DNA of 64,000 bases from Opitutaceae bacterium (GCA_017994935.1 JAGOJU010000016.1:3232-67231); one strand, 5' to 3'. Numbered from the stretch's first letter, positions 1-64,000 are shown. Notes: generated by a model not told the origin, from the sequence alone. A program made the numbers and translations.

Positions 1-102
1 TTCGCTGTTGGAAACCATGACGAGAACGACGACTGCAAGGCAGCCAGGCGCTGGCGCCGTAGATGAGGGTGGTAGTCGATACGTCCGTCTGGTCTTCAGC
101 AT
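1..102 (-). CDS. Partial ORF, N-terminus only (continues past left edge); unknown protein with hydrophobic anchor
   Basis: ATG at 102 on the minus strand translates MLKTRRTYRLPPSSTAPAPGCLAVVVLVMVSNSE and stays open to position 1. It is on the same strand as the Hpt gene and 70 nt downstream of it, so it is plausibly the next gene of that operon. Too short to assign. Confidence 0.25.
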   Translation of the reverse strand, partial: MLKTRRTYRLPPSSTAPAPGCLAVVVLVMVSNSE

Positions 103-171
103 TTCTCAAATCATATTCCGCTTCGATTGCTGACACCCTGACGCTTTCGCGTTCTGGCGCGGTGAGGTTGT

Positions 172-537
172 CTATCCGAGCTGTTCGAGCTCCGATTTTG
201 TGGCGGCGAAGGTGGCCTCGAGCTCCGTAATTCCTTGGGCAAAGTTTGCCAGCGGCTGGCTCTTTGAATCGTGCTCGAGATGTTCGGCGAGGGAGCGTAG
301 TCTGGCTGCTCCGAGATTGCTGGAACTGCCCTTGATGCTGTGTGCGGCACGGGAGAATCCATCGACGTCGCCGTTTGCCATGGTCGTGCGCAATTCGGCG
401 ATGCGCGCGGGTGTATCCTCGATGAAGATTCCGATGATCTCCTTGAGGAAGGAACTGTCATCGGGATTGATAGCCCGCAGGTTCTCGATCGCCTCAGCGT
501 CGATGATGGGCTCGCTGGAACTCGAATTGGAGGACAT
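172..537 (-). CDS. Histidine phosphotransfer (Hpt) domain protein, 121 aa
   Basis: Hpt signature around the phospho-accepting His (AAHSIKGSSSNLGAARL). ATG at 537. Lies 24 nt downstream of the ATPase gene on the same strand. Confidence 0.8.
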   Translation of the reverse strand: MSSNSSSSEPIIDAEAIENLRAINPDDSSFLKEIIGIFIEDTPARIAELRTTMANGDVDGFSRAAHSIKGSSSNLGAARLRSLAEHLEHDSKSQPLANFAQGITELEATFAATKSELEQLG

Positions 538-561
538 GATCCAATTATTGGGGCCCTTGGC

Positions 562-2248
<1,687 letters not shown>

Positions 2249-2268
<20 letters not shown>

Positions 2269-2464
2269 GACGTTTTTGTCTGTCCTGGAAAAGTTTTCCG
2301 ATCTCGAACTGATTGAGGCGTTCCATGGCGAACGAGCCGGTGGTGCGCTCGAGGCGCAATTCGGCAAGCAGTTCCGGAAGGGAGTACCGCACTTCGGCGA
2401 GTGCCATGACATCGGGCGGCCCATCCGGTGGGCTGGATTGCGGTGTCGGGGTGGATTGACTCAT
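2249..2464 (-). CDS. Small hypothetical protein, 71 aa (Pro/Ser-rich N-terminus, basic C-terminus)
   Basis: ATG at 2464 gives MSQSTPTPQSSPPDGPPDVMALAEVRYSLPELLAELRLERTTGSFAMERLNQFEIGKLFQDRQKRRAKPKR. It fills the gap between the CheY and ATPase genes on the same strand. Its TAG (2249-2251) overlaps the proposed GTG start of the ATPase by about 20 nt. No recognisable family. Confidence 0.4.
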
Positions 2465-2507
2465 GGCTTGGGATTGGGGACCCGGGATTCGCGGACTCAC
2501 GAACCTG

Positions 2508-2915
2508 TCACGCTTGCGTTCCGCTTTCGCCTTCGTGACCAAAAATGGCCTGCAGGGTGTCGCGCAGGCGCGCGGCAATTTCCTCCCTGGGAGTGTCCTT
2601 GCGCAGGTAGTTGGACGCGCCGAGTTCGAGCGATTCCTCGACCGTTTGACGATTTGCGAGAGATGTCAGCATGATGACGACCGCGTCGGGATCCATCTTC
2701 TTCAACTCGCGCAGGGTCCCGATGCCGTCCAGCAGGGGCATGTTCACATCGAGCAGGACGAGGTCCGGACGTTCGCGTTGGTAGATTTCGAGCGCCTCCG
2801 CGCCGTTCGAGGCTTCGAGCAGCGTCGGGCTTCCCAAGGTGCGGGCGATGAGGCCCACAAACTTCCTTACATGCGCCTCGTCGTCGACGAGGAGGATCTT
2901 GCCGTCAAATTTCAT
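2508..2915 (-). CDS. Single-domain response regulator (CheY-like receiver)
   Basis: Receiver motifs ILLVDDE, phospho-acceptor region DLVLLDVNMPLLDG and the conserved K in YLRKD. The ATG at 2915 overlaps the upstream kinase stop (ATGA at 2912-2915). Confidence 0.9.
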   Translation of the reverse strand: MKFDGKILLVDDEAHVRKFVGLIARTLGSPTLLEASNGAEALEIYQRERPDLVLLDVNMPLLDGIGTLRELKKMDPDAVVIMLTSLANRQTVEESLELGASNYLRKDTPREEIAARLRDTLQAIFGHEGESGTQA

Positions 2916-4054
2916 GTTTCAATCGGTAGGATGACACTGAACTCACAACCACCTCCAGGCATGTTTTCGGCGGCGATTGTACCATTGTGTGCATCGACGA
3001 TGTTTCTGCAGATGGCAAGGCCAAGTCCGGTGCTCTTTTCTCCACCCGTCGGCTTCGCGGACAGCCGGCCGAAATCCTTGAAGAGTTTGCCGCGCTCGCC
3101 CTCAGGAATTCCAGGGCCTTGGTCACGGACGCCGAGTCGAACTCCATTTTCGTTCAGTGAGAGTTCAACCGAGACCGTTGAACCGGGGGGCGAATACTTC
3201 ACGGCGTTGCTAAGGAGATTGTCTATTACCTGACGGATCTTGGCCGGATCGAGTGGAAGCAGCGGCAGTTTGGGAACCGGAAGCAACGACAGCCGGGTTT
3301 TCTTCTTTGCCGCCTCCATGTTCATGAGATGCACAGATCTCTCCACCACATCGGCCAGAGCAGTTGGTTCGCGATGCATCTTGAGCTCACCGGATTCGAT
3401 GGTTGCGACATCGAGCAATTCGTTGACCATATCAAGCATTTGATGACTGGTTGTCCGGATGGTGTTGACTAGATCGAGCTGCTCGGGATTCAGGGAGCCC
3501 AGCATGGGGTCCTGAAGGAATTCTGCTAGTCCGCGAATTGATGCCAGAGGGTTGCGGAGATCGTGGGCGGCCATTCCCAGAAACCGGTTCTTTGCGGCGT
3601 TGGAGCGGCTCAGTTGATTGACGAGGCACCGCTGCTGCTCGTTAAGGATGCGATTGGTCAGGTGCATCTGGATCCGCGCGATGGCTTCATTTGCCCGAAA
3701 CGGCTTGGGAAGATAGTCCGCACCGCCCGCGCGAAATCCATTGACCACGTCGTCGGATTCGGACTTGGCCGTAATAAAAATGACTGGAGCGACAGAGTCA
3801 CCGTGAGCGGCCCGAAGCTTGCGGCAGGTATCGAACCCGTTTATGCCCTTCATGATGACATCCATCAGTACGAGGTCTGGCTGGAATTGGGCGTAGATCT
3901 CCAATGCGCGATCTCCGGAATCGGCCGCTGCCAGCTCATAGCCTTCGGCACTGAGAATGCCGGTCAGGATCCGGACATTGATTCGATCATCATCAACAAT
4001 TAGAATCTTCCGCCCGTGAAGTAGGGGGGGGGAATCATTGCTCGCAGATACCAT
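2912..4054 (-). CDS. Hybrid response regulator-histidine kinase (N-terminal REC, HisKA, HATPase_c)
   Basis: REC: KILIVDDD ... [15 protein letters not shown] ... KP. H-box [13 protein letters not shown]-binding boxes [15 protein letters not shown] and [14 protein letters not shown] at 4054 preferred ([10 protein letters not shown]...). The ORF is open to 4093. Confidence 0.9.
4024..4032. repeat. G9/C9 homopolymer tract inside the first 10 codons of the hybrid kinase
   Basis: The plus strand reads gtag-ggggggggg-aatc. The coding strand reads GAT TCC CCC CCC CTA (D S P P L). It is the longest G/C run I found in the window. Confidence 0.95.
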
Positions 4055-4233
4055 GGACGCGTACGAGAGAATGGAATGAGGCGGGCTCCACAACAGTGCT
4101 TGGGATTCTGGCTGGACGCAGAAAATGGAGGCAATGGAAATTGCGACGGAGAGAACATATCAAAATATACGGATATGTTGATATTAGCCTTGAAGTAGAT
4201 CGAGTCGACGGGTTTTGTGGAGCAACTACGCCC

Positions 4234-5433
4234 ATGGCCAATTCCTTTGTTTTCTCCTCTGAGTCGGTTGGTGAAGGTCATCCTGACAAGGTAGCGGATC
4301 TGATTTCCGACAGCGTCCTCGATGCCTGTCTTGCGGTGGACAGGACGAGCCGCGTTGCCTGCGAAACGCTGGTGAAGTCAAATGCCGTTGTCGTGGCCGG
4401 AGAGATCACGATCCCGAAGCTCGGGTGCAGGCCGATCGACGCGGCCATCAACATCGACCGCGTGGTGCGCGACGCGATTCGCGAGATTGGCTACGTCAAC
4501 AACGACGACGTTTTCCATGCCGACAAGGTTTTCATCCACAATCTGCTGACCACGCAGTCGCCCGACATTGCACAGGGTGTGGATGCGCGCAAAGTGAAGG
4601 GCAAGCAGACCGCCGAGCAGGGGGCGGGCGACCAGGGTTTGATGTTTGGCTATGCCTGCAATGAAACGCCGGAATTGATGCCGACGCCGGTCATGTTTGC
4701 GCACCGGCTGGGACGTGAACTCACTGCCATTCGCAAATCAGGCAAAGTTCGCTGGCTCCGGCCGGATGCGAAGTCACAGGTGTCGGTCCGGTACCGGGAC
4801 GGCAAGCCGGTCGAAGTCGTGAACGTGGTGATTTCCACGCAGCACACCGAGGACGTGGATCATGCGGCGATTGAATCCTACCTGGTAAGGAATGTGATCC
4901 GAAAGGTGATTCCTGCGAAGCTGCTGAACTCCAGGACACAGTTTCTCATCAATCCCACGGGACGTTTCGTGGTGGGTGGACCGCAGGGCGACACCGGTCT
5001 CACCGGTCGTAAGATCATTGTGGATACCTACGGCGGCTGGGGGCGTCACGGCGGCGGTGCCTTCTCCGGCAAGGATCCCTCGAAGGTGGACCGCTCTGCC
5101 GCGTATATGGCGCGCTGGGTCGCCAAGACCATCGTGGCCTCGGGTCTTTCGGATATCGCGGAGCTTCAGCTCGCGTATGCCATCGGACATCCGAAGCCGG
5201 TCAGTGTCTTTGTCGACACTTTCGGCACAGGTACTGTGGACGATGAAGTGATCGCGCAGGCGGTGCAGGATGTTTTCAGTTTCAAGCCCGCCGACATCGT
5301 CAAACAGCTCGAGCTGCTGCGCCCGATTTACAGGCGGACCACCAACTACGGTCACTTCGGCAAGAAGGGCCTGCCCTGGGAGGCAACCGACAAGGCGAAG
5401 GCTCTGATCACCGCGGTCAGGCGCCGCGCATGA
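4234..5433 (+). CDS. metK: S-adenosylmethionine synthetase
   Basis: [26 protein letters not shown] and conserved MetK blocks throughout ([30 protein letters not shown]). ATG at 4234. The ORF-track start at 4096 adds a non-homologous extension. Confidence 0.95.
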
Positions 5434-5476
5434 GTTTCTCAATTTCCATCCAATCACAGCACTTTCCCAATTCACC

Positions 5477-6910
5477 ATGTCATCCGTTCTAGCCAGGTCC
5501 GCATCAGGTCAGGATTTCAAAGTCAAAGACATCGCGCTGGCCGATTGGGGCAGGAAGGAAATCAACGTTGCCGAGCACGAGATGCCGGGACTGATTGCCC
5601 TGCGAAAGAAACATGGCGCAGCAAAGCCGCTAAAGGGCGTGCGCATCACCGGATCGCTGCACATGACGATCCAGACTGCGGTGCTCATCGAGACCCTGGT
5701 GGAACTCGGCGCCTCGGTGCGCTGGGCCTCGTGCAACATTTTCTCCACGCAGGACCATGCGGCCGCCGCCATCGCGAAAGCCGGCGTGCCCGTCTTCGCA
5801 TGGAAGGGAGAAACGCTCGAAGAGTATTGGGATCTCACGTGGAGGGCGCTGAGCCATCCCGAGGGCAGGGGCCCCCAGCTTGTGGTCGATGACGGTGGCG
5901 ATGTCACGCTCCTGCTCCACAAGGGATACGAACTCGAGAACGGATCGGACTGGGTGACGACGGCATCCGGTTCGCACGAGGAGCAGGTCATCAAGGATCT
6001 CCTCAGGAGGATTCACGCCGAGGACCCGCTTGTATTTTCACGCATGGTGAAGGAGTGGCGGGGTGTCTCGGAGGAAACCACAACGGGCGTGCACCGGCTG
6101 TATCAGCTGCACGAGAAAGGCAAACTCCTCGTGCCCGCGATCAACGTCAACGACTCGGTCACCAAGTCCAAATTCGACAATCTCTACGGATGCCGTGAAT
6201 CGCTGGCCGACGGCCTCAAGCGGGCAACGGACGTGATGATTGCGGGCAAGGTGGCCTGTGTGTGCGGCTACGGTGACGTCGGCAAGGGCTCGGCTCACTC
6301 CCTCCGCGGTTTTGGCGCCCGTGTCATCGTGACGGAGGTCGATCCCATCAATGCACTGCAGGCCGCGATGGAAGGGTTTGAGGTGAACACCGTCGAGAGC
6401 ACACTCGGCACAGCGGACATCTACGTCACCACAACGGGCAATCGTGACGTGATCACGCTCGAACACATTCAGCGGATGAAGGACCAGGCGATCATCTGCA
6501 ACATCGGCCATTTCGACAACGAGATCCAGGTCGACCGGCTGTACAAGTCTGCCGGCACGCGGCGCATCAACATCAAGCCGCAGTACGATCAGTTCGTCCT
6601 CGCGAATGGGCGCAGCATCTACCTTCTCGCGGAAGGCAGACTCGTGAACCTCGGATGTGCGACGGGCCATCCGTCGTTTGTGATGTCGAATTCCTTCACC
6701 AACCAGACGCTGGCCCAGCTGGATCTCTGGGAAAAACGCGACACCTACAAGGTCGGAGTCTATCGTCTGCCGAAGCATCTCGATGAAGAGGTGGCGCGCC
6801 TTCACCTCGAAAAGATTGGCGCCAGGCTGACCGTCCTCACCAAGGATCAGGCGGTCTATCTCGGAGTGCCGGTGCAGGGCCCCTACAAGCCCGAGCACTA
6901 CCGCTACTGA
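5477..6910 (+). CDS. ahcY: Adenosylhomocysteinase
   Basis: Typical AhcY sequence ([25 protein letters not shown]-binding [12 protein letters not shown]-terminal YRY). Lies 43 nt after metK, so probably a metK-ahcY operon. Confidence 0.95.
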
Positions 6911-6932
6911 GGCGAAACCCGACAACCTTTTC

Positions 6933-6970
6933 GAGACCCGCACCTGGATCAGGGGCGGGTCTCTTTTTTT
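6933..6970 (+). terminator. Rho-independent terminator after ahcY
   Basis: 9-bp GC-rich stem gagacccgc (6933-6941) / gcgggtctc (6955-6963), 13-nt loop, then T7 (6964-6970). Starts 23 nt after the ahcY stop. Confidence 0.85.
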
Positions 6971-7077
6971 GATACGGAGCATTTCCCGCGGGCGTCATTC
7001 TGCGCCGTGATGCGCCGGATGTCACTTTATAGCATTGATTTATATGACATTTAAGCAGTACGACAGTCTATACATTA

Positions 7078-8880
7078 GTGTACCACCTAACATACCAAAT
7101 TAATCTTGCGGAATCAGGTGTACCGACAGATGCTTTGGAGGTGATCTCCACTGTTGAGCCCTCCGCTCCCTCATCGCCGGCTGTTCCGGCAGCAAAGCCA
7201 TTTGCGGCCAATGAAGGTGCCAAACTTGCTTCAAACCTCCTGCGCGGGACGATTACCGAGGACCTCAAGGACACATCGACCGGGGCAATTTCCGACAACA
7301 GCAGCCTCCTCACCAAGTTTCACGGACTCTACCTGCAGGACGACCGGGATCAGCGCATTGCCCTGAAACGCGCGGGAAAGGAAAAGGCGTTTTCGTTCAT
7401 GCTGCGTGTGCGCCTTCCAGGAGGACGCTGCACCCCGCAGCAATGGCAGGTTCTCGACTCGCTCGCCGACAGGTTTGGCATCCAATCGCTGCGCTTGACG
7501 ACGCGGCAGACGTTTCAATTTCACGGAGTGCTCAAGGGAAATCTGAAGCCCCTGATCAAGGGAATGCACTCCGTGCTTCTGGATTCGATCGCAGCCTGTG
7601 GCGATGTGAATCGAAACGTGATGGCGCCGCCCAATCCCGAACGGAGCCCGGTGCTTCAGCAGGTGTACGAACAGGCGAGAGCCTGGAGCGAGTACGTCCT
7701 GCCAAAGACCCGCGCCTACCATGAAATCTGGCTCGACGAGGAAAAGGTTGCGGGTGGAGAGCCTGAAGTTGAGCCGATCTACGGAGCCACCTACCTGCCG
7801 CGCAAATTCAAGACCGGGTTTGCCGTACCGCCTTCAAACGACATCGATCTCTTTTCCCAGGATCTTGGATTCATCGCGATTGTCGAAAATGACCGGCTGA
7901 CGGGCTACAACGTCGCAATCGGTGGCGGCCAGGGAATGAGCCACGGCAATGTCGAAACCTACTCACGGCTTGCGGACGTCGTGGGTTTCATCACGCCCGA
8001 CCAGGTCAATGCCATCGGCCTCGCGGTGTTGACCACGCAGCGTGACCATGGCGACCGCACGAACCGCAAGCATGCGCGACTGAAGTATACGATCGATGAT
8101 CGTGGATTGGACTGGTTCAAGGCCGAGATCGAAAGGAGGTCGGGAGTGACGCTTGCCCCGGCCCGCCCCTATCGATTCACGACGGTACAGGACCCGTTCG
8201 GCTGGCATGCCTGCGGCGATGGCACCTGGTTCTACGGGCTGCATATCCTCAGCGGACGCATCAAGGATGCCCCCGGGTGGGAGATGAAGAAGGCGCTCCG
8301 GGAGATCGCCGGATTTCACACGGGCGATTTCAGACTGACGCCTTCGCAGAATCTCACGATCTCCGGGATCACCACCGAGGCCAGGGCGCGCATCGAGGAG
8401 GTATTGGCGCGGTACAATCTTGCTGCGGAGAATGTCCGTTCCGGCATCCGTTTGAACGCACTTTCCTGCGTGGCGCTGCCCAGTTGCGGACTTGCGCTCG
8501 CGGAAAGTGAACGGGCGCTGCCCGACCTGCTCGCACGATTTGAGACGATTCTCGAGGAGGCGGGCCTTCGTGATGATGCCATCAGTCTCCGGATCACGGG
8601 CTGCCCCAACGGTTGTGCGCGGCCGTACCTGGCCGAGATTGGATTTGTGGGCAAGGCGCCCGGAAAATATGCGATCTATCTCGGCGCCAAGTTCGAAGGA
8701 ACCCGCTTGAACCGTCTCTTTGCGGCGAGCCTCGCAGTCGATGATGCACTGGCCCAACTGACACCGATCATCAAGCGCTATGCGCTCGAGAGGGAAGCCG
8801 GTGAGCGTTTTGGCGACTGGTGCGACCGGGTCATTCTGCCGAAGGACGCCACCTTCCACTCGGTCGGAACCAAGGCATAA
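7078..8880 (+). CDS. cysI: Assimilatory sulfite reductase hemoprotein (CysI/Sir family, siroheme-4Fe4S)
   Basis: SNLLRGTITEDL ... FHGLYLQDDRD resembles the CysI N-terminus. Cluster-ligand cysteines in SCVALPSCG and TGCPNGCARPY. Start uncertain: GTG 7078 lies in an AT-rich stretch, and GTG 7141 is an alternative. Confidence 0.9.
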   Translation: MYHLTYQINLAESGVPTDALEVISTVEPSAPSSPAVPAAKPFAANEGAKLASNLLRGTITEDLKDTSTGAISDNSSLLTKFHGLYLQDDRDQRIALKRAGKEKAFSFMLRVRLPGGRCTPQQWQVLDSLADRFGIQSLRLTTRQTFQFHGVLKGNLKPLIKGMHSVLLDSIAACGDVNRNVMAPPNPERSPVLQQVYEQARAWSEYVLPKTRAYHEIWLDEEKVAGGEPEVEPIYGATYLPRKFKTGFAVPPSNDIDLFSQDLGFIAIVENDRLTGYNVAIGGGQGMSHGNVETYSRLADVVGFITPDQVNAIGLAVLTTQRDHGDRTNRKHARLKYTIDDRGLDWFKAEIERRSGVTLAPARPYRFTTVQDPFGWHACGDGTWFYGLHILSGRIKDAPGWEMKKALREIAGFHTGDFRLTPSQNLTISGITTEARARIEEVLARYNLAAENVRSGIRLNALSCVALPSCGLALAESERALPDLLARFETILEEAGLRDDAISLRITGCPNGCARPYLAEIGFVGKAPGKYAIYLGAKFEGTRLNRLFAASLAVDDALAQLTPIIKRYALEREAGERFGDWCDRVILPKDATFHSVGTKA

Positions 8881-8979
8881 AAGCGATTTGTCTGCGAAGG
8901 GCGCGCGGATTTGCCCGTGACAGAGAAATGCCCTTGCACTTTGCGGACAGCCTCTTTGCTTCTGGAGCCTGTCTGGACT

Positions 8980-9071
<92 letters not shown>

Positions 9072-9324
9072 GTCCCCTTTGCCCCAGTAACGGTCGATCC
9101 TGCCGTAGTGGCGCATGTATCCGGGATTCAGTACCAGCAAGCAACGGGCGCCCGAAAATTCAGCACTCTTCCGACGCAGCTACAGGCCTCGCCGGCCCAG
9201 TGCCCGGAGTATCCTGGGCATAGTCGGCATGGATCTGAATCCCCCCGCACTTCAAACTCTGCAGCGATTTCATGTGCAGTGAGGTATTTTTCGGGTCGTG
9301 GGCTCATGGTCGCTCGGCCCGGTT

Positions 9325-9627
9325 TCAGTGGACATAGATGTCCGGCAGATCCAACCAACCCACCGACCCGTCAGGCCGGTTCGATCGGACCTCCACGATC
9401 CGCCCTCCGGCCTGCGTGATCAGCTTTCGGAAATACTCGTCTGCGGTGAGATCGATGATCTTGAGCCAGTTGGACCGATTTTCGGGACGGAACCAGTCTG
9501 TAACGACCGCTTCAAGGGCTGGATTCCACCACTTCGCCTCGCGCAGTTCGTCAGAGTTTGGGCGGCCGGTATACGTCCAGATCTTCCCATTGATTTCGAA
9601 GCGGACGAATACGTCGGGTAGTTTCAT
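9325..9627 (-). CDS. Hypothetical protein, 100 aa
   Basis: ATG at 9627 is preceded by GGAGA 8 nt upstream. Sequence MKLPDVFVRFEINGKIWTYTGRPNSDELREAKWWNPALEAVVTDWF... looks like a soluble protein. No family recognised. Confidence 0.55.
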   Translation of the reverse strand: MKLPDVFVRFEINGKIWTYTGRPNSDELREAKWWNPALEAVVTDWFRPENRSNWLKIIDLTADEYFRKLITQAGGRIVEVRSNRPDGSVGWLDLPDIYVH

Positions 9628-9748
9628 GGTTTGAATCTCCTCACGAGCACGCCAGCCCTTCCGCCCCCCCGGTAGCGGGAGCATCCTGCTCAGATTCAGC
9701 CCGCATCAAATACACTTTTGCGGGAAGGAATCGATGCTGGATTGGCCG

Positions 9749-12664
9749 TCAGAAGGTGAACCGATTGGTCAGGATCCATTCCCGCGGGTCGTTGAAGCGA
9801 TAGTTCAATGTTTCGCCTGCCGTGTTCTGGCGAAGGACCACGTAGCGGTCGTTGTCGAAGAGATTGTTGATGTTGAGCTGGATCGACCAGGTGACGCCTC
9901 GGCGCAGCAGGTTGAGTTTACGCCGGTAGCCGATATTGATATCAGCGAACACCTGGCGCGGCCCGTAGGCCACGACGGGGTCCGATGTCAGCGTGGCGGG
10001 TGACACGAAACGAACGATGGGACGGTCCGTCCATCGTGTGGCACCGCCAATACCAATGCCCTTTAGCGGCCCTTTGACGAAGTCAAATGATGTCCGGAAG
10101 TTCAGTTTCTGCGGAATCTGGCCGAGTGGACGTCTGCCGTCGGCGAGTGTGACATTGTTCAGGAGGGCGGTATCGATGACGTCGAGCTGTTCGGCAATCG
10201 TGTCAACGGTCGTGTTGCCGTCGCGCTCCTGCGGTGCGAGACCGACTCCCCGGCCGGGGAGGTAGAGCCTGCCGCGATTGCCCTCGGTCCAATAGCCGCG
10301 CTGCCTGGCAATATAGTTGACGAGTTCCGGAGCGATGTGAGTGCGGGCTGTCTTGGTGCGGGAATAGTTCAGGAATATCCGCCAACTCGGAGTAGGATTG
10401 GCGGTGAGATCGAGTTCGTAGCCCTGCGTGCGCGATGCAAACGTTGCTCCGGCCAGGACATCACGCGGGGAGATGATGGGAGCGTTGGTGAGGGGATCGG
10501 GGATTCCGTTTGCGGCAAGGGCATCCCAGATGCTGTTGACGCTTGCCTGGGAGACCGGCGGTGAGAAGTCGAAGTCGTTCGCGGCGGTCGTCTGGAAGTA
10601 CAGGGCCGAGACGAAGAGGCGCTTTTCAAAGAGATCGAGTTTGAAGCCAAAATCCTCACTCTTGCCTTCCGGCCGGGGCGGGCGCTGGTTGGGCCGCGTG
10701 CCGTCGGCGGAGGGAATCGATGATGTCGCATTGGGCAGGCCGCTGTTCTGCGCCTTGCTGAAGGTGAGTCCGAGCCATCGTGTGGCGTGAAAGACACCGC
10801 TGAAGGTGATGTTTTGGGCGGACGAATCCGAGCCGGCATGATCTCGAACAGGTGTGAGAATGCCGTTCGTGAACCCGGTGAGCGGGGTGCGGGCCAGAGT
10901 GGAGTTGTAGGCGGTTCGTTCGTCGCGGCTCATGCCTGCCACGGTGTTGATGCGTCCGCTCCAGAACGCGCTTTGCAGAAGGCCGATGGCGGTCGTGCCT
11001 TCGGTGGATGTGAACTGGGTCGAGTTGCCGAAGGGAAGCCAGGATGTCTGGTAGGTGCGGCCGCTCACCGGATCGGTGAGTCCGGAGGTTTCGGCAAGCC
11101 GCCAGTCGGCCAGCACGATGCTGTCGGATGGACCGTCGAGGTTGACGTAGGTGCGCCGCCAGATGCGGTTGTTGTTGTTTTCCGGGGTTACGAGGTTTGG
11201 TGCGTTGGAGGAGGTGACGAATTCCCGGAGTTGCACGCCGGTCATCTTGTCGAAATTGTATTCCACGACGCCCGCGAGTGTGTGGGTTCCGAAAATTTTC
11301 CCCAGACTGAATTTGTAGCTGCCGCTCGCTCTCACGGCGTCGGTCCGGGAGTCGCGGAAATTGCGCTGCGTCTGCGCCTCGAGATAGGCGCGGCCGACGT
11401 TGGGATTGGGCGCGCCTGTGGGGAGGGTCGGACCCGGGTCGGCACGCAGAAACTGGGAGATGTTCTGTTGCGCGTCGACGTTGAGAAAGTGATCGTCGAG
11501 TCGCATCGCCGCGACCTCAATGTTGAGGGCAGGTGTGAACGCGTGAGTGAGGAAGGCGGTCAGCCGGGTTGACTTGTTGTCCTGCCCCATGCCGTCGCCG
11601 AGGATGGCCGTCTCGCGCGGCAGGACGGAGAAGTCGGTGAGCGTCGGGTCACCCCCGACGACTCCGCGGGCGCTGGTGCGCATGGATGCGGACCTGTTCA
11701 TCAGCGTGTGCGAGTCGGAGTCGAAAACCAGCCAGGTGGTCGCGGCATTCGCGGTGCGCTCGATCGTGGGAACCGCGGTGGCTGAGACCGGTTTGCCCGC
11801 GGCGGCCCATGGAGTGTAGGCATCGAGCGCAGTGAAGGTGCGGTTCGCGCGACGATGGGAACGGCCCGTTTCGGCCTCGGCATTGATCTCGGTCTTTGGC
11901 GACAGCCGGAATTTCGCGGTGCCGAAGAAACGATCCTCGTCGCTGAACTGGTGGTTGCGCCATGAATTGGCCCGGCCACTGACCGCGGCGATGCGGAAGG
12001 CGAGGCGATCGCGGATGATGACGTGGTTGTGGTCGCCTTCGATCCTCGTGCCGCCGTAGGAACGAACCTGACCCGAAACGACGCTGCTGTTGGCATTGAG
12101 GCGGGCACGCTTGGTCGTCGCGTTGATGATGCCCCCGGGATTTCCGACGCCGAAAAGAATGGCGTTTGGTCCGCGCGCCTGGTCCACGCGCTCGAGACTG
12201 AAGGCGTTTCCACGACCGCCCGTCCGGAAAAAGTTGGTCGTCACCTCACCGCCGCCGAGCCCGCGCATGCGCAGCGGGCGCGCCGTGCCCGAAAACAGGC
12301 GGTTCTGCCCGCCGGCGTCCTCGCCGAAATCATACTCGGTGCTGAGCATGTAGCGCGCGAGTTCATCGGTGTCGGTGATTGCCGTATCGAGGAGGAATTG
12401 CTCGGTGAAGGAGGAGGTCGGGGACGCGATGTCCTTCAGGGCGGTCTTTATCCGGCTCCCGGTGAGCGCGCTCTGCGCCTGATAGCCGCGGTCCTCTCCC
12501 GCATCGACAACGAAAGGGGTGAGTTCAACGATCGCCTCCTCTTCGGACGGGATTTGTGCGGCTGATGAAGTCGTGCTGGGCGCCGGCTCCGCCGCGAACG
12601 CGAATGGAGCCGCACCGATCAAGGCGAACCGCAAGAGGGGGTGAAGAGCAGGGGCGTATTTCAT
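9749..12664 (-). CDS. TonB-dependent outer-membrane receptor
   Basis: Signal peptide MKYAPALHPLLRFALIGAAPFAFA. Plug-like N-terminal region. Long beta-barrel-type sequence ending in the aromatic terminus LTNRFTF. ATG 12664 has AGGAG 6 nt upstream. Confidence 0.85.
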   Translation of the reverse strand: MKYAPALHPLLRFALIGAAPFAFAAEPAPSTTSSAAQIPSEEEAIVELTPFVVDAGEDRGYQAQSALTGSRIKTALKDIASPTSSFTEQFLLDTAITDTDELARYMLSTEYDFGEDAGGQNRLFSGTARPLRMRGLGGGEVTTNFFRTGGRGNAFSLERVDQARGPNAILFGVGNPGGIINATTKRARLNANSSVVSGQVRSYGGTRIEGDHNHVIIRDRLAFRIAAVSGRANSWRNHQFSDEDRFFGTAKFRLSPKTEINAEAETGRSHRRANRTFTALDAYTPWAAAGKPVSATAVPTIERTANAATTWLVFDSDSHTLMNRSASMRTSARGVVGGDPTLTDFSVLPRETAILGDGMGQDNKSTRLTAFLTHAFTPALNIEVAAMRLDDHFLNVDAQQNISQFLRADPGPTLPTGAPNPNVGRAYLEAQTQRNFRDSRTDAVRASGSYKFSLGKIFGTHTLAGVVEYNFDKMTGVQLREFVTSSNAPNLVTPENNNNRIWRRTYVNLDGPSDSIVLADWRLAETSGLTDPVSGRTYQTSWLPFGNSTQFTSTEGTTAIGLLQSAFWSGRINTVAGMSRDERTAYNSTLARTPLTGFTNGILTPVRDHAGSDSSAQNITFSGVFHATRWLGLTFSKAQNSGLPNATSSIPSADGTRPNQRPPRPEGKSEDFGFKLDLFEKRLFVSALYFQTTAANDFDFSPPVSQASVNSIWDALAANGIPDPLTNAPIISPRDVLAGATFASRTQGYELDLTANPTPSWRIFLNYSRTKTARTHIAPELVNYIARQRGYWTEGNRGRLYLPGRGVGLAPQERDGNTTVDTIAEQLDVIDTALLNNVTLADGRRPLGQIPQKLNFRTSFDFVKGPLKGIGIGGATRWTDRPIVRFVSPATLTSDPVVAYGPRQVFADINIGYRRKLNLLRRGVTWSIQLNINNLFDNDRYVVLRQNTAGETLNYRFNDPREWILTNRFTF

Positions 12665-12752
12665 GAAAACTCCTGACAGACTGTCCTGGGGGCTGGGGTT
12701 GTCTGCGTTTGCCACCCCTCGCGGGGGGCGGTGCAGGTTCCACCGACAATAA

Positions 12753-12806
12753 CGGGGTCACGCGTTCACGTGAATCCCCGAAAACACGTGGGGCCGAAAA
12801 CGTGTC
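12753..12806. promoter_or_regulatory. Cluster of CACGTG-type palindromes and direct repeats upstream of the TonB-dependent receptor
   Basis: Perfect 10-bp palindrome TTCACGTGAA (12765-12774) flanked by cgggg/ccccg. A second CACGTG at 12785-12790. Direct repeat CGAAAAC at 12779-12785 and 12795-12801. Lies 90-140 nt upstream of the receptor ATG. Confidence 0.3.
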
Positions 12807-12842
12807 TCATCGACCCCTGGATCCCATGCGCGAATGGCTCGC

Positions 12843-14390
12843 TCAATTCCTGATGGTCAGAGGCGTGATCGTATTGCAGCCGCCGTTGTAGAAGCCGGCC
12901 GGACCGGGTGTCCTCACGAACTGCTTTTCACTATCGTCCGGTTTGCCGGGACCGTATCTGCCGGCATTGTTCATCCAGTCGCGTACATCGGGCCATCCAA
13001 AGTCGGGCACAGGCTTGCCATTGTTCTGGTATTTCGCCTCGGGTGGAGGTGTCGTCGAGGTGCTCCACACAATATTGTTCACACGGAGATTGTCGGGATC
13101 CTGCTGGTCTGCGGGGACGCACCCGAGGAAGTTGGCAATTCCGATGCCGGCATTGCCGTTGTCATTGATTCCAGGAGTCGCCATTCCGCTGATAGAGGGG
13201 GCTTCCGGATGCCTGCCCCAGATCGGCTGAGGCGTGATCAGGGGATCCATGTCGCGGGGATTCATCCGGGACATGTCCACATTGTTCTTGGCCGCGTGAA
13301 CGTAGGGATTCCAGTAGTTCAGGTGGTACACATGCAAGGACATCGGGAGGATGTCCCGCACCTTTCTCATCTCCACATAGCATCGGTAAAGGGCTCCCCG
13401 CGCGGGTCCCTGGGATGCCGGCGGACCAGGTTCACGCGGGAATGTGTCGGGCCCGCAGATGCCCCCGCCGCCCGGAAGGCCGGGCAGCCCGGGCAGTTGG
13501 CTCGCGGGTTCCGGATGGGTGGGCTTGTTCAAGAGATGAGCGATGATCGTCGTCACCTCACGGGTCGGTGAATTGATCATCTGCCAGAACAGCCGGTGTG
13601 GTGTGGCGCTGCGGACATCGAAGTCGCGCAGCCTTCCCGGCGCCCATTTCCATTGTCCATCCCGTGGGTCAAGCTCGCGTCCGGCCAGCCAGAGGTGGAA
13701 TCTTTTCAGATTGTAGATCCATTTCTCCCGGGTGACCGGAGTCCAGTACGTGCTGGTCCCGACTTCGTGTTCCTGAATGACGAATCCGTAGAATCCACTG
13801 ACGGCCTCCGGGGATTTCTGCAGTTCCGAGATGACCTTTTGATACAGGGCTTGGAGGAATCCGAGAACGACATCCTGGTCCAGTTTGATGTTCGCTGTTT
13901 CCCCGCGTTTGCCCGTGGCATATTTCCCGTCGTTGGCGGTGAGGAATGCCGGCAGCGTGGTGAACTTGTGGGCGATCATGACCCTCAGTTTCAGTCCGGC
14001 CCTTTCACAGGCGATCGCCTCCTGGACAATGCGACCGATTCCGTTTCCAGGGTTCCCGGGCGTGCCCACCTTGAAGGGCCCGGGGGTGTTTCCGCTCCCG
14101 CTTCCCTGAAGTTCGCTCCAGGAGTAGTCGCGTTCGATGAAACGCATCCATGATCCCGTTGCCTTGCAATCCTTGATGAGACTCTCGATCGAAACATGTC
14201 GCACGCCTGAAGTCCGGTCGGTGAGCCCGTGTCCGGGCATGAACAAATAGTCCGACTGCGCGCTGGACGCGGGCTGGGCGAGAGGCATCAGCAGGCAGAG
14301 GGCGCCCAAAATGCCTGATGCGAACCGGAATCGGAGCGAACCGTGCAGGCTGGCGGCACCGGTGGATCGGAGGAAACGGGGAATCTTCAT
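12843..14390 (-). CDS. Secreted hypothetical protein, 515 aa, possibly a glycoside-hydrolase-like TIM-barrel protein
   Basis: Signal peptide MKIPRFL...LLMPLAQPASSA. The N-terminal half resembles GH42/DUF4874-style barrels (RDYSWSELQGSG..., AGLKLRVMIAHKF). Internal Gly/Pro stretch PGLPGLPGGGG. ATG at 14390; the upstream in-frame extension is not protein-like. The family call is weak. Confidence 0.5.
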   Translation of the reverse strand: MKIPRFLRSTGAASLHGSLRFRFASGILGALCLLMPLAQPASSAQSDYLFMPGHGLTDRTSGVRHVSIESLIKDCKATGSWMRFIERDYSWSELQGSGSGNTPGPFKVGTPGNPGNGIGRIVQEAIACERAGLKLRVMIAHKFTTLPAFLTANDGKYATGKRGETANIKLDQDVVLGFLQALYQKVISELQKSPEAVSGFYGFVIQEHEVGTSTYWTPVTREKWIYNLKRFHLWLAGRELDPRDGQWKWAPGRLRDFDVRSATPHRLFWQMINSPTREVTTIIAHLLNKPTHPEPASQLPGLPGLPGGGGICGPDTFPREPGPPASQGPARGALYRCYVEMRKVRDILPMSLHVYHLNYWNPYVHAAKNNVDMSRMNPRDMDPLITPQPIWGRHPEAPSISGMATPGINDNGNAGIGIANFLGCVPADQQDPDNLRVNNIVWSTSTTPPPEAKYQNNGKPVPDFGWPDVRDWMNNAGRYGPGKPDDSEKQFVRTPGPAGFYNGGCNTITPLTIRN

Positions 14391-14921
14391 GGACGCGGTG
14401 GTCGTATCCGTTTCATCGGAATGGCAGGCCGGACTTCCGCACTCCGCAGAGCGGCGTGATGCGAGCGAGGCTTTCATTTCGGGAGGATAGGATTTGAGCA
14501 ACGTGTCCCTTCGCGTAGCGCGGGGAGGGGCGATGTTGCCTTGGAGGTGTTGGTGGTTGCGGAGCGACCTGAACGCGCATCCTCGCCTGCCGAGTGAAGT
14601 TCGGCGGAATCCGACCGGGGCCGGATTCATGCGAAGACACGCCTCGCGATATTAGGGATCAGAGCGGAGGCAACAATCCACGGAAACGCGTGGGGCACGC
14701 ACCGACCCTGCGCAAAGGAGCTTCCCTGCCGGGAAATGATGTTGCCGCCCGGGGCTGCGATCCTTGCAGCCCGGCAGGCATGTGCCATTCGCTCAGGGGG
14801 CAAATGCGAGCGAAGGGCACCCGGGGTGGTTTCGCCACCCGGTGGACTGTCCGGGTGACCTTCTGATTTGGATCGACGACGGCGTCACTTTGCGGAGGTT
14901 TGTTCCACCTCGATCCCTCCG

Positions 14922-16166
14922 ATGACTTCCTCTACCGGTTCCCAGATTGGCCGCTATGCGTGGATGGTGGTGGCGCTTTTGTTTCCTGTCGCGCTGCTCA
15001 ACTACCTGGATCGCCAGATGCTGGCGACGATGAAGGGATCGATGGTGGATGACATCCCGAGCATCGCGAACAAGGCGGACTGGGGATTGGTGCTGGGATG
15101 CTTCAAGTGGACCTATGCGGTGCTCAGTCCGTTCGGCGGATATGTGGCTGACCGCTTCAGCAAACGCTGGGTAATCTGCGGCAGTCTTTTCCTGTGGTCG
15201 TTGGTTACGTGGTGGACGGGGCACGTGACCACCTTTCACGAGCTCGTCCTGGTGCGCTCCCTGATGGGAATCAGTGAAGCCTTCTACATCCCTGCGGCGC
15301 TGGCTCTGATAACCGAGTTTCATTTCGGCAGCACGAAATCAAGGGCGGTGGGTGTGCACCAGGCCGGCATCTATATCGGGCAGATACTCGGCGGCTTCGC
15401 GGGTTACATTGCTTCCTCGCCGGATCATGGCTGGCGCTGGGCCTTCAGCACCTGCGGCATGATTGGAGTCATCTACGCGCTGCCGCTACTTGCGGCACTG
15501 CGAGATCCGGCGAAGCCTGTGGAACAGGCCGCGGCATCGCAAGCTGCGCGCGGTGGCGTTATGCGCGGGCTGCTTGGCAACCGGAACTTCCTCCTGCTGG
15601 TACTCTATTTCACGCTGCCCGCGATCGCCGGCTGGGTAGTGCGTGACTGGATGCCCGAGATCCTGCGGGAGAAGTTCAATCTGGGACAGGGCAAGGCGGG
15701 TGTCAGCGCAATCCTCTATGTGCAGATTGCATCGATCATTGGAGTGATCCTGGGTGGCTCGTTGGCGGACCGCTGGATGAGGACGACGAACCGGGGAAGG
15801 ATTTTCACGAGCGCCATCGGCATGGTGATGTTTCTACCGGCCCTTTTCAGCGTGGGCCATGCATCGACCCTGACCGTGGCCGTGATCGGCCTGGCGATTT
15901 TCGGACTCGGCTGGGGCTTTTTCGACTGCAACAACATGCCCATCCTCTCACAGATCGCCCGGCCGGAGTGGCGGGCGACAGGCTACGGAATCATGAATCT
16001 TGTCAGCATCAGCTGCGGTGGGTTCGGGGACTGGGCATTTGGTGCGCTGCGGGACCGCCATGTGCCGCTCGACCTGATCTTCGGCGCGTTTGCCGGGGTT
16101 GCACTTCTGTCCGTTGTGGTCGTGATGCTCATCAAGGTGGACGCCGCATCCGACCGACGGGGCTAG
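14922..16166 (+). CDS. MFS transporter
   Basis: About 12 hydrophobic segments by eye. MFS motif-A-like GGYVADRFSKRW. ATG at 14922. Confidence 0.85.
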   Translation: MTSSTGSQIGRYAWMVVALLFPVALLNYLDRQMLATMKGSMVDDIPSIANKADWGLVLGCFKWTYAVLSPFGGYVADRFSKRWVICGSLFLWSLVTWWTGHVTTFHELVLVRSLMGISEAFYIPAALALITEFHFGSTKSRAVGVHQAGIYIGQILGGFAGYIASSPDHGWRWAFSTCGMIGVIYALPLLAALRDPAKPVEQAAASQAARGGVMRGLLGNRNFLLLVLYFTLPAIAGWVVRDWMPEILREKFNLGQGKAGVSAILYVQIASIIGVILGGSLADRWMRTTNRGRIFTSAIGMVMFLPALFSVGHASTLTVAVIGLAIFGLGWGFFDCNNMPILSQIARPEWRATGYGIMNLVSISCGGFGDWAFGALRDRHVPLDLIFGAFAGVALLSVVVVMLIKVDAASDRRG

Positions 16167-16173
16167 CAGCGCG

Positions 16174-16896
16174 TCACCGCAACGGCGGCAGCACGGATTT
16201 CTCTGCCTCGACAAGGGCGTTGTAGGCATCCTCCGGCGAGGAGGCTTCATCCAGACGTGCAATGATGTCGGTCTTCATCATCAGCACACACAGGCGTGCC
16301 AGCGTATGCAGGTGCAGGCGGTCGTCCTGACAGCAGATCAGGATGAAAAGATGCGTATGATGGCCATCGGGTGCGCTGAAAGGCACCCCTTGGATGGTGC
16401 GTCCGAGTACGAGGAAGGAACCTTCATAACGATAGGGTTCGTGATTGCGTGGATGGGGCAGGGCAACCCCTCCGGGCAGCGCCGTCGAACACAGTTGCTC
16501 ACGTTCCACAATGCTGGTCAGCAGTTCCCGCGGATCGAGAAGGCGGTCGGTCTTTTCCGCGAGCGCCACGATGTCGCGCAGAACGGATGCCGAGGTCTTC
16601 GAGGTGAGCTTGAGATCGATGTAGCGCGGGTGCAGCAGTTCAGGGATGAGCGCGGCCTGGGGAAGGACGTCGGCGGTACCGCGGGTTGATTTCTCGTGAT
16701 AGATGTCGAGGCGCTTCTCCGGAAGCTGAAGGATGCGTTGGGATGCCCAGGCATCAATGGCCGAACGACGGAAGATGAGCCGGCCTCCCCGCCTCTCGTG
16801 GGGAAGATCGGCTTCTCGCATCAGGCGTTCGACATCGCCGTTGGCGAGGTGAAGGTAGTCACGCAGTTCTTCGATATTGAAGGTGCGATGCGACAT
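16174..16896 (-). CDS. HTH (excisionase/MerR-like) fused to a PTS EIIA type-2 (PtsN-like) domain
   Basis: The N-terminus FNIEELRDYLHLANGDVERLMREADLPHERRGGRLIFRRSAIDAWA matches the HTH_17 pattern. The C-terminal domain has the EIIA-2 active-site region GGVALPHPR. ATG at 16896. Confidence 0.7.
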   Translation of the reverse strand: MSHRTFNIEELRDYLHLANGDVERLMREADLPHERRGGRLIFRRSAIDAWASQRILQLPEKRLDIYHEKSTRGTADVLPQAALIPELLHPRYIDLKLTSKTSASVLRDIVALAEKTDRLLDPRELLTSIVEREQLCSTALPGGVALPHPRNHEPYRYEGSFLVLGRTIQGVPFSAPDGHHTHLFILICCQDDRLHLHTLARLCVLMMKTDIIARLDEASSPEDAYNALVEAEKSVLPPLR

Positions 16897-16935
16897 GGCG
16901 GCCCATCCTGAAGGGCCGGATGTGGATTGCCAATC

Positions 16936-19495
<2,560 letters not shown>

Positions 19496-19557
19496 CGGAC
19501 GAACCCGCGTCGCGGCGATTCAAGGGATGATTCCGTGGAGGCAGGTGCGGCGCCGGC

Positions 19558-19899
19558 CTATCCTGGAGGCCATCCCATGGGTCGGCCACCCAGCAGGTGG
19601 ACATGCAGGTGCGGCACGCTTTCCCCTCCCTCGGGTCCGTTGTTGATGACAATCCGGTAGCCCTTGTCGAGATGGAGCGTTCTGGCCAGACTGCTGGCGG
19701 TGAGCAGCAGGTGTCCGAGGAGCATCTGGCCATCAGGTGTCACCTCGGAAATCCGCGGGAACGGGGACTTTGGAATGACGAGGAGGTGCACGGGTGCCTG
19801 TGGGGCGATGTCGTGGATGGCGATGCAGTTTGCGTCTTCGTGCGCAATTCGTGCCGGAATCTCGCGGTCGATGATCTTCTGAAAAAGGGTCTTTGCCAT
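19558..19899 (-). CDS. HIT family (histidine triad) protein
   Basis: HxHxHxx motif HLHVHLLGG. Typical HinT-like length (113 aa). Confidence 0.9.
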   Translation of the reverse strand: MAKTLFQKIIDREIPARIAHEDANCIAIHDIAPQAPVHLLVIPKSPFPRISEVTPDGQMLLGHLLLTASSLARTLHLDKGYRIVINNGPEGGESVPHLHVHLLGGRPMGWPPG

Positions 19900-19982
19900 G
19901 AGAAGGTTCTAGCGCCGTCCCGCCTTGTTTCGAGGCGAAACCTTTCCAGTGAGGCACGCGCGGGGCGTGCCAGCCGCTCCGC

Positions 19983-20489
19983 TCAAAGAAAAAGAAGATT
20001 CAGGGTGGCTGTTCTCGGTGTTCGTGCGGCTGCGAGTGAACGGATGAAGAGAACCGCTTCCTGGTAATCGCGTTTGCGCCGCGGTGTTTGACGCCCCTTC
20101 GCAGGCATCAGCGCGGGGCGGAGGTTTGTGATCAGAAGCGTGGCCTCCCGGTAGCGCGCGAGGCGTCTGAGGCCGGTCATGATTTCCGCACGGGTGAAGA
20201 GCGGCGTGGCCGATACCAGCGTGGTGGAGGCGTCCCAATGATAGAATCCATGACCGGGGTTCTCCCCGAAGAACCGCGCGAGGAGGTCGGCGGCGGCGGC
20301 GGTAAAGGCCGTGTCATAGAGCAACGCAGAATCGGGATCGGCACGTGTCCTCAGCTCCAGTTCGGCGAGACTGAAGGCGATCGCATCCTTGATCTGCCTT
20401 GCCAGATAGAGATCGTGGCCCGTGACGTTCGCGAAGAGTGCGTCGATGAAATGCAGGCGACGCAGGTCGTCGGGGGGAGTGGATCTCAC
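19983..20489 (-). CDS. Hypothetical protein, 168 aa
   Basis: GTG-initiated ORF between nrdR and the HIT gene on the same strand. The first ~110 aa look protein-like (LHFIDALFANVTGHDLYLARQIKDAIAFSLAELELR). The Arg-rich tail is less convincing. Confidence 0.4.
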   Translation of the reverse strand: MRSTPPDDLRRLHFIDALFANVTGHDLYLARQIKDAIAFSLAELELRTRADPDSALLYDTAFTAAAADLLARFFGENPGHGFYHWDASTTLVSATPLFTRAEIMTGLRRLARYREATLLITNLRPALMPAKGRQTPRRKRDYQEAVLFIRSLAAARTPRTATLNLLFL

Positions 20490-20558
20490 GTAGGTGACAG
20501 GCGGACTGCTTGGCGGGGACCTGCGCCTCCGTGGAAGAGGCGTGAGTAGAGGCCCTTG

Positions 20559-21044
20559 TCAGTCGGCGGATTCCGGAGGTTCGCCGGCCTGTGTGCGCTG
20601 GTGGAGCAGGCTGATTTCATCGACAAACTCCCCCACATCGCGGAACTCCTTGTACACGCTGGCGAACCGTACATAGGCGACCTGGTCGATCTTGCGAAGA
20701 CGCTGCATGATGCCATCGCCGATGGCCTGCGAAGGGACCTCGCTGTCAAACCTGGCCTCCATGGCGTCGAGCACATCGTCGATCAGCATGGAAATCTGCT
20801 CCGCATCGATCGGACGCTTGTGACATGCCGCCCGCACCGCCCGCACCAGCTTGTCGCGATCGAAATCCTCGCGACGGCCATCGCGTTTCAGCACGACCAT
20901 GCCGTCGCGCACGTGTGTCTCCGTCGTGGTGAAGCGGTGTCCGCATTCAAGACATTCGCGCCGGCGCCGGATGGTGGAGCCCTCGCGACCGATTCGCGAG
21001 TCGATCACCTTGTCTTCGATTGAGGTGCACTTGGGGCAACGCAT
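20559..21044 (-). CDS. nrdR: Transcriptional repressor NrdR
   Basis: N-terminal zinc ribbon MRCPKC...CLECGHRFTTTE followed by an ATP-cone. Confidence 0.95.
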   Translation of the reverse strand: MRCPKCTSIEDKVIDSRIGREGSTIRRRRECLECGHRFTTTETHVRDGMVVLKRDGRREDFDRDKLVRAVRAACHKRPIDAEQISMLIDDVLDAMEARFDSEVPSQAIGDGIMQRLRKIDQVAYVRFASVYKEFRDVGEFVDEISLLHQRTQAGEPPESAD

Positions 21045-21067
21045 GTTTGTCGTGTGACTCCCCCGAA

Positions 21068-21634
<567 letters not shown>

Positions 21635-21832
21635 GGCAGTCGGGGTTCGATACCACTTGCTGTGACGCCGGTCAAGCTGACCGAGAAGGACGGAATCACC
21701 AAAACGCAAACGAGTATACCAGACCAAGCCTGTGCGCACAGGGTTGCGGCCTGATGCGCGCGGTTGCATTTCGTTCCGGGACGCTTTGCCTTGAAATGTC
21801 CACTGTCCGCTGACGATCTTCCGAAACCCAGC

Positions 21833-22150
21833 ATGTCGATCAAACGCGATCCCCGACCTTCCGTTTCTGCCTTGCCGCCCGGTTCAGGTGCTGCCGTGGT
21901 CGACACGGGTTTCATCCCGGTTCGTGCCAAGCTTCTGGAGGTTGCGGCCTTTCTGGACCGGGTCGAACGGCATTCGGTGGCGGACGATTTTCGTTGCGAG
22001 GCCCTGAGGGAGGCTGCGCGGCTGCTGGTTGACGGGAGGCCTGAGCGTGCGCGGCGCATCCTGGAAAAACTGAGCGATCCGACCACGGAACCGGAGGCAA
22101 TCTCATCCGGCAAGGCGGCGCTGGGGGCCTGGCGTCCCGTGCACAAATAG
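21833..22150 (+). CDS. Small hypothetical protein at the eboA position of the ebo-type cluster
   Basis: ATG 21833, 105 aa (…[27 protein letters not shown]…). Ends 9 nt before the TatD-like gene. Homology to EboA not verified. Confidence 0.45.
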
Positions 22151-22159
22151 GAAATTGCC

Positions 22160-22975
22160 ATGCGTTACATTGAACCGCACGGCCATATGGTGAGCCGGAC
22201 AACCGATGATTACCAGGCCATGGTGGCCGCCGGGTGCGCGGCCGTCTGTGAGCCTGCCTTCTGGGCCGGGTATGATCGCGGGTCGGTGGAGGGCTTTCGC
22301 GATTATTTCAGGCAGTTGACGGAGTACGAACCGGCGCGTGCGGCGAAATTTCTGCTGCCGCACTATGCATGGCTTTGTCTCAATCCGAAGGAGTCGGAGG
22401 ATCTCCGTCTCGCCGCCGATGTGCTGGCGATGATTCCCGAATTCCTCGGGAGGAAGAACGTGCTCGGCATCGGCGAGATCGGCCTGAATCGCAATACACG
22501 CAACGAGCTGAAGGTCCTTGAACAGCACGTCGAACTCGCGGTGAGGCATGACCAGCTCATCCTCGTGCACACCCCCCATCTGGAGGACAAGAAAAAGGGG
22601 ACGCAGCTGATTGTGGACCTGCTTCGATCCCACCCGGGTGTGAAGCCGTCGCGGGTGATCATCGATCACGTCGAGGAGCACACTATCCGGCAGGTGCTCG
22701 ACCGGGGCTACTGGGCTGGCATCACGTTGTATCCCGACTCGAAATCATCGCCGCCGCGCGCGGTCGACATGCTTGAGATCTGCGGCCGCGACCGCATCTG
22801 GCTCAATTCCGCATGCGACTGGGGTGTCAGTGATCCGCTGGCCGTTCCCAAGACCGCGCTCGAAATGCGCCGACGGGGTTATGATGCGGAATTCGTCGAC
22901 CAGGTGCTCTACCAGAATCCGCTGCGTTTCCTTTCGCAGTGTCCCAAGTTTTTCGTCAGCCAGTCTGCCGGATGA
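22160..22975 (+). CDS. eboB: TatD-related metal-dependent hydrolase (EboB-like)
   Basis: Amidohydrolase-fold N-terminal HxH ([10 protein letters not shown]), [16 protein letters not shown]. The stop overlaps the next start (ATGA at 22972-22975). Confidence 0.7.
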
Positions 22976-24186
22976 AACTCAATCACGGGCTCCATCTGGC
23001 CTATTGCACGAATGTCCATCGAGGCGACACCTGGGAGGAAACCTGGCGCGCGCTCCGGGAGCATACTCTTGCGGTGCGACGCAGGGTGGCTGCGGGCCGG
23101 AGTTATGCGATCGGCCTGAGGCTCAGTCACCGCGCGGCGTGTGAACTCTCGCTGGGTGACAACCTGGACGCCTTTCGGCGCTGGATGGATGCGGAGGACT
23201 GCTACGTTTTCACCATCAACGGATTTCCCTACGGAAGCTTCCACGGCTCGCGAGTGAAGGAGCAGGTCTATGCGCCCGACTGGTCCACACCGGAGCGGCT
23301 CGACTACACCTCCCTTCTTTTTGAACTCCTGGTGAAGCTTGTGCCCAGGGGGGCCTCCGGCAGTGTCAGTTCGGTGCCCGGCTCCTTCAAGCCCTGGATC
23401 GTGCTCGATGCGGAAAGAAGAGCGGCCATCTTCAGAAACCTGACTGCGGCCGGCAGGTACATTGCGGAACTGGCGGACCGATCGGGATGCGACCTCCACC
23501 TCGGCCTTGAGCCGGAACCCTGCTGCCAGTTTGAAACGTCGGAGGAGACGGTTAAATTTTTTGATGCGTGGAGGGCATCGGATGCCGCAGTGGTTGCTGA
23601 CAACCTTCTGAAGCGGGTCGGAGTGAACTACGATTGCTGCCACCTTGCGGTGGAGTACGAGAATGCCCGTCCGGCGCTGGACCGCCTGCGTGCGGCCGGA
23701 CTTCGCCTGAGCAAACTCCACATCAGCTCGGCGCTGCGACTGCATCCCGACGAGGATGGTCTGGCGGCCCTGGCGAAATTCGATGAGCCGGTCTATTTCC
23801 ACCAGGTCGTTGTGAATGACACGCGAACCGACAGGATACGCCGGTACGTGGATCTCCGGTATGCCCTGGTGGATGCGGAAGGCTACCTGCCGGACAAGGA
23901 ATGGCGGGTCCACTTTCACCTGCCGCTTCACGCGGCCCCGGGTAGTCCATTCATGGATACGCGTGAGCACGTGCTTGAGGCCTTTGACTGGATGGCCGGG
24001 AATCCGGGGGTGATCGAGCATGCCGAGATGGAAACGTACACATGGGAGGTGCTTCCTCCTGGGTTGCGCATCGGGATCGAGGAGCAACTGGTGCGCGAGT
24101 ATGCGTGGACCCTTCGAGGCCTGGCCAGCCGGGGACTGGCGGAAGAGACTCTCGCCGCCACCGTGGAAGCGGCCCGCCGCTTGTGA
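22972..24186 (+). CDS. eboE: Xylose-isomerase-like TIM-barrel protein (EboE-like)
   Basis: [23 protein letters not shown]... TIM-barrel-type sugar-phosphate isomerase/epimerase-like sequence. ATG at 22972. Confidence 0.65.
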
Positions 24187-24929
24187 TGACGCTTGCGGAG
24201 AAGCCCGTCCGAAGTCCGTTTGGAATCTGGCTCGACCTGTCGCGAGCCGGCAATTTTCCGTCGATCTGGAGCAATGCCCTTGCGGCACTCGTCATCTCCT
24301 CACCTGAGGCAGGCGTGTTCCCATTGGCGGGGATGACGGGGCTCGTTTTCCTCGCGGGCAGTCTGGCCTATGCGGGCGGCACAACGCTGAATGATGTGGC
24401 GGATGTCGAGTTTGACTCGATCCATCGCCCGGAGCGCGCGATACCCCGCGGCCTGGTGGCGCGAGGGACTGCGGCATGGCTTGGTTTTGGGCAGCTTTTC
24501 ATCGGGCTTGGACTCCTGATATTTGCGGGGGCCTCATCCCTGGCGGTGCTTGGGCTCGGCGGCGTTATTGTCGCGTATGACTGGCTCCACAAACGTTGGT
24601 CCGGTTCGGTAGCGCTGATGGCCGGGTGCCGGATCATGCTGGCGGTTTCAATTGCAACACTGCCGGGGCAGCTGATGCGCATGCCCTTCCTTCTTTGGCT
24701 GGCGGGTCTGTTCCTCTATATCGTGATTCTAAGTGTGCTGGCCCGGCGTGAATACCGTCCGGGTGCGTCTTCGGAGAGGCTGGGCAGGGTGGTCCGGCGC
24801 CTGCTGGCGTTCATCCCGCTGGTCGACGCCATCGCGCTGGTTGTCACCATGGCCTGGATACCGGCTGCCTGCTGCCTGCTGGCGGTGCCGCTTGGCCGAT
24901 GGGCGCAGCGCCTTGCAGCGTCGAGCTGA
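24186..24929 (+). CDS. eboC: UbiA-family prenyltransferase (EboC-like)
   Basis: Polytopic membrane protein with the UbiA motif NDVADVEFDSIHRPERAIPRG. Its ATG overlaps the preceding stop (TGATG at 24184-24188). Confidence 0.75.
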   Translation: MTLAEKPVRSPFGIWLDLSRAGNFPSIWSNALAALVISSPEAGVFPLAGMTGLVFLAGSLAYAGGTTLNDVADVEFDSIHRPERAIPRGLVARGTAAWLGFGQLFIGLGLLIFAGASSLAVLGLGGVIVAYDWLHKRWSGSVALMAGCRIMLAVSIATLPGQLMRMPFLLWLAGLFLYIVILSVLARREYRPGASSERLGRVVRRLLAFIPLVDAIALVVTMAWIPAACCLLAVPLGRWAQRLAASS

Positions 24930-25004
24930 GTGCGACATGCCCCGGCCCCTGGCAATGAGGCCTTGCTGTCCACGGGCGGATCTGGACTTAATTCCCATTC
25001 ACCC

Positions 25005-26177
25005 ATGGCAGCGCTTTTGAAATCCGTCTCGCAATCCATTCAGGTGCAGCAGGAGCACCAGCTGATTTTTGCGCGGGATGTATTTGATCCGGCTAGTGAG
25101 GTGCTGGGAAGCGTGCTGACACCGAAGGAGGCGGGTGAGCAGGTGCGCGCGGTGGTCTTCTGGGACCGCGGTCTGGAGAAGGCATTTCCCGGGTATGGGG
25201 CGCGCATTTCCGGATGGTTCTCTGCGCATACGGAGAGCATTCACCTTGCCGCGGCGCCGGTGGGACTTGATGGCGGGGAGAGGGTCAAGAATGAGTTTTC
25301 CCAGCTCGAGCGCATCTGGCGGGTGATAGAATCTGCGGGCCTGTGCCGCCATTCCTACGTTGTGGTGGTTGGCGGCGGGGCGGTGCTTGACCTGGTCGGG
25401 TTTGCAGCGGCCACGGCCCATCGGGGGATACCGCTGATCCGCCTCCCCAGCACGAGTCTCAGCCAGGGAGATGGCGGCGTCGGCGTGAAGAATGGGGTGA
25501 ACTATTTCGGCAAGAAGAACTGGCTCGGTTCGTTCAGTGTCCCTCATGCCGTGATCAACGACCTGTCGCTCCTTCAGGGCCTGCCTGTGCGCGAACGAAG
25601 GGCCGGACTGGTCGAGGCGGTGAAGGTCGCGCTTATCCGTGACGCGGCGTTTTTCGAGTCGATCGCCGCGCAGTCGAAGGAACTGGCCGCGTTTCAGAAT
25701 GCGGCCTTTGAGCGTGTGATCTGCGAAAGTGCCCGACAGCACATCGAGCACATCGCGACAGCGGGGGATCCCTTCGAGCGCGGTTCGGCGCGTCCCCTCG
25801 ATTTTGGCCACTGGTCGGCCCACAAGTTGGAACAGCTTTCACAATTTGAATTGTCGCACGGCGAGGCCGTGGCTGTGGGGATGGCGATGGATATCATCTA
25901 TGCGCGCCGCATGGGGCTGCTCCATCGCGAGGATGCCGACCGCGTGCTCGGGCTCCTGGACGAACTTGGCTTTGAACTTTACTCGCCGCTGCTCGAACTC
26001 CGCGGCCGTTCGGGATCCCGCCTTGTGCTCGACGGGCTCGAGGAGTTTCGCGAGCATCTGGGCGGACGCCTCTCCATCCCGATGATACGGGCGCCCGGTC
26101 AGCGCCTCGAGGTGCATGAGATGGATACGAAATGCGTGGAGGCGTCCATCGACGAGTTGAAGACGCGCCATGGCTGA
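25005..26177 (+). CDS. eboD: 3-dehydroquinate-synthase-like sugar phosphate cyclase (EboD-like)
   Basis: DHQS-superfamily nucleotide-binding region VVVGGGAVLDLVGFAAATAHRGIPLIRLPSTSLSQGDGGVGVKNGVN and metal-ligand His region (GHWSAHKLE...SHGEAVAVG). ATG 25005 preferred; GTG 24930 possible. Confidence 0.75.
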   Translation: MAALLKSVSQSIQVQQEHQLIFARDVFDPASEVLGSVLTPKEAGEQVRAVVFWDRGLEKAFPGYGARISGWFSAHTESIHLAAAPVGLDGGERVKNEFSQLERIWRVIESAGLCRHSYVVVVGGGAVLDLVGFAAATAHRGIPLIRLPSTSLSQGDGGVGVKNGVNYFGKKNWLGSFSVPHAVINDLSLLQGLPVRERRAGLVEAVKVALIRDAAFFESIAAQSKELAAFQNAAFERVICESARQHIEHIATAGDPFERGSARPLDFGHWSAHKLEQLSQFELSHGEAVAVGMAMDIIYARRMGLLHREDADRVLGLLDELGFELYSPLLELRGRSGSRLVLDGLEEFREHLGGRLSIPMIRAPGQRLEVHEMDTKCVEASIDELKTRHG

Positions 26178-27549
26178 GCGCCTTGCGGTACTCAATGTCG
26201 TCGGACTCACCTCGCGCCTCCTCGGCCGGGACACCCCAAACCTGTCGGCGGCTGCCGGGAGTGGCGGAGTAGTTCGCATCAAGCCGGTGCTTCCCGCGGT
26301 CACCTGCACGGCCCAGAGCACCTACCTGACGGGCCTTTCACCTTCCGGACACGGATGTGTCGCCAATGGATGGTACGATCGTGAACTCGGCGAACATCAT
26401 TTCTGGAAACAGTCGAATCACCTCGTCCACGGGCGCAAGCTCTGGGAGACGTTGCGCGAAAGGCGTCCGGGATTCACGTGCGCGAAACTTTTCTGGTGGT
26501 ACAACATGTATTCGAGTGCGGACTGGTCGATCACGCCGCGCCCGATCTACCCGGCCGACGGGCGCAAGGTTTTCGACATCTACACCCAGCCGATGGGCAT
26601 GCGGGAGGAGATCAAGTCGACGATCGGGGAATTTCCCTTTCCCTCATTCTGGGGACCGAGGGCCGGCATCGCTTCATCCGAATGGATTGCGCGCTCAGCG
26701 GAATGGATTGAGGAACGTCACCGGCCGGATCTGTCGCTTGTCTACCTGCCCCACCTTGATTACAACCTTCAGCGCCTTGGGCCGGATGATCCGGCATTGT
26801 GCGAGGATGTGAGGGCGATTGATCGCGTTGCGGGCGGACTCATCGACGGTTTTTCCAGGCGAGGGGTGAGGACCGTCGTGCTTTCCGAATACGGGATCAC
26901 GGCGGTGAAACGTTCGATTGCCCTCAACCGGATCTTTCGTGCGAAGGGCTGGATCACGATCAAGGAGGAATTGGGACGTGAACTTCTGGATTGCGGGGCG
27001 AGCCGGGCATTCGCGATTGCGGACCATCAGGTGGCTCACGTCTACGTGAGGGATGCCTCCATGATCGCCGCTGTGAAGGCGGAGATGGAGGGGATCGACG
27101 GAGTTGCGCGTGTGCTTGCGGCGGATGCACAGCGTCTTGAGGGGATCGATCATACGCGCTCCGGCGACCTGGTTGCCTATGCATCGGAGGATGCCTGGTT
27201 CAACTACTACTATTGGACGGATGATGCCAGGGCGCCGGATTTTGCCCGCTGCGTGGACATACATCGCAAGTATGGGTACGATCCCGTGGAGCTGTTTGTG
27301 AATCCCTCATTGGCGTTTCCGAAGGCCCGCATCGCCCTGAAACTCCTGCGAAAGGCGCTGGGTTTTCGTATGCTGATGGATCTGATTCCGCTGGATTCCT
27401 CCCTCGTGCGGGGATCGCATGGAACGTGTCCCTCGAACCCGGACGAGTGGCCGGTACTGATAGGAACAGGTGGGGCTGAAGGCGATGGTCCGATAGCCGC
27501 CACGCAGGTTCACGGCAGGCTGGTGGAGGCTTGCCTCGGGAGGATGTGA
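26170..27549 (+). CDS. eboF: Nucleotide pyrophosphatase/phosphodiesterase-type alkaline phosphatase superfamily enzyme (EboF-like)
   Basis: LNVVGLT...PAVTCTAQSTYLTGLSPSGHGCVANGWY (Thr nucleophile context) and SGDLVAYA regions typical of type I phosphodiesterase/NPP. Overlaps eboD by 8 nt. Confidence 0.7.
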   Translation: MAERLAVLNVVGLTSRLLGRDTPNLSAAAGSGGVVRIKPVLPAVTCTAQSTYLTGLSPSGHGCVANGWYDRELGEHHFWKQSNHLVHGRKLWETLRERRPGFTCAKLFWWYNMYSSADWSITPRPIYPADGRKVFDIYTQPMGMREEIKSTIGEFPFPSFWGPRAGIASSEWIARSAEWIEERHRPDLSLVYLPHLDYNLQRLGPDDPALCEDVRAIDRVAGGLIDGFSRRGVRTVVLSEYGITAVKRSIALNRIFRAKGWITIKEELGRELLDCGASRAFAIADHQVAHVYVRDASMIAAVKAEMEGIDGVARVLAADAQRLEGIDHTRSGDLVAYASEDAWFNYYYWTDDARAPDFARCVDIHRKYGYDPVELFVNPSLAFPKARIALKLLRKALGFRMLMDLIPLDSSLVRGSHGTCPSNPDEWPVLIGTGGAEGDGPIAATQVHGRLVEACLGRM

Positions 27550-27563
27550 TCACGCCACCGGCA

Positions 27564-29486
27564 TCAGGACGAGGTTCCGCGCAATGGAGGCGCGAGCCTG
27601 AGGTCAGGGAGGGAGTAGAAACGAACCACGGGCCTTTCCCAAAGGGCCATGTCGCCCAGGCTGTCGAGTTCGATCCGAAGTTCTGTCACGGTCGAGCGCT
27701 CGCGTCCCTGCATCAGACCGGCGAAATCCAGGTGATTCTCAATGAATGGCCGGACGATGAATCCGCTTGAACTCTGGGTGGAGATGAGGCGGTACCGCTC
27801 CTCGCTCCGGTCCACTTTTGTCGCCACCATCTGCGGCTGGTAGGCGTGATAGAGCAGCGCGTTGAGGCGTCCGAACCAGGTGGGTGTGAGATCCACCTCC
27901 ATCCAGACAGCCCCGCCGTTTGTCGGTGGCACGCTGAAGCTTTCGCCGAATGCAGGCTGGATAGTGCCAATCATGACTCTGTCTCCGCGCGCGTTTGCAG
28001 GGGGCGCATCGGACGCCTTGCGACGGAGCAGGGCGTGGGTGGGCGTGAGGTCCGCCACCTCGTAGCGTCGCGCGACCTCCAGCAATGCGAGTGAGTCCTC
28101 CTGGCCGGGATACCGCCTGTCGATGGCCTTCAGCCGGAGAACGACAAACTCGGGCGCCTCGCTTGAGGCGTAGAAGGAGGCATTCTTTTCGAGAAGCGAG
28201 CGGGTATAGGCGGTGTAGCTCTGGAAGATCGGACGCGGCCGGTGGCGGATGTGATTCAGGAGCAGAATGCCCTGCTCGTAGGTGAACAGATCCATGCCCG
28301 ACGGGTCCGCTGTTGTCACAAGGTCGACTGCGGCCACCTCCTTTGAGGCCGCAGCCGAGGCGGCCATGAAACGGCTTGTCCACGCATCGAGGTGCGTCAG
28401 CTCATGGGGAAAGCGGGTGATTCGCCTCCATGCGGTCCGTGGCCCAAAGGTCGCAAGAAACGGACTGGTCAGGGCGATGCCTGCAAGGCAGGCAACGATC
28501 GAAAGATCGTGCCGCCATGCACGCTCTGCCGTGGGAATGACCATCGTGAGGATCACACCAAAATACAGGCAGAAGAAAAAGAAACCGAAGACATGATCGT
28601 CAGCGCGGGTGAAGCCCTGTTTCCAGGCGATGAACCATTGGGTGAGGGCAAGCGCGATCATCCCCGTGCGAAGGGCCCGTGAGCCGGCGGAGCGGGCCAT
28701 TGCGATCGTCAGGAGGGCACAGTGGACAATGATCCATGCCGCGACAGCCGCGACCGCACCCGAAGGCTCCACGGCCATGGCCCAGCTGTACCCCTGGCTG
28801 ATTTCGAGGCTCAACCGGAGATACTCCTGCAGATCGGAGATCCGTTGTCCCGCGGCGAGCCAGAAAACGAGAAAGAGGGCCGTGTATCCGAAAAACAGTG
28901 ACAGCGCGACGCGCCACCGTTTCTCCGAAAGGTGGGCGACGCATGAAATCGTCACGCAGCAGAGGGCCTGCATGAGGAACACGAATTTGAAGTGTGAAAG
29001 GAGCCCGAGCCAGATCAGCGCGACCAGGCGCCGCCACCAGGGAACGTCGGAGGGGAGTAGCCACACAAGGCCCAGGAATGCGACTGTCACCGATGCGGTG
29101 TTGTCGAAGAAGGGGGCGCCGATGACAAGAAGACCGAGCAGCAGCCACCGCCTCGGCCCTTGAAATCCCGAGGTTGCTGCCACGAGCGTGCACGCCAGCA
29201 GCAGTTTGCCGATGATCTCCCAGCGGAACTTGATTCCGAGCGCAGCAACCTGATAACCGCTCAGGCTCAGGAATCCCCACGGGCCGTAGGTGAAGGCGAT
29301 CTCCGATCCGAAATGGCGCTTCTGGAGATGGGCATCGACAAGCACGGCATGCCACGATTCGAGCCCGGGGACAGGAGTGCCTGGCAGATGAATGCCTGCC
29401 AGCCAGAGCGCGGCTGTCATCAGGACGAGGAAGGGGAGTTTCGCGCCGGAAAGCCCCGTCAGGGATCCGGCGAAGGGCCGTTGCAT
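27564..29486 (-). CDS. Polytopic integral membrane protein, 640 aa, with ~250-aa C-terminal soluble domain; family unknown
   Basis: About 10-11 hydrophobic segments in residues 1-380 by eye, then a hydrophilic domain. ATG at 29486. Convergent with eboF, with a 14-nt gap. Confidence 0.7.
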   Translation of the reverse strand: MQRPFAGSLTGLSGAKLPFLVLMTAALWLAGIHLPGTPVPGLESWHAVLVDAHLQKRHFGSEIAFTYGPWGFLSLSGYQVAALGIKFRWEIIGKLLLACTLVAATSGFQGPRRWLLLGLLVIGAPFFDNTASVTVAFLGLVWLLPSDVPWWRRLVALIWLGLLSHFKFVFLMQALCCVTISCVAHLSEKRWRVALSLFFGYTALFLVFWLAAGQRISDLQEYLRLSLEISQGYSWAMAVEPSGAVAAVAAWIIVHCALLTIAMARSAGSRALRTGMIALALTQWFIAWKQGFTRADDHVFGFFFFCLYFGVILTMVIPTAERAWRHDLSIVACLAGIALTSPFLATFGPRTAWRRITRFPHELTHLDAWTSRFMAASAAASKEVAAVDLVTTADPSGMDLFTYEQGILLLNHIRHRPRPIFQSYTAYTRSLLEKNASFYASSEAPEFVVLRLKAIDRRYPGQEDSLALLEVARRYEVADLTPTHALLRRKASDAPPANARGDRVMIGTIQPAFGESFSVPPTNGGAVWMEVDLTPTWFGRLNALLYHAYQPQMVATKVDRSEERYRLISTQSSSGFIVRPFIENHLDFAGLMQGRERSTVTELRIELDSLGDMALWERPVVRFYSLPDLRLAPPLRGTSS

Positions 29487-29586
29487 TTGCCGTCCATGCG
29501 AAACAGAGCGGAGGGAAAGGCGAGAACGAATGCGACGATGAAGCGCGGGGTTGCCAGTCCCCGCCGCCTGCTGTTCGGTGGTCCCG

Positions 29587-30735
29587 ATGCCGGACAGCTC
29601 CCACTTTCAACTGCTAGCCACCGACCCCGCCAGCGCTGCGCGGCGGGGAAGGTTGCGCACGCGTCACGGAATGGTGGAAACACCGGTGTTCATGCCGGTG
29701 GGCACCCAGGGAACGGTGAAGGCTGTCACCCCGGCGCACCTGCACGAGGTCGGGGCGCAGATCATCCTGGGAAACACCTACCATCTGAACCTGCGCCCCG
29801 GGAGCGAACTGATCCGCGATCTCGGCGGTCTTCATGCCTTCATGGGATGGGACCGGCCCATTCTCACGGACAGCGGGGGATTCCAGGTTTTTTCGCTGGC
29901 GAAGCTGCGGGAGATCCGTGATGACGGGATTGCATTCCAGTCCCACATTGACGGTGCCCGCCTCTTTCTGGGTCCGAAGGAAGTGATGGCGATCCAGAGC
30001 AATCTCGGCAGCGACATCGCGATGGTCATTGATGAGTGTCCTCCCTGGCCATGTGAGAGGGATGCCTGTGTCGCTGCGGTCGAGCGCAGTCATCGCTGGG
30101 CTGCCCAATGCCGCCAGATCGCCCTCGACAGCGGATTCCTTTCAGCGGGGCATCACGTCTTTGCGATCGTCCAGGGATCCACCTTTGACGACCTCAGGAG
30201 GGAGGCAGCGGAGTCGCTGTCGGCGCTCGATTTTCCTGGCTATGCGGTTGGTGGAGTGAGTGTGGGTGAACCAGAGCCTGAAATGCTGAAGCAGGTGGGG
30301 GCGACAACGCCGCACCTGCCGGTGGGCAAGCCGCGGTACACGATGGGACTCGGTACTCCGCCGCAGTTGCTCAAGATGGTGGCGCTGGGGGTTGACATGT
30401 TTGACTGTGTGATGCCGACGCGGGTGGCGAGGAATGGCCTCGTCTTCACCCCGGATGGGCCCATGAACATCCGCAACGAGCGTTTCCGCAGGGATTCCAG
30501 GCCGCTTGTCGAAGGCCTCGTCAACTATACGAGCCGGTTCTCACGCGCCTATCTGCGCCACCTCCAGATGTCCGGTGAAATGCTCGCGGGGACGCTGCTC
30601 ACGGTGCACAACCTGCATTTCTACCTCGACCTTATGGCCCAGGCTCGCGCCCACATCGAAGCGGGCAGATTCACCCAGTGGAGCCGCGCATGGATCGAGC
30701 GCTATGAGGCCGGCGCCGCGGGCCGTGCGGACTAG
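29587..30735 (+). CDS. tgt: Queuine tRNA-ribosyltransferase (tRNA-guanine transglycosylase)
   Basis: HGMVETPVFMPVGTQGTVK, LTDSGGFQVFSL, FDCVMPTRVARNG. ATG at 29587. Confidence 0.95.
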   Translation: MPDSSHFQLLATDPASAARRGRLRTRHGMVETPVFMPVGTQGTVKAVTPAHLHEVGAQIILGNTYHLNLRPGSELIRDLGGLHAFMGWDRPILTDSGGFQVFSLAKLREIRDDGIAFQSHIDGARLFLGPKEVMAIQSNLGSDIAMVIDECPPWPCERDACVAAVERSHRWAAQCRQIALDSGFLSAGHHVFAIVQGSTFDDLRREAAESLSALDFPGYAVGGVSVGEPEPEMLKQVGATTPHLPVGKPRYTMGLGTPPQLLKMVALGVDMFDCVMPTRVARNGLVFTPDGPMNIRNERFRRDSRPLVEGLVNYTSRFSRAYLRHLQMSGEMLAGTLLTVHNLHFYLDLMAQARAHIEAGRFTQWSRAWIERYEAGAAGRAD

Positions 30736-32750
30736 CGGACCAGGTAGACTTCCAGAAGCACGACTCCGGAGTGCCCTGTCGGACCGGTGATCACGGCGGT
30801 GTAGCCGCCGGGCTCCAGCGTGGTGAGTATGACGGCGTCCTTGCTCGAGGGATCGGGCAGGGCAAACGCGCCGACGCTGAGGAATGCCTCGCCCAAGGCC
30901 GTTGAACCGCCCCAGTTGTCGTTCTCGGCGACAATTGTGCCCTTCGTCGAACGGAGCGAGAGTCTCGGGTCCTGAAAGAAATCGGTGATGCTCAGATTGC
31001 CGAGACCCGGGCCGATGGCCCGCACGAGGACGGTGCGGCTGGTCGTTCCGGTCAAGGTGAACCCGCCGATCAGGGTGTCATTGGCCCGGACCTTTGTGCG
31101 CGCCGAGAGATTGACGAGGCTTCCCACGGAGTTGGGCCCCTCGTAAAGTTCGATGAGCGCCATTCCGCTCGTGTCGCCCAGTCCATTGATATGAAGCGTA
31201 TTGCCGCCGGTGATGAACGGGCTGGTGAGCACGGCATCCTTGCTGCCTGCTGGCAGCGGAAATCCTCCCACCGCGCTCCCGTCGAATTCAGTCCAGTCGT
31301 TGTTTGCCCCGAGGAGGTTGGCCGTCGTGCCGGGAGCGGGGACATTGAAGAGTTTGATTTCCGGATCCAGAAGGACATTGGAAACGCCAAAGCTGGCGAG
31401 CGTCGGTCCGATGCCGCGCATCACGAGGTTCACTGTGCCACCCTCGGCGGCGAATCCCGCGATCAGGGTATCCTCTCCATTCCCCGCGAACGAACGCACG
31501 GAGAGGTTGCTGAGCCGGCTCTTGGCGGCACTGTCGCCGATGATGGTCAGGCCGGCGATGGCGCTGGTGACGGTCCCCACGGTGTTGCTGACCACCACGG
31601 AATAGTTGCCGGCATCCCCCTGGTCGACGCCACGGATGAAGAGCACGGGAGAGGTGGCGCCGCTGATGGGAAGACCGTTGTGCTGCCACTGGTAGGAGAG
31701 AGCCGCGCCGACGGCCTCGACATCGAATATGACGGCGTCGCCGAAAGCGATGACCTGGCTTCGAGGCGGACGGGCGATGGAAAGTTCGGAATTCGTTTCC
31801 ACCTCGAATTCGGCAGTGACGGTGTCCCCTGCCACCTCGGATGCGGTGACCCTGACCATGGTCGTGCCATTGACGACACCCGGCTGGAGGTTGAGCGTGG
31901 ACCCGGTGATTGAAACCTGCGCCACCTCTGGATTCGTGGATTGGGCCGCGAATCTGAGGACGCTCGTTTCGGTACCGGTGGAATAGAGGGGAACCTCGGT
32001 GATCGAACGGATGATGATGAGGTTCTTGTCCGTCAGGATATTCGGCACCTTGTCACGAAGGGGAATGGTCTGGAACGCGGTCGTATTTGCAGAGCCATCC
32101 ACCATGTTGTAGACCGGAAGCAGTCCCACCTGTTTGAGGGCGATGCCGCCGCTGCCCACAACCCTCCCGTAGACGGTGTATCGCAGGTCCTGGTTCGTGG
32201 TGCTCTGGCCCGGGAAGTAGGTGCTGGTGTTGTCGACCAGGTTGAAAAAGAACTGGGAGGTTGCGGAATTGGGATCACTGGTTCGCGCTGCTGCGAGCGT
32301 GTAAAGCTCATGGGTCAGCGTGCCCTCCAATCCAATGGGATCGTAGTGCTCGACGGCGGTGGAGTAGGGTAGCCTGAAGCCGCCGGATTGGGCGATGGAG
32401 GCGACGGTTGACGTGTTGCCTCCGGCGGTCCGGTGGAAAAAGAGGTTGGTGTAGCGTCCGGCGTGAACGTATTGGAGGAAATTCTCGACGTGCTTGGGTG
32501 CCTTCGCGCCGCGAAGGATCACATTGAAGCTGCCGTAGACCGTGTCGAACTGGACAAATTTGTCGCCGGTCTCGTTCTGGATGGCGAAATGGTTCCGGAG
32601 GTCGAGGGGCACTGAAACGCCCCCGGGTGGCACGACCTGTTTGGAGATGACCGCCGTGGTTTTCGGGCGGGCGATCGTGTCTGTTTGGGCGCTCAGTGAA
32701 GCAGCACAGGAAAGCGCGAGGATGAGAGCGAGTCGGCTCAGCAATGACAT
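30732..32750 (-). CDS. Secreted multidomain protein: cyclophilin-type PPIase + Ig-like domains + two tandem ~125-aa C-terminal repeats
   Basis: Signal peptide MSLLSRLALILALSCAASLSA. Cyclophilin blocks (VENFLQYV..., SATSQFFFNL, VYGRVV). Ig I-set-like YQWQHNGLPISGATSPVLFIRGVDQGDAGNYSVVVSN. Repeats at aa 411-537 and aa 544-672 (NLS.R ... LI.GF ... GP.L ... DP.L.L ... ND.W). Confidence 0.8.
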   Translation of the reverse strand: MSLLSRLALILALSCAASLSAQTDTIARPKTTAVISKQVVPPGGVSVPLDLRNHFAIQNETGDKFVQFDTVYGSFNVILRGAKAPKHVENFLQYVHAGRYTNLFFHRTAGGNTSTVASIAQSGGFRLPYSTAVEHYDPIGLEGTLTHELYTLAAARTSDPNSATSQFFFNLVDNTSTYFPGQSTTNQDLRYTVYGRVVGSGGIALKQVGLLPVYNMVDGSANTTAFQTIPLRDKVPNILTDKNLIIIRSITEVPLYSTGTETSVLRFAAQSTNPEVAQVSITGSTLNLQPGVVNGTTMVRVTASEVAGDTVTAEFEVETNSELSIARPPRSQVIAFGDAVIFDVEAVGAALSYQWQHNGLPISGATSPVLFIRGVDQGDAGNYSVVVSNTVGTVTSAIAGLTIIGDSAAKSRLSNLSVRSFAGNGEDTLIAGFAAEGGTVNLVMRGIGPTLASFGVSNVLLDPEIKLFNVPAPGTTANLLGANNDWTEFDGSAVGGFPLPAGSKDAVLTSPFITGGNTLHINGLGDTSGMALIELYEGPNSVGSLVNLSARTKVRANDTLIGGFTLTGTTSRTVLVRAIGPGLGNLSITDFFQDPRLSLRSTKGTIVAENDNWGGSTALGEAFLSVGAFALPDPSSKDAVILTTLEPGGYTAVITGPTGHSGVVLLEVYLVR

Positions 32751-32765
32751 GACGGAAGGTACGGT

Positions 32766-35700
32766 TTAGAATTCTCGCTTCAGGGACAGGTAGTAGCTGG
32801 CGCGTCGCAATTCACCGTTGCCGCTCAGGAAAAGGTCCGCCGGAGCGGAGGCATCAAAGAGAGGATCGGCACCAAACATGTTGCGGACGCCGAACAGAAG
32901 TTCGGTCTTGTCGAGGAACCTCATGACTCCGCGGGACTGGGTGGAAAAACGGTAGCGGACAAAGGCGTCGTGGTAGGTCCGTGCGGACATCGCCAGGTAG
33001 TTGATGTCAGGCATCTGGGTTGGTGTGATGGACGAGGATTCCAGGCCCTTGTAACGGCTGTGATACCTGACCGACCAGCCCGCACCCACCGGTCCCCTGG
33101 CCCAAACGAGGGAAACGCTCGCCTTGTCGCGGAACGGACCGGAGTAGAGCGGCGAGTTCACGAGATCGGCAAACGGCCCGCCCGGCACGAGCTGCTGCTC
33201 GTACCTTGAGTTCAGCGTGTACATGGCCGAGAGATCAAACGTGCCGATGCCGGTCACATCCTTCTTGTAACCGATCGTGAGGTCCCACGCCTTGAGGTTC
33301 GCTGCGTAGAGTGCGATGGCGGAGGCGTCGATCTTTGTGATTTTTCCGGCGGAAAACTCGTCGCCCTCAGCGACCGCTTCGCGGAAGATGCGCCCGGGGA
33401 TCACGTCCTCGTAGGCAAGCAAGGTGCTTGTGGCAAGGATGTCGACTGCGTCCTCGCGTCGCGAATCCGTCAGATCGACTGAGATCCTGAAGCCCGGGAC
33501 CGCTTCGGGGGTGTAGACGACGCCGGCCGAGAGCGTGTCGGAGTGTTCAGGATTCACCTCCGAGTTGCCGCCGGAGGTGATGCTGGTGTCATACGTGGAG
33601 TTGCCGCGCTTCGGATCGGTGATGCTGCCGGTGGCGGTCAGTTGGGGGAGGAGCAGGTAGTCCGCGGTGGGGAGGTATCCGGTGGAGTAGGACGCGCGCA
33701 GCATCAGGTCCTGCACCGGCTTGTAGCGCACGCTGACGACCGGGTTCATGGACGCATAGTTGCTCTTGGCCTTCTCCAGTTCGAGTTTGGCAGCGAGGTC
33801 GGTGACGGATTGGGATCCATTGGTCTTGAGAACGGTGGAGTCGACCCTCTGCTTGTCGCGGCTTGCTGAAGCCACAATCTCGAGCAGCCGGAGGCCGGGC
33901 AGGTTTCTCTGTTCCTCAAAGACTGGAATCGTGAGTTCGCCGAAGACGTCGAAGGAGGAAACGGTCGTGGGCAGGATTCCGGACTGCGTGGTTCCGTCAT
34001 GAATCCGGAATGTGTCGCGAATCACCTTTCGTGCCTTGTAGCCCCCACTGAGTTCGGGTGTGATGGAAAAGACGGTCGGCAGCCTGCCTTCGATCCTGGC
34101 GGTGGAAGCCAGCTGCTCGACATTGCCGCGACCGGTGCGGGCCTGGATGTGATCTGCAAGCAGGTCCGAATTGATGATCGAGGTATCGAAGACATTGATC
34201 GTGCCGTTGTTGATGGCGGTCTGGAAGGCGGCGCTGCTGGCGGACTCGGAGATGTCAACCGAACGATGCATGCCGTAGGAATACTCGAGTCTCGCCTTCC
34301 AGTCCTGGGGAAGGCTGAACAGCGCACCCAGCGTGGCGGACTGGTGCTCGCGCGTGCTTTTGTTCGAGCCGGTGGGTGCATACGGAAAACGCACGCGCAC
34401 CTCCTGTCCAAACGGATTTGTCGGGACGCCGACGGGAACCGTCACGTATTGATTCGAACTCAGGATTCCCATCGCCTGGTTGCGCGTGCTCCGTTCATAG
34501 GAAAGATCGAGGTACGCCTCGGCGTAGGAGGTCATGGCATGCCGCACCTCGGTCCGGACATACTGGGTGCTGGGGCGACGGTTGAGCAGCAGACGTCGGC
34601 CGAGGTAGGCCTGGGCCGTGTCGGGGGATTCGGGGTCAATCTTGCCCGCGTTGTCGATGATCGGCTGGGGCCCGTCCTGTTCGAGTCCGTGGAAGTTCGC
34701 CGGCATGAACACAAACGGGGCGCCGAGGGTGTCTCCCGTCTTGAGCACGAGATTGGATCCGTCGGTGGTGTCGACGCGGGGAGTGGTGCCGAACAGGATC
34801 TCCGTTCCGTTGAGCAGGCCGGGTGTGCCGGTTGTGGCGCGGGTGGCGTAGTCGCGAACCAGGTCGTAGCGGTCCTCAACGGCGAGCGAATTTGAGTTGG
34901 TCGCTCCCGCAAAGACCATCAGGCGGGTCCGGTTGTCATTGAAGGAGGTTCCGAAGCGGAGTTCGGCCTTCTTGTTGGCGCTGTCGGTGTCGAACGAGTT
35001 TTCATAGCCGAGGGTGATTTCGCCCCCGGAGTAATCGCGCCTGGTCACGACATTGATGGCGCCCCCGATCGATCCGCCGCCGGCGGCGACTGCTGCTGAC
35101 TGGGGGATGACCTCGATGCGTTGGATCGAACTCAGCGGCAGGAGCGCGAGGCGCGAGGTCCGGTAGTTCATTCCGGGCATCGTGTCGGGCACGTTGGCAA
35201 CGTCCGGCTGTTCGCGTCCGTTGATCAGAAATTTGGTGTAACGGTTGCCCATGCCTCGCATGCCGACATCTCCGCCGAGATTGGATCCGTTTGATGCGGA
35301 AAGGCGCTCGGCCAGGAAATCGCCTACCGTGAGGGCGCCGGATTGTTCAACGGTCCTGCCTTCAAAGACGACATAGGGTGTCGCCTCGTCTGGGGTTCTC
35401 GGGCGATCGATGCTGGAATCCGCGACCGGCAGGGAAGGTGGCGGAGGAGGTGGAAGCTCGGGTGGAAGATCGGTGACTCTTATTATCGGCTTTTTAGCCT
35501 CTGCCTCCGCGCGGGCCACCATCTGGGGCGACATGATCTGGTAGCTGCGGGTGCGGACCGGATGGCGCTGCACGGCGTAGGGCGTGCCCTTGAGGATGGC
35601 TGCCAAAGCCTGCTCGGTGGTGAGCTTGCCGGAAACCTTTGGAGCCTGCAGCCCCTTGAGTTCGTCGTAGGAAAACAGGATCTCCACTTCGCCCTGGCGC

Positions 35701-35924
35701 GCGAGGATCATGAGCGCCAGCGGCATGGGCTGAGGCGCGACATTGAACGGGACAGTCTTCGCCTTCGCGGCCTGCAGGGCCGTCGCTGAGGAGAGGAGCA
35801 GACATGCCGCACTGGCGATGACCCGGGCAAACCTGGATGAGAAGGCGAGGAAGTGTCCTGGGAGTCGGCAATCTGCCGGCGAGGAACCGTTCGCGCTCGG
35901 GCTGGGCAAGGTACGGAAAGTCAT
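32766..35924 (-). CDS. TonB-dependent receptor with N-terminal STN (secretin/TonB short N-terminal) signalling-type domain
   Basis: Signal peptide. STN-like segment (FNVAPQPMPLALMILARQGEVEILFSYDELKGLQAPKVSGKLTTEQALAAILKGTPY). Pro-rich linker PPELPPPPPPSLP. Plug and barrel. C-terminal YYLSLKREF. Confidence 0.85.
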   Translation of the reverse strand: MTFRTLPSPSANGSSPADCRLPGHFLAFSSRFARVIASAACLLLSSATALQAAKAKTVPFNVAPQPMPLALMILARQGEVEILFSYDELKGLQAPKVSGKLTTEQALAAILKGTPYAVQRHPVRTRSYQIMSPQMVARAEAEAKKPIIRVTDLPPELPPPPPPSLPVADSSIDRPRTPDEATPYVVFEGRTVEQSGALTVGDFLAERLSASNGSNLGGDVGMRGMGNRYTKFLINGREQPDVANVPDTMPGMNYRTSRLALLPLSSIQRIEVIPQSAAVAAGGGSIGGAINVVTRRDYSGGEITLGYENSFDTDSANKKAELRFGTSFNDNRTRLMVFAGATNSNSLAVEDRYDLVRDYATRATTGTPGLLNGTEILFGTTPRVDTTDGSNLVLKTGDTLGAPFVFMPANFHGLEQDGPQPIIDNAGKIDPESPDTAQAYLGRRLLLNRRPSTQYVRTEVRHAMTSYAEAYLDLSYERSTRNQAMGILSSNQYVTVPVGVPTNPFGQEVRVRFPYAPTGSNKSTREHQSATLGALFSLPQDWKARLEYSYGMHRSVDISESASSAAFQTAINNGTINVFDTSIINSDLLADHIQARTGRGNVEQLASTARIEGRLPTVFSITPELSGGYKARKVIRDTFRIHDGTTQSGILPTTVSSFDVFGELTIPVFEEQRNLPGLRLLEIVASASRDKQRVDSTVLKTNGSQSVTDLAAKLELEKAKSNYASMNPVVSVRYKPVQDLMLRASYSTGYLPTADYLLLPQLTATGSITDPKRGNSTYDTSITSGGNSEVNPEHSDTLSAGVVYTPEAVPGFRISVDLTDSRREDAVDILATSTLLAYEDVIPGRIFREAVAEGDEFSAGKITKIDASAIALYAANLKAWDLTIGYKKDVTGIGTFDLSAMYTLNSRYEQQLVPGGPFADLVNSPLYSGPFRDKASVSLVWARGPVGAGWSVRYHSRYKGLESSSITPTQMPDINYLAMSARTYHDAFVRYRFSTQSRGVMRFLDKTELLFGVRNMFGADPLFDASAPADLFLSGNGELRRASYYLSLKREF

Positions 35925-36559
35925 TTAGCGAAGCGTGGGAACATGATGGGCTCCCCCCTGCGCGGGAAGAGGAAATCGCGCGATGCAGGAAGTGGGCACC
36001 TCCCAAGACTCCGGATCACGTGCTTTGTTTCAGTCATGGAAGGGACAATCCTCACAAAGGCGTGAGCCTGTGTGAAGCACGAATATCCGGCGCCCGTCTG
36101 CCTGATCGCGGAGGCAGGAGACGGTGTTTGTGTACAATCAACGCATTCTTCTCCAATAGGATGCGTACTACAAAGGATAGGGAATTCAGCGGAGCCTGTC
36201 GGGAAAGAGGTGGGGCTGGCTGATCGGGCATCGCAGGACTTCCCTGATGCGCGCAATTCACTACCGCCGATCCCTTGCAGGCAGGATGTCCGCCTTGTGA
36301 CTGCCTTCGTGTCGGGCGCGGGTACAGGGCTGACCTTGTTCGAAAATGACCACCGGGCGAGGTCAGGGAGACAAGGCCGCGAAACGATCGTGGGTACCGT
36401 AGAATCACGCACGCATTGGATTTCCCGATGCGTGGGATGACTTAGGGGACGTTTCTCCGAAACATGGGTGAACCGGTCCATGGCGTCCGCGTTCCAAACA
36501 GGATAGAGTGTGGGCATCGAAACGCCCGCGATCCCTCAAACCTTCAATCCCTTCGTCCC

Positions 36560-36802
36560 ATGCTCTCCATCGCCCTCCTGGCAATCGCCCTCTTCGCCCT
36601 CAGCAGCCTCGTGGTGGTGATCGCCGCAAGGCGCGCGCCGGTGGGTTATCAAGACTCGGAAGGATTTTCCTTTGGAGTTGAGCATGCCGACACAAGGTGT
36701 GGGCGTGCGAAACGTAATCATCATGCCCGGCACGTGGAGGTATGCGCTCCGGCGGGCTCCCGTTCCGCCAACAGGTCGCGTGAAATGACTTTGGTTATGT
36801 GA
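36560..36802 (+). CDS. Small single-pass membrane protein, 80 aa, hypothetical
   Basis: ATG 36560 gives MLSIALLAIALFALSSLVVVIAARRAPVGYQDSEGFSFG... A strong intrinsic terminator begins 24 nt after the stop. Confidence 0.45.
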   Translation: MLSIALLAIALFALSSLVVVIAARRAPVGYQDSEGFSFGVEHADTRCGRAKRNHHARHVEVCAPAGSRSANRSREMTLVM

Positions 36803-36825
36803 ACTGTGTTCCCAGGGTGTCTGCG

Positions 36826-36853
36826 AACCCGGCGGCAACGCCGGGTTTTTTTT
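36826..36853 (+). terminator. Rho-independent terminator
   Basis: Stem aacccggcg (36826-36834) / cgccgggtt (36839-36847), loop gcaa, T8 run 36846-36853. Confidence 0.8.
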
Positions 36854-36945
36854 GCGGGCGCTTCCGGCGGGGTGAGATTGCGGGGCTCTGTTCCCACGCC
36901 CTGCGCCTTTCCCCCGGGGCGCTCCGGGGCGGAACTGGACGCGTA

Positions 36946-38379
36946 TCAGACTCCTGGATAATCGTAGCCTTTTCGGTAGTCGCGACGGAGGAGCCTGTTG
37001 GCATCCGCGTCGCCGACAATCTGCTCGCGGGCTCCGTCCCACTGCAGGCTGCGTCCGAGCTTCATTGAGATCATGGGGAGGAGTGACAGATTGGTTGAGA
37101 AATGGAGGTCCTCGATATCGCAGGCGGGCCTGGTTCCAGTCCGGATGGCTTTCAGAAGGTCGGCCCAGAGTTCGCGGATATTGTGGAAATCAGGCGCGTT
37201 CATCTGGGCCTTCTCCGTGATGGGAGCGTCCTTTGAGTTGACCGGATAGAACGTCCAGCCCTCGCGCCAACCAAGATGCAGAATACCCTTCGTTCCGAAG
37301 AAGTAGCAGCCGATGGCCTCGCCCTTGCTGACATTGTTGCCGGCGAAGCGACGGTGTTCCCACTGGACGTCGAAGCGGCCGAAACGATACGTGGCGAGTT
37401 GGTGGTCGGGCGCGTTGCTTGTCTGTTCGTTTGCGGTGAAAACAGGGTCGCCCGCGATCGGGCGCCCGCCGGTGGAGTAGATGTGACTGGGATATTTTTC
37501 TCCGGTGATCCAGAGCACCTGGTCGAACCAGTGCACACCCCAGTCGGCAATCGTGCCGTTGGCGTACTCCAGATAGTTTCGAAAACCTCGGGGATGTATT
37601 CCCCGGATGCCATTGCCTTCCCGGGGATTTCGAGGGTCGCCTCCATTGAACGGGCGTAGGGGTGCGGGGCCGCACCACACGTCCCAATCGAGTTCCCTGG
37701 GTACATCCACGTTGGGAAGGGCGGTCTCCCGGCCTCCACCCTGCGCGACAAAGCAGCGGACCATTCCGATTTCGCCGGCCTTGCCGGAACGGATGAATTC
37801 ACGCGCGCTGATGTTGTGCGGTGAGACGCGACGATGGGTCCCGACCTGCACAATCCGATTGGCGGCGCGCGCGGCGTTCACCATGGCGCGTCCCTCCATG
37901 ACGGTGTGGCCGATGGGTTTTTCGACAAACACATGGGCGCCCGCCCGTACGGCGGCGATCATGGGCAGTGCGTGCCAGTGGTCCGGTGTGGCGACGATGG
38001 CGATGTCGACCCTGCTGCTGTCGAGAAGTTCGCGATAGTCCCTGAAAGTTTTCGGCGTCTCTCCCGTACCGTCGGCAACGTGCTTCAGGGTGAGTTCCAA
38101 CTGGCGGGCATCGACGTCGCACAGCCCGACGATCTCGCAGGCGCCGCTTGCCATCGCTTCGTGCAGGATGTTGTTGCCCCACCAACCGCACCCGATCAGC
38201 ACGGTTCGGAATTTCCTTCCGCCGGGCGATTCGGCGGATCTCAGGACCCGCGGCAGGGAGGCGATGGCGGTGGCGGCTGCGGAGGATTTCAGGAAATGGC
38301 GCCGGTGCATGGGAATGATCGGTGAAGGAGGAGAAGGGTTGCGGTGGGGTTGCGAAGACATGGGGAAGGAATCGGACAA
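36946..38379 (-). CDS. Tat-exported Gfo/Idh/MocA family oxidoreductase
   Basis: Twin-arginine signal MHRRHFLKSSAAATAIASLP. Rossmann VLIGCGWWGNN. EKP motif (VFVEKPIGH). Start is one of TTG 38379, ATG 38361 or ATG 38310. Confidence 0.85.
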   Translation of the reverse strand: MSDSFPMSSQPHRNPSPPSPIIPMHRRHFLKSSAAATAIASLPRVLRSAESPGGRKFRTVLIGCGWWGNNILHEAMASGACEIVGLCDVDARQLELTLKHVADGTGETPKTFRDYRELLDSSRVDIAIVATPDHWHALPMIAAVRAGAHVFVEKPIGHTVMEGRAMVNAARAANRIVQVGTHRRVSPHNISAREFIRSGKAGEIGMVRCFVAQGGGRETALPNVDVPRELDWDVWCGPAPLRPFNGGDPRNPREGNGIRGIHPRGFRNYLEYANGTIADWGVHWFDQVLWITGEKYPSHIYSTGGRPIAGDPVFTANEQTSNAPDHQLATYRFGRFDVQWEHRRFAGNNVSKGEAIGCYFFGTKGILHLGWREGWTFYPVNSKDAPITEKAQMNAPDFHNIRELWADLLKAIRTGTRPACDIEDLHFSTNLSLLPMISMKLGRSLQWDGAREQIVGDADANRLLRRDYRKGYDYPGV

Positions 38380-38472
38380 TGATGGATGCTGGCGTGGCTG
38401 ACGATACGGGAAATGGGGCGGGTGTCCGCGGCGGAGGCGAGGCCCGTTTACCTGAGCAGGGCGACGGAAATC

Positions 38473-39243
38473 CTACCGCTCAGGATCCACGGGAAGAAAA
38501 CCGAAGCGGGTGAACACGGCGCGGGCGTCGACCCCGGTGAGATAGGTGATCCAAGCCCTGGCAGCCACGGGCTGTTTCGACGAGCGCAGGAGAGCCACAG
38601 GATAGATGATTCGCGGGCCTTCCGCCCGGGGGATTTCGAACGCGATTTTTACTGCCTTCGAGATGCGTGCATCGGTCTTGTAAACGATCCCCGCCTCCGC
38701 GTTGCCCGCGGCAACCGCGGCAAGTGCCGTGCGCACGTTTTCGGTGGGGATGATTTTATGGCGGAGATCCTTCCAGAGACCGGCCTTCTCAAGGAATTCC
38801 TTGGCGTAGATGCCGGCCGGGACGGTTTGAGGTTCAGCGAGCGCGAGACGGCGCACGGATTTTCCGAGAAGATCCCCTGGGCCTGCAAACGATTCGCCTG
38901 CATTGACGGGAATGATGATGACAAGCGAGTTGGATAACAGGGGAAGGCGCACTGCGGGATCGATCAATCCCGCCCTGACAAGCTCTTCCATTTTTGCTTC
39001 ATCCGCCGGGAAGAAGACATCCGCAGGGGCACCCTCCCGGATCTGGCGGGCGAGTGTGCTGGAGGCGCCGAAGTTGAACCGAATCGTGTCGCCAGACAGG
39101 GACTCATACCTTGTGGCGATGGCGGCGAGCGCATCGGAGAGGCTCGCTGCGGCGAAGACCGTGATCTCGGCCGCTCCGGCTGCGGCCAAGGGCAGGTGCA
39201 GTGCTGCGAGAAGACGCAGGAGCGATCGATACGGTGGGCTCAT
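38473..39243 (-). CDS. modA: Molybdate ABC transporter substrate-binding protein
   Basis: Signal peptide followed by [13 protein letters not shown]...[22 protein letters not shown], typical of ModA. No modB or modC adjacent. Confidence 0.8.
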
Positions 39244-39316
39244 CGAAGCTGCTTATTCTGGCAGACATCGCCTCCAGTTCAAGAGCATGGGTTTGGGACA
39301 GGGGAAAGCGGCCGGG

Positions 39317-40126
39317 ATGTGTCGCGGATTGACCCCGGTTCGGACAAGCCCTATGCCTCGACCGATCACAGTGATGAAGATTGACCCGGTAAGAGGCGTG
39401 CTGGAATTGCCGGAGGGGCACAAGAAGGTGCTGCTCCATTCCTGTTGCGCGCCCTGTTCGGGCGAAGTGATGGAGGCGATTCACGCGGCGGGCATCGAGT
39501 ATACGATTTTTTTCTACAATCCGAACATCCACCCCCGGGAGGAATACGAACTGCGCAAGTCCGAGAACATCCGGTTTGCCGAGAAGCACGGGGTGCCTTT
39601 CGTCGATGCGGACTATGACACGGAAAACTGGTTTGTGCGGGCGAAGGGCCTCGAGTGGGAGCCGGAACGCGGCGCCCGCTGCACAATGTGTTTCGACATG
39701 AGGTTTGAACGCACTGCGCTCCATGCCTACGAACATGGCTTTCATGTCATCACCAGCTGTCTTGGGATTTCCCGCTGGAAGAACATGGAGCAGATCAATG
39801 AGTGCGGGGAGCGCGCCGCCTCGCGGTACCCGGGAATGTCCTACTGGACCTACAACTGGAGAAAAAAGGGCGGCGCTGCCCGCATGATCGAAATCTCAAA
39901 GCGGGAAAACTTCTACCAGCAGGAGTATTGCGGCTGCATCTATTCGCTGCGCGACACGAACAAATGGAGGCTCGCGAGCGGACGTGAAAAGGTCGTGAGG
40001 GGTGTCAAGTTCTACGGGATGGAAAATTCGTCGGCCGATGGCGCTCCTCCAAAGGAGGGCAACTCGAAACGCAGGCCCGGCGACGGCACTCCGGGCGGCG
40101 GTACCGCAGACTTCCATCAGACGTAA
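39317..40126 (+). CDS. queH: Epoxyqueuosine reductase QueH (DUF208)
   Basis: [27 protein letters not shown] cysteine motifs. In-frame ATGs at 39317, 39353 and 39374; 39317 has a purine-rich stretch upstream. The ORF-track start 38903 is an antisense-of-modA artefact. Confidence 0.85.
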
Positions 40127-40144
40127 CCGGACCGCAGGGAGGAC

Positions 40145-40849
40145 CTACGGCTCGCTTCCGAAGCGGAAGTCCTGCGCGGCGGCGACTATCACCGGTTTTC
40201 CTCGATAGAGGGCGGGTTGAAATCGCCAGGAGCGCAAGGCTTCCACCGCGATGTCCGCGAGGTAGGGATGAGATTCGGAAGAGACGGTCGGAAGGCGGAC
40301 CGTGCCTTTTTCGTCGATGTAGAAAGTCACCCGGACCGTGCCTCGGACGCCGTCGCTCCTTGCTGCGGCTGCATACCGTGGATTCACGGTGCTGAGCGCT
40401 ACCGGAGGTTTGTCGACCTTGTCGGATCCAATTAGCAGGCGCGAAAGTGCAGGGGAGCGTCCGGCCTGCAGGTATTTGTTGGTGATGTTGATGCGGTTGC
40501 TCTCGACGTAACCCGTGCGCTCGAAGTTGAACGTCAGCTCAATCTTCACGCCGACGTTGACGCCATCGAGCTGGGCCGGAATGAATCTCCATTCTGGCAG
40601 CACCTGCCTGCAGGCTGTCGCAAACGGTTCGTGCGTGTAGGCCAGGACGAGGGAGTCAACCGCCCGCCCTTCCGCGCTGACGCTGATGGCCATCACCACT
40701 TCGCCCTGGGAAACCCCGTCGTTGACCAGTTCGAGCGGGAATTCGGGAAGAGGGTTGTCCGGAGGAAGTTTGACCGATTTGAAAGCGGCCAGCAGAGGTG
40801 TGGCCGCCACAAGGACCAGGAAGAGGGAGCGACAGAGGGACGCTTTCAC
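40145..40849 (-). CDS. TonB-like protein with two tandem TonB C-terminal domains
   Basis: GTG 40849 (VKASLCRSLFLVLVAATPLLAAF anchor). Two TonB_C-like units: PEFPLELVNDGVSQGEVVMAISVSAEGRAV...WRFIPA and VNPRYAAAARSDGVRGTVRVTFYIDEKGTV...WRFQPA. Start uncertain. Confidence 0.65.
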   Translation of the reverse strand: MKASLCRSLFLVLVAATPLLAAFKSVKLPPDNPLPEFPLELVNDGVSQGEVVMAISVSAEGRAVDSLVLAYTHEPFATACRQVLPEWRFIPAQLDGVNVGVKIELTFNFERTGYVESNRINITNKYLQAGRSPALSRLLIGSDKVDKPPVALSTVNPRYAAAARSDGVRGTVRVTFYIDEKGTVRLPTVSSESHPYLADIAVEALRSWRFQPALYRGKPVIVAAAQDFRFGSEP

Positions 40850-41071
40850 GGGCGGAGGGGACTGAGGCGAGTAAAACCAATTTCGGTGGCACTGCAACTC
40901 ACGCCAGCGTTCCCGCTGAGGGCCGGGCGCCGATGGCCGTCCCCTCCGGGCATCGGGTGAATGGCCGGAGTACGACGGGCCGGAAGTAACAAATGGAATC
41001 CCGGGAATTCTGTCCCCTTGTCCCCGTCGGCACGAACCAGTAACGGGATCGCCAGTCCCATTCACCCCGCC

Positions 41072-44000
41072 ATGCCCGCCTCCGATTTCCAGACAGAAAC
41101 CCGCACGCAGGTGCTCGGCAGGAGCCTGTTCAAGATCATGGACGATCATCCTGTTCCGGGCCTCTTTTCGAAAAAGGGCGCCTATGCCCGCATCATGGAG
41201 TGGGCGATGGGCGATCCGGCGTTCAAGACGCAGCTCTTCCGGTTCGTCGATGTCCTGCCGTCACTCTCCTCAAGCGCGGAGATCGTCCGGCACCTTCGGG
41301 AGTACCTGGGCGACAAGGCGGTGGAACTCCATCCTGCGCTGAAGGCGGGCCTCGGGGCCGCCTCCTTTGCACCCGCCTTGGTTGCTGGACCTGTCAAGGC
41401 GCAGGTGACCGACATGGCGCGGCAGTTCGTTGCGGGAGAAACGGCGGACGATCTGGTGCAACGCCTCCTTGCGAACGCACGGCAGGGAATCGCCACGACC
41501 ATCGACCTGCTGGGGGAAACCGTGGTCAGCGAGGCGGAGGCCGACGAATTCCTGAAACGGAATCTCGAGATTCTCGATATCGTCGGTGAAGCCCTGCGCC
41601 GCAGTCCGGAGCCGTGTGCCAGCGACATCGGGCGCAATGGCGAACGGCTTCCCCGGCTGAACCTGTCACTCAAGATTTCCGCTCTGACACCCGAAGTCCA
41701 TCCTGCGGATCCGGAGAATTCCATCGAGGCGCTCAAGCGCCGGCTGCGTCCAATCCTGCGTCGCGCCTCCGCAGCGGGAGCGCTGATCAACTTCGACATG
41801 GAGAGCTATCGCACCAAGGATCTCACCCTGGCGCTGTTCCGCTCCATCATGGAGGAAGCCGAGTTCGCGCGATCCCCGGCGGTGGGCATTGCCGTGCAGG
41901 CCTACCTTCGCGACTCGGAACGCGACCTTCGCGACCTCATCGCATGGGCGAGGGCGCGCGGACGTCCGATCACGGTGCGGCTCGTCAAGGGGGCCTATTG
42001 GGATTTTGAGGTCATCGGTGCGGTGCAGAAGGACTGGCCCGTGCCGGTCTGGCAGCGCAAGCCCGAGAGCGATGCCGCATTTGAAAGACTGACGGTGCTG
42101 CTGCTTGAGAATGCTGATCTCGTATCGGCGGCATTTGCGTCGCACAACGTGCGTTCGTGCGCCCACGCGATCGCGCAGTCGGAGCGCCTCGGGGTGGATC
42201 CGCGCTCGTTTGAATTCCAGGCGCTCTATGGAATGGCGGAGGAACTCAAGGCTGCGCTGCGCGCAAGCGGGTATCGGGTTCGTGAATACTGCCCGGTGGG
42301 CGAACTGCTTCCCGGCATGGCCTACCTTGTGCGCCGTCTTCTCGAGAACACTTCCAACGAGGGTTTCCTGCGCGCCAGCAATCGCGGCGGTATCAGCCGC
42401 GAAAGCCTGCTCGCGAATCCGGCCGATATTCCCGCCGCGGCTCCGCCGGACGCGCTCTCCGTCCCGGATGGGGGACCAGGGGTCTTCCGCAATGTTGCGA
42501 ACACCGACTTCACGCGCGGCGAGTCCCGCGAGGCACTCCGGAAGGCGTTGGATTCCGCATCGGAAGGCGAGGCGCAGGGGCGCCCGGGCCGGCGATGGCC
42601 GCTGGTGATCGGGGGCCGCAGGTGCGAACCTGCGGGGCGGCGCTATGCGGTTGCGTCCAACCCGGCACGCCCGGCCCACGTCCTGGGAGAGTGGGCAATG
42701 GCATCCATCGCGGACGCGGACCTTGCGGTCTCCGCGGCGGCCGCGGCCCTTCCTTCCTGGCGATCGACTCCGGTGGAAACGCGGGCCGGGCTTCTTGAGC
42801 GTGTGGCCGATCTCATGGCGAGCCGGCGCTTTTCGCTGTGTGCGCTCGAGATCAGGGAGGCGGGAAAGCCGTGGATCGAGGCGGATGCGGACGTGAGTGA
42901 GGCGATTGATTTCTGCCGGTACTATGCCCTGGAAATGCGGCGTCTTGCGAAACCGGTGCCCACCCAGACGGTTCTCGGGGAATCCAATGTGCTCGTGCAC
43001 ACCGCCCGTGGCGTCGGCGTGGCCATCGCGCCGTGGAATTTTCCCCTGGCAATCCTGTGCGGACTCACGGTCGCACCGCTCGTTGCGGGAAACACCGTGA
43101 TCATGAAGCCGGCCGAGCAGGCATCGATCATCGGAGCGGTGTTCATGGACGTGCTCATCGAGGCCGGACTGCCCCCGGGGGTTGTCAACCTGATCACCGG
43201 ACGCGGAGAGGAGGTGGGTGCCCACCTGGTTTCGCATCCGAAGACGGATTTCATCGCCTTCACGGGCTCCCGGTCGGTCGGCCTGAAGATCTGGGAGACC
43301 GCGGGGCGAACGTTGCCCGGCCAGGCAAACCTGAAAAAGGTGGTCTGCGAAATGGGAGGGAAAAATGCGATGATCGTGGATGGCGACGCCGATCTCGATG
43401 AGGCGATACCGGCGGTGTTGTATTCAGCTTTTGGATTCAGCGGACAGAAATGCTCCGCGTTGTCACGGCTCATTGTGCTCGACACGATTCATGACGCATT
43501 TGTCCAGCGCCTTGCCGCTGCGGCGGCGAGCCTGCCCGTGGGGGATCCGGCGCTTCCTGGCACGCTGATCGGGCCCGTCATCGATGGCGCGTCGAGGGAT
43601 CGCATCCTCATGCGCGCTGCCGAGGCGAAGCGCGAGAGCCGGCTGGTCTTTGAGGGAAGGATTCCGGACGCGACCAGGGAAGGCGGCGGATATTTTGTGC
43701 CGCCCATGATCTTTGCCGATGTAAAGCCCGGACACCTGCTTGCCCGCGAGGAACTGTTCGGCCCCGTGCTCGGCATCATGCGCGCCAGGACGCTGGACGA
43801 GGCGTTTGCCCTGGCGAATGACTCGGACTACGCGCTGACCGGCGGATTGTTCTCAAGGAGTCCCTCGGCCCTGGCCCGGGCGCGCGAGGAATTCCGATGC
43901 GGGAATCTCTATCTGAACCGGACGATCACCGGAGCCCTTGTGGAGCGGCATCCGTTCGGAGGATTCGGCATGAGCGGGGGTGGCACGAAGGCGGGAGGAC

Positions 44001-44095
44001 GCGGATACCTGGAGAATTTTCTTTTCCCACGTGTCATCAGTGAAAACACGATGCGTCGTGGATTCACACCGCCGGAGCAGCACGATCGGGACTGA
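41072..44095 (+). CDS. putA: Bifunctional proline dehydrogenase / L-glutamate gamma-semialdehyde dehydrogenase
   Basis: PRODH barrel in the N-terminal half. ALDH half with EMGGKNAMIVD and the catalytic Cys in FGFSGQKCSALSR. ATG at 41072. Confidence 0.9.
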   Translation: MPASDFQTETRTQVLGRSLFKIMDDHPVPGLFSKKGAYARIMEWAMGDPAFKTQLFRFVDVLPSLSSSAEIVRHLREYLGDKAVELHPALKAGLGAASFAPALVAGPVKAQVTDMARQFVAGETADDLVQRLLANARQGIATTIDLLGETVVSEAEADEFLKRNLEILDIVGEALRRSPEPCASDIGRNGERLPRLNLSLKISALTPEVHPADPENSIEALKRRLRPILRRASAAGALINFDMESYRTKDLTLALFRSIMEEAEFARSPAVGIAVQAYLRDSERDLRDLIAWARARGRPITVRLVKGAYWDFEVIGAVQKDWPVPVWQRKPESDAAFERLTVLLLENADLVSAAFASHNVRSCAHAIAQSERLGVDPRSFEFQALYGMAEELKAALRASGYRVREYCPVGELLPGMAYLVRRLLENTSNEGFLRASNRGGISRESLLANPADIPAAAPPDALSVPDGGPGVFRNVANTDFTRGESREALRKALDSASEGEAQGRPGRRWPLVIGGRRCEPAGRRYAVASNPARPAHVLGEWAMASIADADLAVSAAAAALPSWRSTPVETRAGLLERVADLMASRRFSLCALEIREAGKPWIEADADVSEAIDFCRYYALEMRRLAKPVPTQTVLGESNVLVHTARGVGVAIAPWNFPLAILCGLTVAPLVAGNTVIMKPAEQASIIGAVFMDVLIEAGLPPGVVNLITGRGEEVGAHLVSHPKTDFIAFTGSRSVGLKIWETAGRTLPGQANLKKVVCEMGGKNAMIVDGDADLDEAIPAVLYSAFGFSGQKCSALSRLIVLDTIHDAFVQRLAAAAASLPVGDPALPGTLIGPVIDGASRDRILMRAAEAKRESRLVFEGRIPDATREGGGYFVPPMIFADVKPGHLLAREELFGPVLGIMRARTLDEAFALANDSDYALTGGLFSRSPSALARAREEFRCGNLYLNRTITGALVERHPFGGFGMSGGGTKAGGRGYLENFLFPRVISENTMRRGFTPPEQHDRD

Positions 44096-44111
44096 AGCGG
44101 CGTGGTGCGGT

Positions 44112-47100
44112 TCAACGGGTGGGATCGGGAAGCCGCTGCTCAAGCCGCAAGGGCTCGAAAAGGCCGTAACCAACCGTTGAATACGAAGCCCCGGGCGGAG
44201 GCCCGGGATTTGGTGCCCGTTGGAACATCGCGGGCCAGGCGGAGCCCAGCGGCTGCCCACCATGGTGCGGTCCGAGGGTGTTTCTCAGTGTGCCGATGAC
44301 GACCACCTCCACCCGGTTCTTGCCCTGCCCGATGTGAGGGGTCACGTCGCACTCGAATGGCGCCGCATCAATGTAGCCCGCGAGGTTTCCGTTCACGTAA
44401 ACCTTTGCGACGCTTCCGAGCCATTTGCCCAATGCGACAAAGTACCTGCCCGAACGCCGGGCAATGTTGAAATCCTCACGATATGCCACGCCGCCCGAGT
44501 AGAAGGGGTGTCCCTGGACATCCCATCCCCTTGAGATCCTTGACGGCAGGCCGCTTCCGTCGACCAGATGCCGCGCGATCCGGTCCCTGGATGCCATTTC
44601 GCTGGAGACCTGCCGGATTCCCACGCCGTCAATCCTGCGGCCATCGGGACCGAACACCTCGATTTCGGCGAGGCCGGTGACACCATTGTCCGCCGAGACG
44701 GCTTCGGTCGGAAAGGTGACACCGCTCTGGTTGCTGAGTATTTCCAGACGAATGAGACGGACTCCCCGGGCATCGATGGACAATTGATCGGAAGGGCCGT
44801 CGCTCCGACTTCCCGGATGCAGGGTAAAATGACCGAGTGGCTGATCGAACTGCGGGTTTGTCGAATCGACCGACGCCGTCAATCGAATCAATTTCGCTCC
44901 ACGCGAGGTCGGGTCCTGCCTTCCGGCCTCGAAGTAATTCCAGATGCGAAGGGACGTCGCATCGCGCTTGCTTCCGAGATCAAGCACTACGAAGGGAGTG
45001 CGATCCTCGGCTCCTGGATCGCCGCGCGCGCCATTGCTGAGCCACATTGTGCCATCCGGATCCGCTCCGTGAATCAGTTCTCCTGTGGCTGGAGCGACCC
45101 TGAGTTGCAACGGCTGGTCCGGCGCCACGACAAATCCCCGATCGGAGGGTTGCAGGGTGAATTTGCCGAGGAGGTAGGCAGGCTCGATTTCATGGCACAG
45201 GCTGAAGGGAGAAGCCTTGAGGGTAATGATGTTTTCACCCGGGCGCGCCAGCCCGGCGAGTGGGATGCGCCCGAAGGATTTGTCGAGCCACCACTCCTTG
45301 AATTCAGGGCTGGGCTGGACAGGGCGGGCGGCCGCGGGATCCTCCTGACTGGATTTCCAGAATTGCGGCTTACTTGAGGCGGGCACCTGCAGGGGCCTGC
45401 CGTTGCAGGACATCGTGTAGAGGTCGGGCCTCTCGATCACGATCTCCAACGCATCGGGTACTGCACCGGTGATGGTGAACCTGTAGCCCACAGTGAAACC
45501 GCTGCCGGGCGGAAAGGTCCTGCTGATGAGGTTGTCCCTGAACTGCACTGCGCTGTCCCACGGGTTGCGTTCGAGACCGTTCTTTTGAAAGGCAAACTGG
45601 TTGGCCTGATAAAAATGGACGTTGGAGCGTGTTTCTCCTCCCGCGGAGATGTCGACATAGTCGATGGTCAGCACATTGGGCTGGAGTCGCTCGACCGCGG
45701 ACGCGCCCGTCGGTTTGATGGCGACGATCCTGCGTTCGGGGCTTGCGGCAGGGGACAGTGGGATGTCGGAGAGAAACAGGAGAAGGCTTCCCCCAGGCGG
45801 CAGGGAGAAACGGGTCGTGCAGCCCTCGCCGGATGACTCAAAGGAGTGTGCCACCGTCGCCCCGGAGTGGGGATCCCACCGTTCAATTCCCTGGCGACGG
45901 GTGGAAATCATTCCTGAGGAAGGAAACTCGCTGCTCGAATTGACGAGGAAAAGAAGCTCACCGTCGGCAAGCTGGCGTCGCATGTGGAATAGAATGCCAC
46001 GGTCGCCGGAAGACCGGGTGATGCGAAATGCAGCCGTGCCATTCCAGCGCTGGAGGATCGCGGGGGCGTCCTGCGGCCGGGCGGAAGTCCATCCGTCATG
46101 GGCGGACATATCCTGCATTCTCCTCGACTCCTTTCCATCGATGCGCGAGGGCGGCTCACCGAGGCAAACGATCCGGCCGCCGCCCTTGAGGAAGGAGTCG
46201 CAGGCCTCCGCGACATGATTCTGCAGATTCTCGGTGCCGGGCGGGATCACCACGACCTCGTAGGCGCGGCGGCCGATCCGGAATTGCCCGTCGCGCACCT
46301 CGCCGTGACGTTTGATGACGTCCTCGGAACCCAGGTCGTATTCGATCTGGTCGTATTCGAGCGCCATGAGCAGTTTCGAAAAGGCGCCGCCGAGTTCCCT
46401 GAGTCTTGTGCGGTCGCCCTGGTACATCCACGCGGTTGTGGTTGGTTCGACAACGAGGATGCGGTTGATCTGTTCACCCTGGCTCAGGGTGGCGCTGAGC
46501 CGGGCGAGGTAGGCGGCTGAGACGTGGTAGGCATCCCACCACGGCTCATGGTATGAAAAGCTTTGCGGATGGTCACGCTTGCGCGCACCCCGGATCGTGA
46601 CGTAGCTCAGATGCTGGTTCAACGTGTTGACGCCGAGGACCTGCAGCCAGTCGCCGATGCGCTTCATGTCCTCGAAGCGCAGATCCCACCCACCGGCACC
46701 GTACACCTCGACAAGAGTCCGGCGTCCCAACTGATTTCCCAGGCTGGCAATCTCGCGGCAGGACCGCACGTTCCCGAACTGGGCGTGGGTGTTCTCGGAG
46801 TACTGGTTCATGAGAATATCGATGCCGGGACGATGTTGCCAGGCGGCCATGGCCATGTTGTCTGGCACGCCGCTGCAGACCGGCCACTCGTGTTCCCAGT
46901 AATGCCCGGTGGACTCCAGGCGGTGTTCCGTGCAGTAGCGGAAATAGGGCTGTGCCCAGCGTTCGATGAACAGGTCGTTCAACGTCGAGTAGTAATTGTG
47001 CCGTAACTTTCTCCAGTCCCCGACCTCTTCCAGCAACCCCGGCAGACTCGCGATGAGATCATAACCCCAGCGCTGCTTGAACTGTTCGGGCAGATCTGCG

Positions 47101-47855
47101 GTCCAGGGCATGCCGTCGGTCGAGCGGATTTCAGGTTCGTCGGTGAAGGAGCCCGGGATCAGGGAGCCGAAATCCTGACCAAAGTGCCTGCGATAGGCTT
47201 CGTGGGTGACCTCCAGGAATTTTTCTGCAGTGCCCGGATGCAGAAGGTCCACGTAAGGGTGATCCGCAGTCCAGGCGCGATCGGGAGCACGGAGCAGGGT
47301 TGCCACGAAATAGTCGCCCTCGGGCAGATGCTCTCCGGCCTTGATCTGGGCCGAAACATTTTCCGATCTGCCGTCATGAACCCGCAGCACGGCGATGGTA
47401 TCGTCGCCCCATCCAGGGGCGGATCGGACAGGGGCAAGCTTCAGTCCTCTGCCGCGCGACTCCGGAAGCAGTTCTGGCACCCAGCCGCCGGCAAATCCGC
47501 TGGGGTAGGAATTCTCGTCGTAGATCCAGACATTCATGTCGAGCTTGCGTGCCTCGGCGAGCGCGACCTCCCATAAGTGGAACCAGTCGGCGGACAGGTA
47601 GGGAGTCATAAGCCCTGGTCTCGGATGCACCCAGACCTGCTTCACCTGTTGCTGTGCCAGATCGTGCAGAGTGGAGCGGATTTGTCCATCGGTGAGCAGG
47701 TCGTTCCAAACCCAGAGCGGGCCGGTGCTGTAGTCGCGCGGCGGATCCCTGAACAGCTCCCTGACCCGGGCGGAGCCGGTGGCCGGGGACTGCTGTGCCA
47801 GGAGAGCTGAAGCCGGAAGCAGCAACAACATTGACCGGAGAAACGAGCACTTCAT
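44112..47855 (-). CDS. Large secreted glycoside-hydrolase-like protein (1247 aa) with F5/8 type C (discoidin) and galactose-binding-like domains
   Basis: Signal peptide. N-terminal FRDPPRDYSTGPLWVWNDLLT... block resembles GH106-like 'glycosyl hydrolase' proteins. Discoidin-like segment ending GLAEIEVFG. C-terminal VYVNGNLAGYIDAAPFECDVTPHIGQGKNRVEVVV. GH family not verified. Confidence 0.65.
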   Translation of the reverse strand: MKCSFLRSMLLLLPASALLAQQSPATGSARVRELFRDPPRDYSTGPLWVWNDLLTDGQIRSTLHDLAQQQVKQVWVHPRPGLMTPYLSADWFHLWEVALAEARKLDMNVWIYDENSYPSGFAGGWVPELLPESRGRGLKLAPVRSAPGWGDDTIAVLRVHDGRSENVSAQIKAGEHLPEGDYFVATLLRAPDRAWTADHPYVDLLHPGTAEKFLEVTHEAYRRHFGQDFGSLIPGSFTDEPEIRSTDGMPWTADLPEQFKQRWGYDLIASLPGLLEEVGDWRKLRHNYYSTLNDLFIERWAQPYFRYCTEHRLESTGHYWEHEWPVCSGVPDNMAMAAWQHRPGIDILMNQYSENTHAQFGNVRSCREIASLGNQLGRRTLVEVYGAGGWDLRFEDMKRIGDWLQVLGVNTLNQHLSYVTIRGARKRDHPQSFSYHEPWWDAYHVSAAYLARLSATLSQGEQINRILVVEPTTTAWMYQGDRTRLRELGGAFSKLLMALEYDQIEYDLGSEDVIKRHGEVRDGQFRIGRRAYEVVVIPPGTENLQNHVAEACDSFLKGGGRIVCLGEPPSRIDGKESRRMQDMSAHDGWTSARPQDAPAILQRWNGTAAFRITRSSGDRGILFHMRRQLADGELLFLVNSSSEFPSSGMISTRRQGIERWDPHSGATVAHSFESSGEGCTTRFSLPPGGSLLLFLSDIPLSPAASPERRIVAIKPTGASAVERLQPNVLTIDYVDISAGGETRSNVHFYQANQFAFQKNGLERNPWDSAVQFRDNLISRTFPPGSGFTVGYRFTITGAVPDALEIVIERPDLYTMSCNGRPLQVPASSKPQFWKSSQEDPAAARPVQPSPEFKEWWLDKSFGRIPLAGLARPGENIITLKASPFSLCHEIEPAYLLGKFTLQPSDRGFVVAPDQPLQLRVAPATGELIHGADPDGTMWLSNGARGDPGAEDRTPFVVLDLGSKRDATSLRIWNYFEAGRQDPTSRGAKLIRLTASVDSTNPQFDQPLGHFTLHPGSRSDGPSDQLSIDARGVRLIRLEILSNQSGVTFPTEAVSADNGVTGLAEIEVFGPDGRRIDGVGIRQVSSEMASRDRIARHLVDGSGLPSRISRGWDVQGHPFYSGGVAYREDFNIARRSGRYFVALGKWLGSVAKVYVNGNLAGYIDAAPFECDVTPHIGQGKNRVEVVVIGTLRNTLGPHHGGQPLGSAWPAMFQRAPNPGPPPGASYSTVGYGLFEPLRLEQRLPDPTR

Positions 47856-48099
47856 GATGGGAAACCTTTCACAGCCATCCCGCGCCTGAGTGCAAAGAAC
47901 TCGGCGTGGAAATGCGACCGCTGCCTTTTTGGAAACGTCGTGGGATTTATCGGACCGTTTTTTGCGTCGTGGGCGCAGAAGTACATGTACTCCGTGTGCT
48001 GCAGGGTTGAAGAATGCACCGGACCCCTATGGGCAGGTGCATACGACTCGGGTTTTTCGTCAGCTGTTCGATCCCTCGTCGTTGCACAGCCAAGGGAAG

Positions 48100-48186
48100 T
48101 GGTGGTAGGACCTGGATTCGAACCAGGGAAGGGCAGAGCCCAAGAGATTTACAGTCTCTCCTCGTTGGCCACTTGAGTATCCTACC
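48100..48186 (-). tRNA. tRNA-Tyr (anticodon GUA), CCA encoded
   Basis: Minus strand: acceptor GGTAGGA/TCCTACC, anticodon stem AGAGA/TCTCT with loop CTGTAAA, long variable arm, T-arm CCTGG-TTCGAAT-CCAGG, discriminator A, CCA. Confidence 0.9.
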
Positions 48187-48267
48187 GTAAGAGGAGGGGC
48201 TAGTTCATGTCTGCGGAGGTGCGGCGCAAGTCTTTTTTCGACTTTGCCCAATGAGTCCTGCCGTGCC

Positions 48268-50961
48268 TCACACGGTGCTGAGCGATGGTGAAGTTGCGCA
48301 CGGTTCGCAGTTCGACCGTCGGAGCTGGATCTGCGCGTAGGCGTGGGCTAGGGACTTTGACACCACTGCGGGACGGATCGGCTTGCTGATGTAGTCATCC
48401 ATTCCCGCTTCGATGCAACGCTCCCGGTCGCCTTGCATTGCATTTGCGGTCATTGCGATGATCCACGGACGAGTGGCGGAGGGATGCAGCGTGGACAGGC
48501 GCTTGGAGCACTCCAGCCCGTCCATTTCGGGCATTTGCACGTCGAGGAGGATCACATCGAAGGACTGGCGCGAAAGTGCGGCCAGCACTTCGATGCCGTT
48601 GGAGACGCGCTCGATCTTGTAGCCCAATCTCCCGAGCAGCAGGGAAGCCACGCGCTGATTCACCGCATTGTCCTCGGCGAGCAGAATGCGCAGCGGGAAT
48701 TCACGGGCAATGAGAGCATCGGCCATCCTTGAAGTGCCGCTGCCCTTGCCATCGGCGCCATGGTCGAATATCTGCGTCAGGGCGTCGCACAAGGTCGAGG
48801 ACTTTGCCGGTTTTGTCAGGACCCGTGCGATGCCGAGTCCCTTGAAACCGGAACCTGAATCCCCGAGCGAGGTCAGCGCAACGATGGGGAGTTCGTCCGG
48901 GGAGCGACGCTTGCGAAGGGCGCGCGCGAGATCGTATCCGTCCATTTCCGGCATCTGGACGTCAATGACTGCCAGATCAAATTTCCTGCCGTCATCCATC
49001 CACTGGAGGGCCTCGGCACCGGAGCTGACGGCTTCCGGGATCATGCCCCATCGTTTGCCCTGTAGGCTGAGGATGCGCCGGTTGGTCGCGTTGTCATCGA
49101 CGATCAGCAGTCGCCGGTCTTTGAGGGCCGGGACATTGTTCTGGTCGCGTGGGCCGGGGACATAGGGGGCCGCCTCGAGCGGAAGTTCAAAGAGGAAAGT
49201 GGTTCCCTGACCGACAACGGACTCCACCCAGATGCGACCGCACATGAGATCCACGAGCCGTTGGGAAATCGCGAGCCCGAGTCCGGTGCCGCCGTACTTC
49301 CGCGTCGTGGAGGCATCGACCTGGCTGAATGAGCGGAAGAGCCGGTCAAGCCGGTCGGCGGGGATGCCGATGCCGGTGTCCCTCACGGACACCTTCAACC
49401 GGGGCTGGCCGTTCTCAGCGGTACGCTGGCTCACGGTGATCACGATTTCGCCGCGCTCGGTGAACTTCACGGCGTTGCCGATCAGATTGATCAGGACCTG
49501 CCGGAGGCGGGTGAGATCGCCGACAACACAGGGCGGCACATCGTCCTCGATCCAGTAGAGCAGGTCGAGGCGCTTGGCCGAGGCCGGACCGGCGGCGAGG
49601 TCGATGGCGCTTTCCACGCATTCTCGCAGATTGACGGGCAGCCGTTCAAGTTCGAGATGGCCGGACTCGATTTTCGAGTAGTCGAGAATATCGTTGATGA
49701 TCGCCAGGAGGGCTTCGCCGCTTGTCCGGATGGTTTCGGTGAATTCACGCTGGGAGGCATCGAGCTCCGTATCGAGAAGCAGGTCCGTCATGCCGATGAC
49801 GGCGTTCATCGGCGTACGAATCTCATGGCTCATGTTGGCCAGGAAGTTCGCCATTGCCACCGCGGCCGCATGTGCATCCCTCGCGAATTTCTCTGCACGT
49901 GCACTGGCCGCCTTGAGTTCCTGGTTGCGCTCCCGGATGGTTTCCTCGGCGGCGTGCAGGTCGGTGATGTCGATGTTGCATCCCACCACGCGGAGAGGCT
50001 GTCCGGTGTTGCTCCATTCGGCGACGACGACGGAGGCCAGCACCCAGACGATGTGTCCCTCCTTGTGCTTGAAGCGCAAGGTGGTGTGGTAGGGAGTTGC
50101 GCCGCGTGTCCGAACAAGTTCATTGAACCTGGCCTCGGCTGGTTCGATCTCCTCCTCGACCAAATGGCGCTTCCATTCGTCCGGAGTGTTGGGGAACTCC
50201 GAATCGGTGTAGCCGAGCATGCGCTTGTAGCTCTGGCTGTAGAGCAGGGTGTTGTTTGCGAAGTTCCAATCCCAGTAGCCCGCAAACGAGGATTCGAAGA
50301 CCTTGAGCAGCAGCGCGCGCTCCTGCTTCACGGCATGTTCGGCCTTCAGCCGGCTGGAGATGTCGTACCGGATCGCAATGTAGGTTTCGAGTCTTCCCTG
50401 CCCGTCGTGAAACGGCACGATCGTTGAGTTGTCCCAGTAATATGCCCCGTCCTTGCGGCGGTTGCGAATCTGCCCGCGCCAGGTTTGTCCCCCGCTGATC
50501 GTTCTCCACAATTCCGCAAAGAATTCAGTGGAATGATAGCCCGAGTTGAGAATGCGGTGATTTTGTCCGATCAGTTCCTCCCGCGTGTAGCCGGATGCAC
50601 GACAGAAGGCCTCGTTGATCTCAGTGATATTGCCGTCGTGATCAGTGATCGCCACGGCTGCGTGTTCGTCGATCGCCTTGCGAATCTGGTTGGCGCGGCG
50701 CCGCGCGGCATCAAGATCCACATTTGCCTTTGCCAGGGCCTGCTCCGCCTCGATCCGGCAAGTGAGGAGCTTCCGGACGAGAAGCCAGATCGCCGGGCTC
50801 ACAAGAAGGGCGAATATGATCGAGGTGACAACGAACGATCCTGCGGCGGAATTGTCGGATATGAATCGCCCTGCAGCGTTGGCAAGGAGGTGTGCTGTCA
50901 GAAGAGTGGCGACCCCAATCAGGCTGAAAAGCATGGGTTGCTGGCAAAATCGGGGCTGCAT
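48268..50961 (-). CDS. Hybrid sensor histidine kinase with PAS domains and two C-terminal receiver domains
   Basis: N-terminal TM segments. PAS-type repeats. H-box MSHEIRTPMNAVIGM. HATPase boxes (DTGIGIP, GGTGLGLAIS). Two REC domains (LLIVDDNATN...DVQMPEMDG and ILLAEDNAVN...LLDVQMPEMDG). Confidence 0.9.
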   Translation of the reverse strand: MQPRFCQQPMLFSLIGVATLLTAHLLANAAGRFISDNSAAGSFVVTSIIFALLVSPAIWLLVRKLLTCRIEAEQALAKANVDLDAARRRANQIRKAIDEHAAVAITDHDGNITEINEAFCRASGYTREELIGQNHRILNSGYHSTEFFAELWRTISGGQTWRGQIRNRRKDGAYYWDNSTIVPFHDGQGRLETYIAIRYDISSRLKAEHAVKQERALLLKVFESSFAGYWDWNFANNTLLYSQSYKRMLGYTDSEFPNTPDEWKRHLVEEEIEPAEARFNELVRTRGATPYHTTLRFKHKEGHIVWVLASVVVAEWSNTGQPLRVVGCNIDITDLHAAEETIRERNQELKAASARAEKFARDAHAAAVAMANFLANMSHEIRTPMNAVIGMTDLLLDTELDASQREFTETIRTSGEALLAIINDILDYSKIESGHLELERLPVNLRECVESAIDLAAGPASAKRLDLLYWIEDDVPPCVVGDLTRLRQVLINLIGNAVKFTERGEIVITVSQRTAENGQPRLKVSVRDTGIGIPADRLDRLFRSFSQVDASTTRKYGGTGLGLAISQRLVDLMCGRIWVESVVGQGTTFLFELPLEAAPYVPGPRDQNNVPALKDRRLLIVDDNATNRRILSLQGKRWGMIPEAVSSGAEALQWMDDGRKFDLAVIDVQMPEMDGYDLARALRKRRSPDELPIVALTSLGDSGSGFKGLGIARVLTKPAKSSTLCDALTQIFDHGADGKGSGTSRMADALIAREFPLRILLAEDNAVNQRVASLLLGRLGYKIERVSNGIEVLAALSRQSFDVILLDVQMPEMDGLECSKRLSTLHPSATRPWIIAMTANAMQGDRERCIEAGMDDYISKPIRPAVVSKSLAHAYAQIQLRRSNCEPCATSPSLSTV

Positions 50962-51076
50962 CGGAGATCGGTGAGACGCGCGCGAGCCGAGATTACGGAG
51001 CTGTTGCGTCGCTGGTCGGGCCGTGAACAGGAAATGGCATGGGTAACGGAAGTAATCGGATTTTTGTGGATCCGCT

Positions 51077-51094
51077 GGAGTGATATATCACTCC
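51077..51094. promoter_or_regulatory. Perfect 18-bp palindrome GGAGTGATATATCACTCC in a divergent promoter region
   Basis: Read directly from the sequence. Lies about 115 nt upstream of the kinase ORF start and about 240 nt upstream of the ABC ATPase ATG. Candidate dimeric-regulator operator. Confidence 0.35.
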
Positions 51095-51333
51095 TCGCAA
51101 CTGTTTGTTGAGCATCGTGATGGAAGCTTCATGAGAAGGGCGTAGGGAGCATTCCACGGAACTTCTGCGGCGGGCCGGAACGCGCGGTGTTTGACTGGAT
51201 GCGGCAAGGATCCGGCCCAGATGCAGTTCAGGTGCCGTCTCGACCTTGGAAATAGGCTCGATGCAACTGACCTGACGCACTGCACTTTTTGTTTGGCGCT
51301 GAGGTTTCCCTTCATTCCTTGGACAGCGCCACG

Positions 51334-52845
51334 ATGACTCCCCTCCTTGTTTTTCAGCGCATCAGCAAGTCATTCGGAGCGGTCCATGCGTTGCGCGGCG
51401 TGGATTTCGAACTGAGGCGCGGGGAGGTCCATGCCTTGCTGGGTGAGAACGGGGCGGGCAAGTCTACCCTGATCAAGGTCGCCACAGGCGCCCACACTCC
51501 CGATGGAGGGACCCTGGTGGTGGACGGCGAAACCTGCGACGGGCTCACTCCCGCGCTGGCGCATGAACGGGGCATAGCCTGCATTTATCAGCAGCCTGCA
51601 CTTTTCCCGGATCTGACCGTGATGGAGAACCTGGCCCTTCGGCTGGAGAAGCCATCCTCTTTTAAGCGCGTGCGATGGGCGGAACGAAGAAAGCGGGCTG
51701 CCGGACTTCTGGCGAGAGTGGGTGCGGAGATTTCACCGGATGCCGCCGTGAATGAATTGTCCATGCCGGAACAGCAACTGGTGGAGATTGCCGGTGCGCT
51801 GGGGGCGGAGGCGCGGATTGTCATCATGGATGAACCAACGGCCTCTCTCACGCGTCGCGAGCAGGAGCGGTTATATGGAATCATCCGCGCGTTGAAGTCC
51901 CAGGGCATCGGCATCCTCTACATTTCGCATCGGCTGGAGGAAATCCTTGCCCTCGCGGATCGCGTCACGGTGCTGAGGGACGGAGCCAGCACGGGGACCT
52001 TTGACGTGCGTGAAATCAATGAAAGGGAACTCATCCGGCTGATGGTGGGACGGGAGGTGACGCATCTGTATCCTCCGTCGCAAGGAGTCCCCGGCGAGGC
52101 GAGGGTGAAGGTGGAGCGTTTGTGCTGCCGTACCTCCGGAGTGAGGGACATTTCCTTTGAGGTCCGGGCCGGCGAGATTCTTGGACTCGCGGGCCTCGTG
52201 GGCGCAGGGCGCACGGAACTCGCGTGTGTCCTTTTTGGACTCACTCCGGCAGACGCCGGCAGCGTCTCAATCGACGGCAAAGGCATCGCCGTTCGATCCC
52301 CCGCCGAAGCCATCGACCAAGGCATTGCGTATGTGCCTGAAGACCGGCGGCGACAGGGTGTCGTGCAGGAAATGACGGTGGCTGAGAATGTCACTCTCGC
52401 CGCCCACCGGAGGTACTTTCCCGGCGGCTGGCTTCGGGACCGGATCGAAGCCGGCGCGGCCCGGGAGGCTGTGGATCGGCTGGCGATCAAGACCGCAGGG
52501 ATCGATGCGCCCGTGTCGAGTTTGAGTGGTGGAAACCAGCAGAAGGTGTCGCTTTCGCGCTGGCTGGCCACAGGGCCGAAACTGCTGATTCTCGACGAGC
52601 CGACCCAGGGCGTGGATGTTGGAGCGAAGAGCGAGATCCACGCGCTGATCCGTCGGTTCGCGGCGGCGGGCATGGCTGTGATCCTGATTTCCAGCGATCT
52701 TCCCGAGATCCTGGGGATGAGCGATCGTATCGGTGTCATGCGCGGGGGAACATTGGCGGGCATTCTTCCAGGGGGCAGCGCAGCGGCGGATGTCATGGCA
52801 GCCGCTCTCGGACAGGTCGGTACCACAGGAAAGGATGCTGCGTGA
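51334..52845 (+). CDS. Sugar ABC transporter ATP-binding protein (two fused ABC cassettes, RbsA/RhaT-like)
   Basis: Walker A GENGAGKST. Signature LSGGNQQKVSL in the second cassette. About 500 aa duplicated architecture. ATG at 51334. Confidence 0.9.
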   Translation: MTPLLVFQRISKSFGAVHALRGVDFELRRGEVHALLGENGAGKSTLIKVATGAHTPDGGTLVVDGETCDGLTPALAHERGIACIYQQPALFPDLTVMENLALRLEKPSSFKRVRWAERRKRAAGLLARVGAEISPDAAVNELSMPEQQLVEIAGALGAEARIVIMDEPTASLTRREQERLYGIIRALKSQGIGILYISHRLEEILALADRVTVLRDGASTGTFDVREINERELIRLMVGREVTHLYPPSQGVPGEARVKVERLCCRTSGVRDISFEVRAGEILGLAGLVGAGRTELACVLFGLTPADAGSVSIDGKGIAVRSPAEAIDQGIAYVPEDRRRQGVVQEMTVAENVTLAAHRRYFPGGWLRDRIEAGAAREAVDRLAIKTAGIDAPVSSLSGGNQQKVSLSRWLATGPKLLILDEPTQGVDVGAKSEIHALIRRFAAAGMAVILISSDLPEILGMSDRIGVMRGGTLAGILPGGSAAADVMAAALGQVGTTGKDAA

Positions 52846-53795
52846 AGTGCGGACGCTACCGTCGGGAGCTTGCCGTTGCGGTGGTCCTCGGATGCCTCCT
52901 TGTCGGGCTGCGCATCTTCGCCCCTGCATTCTATCAGGCCCAACCGCTGCTGTCGCTGGCGACGCGTGAGGCGCCGTCGCTGATTGTCACGTGCGGCATG
53001 GTGATCGTGATCCTGGCGCGGCAGATCGACATATCCGTGGGATCGCTGTTTTCAGTCTGCGGTGTGGCTTGTGGATTGCTGGCTGCCAGAGGGTGGCCGG
53101 TCTGGTCGCTGCTTCCTGCGGGTGCGCTGATCGGCGGGACATTTGGGGCGGTGAATGGCGCGCTGGTTGCGGGACTCGGTCTGCCCTCGATTGTGGTGAC
53201 CCTCGCGATGCTGGTGGCCTTGCGACAGGGCTTGAACCTTTTCCGGCAGGGGGAGTTCGTCACGCTGCCCGACGGGGTGCAGTGGTTCGGCATGAGTCAG
53301 ATGCACGGCCAGATCATTGTGCTGTGTGCAACGGCGCTGCTGGTGGCGCTCCTTGGCTATGGTCTTCAGTGCATTTCCCTCGGGCGGCATTTTTATGCGG
53401 TCGGCAGCGATGCGGAAGCGGCACGACTGGCGGGCCTGAAACCGCGGCGCGTCACGTTTCTCGCCTTTGTCCTGCTGGGAGCCCTTACGGGGATAGCTGC
53501 GGTGGTGAATGTGGTGCAGTCGCCCCAGGTTCAGCCGCTCACGGGGAATGGCATGGAACTCAAGGTCATTGCGGCGGTTGTCGTCGGTGGCGTGGCGATT
53601 TCAGGCGGACGCGGCTATCTCTGGGGTGCGGTGATCGGACTGCTGCTGCTGGCCTGCATTTCACCGGCCCTGGTGCACCTGCATCTGGAGGCGTATTGGG
53701 AGAAGGCGATACAGGGGGCAATCATCCTGCTGGCGGTCCTCGCCGAAGGGCTGCGGGCACGAAACTCCCGCGGGCATTGCACGGGTTCGCCATGA
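52842..53795 (+). CDS. Sugar ABC transporter permease (ribose/rhamnose-type)
   Basis: Polytopic membrane protein. The GTG start overlaps the ATPase stop (GTGA). Typical of the RbsC-like family (…GRHFYAVGSDAEAARLAG…). Confidence 0.85.
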   Translation: MKCGRYRRELAVAVVLGCLLVGLRIFAPAFYQAQPLLSLATREAPSLIVTCGMVIVILARQIDISVGSLFSVCGVACGLLAARGWPVWSLLPAGALIGGTFGAVNGALVAGLGLPSIVVTLAMLVALRQGLNLFRQGEFVTLPDGVQWFGMSQMHGQIIVLCATALLVALLGYGLQCISLGRHFYAVGSDAEAARLAGLKPRRVTFLAFVLLGALTGIAAVVNVVQSPQVQPLTGNGMELKVIAAVVVGGVAISGGRGYLWGAVIGLLLLACISPALVHLHLEAYWEKAIQGAIILLAVLAEGLRARNSRGHCTGSP

Positions 53796-54832
53796 CAGCA
53801 CCGCGTAAGGAGTCATTCCCTGGTTCCGTGTGGCGGCGGATGCTGTTCAGATATGAGACGATTCTGCTCGGGGTGCTGATCGTGGAGTGGCTGCTGTTCC
53901 TCCATTTCGGCACGACGGTGAATCGCCGTGGCATGACAGTCGGATTCGGCACGCTTGATCGCCAGTTCGACATTCTCAGGCATTCGTGTGAGATCGGATT
54001 GCTGGCGCTTGCCCTGACACCGGTCATCCTGACTGCCGGAATCGACCTGTCGGTGGCATCGCTCCTCGGACTGTGCGCGATCGTATTTGGCCAGCTCACC
54101 CACGACGGCGGCATGGCGTTGTCGCTTGCGATTCCGCTCACGCTGCTGGTCGGTGCGATCGGAGGTGCGATCAATGCCGGCCTGATCGCGGGCCTCAGGT
54201 TGCCGCCGCTGATTGTGACGCTCGGGACCTACTCGCTCTTTCGCGGGCTGGCGGAGGCGATGACGGGTGGAGCGATGACGTACACGCAGTTTCCGTCCGG
54301 GTTCCTCGCGCTCGGCCAGGGGCGGTGGCTGGGGGTTCCTGCACAGGCGTGGATATTCCTCGGTGTGGCGGCGGGCATGTGGGTGCTGGTGCATCGGACC
54401 GTGCCGGGGAGGTTTTTTCGTGTGATCGGCTTCGCTCCAGAGGGGGCACGGTATGCGGGGGTGCCCGTGGGAAAGTGCCTGTCCCTTGTATATGTCCTCG
54501 CAGGCCTTGTGGCCGCCGCTGCGGCGCTGGTCTACACCGCGCGCCTCGGGCAGGCGAAGGCGGATGCCGCGGTGGGCTATGAACTGTATGCTATCACGGC
54601 CGTCGTGCTCGGAGGCACCAGTATTTTCGGGGGAAAGGGCAGCGTGTCCGGGACACTGCTCGGCGTGGCGGTCATCGCTGTGCTCAAGAACGGCCTTGCG
54701 ACGCTTCCGGTCGTCATCCGCATGAATTCCGCAGAGGAACTCTCCGGCCTGCTCACGGGGGCGCTGCTTTTGTTTGCCCTGACAATCGGGATGCTGCCGA
54801 AACTTCTTTCCGCCCTGCGTTTTCGCCGGTAG
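53792..54832 (+). CDS. Sugar ABC transporter permease, second subunit
   Basis: ATG 53792 overlaps the previous stop (ATGA). Polytopic. RFFRVIGFAPEGARYAGV motif. The ORF-track start 52991 is an out-of-gene extension. Confidence 0.85.
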   Translation: MTAPRKESFPGSVWRRMLFRYETILLGVLIVEWLLFLHFGTTVNRRGMTVGFGTLDRQFDILRHSCEIGLLALALTPVILTAGIDLSVASLLGLCAIVFGQLTHDGGMALSLAIPLTLLVGAIGGAINAGLIAGLRLPPLIVTLGTYSLFRGLAEAMTGGAMTYTQFPSGFLALGQGRWLGVPAQAWIFLGVAAGMWVLVHRTVPGRFFRVIGFAPEGARYAGVPVGKCLSLVYVLAGLVAAAAALVYTARLGQAKADAAVGYELYAITAVVLGGTSIFGGKGSVSGTLLGVAVIAVLKNGLATLPVVIRMNSAEELSGLLTGALLLFALTIGMLPKLLSALRFRR

Positions 54833-54861
54833 GGGATGGGCACCGAATTTCTACATCCGTC

Positions 54862-55857
54862 ATGACAAACCGATTCCGAGCCGGACTCCTTCTTTCATTC
54901 CTTTCCTTCGTGCTTGTCGGCGTCGCTGTGCAGGATGCCGCTGCCCAGGGCAAAGCCATGATCGCCCTGATGCCGAAATCGAAGGGGAATGGCTATTTTA
55001 TCTCCTGCAAGGCAGGGGCGGAAAAGGCTGCAAAGGAACTCGGGGTGGAACTGCTCTTCGATGGACCGGTCGATGCCAATGCAGCCAGGCAGAACGAGAT
55101 CGTCGAGAACTGGATCACGCTTGGCGTCGACGCGATCGCGGTCGCTGCGGAGAACAAAGAGGGCATATCGACGGCGCTTCGCAAGGCGCAGAAACAGGGA
55201 ATCAAGGTGGTCACGTATGATGCGGATTCGCTTCCCGATGCACGCAGCTTTTTTGTCAACCAGGCCACACCTGAAGGAATTGCGCGCACCCTCATGGACG
55301 AGGCTGCGCGCCTGTGCGACAGCACCGGCCAGTTTGCAATGCTCACCGCCAGCCTGACCGCCGGAAACCAGAGGGAGTGGCAGAGTCACATCGAAAAGCG
55401 GCTGGCTGAAAAGTATCCGCACATGACACTCGTGGCCGTGCGCCCGTGCGACGATCTGAAGGACCGTGCGCAGTCGGAGGCGACGGCGCTGATGAGTGCG
55501 AACCCCGAACTCAAATTGATTATGGCGATCTGTTCCCCGGCGGTGCCAGGGGCTGCGGAGGCGGTGAAACAGGCGGGTCGTGTCGGGAGCGTGAAGGTCA
55601 TCGGTCTGGGACTGCCGAATGAAAACCGGCGCTATGTGAAGGAGGGGGTCACCCAGACCGTTGTGCTCTGGAAAACCGAAGACCTGGGCTACCTTACGGT
55701 TTATGCAGCGAATGCCCTCGTGACGGGCGCGCTCAAGCCGGGTGCGACCTCCTTCAAGGCCGGCAGCCTCGGGGTGTTTACGGTCGACAAGGATCAGATA
55801 CTCCTCGGAACACCGTTCCTCTTCAACAAGGGCAATATCGACGACTTCGACTTCTGA
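54862..55857 (+). CDS. Periplasmic sugar-binding protein (type I PBP; LsrB/RhaS-like)
   Basis: Signal peptide, then IALMPKSKGNGYFISCKAGAEKAAKELGVELLFDGP... typical of monosaccharide-binding proteins. Confidence 0.85.
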   Translation: MTNRFRAGLLLSFLSFVLVGVAVQDAAAQGKAMIALMPKSKGNGYFISCKAGAEKAAKELGVELLFDGPVDANAARQNEIVENWITLGVDAIAVAAENKEGISTALRKAQKQGIKVVTYDADSLPDARSFFVNQATPEGIARTLMDEAARLCDSTGQFAMLTASLTAGNQREWQSHIEKRLAEKYPHMTLVAVRPCDDLKDRAQSEATALMSANPELKLIMAICSPAVPGAAEAVKQAGRVGSVKVIGLGLPNENRRYVKEGVTQTVVLWKTEDLGYLTVYAANALVTGALKPGATSFKAGSLGVFTVDKDQILLGTPFLFNKGNIDDFDF

Positions 55858-55889
55858 CCCGAAGGGGAGGGATCGGGATCGAGGCGTCC

Positions 55890-57080
55890 TCAGGCGCCCG
55901 CAAACGACTTCTCGTATCCGACCGTCGTGCGGGCCGGGCCGGAAGGAGCGGGGCCGGATGCGATCAGCTTGTCGGCGACATGCAGTGCGGCGGCCACGAC
56001 CTGGTCCATGTTCAAATAGCGGTACTGTGCAAGACGGCCGATAAACGTGACGTTGCTCTGGCGATCGGCGAGTTCCCGGTACCTCTCGATGAGTGCCTGG
56101 CTTTCGTTCCCCGGCACTGGATAGTAGGGGTCATTGTGACCGAAACGGTATTCCTCCGAAAATTCGCGGACGATGTTGGTGAAGCGACTCACCTGTCCGG
56201 TGATGTGTTTCAGTTCAACGGTGCGCGTGAAGGGTTCTGGGCCCGGGTAGTTGACCTGCAGCGCGGGCTGGAGCAGGCCGTCCGCAAGGTGCGCCGTGGA
56301 TTCCTCCTCCAGATTGAATCTCACGGTCCGGTAGGGCAGATGCCCGTGGCAGTGATTGAAAAACTCATCGATCGGCCCGGTGTAGATCAGGTGCCGGTAC
56401 TTCAGGCTCGGAAGGATGTCGCGATAGTCGGTGTTGAGGCGAAGGTCCGCGCGTGACTGGGCAAAGAGCGAGTCGAAAAGATTGTGGTAGCCGTGCCGAG
56501 GCAGCGCCTGGAATTCGTCGGTAAAGTAACGTTCATCGACGGTGCTGCGCCAGGGTATGCGACGGCACACGGAAGGGTCCAGGCTCTCGGCAGGGCGGCC
56601 CCATTGTTTTGCGGTGTAGCCACGGAAAAACAGTTCATACAGTTCCTCGCCCACCGTTGCGAGAATGGCCTCGCGGGAATTCGCCGGGTTCGCGATGGGA
56701 AGCGCGGCATCGGCAAGGTAGCGCTTGAAATCATTCTCGGTGGCACACGGATTTCCGGAAAGCTGCCGGTAGGTGTTCAGGTTGACGGGAAAGCTCCAGT
56801 AGCGTTCACGCGCGAACACCTGGACACGGTACTGCACCTCCCGCCACTCGGTGAATCTGCCGAGGTAGTCGCGCACATGCGGGGCGTTGGTACGGAAATA
56901 GTGGGGGCCGTAAACGTGGTAAAGCAGTCCGTTCCGGTCGGTGCGATCATGACAATTGCCGCCGATATGGTCGCGTTTTTCGACCACCAGACAACGGTGT
57001 CCCGCGGCACCGAGGCGCTCTGCGAGGACGAGGCCTGAGAATCCGGCGCCGACTATGACATAATCATAGGACTCCGCCAT
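55890..57080 (-). CDS. glf: UDP-galactopyranose mutase
   Basis: FAD-binding YDYVIVGAGFSG. EKRDHIGGN. YHVYGPHYFRTN. Confidence 0.9.
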   Translation of the reverse strand: MAESYDYVIVGAGFSGLVLAERLGAAGHRCLVVEKRDHIGGNCHDRTDRNGLLYHVYGPHYFRTNAPHVRDYLGRFTEWREVQYRVQVFARERYWSFPVNLNTYRQLSGNPCATENDFKRYLADAALPIANPANSREAILATVGEELYELFFRGYTAKQWGRPAESLDPSVCRRIPWRSTVDERYFTDEFQALPRHGYHNLFDSLFAQSRADLRLNTDYRDILPSLKYRHLIYTGPIDEFFNHCHGHLPYRTVRFNLEEESTAHLADGLLQPALQVNYPGPEPFTRTVELKHITGQVSRFTNIVREFSEEYRFGHNDPYYPVPGNESQALIERYRELADRQSNVTFIGRLAQYRYLNMDQVVAAALHVADKLIASGPAPSGPARTTVGYEKSFAGA

Positions 57081-57083
57081 GAA

Positions 57084-57776
57084 TCAGAGGGTGTCGAGAT
57101 CCTGGAAAAGTTTGCGCGCCTTGCGCGCGAAGCCCCAATAGCGAACGGAGGCGTGTCCACCAACGCGGTCGCGAAAATGGATTGGCACCTCGATGTAGCC
57201 CTTGGGCTCGAGCAGCAGGGCCACGGCGATGTTGGCGAGATCAAAACCTGAAGGGACCTGCGTCGCTGCTTCGCAGGCGACGTGGGTGTGATAGAGCCGG
57301 TAGGGGACGTTGGTGTCGTTGAGCCTCGTGCGCCGCTTCATCTTGAGGGACCAGCGAAGGATGGTCGTGACGATGCGGCGCCCGAATCCGTCGTCGCGGC
57401 GGACCCGTCGTCCGTACACTGCGGGCGCGTCCTTGCGGCGCTCCCAGATCGAGCGGAACGCGGAAGGGTCGCACTGGCCGTCGGAATCGATCTGGAAAAC
57501 ATAGTCGGCGCCCAGTTTCGCAGCTTCCTGGTAACCGACCAGGCAGCTCTGACCGTGACCGCGGTTTTCCTGATTGTGGATGCGAAGGTCGGGCCAGTTG
57601 AGCGCCATGAGGGCGTCGAGTGTGCCGTCCTTGGAGCCGTCGTTGATGACGAGCAGGAGGTAGCGCGGGGCGGTGCGTGCGAGTTCCTTCCTCCATTCGG
57701 CGAGCACATCGACGATCACGGATTCCTCGTTGTAGACGGGGATCACGACCACGACTTCGGGGGGGGAATCAGGCAC
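57084..57776 (-). CDS. Family 2 glycosyltransferase (polyprenol-phosphate glycosyltransferase-like)
   Basis: VVVIPVYNEESVI, INDGSKDGT, QIDSDGQ (DxD). GTG 57776 has AAGGA 6 nt upstream and gives ~230 aa. The ORF is open to 57944. The stop is 3 nt from the glf start. Confidence 0.85.
   Translation of the reverse strand: MPDSPPEVVVVIPVYNEESVIVDVLAEWRKELARTAPRYLLLVINDGSKDGTLDALMALNWPDLRIHNQENRGHGQSCLVGYQEAAKLGADYVFQIDSDGQCDPSAFRSIWERRKDAPAVYGRRVRRDDGFGRRIVTTILRWSLKMKRRTRLNDTNVPYRLYHTHVACEAATQVPSGFDLANIAVALLLEPKGYIEVPIHFRDRVGGHASVRYWGFARKARKLFQDLDTL
57759..57766. repeat. G8/C8 homopolymer tract at codons 4-6 of the GT2 gene
   Basis: The plus strand has ggggggggg-free context ...cttc-gggggggg-aatc. 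The coding strand reads GTG CCT GAT TCC CCC CCC GAA. It is the second-longest G/C run in the window. Confidence 0.95.
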
Positions 57777-58025
57777 CTCTGTCCTTGCCTTTGACTGCGA
57801 CGGCTTGAAATCACGCCGGGGAAACGTCGGTGAAGGCGTGGCGCGATAGTTGAACGTTGGGCGTGAGTGTGACACGGAAGGGGTGCGGTGGCGCGCAGTA
57901 AATGCTAGACGGAGACAAAGTGCTCCCACGTAGTATCGGGACACAACCGCAAAGCCTTAAGGCGGGCTTTTTAGCAAAATCTTCGACAATCTGCGCGTAC
58001 TGCCTTCAATTGCCCGGCTCAGTCC

Positions 58026-59564
58026 ATGAAAAACTTCTATCTGACGACCGCCATCGATTACGTGAACGGTTCGCCCCATCTCGGCCATGCCTATGAGAAG
58101 GTGCTTTCCGATGTCATTGCGCGTTTTCGTCGTCTGATGGGAGACCGCGTCTGGTTCCTGACGGGCACCGACGAACACGGTCAGAAGGTGCAGCAAACTG
58201 CTAGGAAACAAGGAGTTGAGCCACAGGCCTTCGTGGATGAGGTCAGCGCGGAGTTCGTTGCCCTGTGCGCGAAGCTCAACATCTCAAACGATGATTTCAT
58301 CCGCACCACGGAGCCGCGGCACAAGAGGGTGGTCGCCGAGGTTTTGCAGAAGCTTTTTGAGAAGGGCGAAATCTACAAGGGCGAGTACCGTGGATTCTAT
58401 TCGACGCGTCAGGAGCAGTTCCTTCAGGACAAGGATCGAAATCCCGACGGTACCTGGCCGGAGATATTCGGAGAGGTGACGGAGATCACCGAAACCAACT
58501 ATTTTTTCAAGTTGCGGCAGTATCAGGACTGGCTGGTGGGGTTTCTTCAGGAAAACGAGGACTTCATTTTTCCGAGGTATCGCGCGAAGCAGGTGCTCGA
58601 GTTTCTGAAGGAACCCCTGAATGACCTCTGCATTTCGCGTCCGCGCGAACGCCTCGAATGGGGGATACCGCTGCCTTTCGATTCGGGTTATGTCACCTAT
58701 GTCTGGTTTGACGCGCTTCTGAACTACTATTCGGCGGTGGCTGACCGGCCGGGCGTCTGGCCGGCCACCGTGCATGTGATCGGCAAGGACATCCTTGTTC
58801 CTCCTCACGCGGTCTATTGGCCGATCATGCTGAAGGCTTCCGGAATCCCGTTGCCGAAGTCGATCCTGGCCCATGGGTGGTGGTCGATCAACGGGTCGAA
58901 GATGTCGAAGAGCACCGGCAACTTCGTGGATGCGCTGGAGTATGCCGACAAGTACGGCGCGGATGCCCTGCGCTATTTCCTGATCCGGGAGATGAGCGTG
59001 GGACAGGACAGCGATTTTTCACACGGACAATTCCTCATCCGTTACACCTCGGAGCTCGCGAACAATCTCGGCAATCTCGTCAATCGCACGCTCAACATGA
59101 CCAACCGTTTTGGCGGCGGAAAGGTGCCGGCTGCCGAGGCGGAGGAAACTCCAGAGACCGAATTGAAGTCCCACTGGGAACGTACGCGGGATGAAGTCAT
59201 CGGGCTTCACGAGGGCTATCAGTTTCACACGGCGCTCGAACGGATCCTGTCGTTTGTCACGGCCACCAACGCCTACATCGAGTTGCGCGCTCCCTGGAAG
59301 CTCGGCAAATCCGCCGAGGCCCGCGACCAGGCGCTGCTGCGGACGGCGCTTGCCACGATGGCGGAGGCCCTGCGCCTGGCTGCGGCTGCGCTTGCGGCCG
59401 TCATGCCGTCCACCACGGGGAAGATCCAGGGCGTGCTGGCGCATTCGCCGGCCCCCGTGTGGCGCGACGAACTGCTTTGGGGAACCCGGCTGAAGGGAAA
59501 CCAGGTCGCCACGACGGCGATTCTCTTTCCGCGACCGCAGGAGCCCAAGCCCGACGCGAAGTGA
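58026..59564 (+). CDS. metG: Methionine--tRNA ligase
   Basis: Class I motifs HLGH (GSPHLGHAYE) and KMSKS (GSKMSKSTGN). Typical MetRS blocks. Confidence 0.95.
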   Translation: MKNFYLTTAIDYVNGSPHLGHAYEKVLSDVIARFRRLMGDRVWFLTGTDEHGQKVQQTARKQGVEPQAFVDEVSAEFVALCAKLNISNDDFIRTTEPRHKRVVAEVLQKLFEKGEIYKGEYRGFYSTRQEQFLQDKDRNPDGTWPEIFGEVTEITETNYFFKLRQYQDWLVGFLQENEDFIFPRYRAKQVLEFLKEPLNDLCISRPRERLEWGIPLPFDSGYVTYVWFDALLNYYSAVADRPGVWPATVHVIGKDILVPPHAVYWPIMLKASGIPLPKSILAHGWWSINGSKMSKSTGNFVDALEYADKYGADALRYFLIREMSVGQDSDFSHGQFLIRYTSELANNLGNLVNRTLNMTNRFGGGKVPAAEAEETPETELKSHWERTRDEVIGLHEGYQFHTALERILSFVTATNAYIELRAPWKLGKSAEARDQALLRTALATMAEALRLAAAALAAVMPSTTGKIQGVLAHSPAPVWRDELLWGTRLKGNQVATTAILFPRPQEPKPDAK

Positions 59565-59592
59565 TGATTGTTGGAATTCCTCACTCCGACGC

Positions 59593-61077
59593 GTGACGAT
59601 CCTCCCGCTCAATCCCACGGAAAACGCCACGCCGGAGGCGCTGACGGGATTTTTCTCACGGTGTCGCGACGCTGCGCGCGCCAGCGGGTGCGCGCAACTT
59701 GTGAGCATCACGGTGGCGGTGGAGGCGCTGGATCCGCTTGCGGTTCTCGAGTCCATCTATGAGCCGGGAGAACTGCATTTCTATGCGGAGAATCCACGCA
59801 TGGAGACCGCGATCGCCGGCGCTGATGCCGTCGCCTCGCTGGAGACCTCCGGACCGGGCCGGTTCGCCGAGGTGCAGGCGTTCATCGACCGGACATTGGA
59901 GCACACCCTCGCGGTGGGAGAGGTTGCCGCTCCGTTTGGCGGGCCGCATTTCTTCACGACTTTCGCGTTCCATGATTCTGTCACACCCGGAGAGCCGTTT
60001 CCCGCAGCCCGCGTCTTTGTGCCGAGATGGCAGGTGGCGAGAGCCGGCGAGATCACGACGGCCGTTGCCAATGTCATGGTGGAACCGGAGAGCGACCCCG
60101 TGGCGCTGACCGGACGTGTCTGGAGGGCGCATCGGAAATTCGCGGCATTCGAGTATCCGGCCGCATCCGCCGCAGACCAGGGGTCCATGAGGGACGGATG
60201 CGCGTCGTCGCCCAACACCGGGGAGGCGCAACGGCCGGAGACCGCGTGTCCGGCTTCGACGCGTGAGGTGGGGGACTATCGGGAGGCGGTGCGAAGGGGC
60301 CTGGAGCTGATCGCAGCCGGCGAAGTAAGGAAGATCGTGCTTGCACGCGCCAAGGAGGTCGTCACGGAAAACCGGATACATCCGCTCCGGCTGCTGAACG
60401 ATCTTCGGCAGCGGTTTCCCGACTGCCATGCCTTCTCGATCGGGGATGGACGCGGGCGCAGTTTCATCGGTGCAAGCCCGGAACGGCTCGTGCGGGTCAG
60501 CCGCGGCAACCTGGAGACCGAGGCGCTGGCGGGTTCAATCCGGCGGGGTGTGGGAGCGAGTGAGGACGCGGCACTGGGGGCGTCCCTCCTGCGAAGCGAA
60601 AAGGATCTTCGTGAACACGCGCTGGTGCTGGATTCGATGGCGCGGCGCCTCGCGCCGCTTGGGATGAAGGTGGACACCGGATTGCGCCCCGGGCTCAAGA
60701 AACTGGCGAATGTGCAGCACCTCTGCACGCCGGTGCGCGTGCCGATGCCCGCCGGCTGCCGTCTGCTCGACGTGGTGGCCGTGCTTCATCCCACCCCGGC
60801 CGTCGGGGGAACACCGCGTGAGCGCGCGGTGGCTCGCATTGCCGAGATCGAGTCTATGCCCAGGGGACTCTATGCGGGCGCCATGGGGTGGGTGAATGCG
60901 CGCGGCGGAGGCGAGTTTGTTGTCGGAATCCGGAGCGCGCTGGTCGACGGCCGGACGGCGCGTGTCTTTGCGGGAGCCGGCATCGTGGCGGGGTCTGTGC
61001 CCGATCAGGAGTTCACCGAGACGGAACTGAAGTTTCGCGCGCTTGAGGACGCCCTGAAGCGGAGCGGCGATTCGTAA
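59593..61077 (+). CDS. menF: Isochorismate synthase-like chorismate-utilising enzyme
   Basis: Chorismate-binding domain motifs SPERLV, LHPTPAVGGTP, RGLYAGAMGW, FAGAGIVAGS. GTG start 59593. The MenF versus EntC/PchA subtype is not resolvable by eye. Confidence 0.75.
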   Translation: MTILPLNPTENATPEALTGFFSRCRDAARASGCAQLVSITVAVEALDPLAVLESIYEPGELHFYAENPRMETAIAGADAVASLETSGPGRFAEVQAFIDRTLEHTLAVGEVAAPFGGPHFFTTFAFHDSVTPGEPFPAARVFVPRWQVARAGEITTAVANVMVEPESDPVALTGRVWRAHRKFAAFEYPAASAADQGSMRDGCASSPNTGEAQRPETACPASTREVGDYREAVRRGLELIAAGEVRKIVLARAKEVVTENRIHPLRLLNDLRQRFPDCHAFSIGDGRGRSFIGASPERLVRVSRGNLETEALAGSIRRGVGASEDAALGASLLRSEKDLREHALVLDSMARRLAPLGMKVDTGLRPGLKKLANVQHLCTPVRVPMPAGCRLLDVVAVLHPTPAVGGTPRERAVARIAEIESMPRGLYAGAMGWVNARGGGEFVVGIRSALVDGRTARVFAGAGIVAGSVPDQEFTETELKFRALEDALKRSGDS

Positions 61078-61185
61078 GGGGGATCGGACTCGAGCAACTG
61101 GGGTACCCTGCCCGTGGCCCGGGAGTCTCCGGCGCACGGAGCTCCCGTGATCCGCGGACAGAGCGGGGCAAACGGAGCGCGATGC

Positions 61186-61776
61186 CTACTTGAGTTTGGC
61201 GAGCTTGGGAAAGTCCATTGCGCCTGCAAAGGATACGAGATCCTCGCGACTCAATCCATTGCCTTCGATGGAAACCATGTAGCGGCCGTCAACCACCGCC
61301 TTGATGTCACCCGACTTGTCGGCATTCCGGAAGGTGACGGCCACACGCTGGCCCTTGATGGTCTCCAGCTTGGCGCCGGATCCGGCGATCATCGCGGGAT
61401 TTGAAAACATCATGCTCATCGACTGCAGCAGCGGCGAGTCGGACTGGATCTGGATGGTGACATGGGCATCGCCCTTGCTGTAGCTGCGCTTGACGCTGAC
61501 CATGCCGCCCATGAAGGCTCCGGCAGTGGCATCGGCCTCGGCCTCTTCCGCTGTCCACCCCGAGGGTGCGTTCGGCAGGATCGCGGCAACGGCGGCGCCC
61601 TTTTTCTGCCGGATCAGCTGTCCGGCGTAGTCGATTGCCTGGAGGGCTTCTGTGTAGTTGTTCGCTTCATACGCGCTGATGCCGGTCTTCAGATTGTCGA
61701 CGACCTCATCGGCCCGTGCGGGCACGGCGAGCATCGCGGCAGCGAGGAGGGAGAGGGGAAGGAGACGTGTTTTCAT
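61186..61776 (-). CDS. Secreted hypothetical protein, 196 aa
   Basis: Clear signal peptide MKTRLLPLSLLAAAMLAVPARA followed by a soluble-looking sequence. No family recognised. Confidence 0.6.
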   Translation of the reverse strand: MKTRLLPLSLLAAAMLAVPARADEVVDNLKTGISAYEANNYTEALQAIDYAGQLIRQKKGAAVAAILPNAPSGWTAEEAEADATAGAFMGGMVSVKRSYSKGDAHVTIQIQSDSPLLQSMSMMFSNPAMIAGSGAKLETIKGQRVAVTFRNADKSGDIKAVVDGRYMVSIEGNGLSREDLVSFAGAMDFPKLAKLK

Positions 61777-61948
61777 GGAGGAAAGGATAGAGGATCAAGG
61801 GTGGCGGTCTGTAGGGATGAAGCAACCCCGGAGTGGCGTTGCAGGATTGACGCCTCGGGGACGGAAGGTGTGATGACCATGCCCGCCCTTGTCCTGGTGC
61901 CGTTGTCGGTGCCGGGGCGCGTATCGGGCGCCTTACGACAAGGTTACC

Positions 61949-63667
61949 ATGGCAAGCCACCCGACCACCGCCGGCGCACAGGCACACACGTACGATGCGA
62001 TCGTCATCGGTTCCGGAATCAGTGGCGGATGGGCTGCAAAGGAACTCTGCGAGAAAGGACTACGGACGCTTGTCCTTGAGCGCGGAAGGCCGGTTGAGCA
62101 CATCAAGGATTACCCCACCGCCGTGGCCGATCCCTGGACGCTGCCGCATCGCGGGAGACTGCCGCGCGACATCGTCGCGGCCAATCCGATCGCCTCGCGC
62201 TGCTATGCGTTCTCCGAGTCGACGGAGCATTTTTTTGTGAAGGATGGGGAGCATCCCTATGTGCAGGAAAAGCCTTTCGACTGGATCCGCGGTTACCAGG
62301 TGGGGGGAAAGTCGCTGATCTGGGCGCGGCAGGTGCAGCGCTGGAGCCGGTTCGAATTCGAGGGACCGGCCAGGGACGGATTTGCGGAGTGGCCCATCGG
62401 ATATGACGAACTGGCGCCCTGGTATTCGCACGTGGAGCGTTTTGCTGGCATCAGCGGAAATCGGGACGGACTCGAGGAACTGCCGGACGGCGAATTTCTT
62501 CCCGCGTGGGAGATGAATGATGTGGAGAAGCACGTGAGGTCCCGGATCACTTCCGCCTTTCCGGAACGTCATGTTATCCAGGGACGGTGCGCCCACCTCA
62601 CTGCGATGCAGCCCCAGCATGTGGCGCAGAACCGGACCCGCTGCCAGGCGAGGAATCTCTGCGCTCGGGGGTGTCCCTTCGGCGGCTACTTCAGTTCCAA
62701 TTCGTCGACGCTGCCATGGGCGCAGCGCACCGGGAACCTGACCGTGCGTCCGCATTCGGTGGTGGAGTCGATCCTGCTGGATGAGGACGGGCAGCGACGG
62801 GCAAAGGGTGTGCGCGTCATTGATGCACAGACACGGCAGGCGACGGAGTATTTTGCACGCGTGATCTTCGTCAATGCCGGGTGCCTGAATTCGAACCTCA
62901 TCCTGCTGAATTCCACATCGCGGCGTTTTCCCGCGGGCCTCGGCAATGACCACGGTCTGCTCGGCCGGTACGTGGCCTTTCACAACTACCGGGGCACGTT
63001 GTCCGGATGGATAGACGGCTTTGAATCGTCCTACTATTCGGGGCGGAGGCCGACCCAGCTGATGATGCCCAATTTTCGCAACGTCCGCCGGCAGGAGATG
63101 TCGTTTCAGCGTGGCTACATGACCTTTTTTGGTGCGGCGCGCGCGGGATGGACGCGAGGAAACTCCCTTGCAGGGGCCGGTGCCGCCTACAAGGAATCGC
63201 TGACGCGCCCCGGGCCGTGGCAGGTTCACATGATGATGCAGGGTGAAACGGTTCCAAGGTATGGGAATCATGTCCGGCTTTCGCCCGATGCGCGTGATTC
63301 GTGGGGCATGCCGCAGCTGGTGACCTCCGTCGGCTACACCGAGAACGATGACCGGCTGACAGCGGACTTTCTCGAGCAGGGCGAGGCGATGCTCGGCGCG
63401 GCGGGAGTGAAGGGGATCCAGACGCGGGACTCCCATCACGCGCCGGGACTGGACATCCATGAGATGGGCGGCGTGCGCATGGGACGTGAGGCCAGGGGTT
63501 CCATGCTCAACGGCACGAACCAGCTCCATGCGTGTGCCAATGTCTTTGTGACGGACGGCGCGTGCATGACTTCCACCGGATGTCAGAATCCCTCGCTTAC
63601 CTACATGGCGCTCACGGCGCGCGCGGCGAATCACGCCGTGGAGGAAATGAAGAAGGGAAACCTGTGA
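61949..63667 (+). CDS. GMC family FAD-dependent oxidoreductase (gluconate 2-dehydrogenase flavoprotein-like)
   Basis: YDAIVIGSGISGGWAAKEL FAD-binding fold. C-terminal HEMGGVRMG and NVFVTDGA motifs. ATG at 61949. Confidence 0.85.
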   Translation: MASHPTTAGAQAHTYDAIVIGSGISGGWAAKELCEKGLRTLVLERGRPVEHIKDYPTAVADPWTLPHRGRLPRDIVAANPIASRCYAFSESTEHFFVKDGEHPYVQEKPFDWIRGYQVGGKSLIWARQVQRWSRFEFEGPARDGFAEWPIGYDELAPWYSHVERFAGISGNRDGLEELPDGEFLPAWEMNDVEKHVRSRITSAFPERHVIQGRCAHLTAMQPQHVAQNRTRCQARNLCARGCPFGGYFSSNSSTLPWAQRTGNLTVRPHSVVESILLDEDGQRRAKGVRVIDAQTRQATEYFARVIFVNAGCLNSNLILLNSTSRRFPAGLGNDHGLLGRYVAFHNYRGTLSGWIDGFESSYYSGRRPTQLMMPNFRNVRRQEMSFQRGYMTFFGAARAGWTRGNSLAGAGAAYKESLTRPGPWQVHMMMQGETVPRYGNHVRLSPDARDSWGMPQLVTSVGYTENDDRLTADFLEQGEAMLGAAGVKGIQTRDSHHAPGLDIHEMGGVRMGREARGSMLNGTNQLHACANVFVTDGACMTSTGCQNPSLTYMALTARAANHAVEEMKKGNL

Positions 63668-64000
63668 ATCGCCGCGAAGCCCTTCGTCGTTTCGGCCATG
63701 CCGCGGGCGCCCTTGTGATCTGGCGCGCCCTGCCGTTCCCGTCCTGGGCGGCGCTGCCGGAGATCGAGGGATGGAAGAAGATCGAAGTGACGCTTCTCAC
63801 TGCGATCGGCGACACGATTCTTCCCGCCACGGCTGGGTCCCCTGGTGCCGGGTCCCTTCACATCGGCAGGTTTGTCGTGATGATGCTCGCGGAGTGTCAT
63901 GCTCCGGCCGATTCCGAAGACGTGCGGTCATTCCTGTCGGAGTTCGAGAGAAGCATCGGATCGAATGATGGGGAACGCTTCGAACAACTCGAACCGGATG
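63664..64000 (+). CDS. Gluconate 2-dehydrogenase subunit 3-like small subunit with Tat signal (partial, runs off right edge)
   Basis: My own translation from GTG 63664, which overlaps the GMC stop (GTGA): VNRREALRRFGHAAGALVIW...LLTAIGDTILPATAGSPGAGSLHIGRFVVMML... It stays open to the window end. Not in the ORF track because it has no stop. Confidence 0.65.
   Translation, partial: MNRREALRRFGHAAGALVIWRALPFPSWAALPEIEGWKKIEVTLLTAIGDTILPATAGSPGAGSLHIGRFVVMMLAECHAPADSEDVRSFLSEFERSIGSNDGERFEQLEPD

Follow-up and report, generated by a model that had tools for sequence, protein, structure and literature searches.

Ebo operons and their products

The ebo genes are widespread in bacteria and occur in more than one type of operon. 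The canonical form, eboABCDEF, is found in Bacteroidota, Cyanobacteria, and the plastids of eustigmatophytes. In a second type, described in 2016, EboA is replaced by a small protein, EboG, and the reported gene orders are DGBECF (Deinococcus, Herpetosiphon) and CDGBEF (Acidobacteriaceae KBS 96, Thermithiobacillus) (PMC5133447). The synteny table of that study does not include Verrucomicrobiota, and some verrucomicrobial sequences appear in its EboF list. The EDB cluster of Pseudomonas fluorescens NZI7, which is associated with nematode repellence, contains six ebo homologues, and eboC and eboD are required for the phenotype (PMC12904256). In Nostoc punctiforme, ebo genes are associated with scytonemin (Klicki et al. 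2018; PMC6282210), and a metabolite-traffic model has been proposed for scytonemin monomers.

The chemistry of the system has been described as well. EboD makes DEI (PMC12904256), and an EboC homologue, UbiA-297, farnesylates 8-hydroxyquinaldic acid (PMC9235831). In a May 2026 preprint, the ebo core genes, with Verrucomicrobiota among their carriers, are tied to saccharoquinoline and to thallusin, a cyclitol-derived, prenylated signalling molecule (10.64898/2026.05.21.724671). There, EboC farnesylates a 6,7,8-trihydroxyquinaldic acid ester, aspartate labelling is reported, and thallusin is lost upon deletion of eboB, eboC, eboE, or eboF; what EboB, EboE, and EboF each do is put forward only as a postulate. 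For the locus described here, the original prediction held that the product of such clusters had not been structurally defined and was presumably a prenylated cyclitol lipid carrier. Both statements are out of date given the link to thallusin and saccharoquinoline and the farnesylation of trihydroxyquinaldic acid by EboC (10.64898/2026.05.21.724671).

Layout of the operon

Judged from its sequence, the block at 21833-27549 of the window (the whole 64-kb stretch of DNA that was analysed) is an intact eboG-type ebo operon of an Opitutaceae bacterium (Verrucomicrobiota), in the order eboG-eboB-eboE-eboC-eboD-eboF. It is a solid but ordinary further case of an already described system. The six open reading frames lie on the plus strand, are co-directional, and are tightly packed; all the coordinates and junctions originally predicted for them agree with the sequence. 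There is a 9-nt gap between eboG and eboB (22150 to 22160), eboB and eboE meet in ATGA at 22972-22975, eboE and eboC in TGATG at 24184-24188, and eboD and eboF overlap by 8 nt, ATGGCTGA, at 26170-26177. From eboC to eboD there are 75 nt, a gap absent from the earlier description. The starts used here are favoured over longer reading frames by homologue lengths and profile alignments. Homologues of EboG begin at the same Met (21833), the NF035939 profile alignment of EboE opens at residue 9 (start 22972), and the starts of eboC (24186) and eboD (25005) are in keeping with median lengths of 246 aa in 67 relatives and 390 aa in relatives, respectively.

The six genes are probably one transcription unit with translational coupling. 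The 63-bp divergent intergenic region (21770..21832) between eboG and a glutamine amidotransferase gene on the minus strand is presumed from its position to be the promoter region of the operon. A sigma-70 consensus scan of the region gave no match in 21770..21832 and none above chance, and no promoter, terminator, or expression evidence for the operon was obtained from it. The flanking genes are ligA, HIT, nrdR, a GATase, a membrane protein, and tgt.

EboG and its proposed pairing with EboB

The first gene (21833..22150, plus strand) encodes a small protein of 105 aa directly upstream of eboB. It is a real gene, with 753 homologues at E<=0.01 and 648 clusters of 50% identity at E<=1e-3 among 1.84 billion representatives, and its product has no Pfam or NCBIfam match, even at E<=10. 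The gene had been placed in the "A position", but it is no relative of EboA. Comparison by hhalign with two annotated EboA-domain proteins gives a probability of 0.1%, whereas the Deinococcus gene located between eboD and eboB, which is EboG, gives 96.7%, with a BLASTP E value of 2e-10. There is no other candidate for an EboA-domain protein within the cluster. Since the first gene is EboG rather than EboA, the operon belongs to the eboG type of Yurchenko et al. 2016 (PMC5133447). The AF2 model of EboG (pLDDT 77 overall and >90 in the helices) predicts three helices packed as a bundle and, after them, a C-terminal tail that is conserved but modelled with low confidence; no fold match was found in the PDB. 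The tail, SDPT.EP...GKA..GAW, is strictly conserved and, going by the model, apparently unstructured.

The next gene, eboB (22160..22975, plus strand), encodes a TatD/amidohydrolase-like metal-dependent hydrolase of 271 aa with an HxH motif at H7/H9. Its match to PF01026 (TatD) is above the cutoff (33.6 bits vs. 27) but weak and partial, covering residues 72-190. The protein is 58-62% identical to EboB of eboG-type operons, compared to 42-46% for EboB of eboA-type operons. In a neighbour-joining tree, the G-type and A-type proteins are split in 200/200 bootstraps, and the G-type side holds the protein of this cluster together with those of Opitutaceae, Deinococcus, Gemmatirosa, and Phycisphaerales. 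Only the EboB tree follows this split, which was recovered in 0/200 bootstraps for E, C, D, and F. Also, either G or A lies immediately upstream of B at all loci examined. The co-variation of EboB with its upstream partner is a modest new point. Together with the adjacency of the two genes, it suggests that EboG may assist or partner EboB as a subunit, filling the role of EboA.

EboE, EboD, and EboF

The third gene, eboE (22972..24186, plus strand), encodes a xylose-isomerase-like TIM-barrel protein of 404 aa. It scores 408.8 bits against the NCBIfam equivalog NF035939 (TIM_EboE; cutoff 250), in a match that spans profile positions 1-378 of 379. A sequence search found no solved relative of this protein.

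The DHQS-like sugar-phosphate cyclase encoded by eboD (25005..26177, plus strand; 390 aa) contains the N- and C-terminal DHQS domains. It passes NF004852 (518 bits vs. a cutoff of 333) and fails the model for bona fide AroB, TIGR01357 (196 bits vs. 305), and the same is true of the four reference cluster EboDs that were scanned. Its identity to eight reference cluster EboDs is 39-48%, and its best DHQS match in the PDB reaches only 125 bits. The last gene, eboF (26170..27549, plus strand), encodes a nucleotide pyrophosphatase/phosphodiesterase of the alkaline-phosphatase superfamily (459 aa), which scores 201 bits against PF01663 (Phosphodiest; cutoff 23) and is 46-58% identical to reference cluster EboFs. 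Its nearest solved relative, the Xanthomonas NPP 2gsn, matches the N-terminal part only.

A short form of EboC

The fourth gene, eboC (24186..24929, plus strand), encodes a UbiA-superfamily prenyltransferase of 247 aa with eight predicted transmembrane helices. The protein matches PF01040 (UbiA) at 48.8 bits (cutoff 34.2) and carries the motif NDVADVEFD. Among the NCBIfam families it matches EboC (NF035940) best, although the score of 72.8 bits is under the cutoff of 250. This Bacteroidota-centred model also scores below 250 on EboCs from Deinococcus (96-107 bits), Ketogulonicigenium (79.5), and Phycisphaerales (79); the only reference scanned that passes is the Bacteroidota protein from Aureibacter, at 342.5 bits. 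Because bona fide cluster EboCs also fail, the model is a narrow one, and a score under its cutoff is compatible with membership in the EboC family. The scores against other families lie below their cutoffs too: about 30 bits for UbiA and CyoE (cutoffs 210-275) and for ChlG as well (210-436 for the three), and no more than 47 bits for any of the UbiA, CyoE, ChlG, and DGGGPS equivalogs (210-494).

The predicted fold (AF2 model with pLDDT 85 and pTM 0.84) resembles those of DGGGP synthase and AfUbiA. The protein lacks about 48-50 aa that all reference EboCs have, corresponding to two transmembrane helices, and a deletion of about 48 aa is common to the 67 Opitutaceae relatives. This two-helix-shorter Opitutaceae EboC is another modest new point. 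Since two helices found in every reference EboC are missing, the substrate or product of the enzyme could differ. The motifs common to reference EboCs, namely, NDxxDxxxD, YDxxHK, CR, A(K/R)xE, and LDA, are all kept.

Conservation and comparison with described clusters

Cluster-encoded reference proteins were taken from Deinococcus, Phycisphaerales, Gemmatirosa, Ketogulonicigenium, Aureibacter, Azospirillum, Streptomyces, Mycetohabitans, and Salipiger. EboB, EboC, and EboF match their counterparts encoded in the reference clusters, and the family-invariant columns are kept in EboB (59), EboE (43), EboD (77), and EboF (96, including T45 in the PAVTC motif). The original prediction of an ebo cluster was right, and five genes, B, E, C, D, and F, are clear Ebo orthologues. 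Profile scores bear out the family given for each of them (TatD, TIM barrel, UbiA, DHQS-like, and phosphodiesterase), as well as the view that the DHQS-like protein is of the EboD type rather than AroB and that the UbiA homologue belongs to none of UbiA, MenA, and CyoE. The gene order proposed, A-position, B, E, C, D, F, stands from B to F and gives way at the first gene. That the genes would be conserved as a unit is also confirmed. Eighty related loci were retrieved, and 52 of them, nearly all from Opitutaceae/Opitutales, have the colinear order G-B-E-C-D-F; most of the remaining loci are interrupted by contig ends. The recurrence of this colinear block points to a grouping by more than chance. 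The flanks of the cluster are kept only in close relatives.

Compared to the published eboG-type operons (PMC5133447), the Opitutaceae cluster has the same repertoire of seven families minus EboA, places EboG directly upstream of EboB, has the G-B-E-C core order, and contains an EboB of the G-type clade. It differs in that eboD lies between eboC and eboF instead of upstream of eboG, and in the shorter EboC (by about 50 residues and two transmembrane helices). A Phycisphaerales metagenome-assembled genome has the published D-G-B-E-C-F arrangement. In relation to canonical eboABCDEF, proteins B to F are orthologous (21-48% identity to the Aureibacter proteins), the family-invariant residues are kept, and the operon is tightly packed and co-directional; however, the unrelated EboG stands in place of EboA, the gene order differs, and EboC scores far lower than its Aureibacter counterpart on NF035940. 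The EDB cluster, compared here by its published description, has six eboA-F homologues and so presumably eboA where the Opitutaceae cluster has EboG, as well as three additional genes with nothing comparable flanking the operon here (PMC12904256). The core enzyme families are common to the Nostoc punctiforme cluster, which is of the eboA type and scytonemin-associated (PMC6282210). As originally predicted, no scytonemin pathway lies beside the present cluster: there are no scy genes, and no cargo pathway, within the 64-kb window.

Proposed chemistry and alternative readings

All four genes of the thallusin/saccharoquinoline set are present in the cluster, along with eboD. By orthology with the proteins studied in other organisms, EboB (metal hydrolase), EboE (TIM-barrel protein of the isomerase/dehydratase type), and EboF (phosphodiesterase) would turn a cyclitol and L-aspartate into a hydroxylated quinoline-2-carboxylate. 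The membrane prenyltransferase EboC would then attach, and perhaps cyclise, a farnesyl group, giving a saccharoquinoline/thallusin-type meroterpenoid that would be released to act as a signal or to bind metal. EboG would act as the accessory or partner subunit of EboB, as EboA would in the other operon type. This chemistry and its end product are carried over from the literature on eboA-type organisms. In the text of the preprint, eboG is unmentioned and no eboG-type strain is among the chemically tested thallusin producers, so the product is extrapolated across the A/G divide (10.64898/2026.05.21.724671). The Planctomycetia species analysed in Table S2 of PMC5133447 are of the eboA type, and none of them is a tested thallusin producer. 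On balance, we consider it fairly probable that this is an eboG-type ebo operon making a saccharoquinoline/thallusin-type product, with EboG partnering EboB. A morphogen role like that of thallusin is not obvious here, since the relatives come from freshwater/soil-type metagenomes and not from algal surfaces.

The same genes may lead to another end product, a prenylated cyclitol or quinoline of a related but different kind, which seems possible but on the unlikely side. Such a compound could have another prenyl length, lack terpene cyclisation, or lack oxidative ring opening, and its role in freshwater or soil Opitutaceae would have nothing to do with algal morphogenesis. That EboA and EboG might give rise to different products is a possibility named by Yurchenko et al. 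(PMC5133447), and it gains from the fully separate clade of G-type EboB, the residues missing from EboC in all 67 Opitutaceae relatives, and the tested strains of the preprint text, which include no G-type producer. Against it, EboC keeps every motif shared by the reference proteins, EboD, EboE, and EboF are not separated by operon type, which suggests the same core chemistry, and Actinomycetes with a quite different cluster make-up also make thallusin (10.64898/2026.05.21.724671). A membrane-anchored prenylated cyclitol (phosphate) carrying other metabolites across the inner membrane is improbable. In Nostoc, deletion of ebo genes traps the scytonemin precursor in the cytoplasm (PMC6282210, as summarised in PMC12904256), NCBI still calls EboE a "metabolite traffic protein," and EboC is predicted to be an integral membrane enzyme. 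But the window offers no cargo pathway for such a carrier, conservation of the flanks stops at close relatives, and EboC accepts soluble hydroxyquinolines and FPP (10.64898/2026.05.21.724671; PMC9235831). Furthermore, Nostoc punctiforme makes thallusin, and its scytonemin phenotype has been read as indirect (10.64898/2026.05.21.724671).

In another reading, EboB would be a TatD-type nuclease in a self-resistance or DNA-repair module, guarding the cell against a natural product that damages DNA. This has been suggested for ebo-like clusters with YtkR4/YtkR5 homologues, which are described in the yatakemycin study, where YtkR4 and EboB are given as about 24% identical. However, the TatD match of EboB is weak and covers less than the whole protein, the 64-kb window contains neither a YtkR5-like gene nor a genotoxin cluster, and EboB is needed for thallusin synthesis in Stieleria (10.64898/2026.05.21.724671), which makes this role very improbable. 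PGAP labels such as "3-dehydroquinate synthase" and "UbiA family prenyltransferase" could suggest housekeeping functions, with a shikimate AroB and a UbiA gene for quinone or haem biosynthesis clustered fortuitously. EboD and EboC do have superfamily folds in common with AroB and with UbiA, MenA, and CyoE, but they fail the cutoffs of those families and sit in a conserved secondary-metabolite operon whose six genes occur together in other phyla too. The AroB and UbiA scores and the gene co-occurrence effectively refute this explanation already.

Returning to the eboG-type operon with EboG as the partner of EboB, a variant combines a product distinct from thallusin with EboG as a scaffold or regulatory subunit that docks its C-terminal tail into EboB; we regard this as rather doubtful. 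If EboG does dock into EboB, the choice between EboA and EboG would set the branch of ebo chemistry.

The operon and its enzymes

By gene content and homology, the cluster at 21833-27549 is an eboG-type ebo operon, an operon kind described in 2016 (PMC5133447), with carriage in Verrucomicrobiota reported in 2026 (10.64898/2026.05.21.724671). The ORF list of the window shows six ORFs in succession on the plus strand: eboG (21833-22150), eboB (22160-22975), eboE (22972-24186), eboC (24186-24929), eboD (25005-26177), and eboF (26170-27549). The tight junctions claimed in the original prediction read exactly from the sequence, with a 9-nt gap between eboG and eboB (22150/22160), ATGA between eboB and eboE (22972-22975), TGATG between eboE and eboC (24184-24188), and an 8-nt overlap, ATGGCTGA, between eboD and eboF (26170-26177), while eboC and eboD are separated by a 75-nt spacer. 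The predicted starts are backed by homologue N-termini, profile alignment starts, and the lengths of the proteins in relatives (medians of 108, 272, 401, 246, 390, and 457 aa in gene order). Longer starts for four genes (TTG 21764, GTG 22939, ATG 24042, and GTG 24930) were dropped because neither the lengths of homologues nor the points where profile alignments begin favor them. Scans of the cluster for promoters, terminators, and Rfam families gave nothing exceeding chance.

Three of the enzymes are identified directly by their profiles. EboB matches TatD (PF01026, 33.6 bits against a cutoff of 27), EboE passes the NCBIfam equivalog "metabolite traffic protein EboE" (408.8 against 250), and EboF matches Phosphodiest (PF01663, 201 against 23). 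The profile results for EboD and EboC were ambiguous, and annotated reference clusters on plasmids or megaplasmids of Deinococcus (two), Ketogulonicigenium, Aureibacter, Gemmatirosa, Azospirillum, Streptomyces, Mycetohabitans, and Salipiger were fetched to read them, with a Phycisphaerales metagenome-assembled genome (MAG) added. The window EboD scores 518 bits against NF004852 "PRK06203 3-dehydroquinate synthase" (cutoff 333) and 196 against aroB TIGR01357 (cutoff 305). Since all EboDs scanned from four reference loci pass NF004852 (455-585 bits) and fail aroB, this model is in practice the EboD family, window protein included, and the sugar-phosphate cyclase lies outside AroB as predicted. 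The window EboC matches UbiA (PF01040, 48.8 bits against 34.2), and its best NCBIfam family is EboC rather than UbiA, MenA, or CyoE, at 72.8 bits against a cutoff of 250. Only a Bacteroidota protein passes this narrow model (342.5 bits); those of Deinococcus (96-107), Ketogulonicigenium (79.5), and Phycisphaerales (79) fail likewise, so the low score is no argument against membership. No family-invariant column is lost from the window proteins when they are aligned with 12-14 reference and related sequences: 59 are kept in EboB, H7 and H9 of its HxH motif among them, 43 in EboE, 77 in EboD, and 96 in EboF, including T45 in the PAVTC motif. A search for solved structures of Ebo proteins found distant superfamily relatives only.

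The first gene is EboG

Yurchenko et al. (2016, PMC5133447) distinguished two kinds of ebo operon: one carries EboA, the other a short protein unrelated to it, EboG. The 105-aa product of the first gene had been given the EboA position, an assignment that is rejected here: its hhalign probability against two PGAP-annotated "EboA domain" proteins is 0.1%. Against an unannotated Deinococcus plasmid gene lying between eboD and eboB, the BLASTP E value is 2e-10 (43% identity over 67 residues) and the hhalign probability is 96.7%. On these alignments, the first gene is EboG and not EboA. Even at E<=10, its product hits nothing in Pfam or NCBIfam, and its 753 homologues are all labelled "hypothetical," every one with a named source coming from Opitutaceae. 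A profile search of 1.84 billion representatives found 648 clusters at E<=1e-3, and judged by its conservation the ORF is a real gene. The published eboG-type orders are DGBECF (Deinococcus and Herpetosiphon) and CDGBEF (Acidobacteriaceae KBS 96 and Thermithiobacillus) (PMC5133447). The G-B-E-C core is ordered in the window as in the published type, from which the window differs in having eboD between eboC and eboF.

AlphaFold models EboG with confidence as a bundle of three helices over residues 18-80 (pLDDT above 90). The tail that follows is of low confidence and holds several positions that rank among the most conserved in the family (S81, D82, A96, G98, and A99). A fold search against the PDB gave no match. 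One natural fusion was seen, the 251-aa JGI metagenome protein P0153, in which an N-terminal GAF domain (PF13185, E = 5.9e-10) precedes a C-terminal EboG domain; it hints weakly that EboG may sense a ligand or act in regulation.

Conservation and genomic neighborhood

An EboE scan of species-representative genomes returned 80 loci, almost all from Opitutaceae or Opitutales MAGs and isolates, and their gene order was read by tblastn with the six window proteins. The colinear order G-B-E-C-D-F is found in 52 of the 80; the six genes are thus conserved as a unit in related genomes, as had been anticipated, and this order is the Opitutales norm. A G-B-E-C block is present in 11 loci, most of them cut by a contig end, with three having more than 7 kb downstream without D or F, and seven other partial blocks are cut by contig ends. 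A single locus, L058 of Ca. Salsuginivita brisbanensis, is rearranged (eboF reversed, D, G, B, E, eboC reversed). The remaining nine, mostly named Prosthecobacter or Brevifollis, have eboE alone within +-8 kb. The lone homologues L071, L073, L074, and L076-L080, from these genera and other Verrucomicrobia MAGs, are 55-58% identical to EboE. This suggests a scattered ebo organization in Verrucomicrobiales as against the operon of Opitutales, similar to the scattered ebo genes reported for planctomycetes.

The cluster is flanked upstream by ligA, HIT, nrdR, and a GATase gene and downstream by a gene for a 640-aa membrane protein and tgt. Locus L001, from a near relative, has flanks identical in kind, with 85-96% amino-acid identity (tblastn) over ebo and flanking genes. 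Because these flanks are common only to L001 and L022, which are the closest relatives of the window, the flanking genes are not part of the ebo system, and a functional link to either neighbor was rejected. One neighbor, at 21068-21769 (minus strand), is a class I glutamine amidotransferase (trpG/pabA-like) divergent from eboG, adjacent to ebo only in close relatives. A chorismate-binding enzyme (anthranilate or aminodeoxychorismate synthase component I) is encoded 38 kb away at 59593-61077 (plus strand), so the pair is split. The other neighbor, at 27564-29486 (minus strand), is a polytopic protein with no Pfam match, convergent with eboF and 14 nt from it.

Some Opitutaceae operons (L009, L016, L007:10033-13880, and L013:10044-12135) carry inserts of 2-4 kb between eboC and eboD. 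In L009 (L009:11332-12573), and in a matching ORF of L016 (L016:4146-5387), the inserted gene runs on the opposite strand and codes for a DUF4143/AAA_14 ATPase; Pfam gives no match for the ORFs inserted in L007 and L013. In loci that lack D and F downstream, the neighbors are a TonB-receptor gene (L041), DMFA2-like and ketosynthase genes (L052), or a penicillin amidase gene (L066). They vary by locus with no consistent partner, and none was retained as an accessory gene. Two MAGs labelled Acidobacteria or Acidobacteriota (L060 and L061) carry an Opitutaceae-like G-B-E-C-D-F operon with a short EboC (EboB 81-82% and EboE 62-64% identical to the window), which points to mis-binning or recent horizontal transfer.

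A probable EboB partnership and a shortened EboC

In a neighbor-joining (NJ) tree, the EboBs of the window, Opitutaceae, Deinococcus, Gemmatirosa, and Phycisphaerales separate from those of eboA-type operons in 200/200 bootstraps, reproducing a published bipartition (PMC5133447). The EboE, C, D, and F trees show this split in 0/200. Since EboB alone follows the A/G split, and A or G lies directly upstream of B in all loci examined, the most economical inference is a physical or functional partnership between EboB and EboA or EboG.

The window EboC has 247 aa. The median length among its 67 relatives in the retrieved loci (almost all Opitutaceae/Opitutales) is 246 aa, and most of the top 120 database homologues measure 241-251 aa, while reference EboCs, A-type and G-type alike, all have 282-322 aa. 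The alignment has one gap of ~48 residues directly after the conserved A(K/R)xE motif, which takes out two hydrophobic segments found in all reference EboCs. The AlphaFold model (pLDDT 85.3, pTM 0.84) has eight transmembrane helices and matches DGGGP synthase and AfUbiA structures at a TM score of about 0.6; a published EboC homology model has ten helices (PMC9235831). The short form retains every motif common to all EboCs (NDxxDxxxD, YDxxHK, CR, A(K/R)xE, and LDA) and is kept across the clade at 50-87% identity, so it is very probably functional. Such a naturally minimized EboC could show which UbiA-type helices prenylation or cyclization needs. At the same site, the Ca. Salsuginivita brisbanensis EboC (L058:9771-10571) has a hydrophilic PVAGE-type repeat in place of the two reference helices.

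Predicted product

The product had been called chemically unknown, which no longer holds for the ebo family and stands narrowly for the eboG type. EboD is credited with forming DEI (Tanoeyadi et al. 2024, as cited in the review PMC12904256), and the EboC homologue UbiA-297 farnesylates 8-hydroxyquinaldic acid (PMC9235831). In a May 2026 preprint (10.64898/2026.05.21.724671), ebo gene presence tracks thallusin production in 35 strains from four phyla plus three further cyanobacteria, the quinoline core incorporates L-aspartate, EboC from three phyla farnesylates a 6,7,8-trihydroxyquinaldic acid ester, Stieleria loses thallusin on deletion of any one of eboB, C, E, or F, and the four core ebo genes occur in several Verrucomicrobiota orders. 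Extrapolating by orthology, the window operon would combine a cyclitol, aspartate, and farnesyl diphosphate (FPP) into a meroterpenoid of the saccharoquinoline/thallusin type.

The most serious alternative is that a G-type operon with a short EboC makes a related but different compound, which is a possibility to be taken seriously, if not the favored one. The preprint does not mention eboG, its screen queries were Maribacter EboA-F, and the three Planctomycetia species analyzed by Yurchenko et al. are eboA-type with scattered genes (PMC5133447); because of this, neither source gives evidence of an eboG-type organism among the chemically tested strains. A protein search for eboG in planctomycete producers returned Phycisphaerales and other MAGs, with no Stieleria or Rhodopirellula. 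A lipid-carrier or "metabolite traffic" role (PMC6282210) is unlikely, as the window has no cargo pathway and the preprint re-reads the effect as indirect. The whole-window Pfam pass found housekeeping, transport, and regulatory genes and none for scytonemin, in agreement with the original prediction. Self-resistance through EboB as a TatD nuclease is highly improbable, its partner genes being absent from the window, and the notion that these are housekeeping genes is ruled out for practical purposes by the family cutoffs and synteny.

With the meroterpenoid still the preferred prediction, the locus alone adds a lineage to a known system and is no new system. What is new is modest: naming the first gene of the Opitutaceae operon explicitly as EboG, the operon order as the norm in Opitutales, the EboC shorter by two helices, and the covariation of EboB alone with A or G. 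Opitutaceae are abundant in freshwater and soil, and the exact window operon is carried by 52 species-level genomes. If the thallusin link holds, they become candidates for making a cross-kingdom signal that acts at picomolar levels, in habitats far from the algal surfaces in the sea on which it was discovered. The case flags a gap in the chemistry of the eboG-type half, whose carriers are Deinococcota, Chloroflexota, Phycisphaerales, Gemmatimonadota, Acidobacteriota, and Opitutales.

Two reference loci have neighbors of separate interest. In the Phycisphaerales MAG, a class I/II aminotransferase gene (L086:5529-6737) lies directly upstream of a D-G-B-E-C-F cluster, which is suggestive given the L-aspartate incorporation into the thallusin quinoline core. 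On a plasmid of the actinomycete Streptomyces sp. NBC_00663 (L090:963-2162 and 11125-12603), an ebo-like cluster joins EboA, B, E, and F with ino1, an isomerase, and a prenyltransferase of the SCO3242 type; its flanks encode a multicopper oxidase and a member of the ScyD/ScyE family.

Other features of the window

Two adjacent large ORFs, at 9749-12715 (988 aa) and 12843-14630 (595 aa), both on the minus strand, have coding-like GC3 and no Pfam match. The window also holds tRNA-Ser(GCT) at 8980-9071 (plus strand) and tRNA-Tyr(GTA) at 48100-48186 (minus strand), the former being the only one recovered by Rfam at the gathering threshold. Two genes belong to the queuosine pathway: tgt at 29551-30735 (plus strand; PF01702, 499 bits) and, about 8 kb away at 38903-40126 (plus strand), a gene whose QueH-domain product is extended by ~175 aa at the N terminus.
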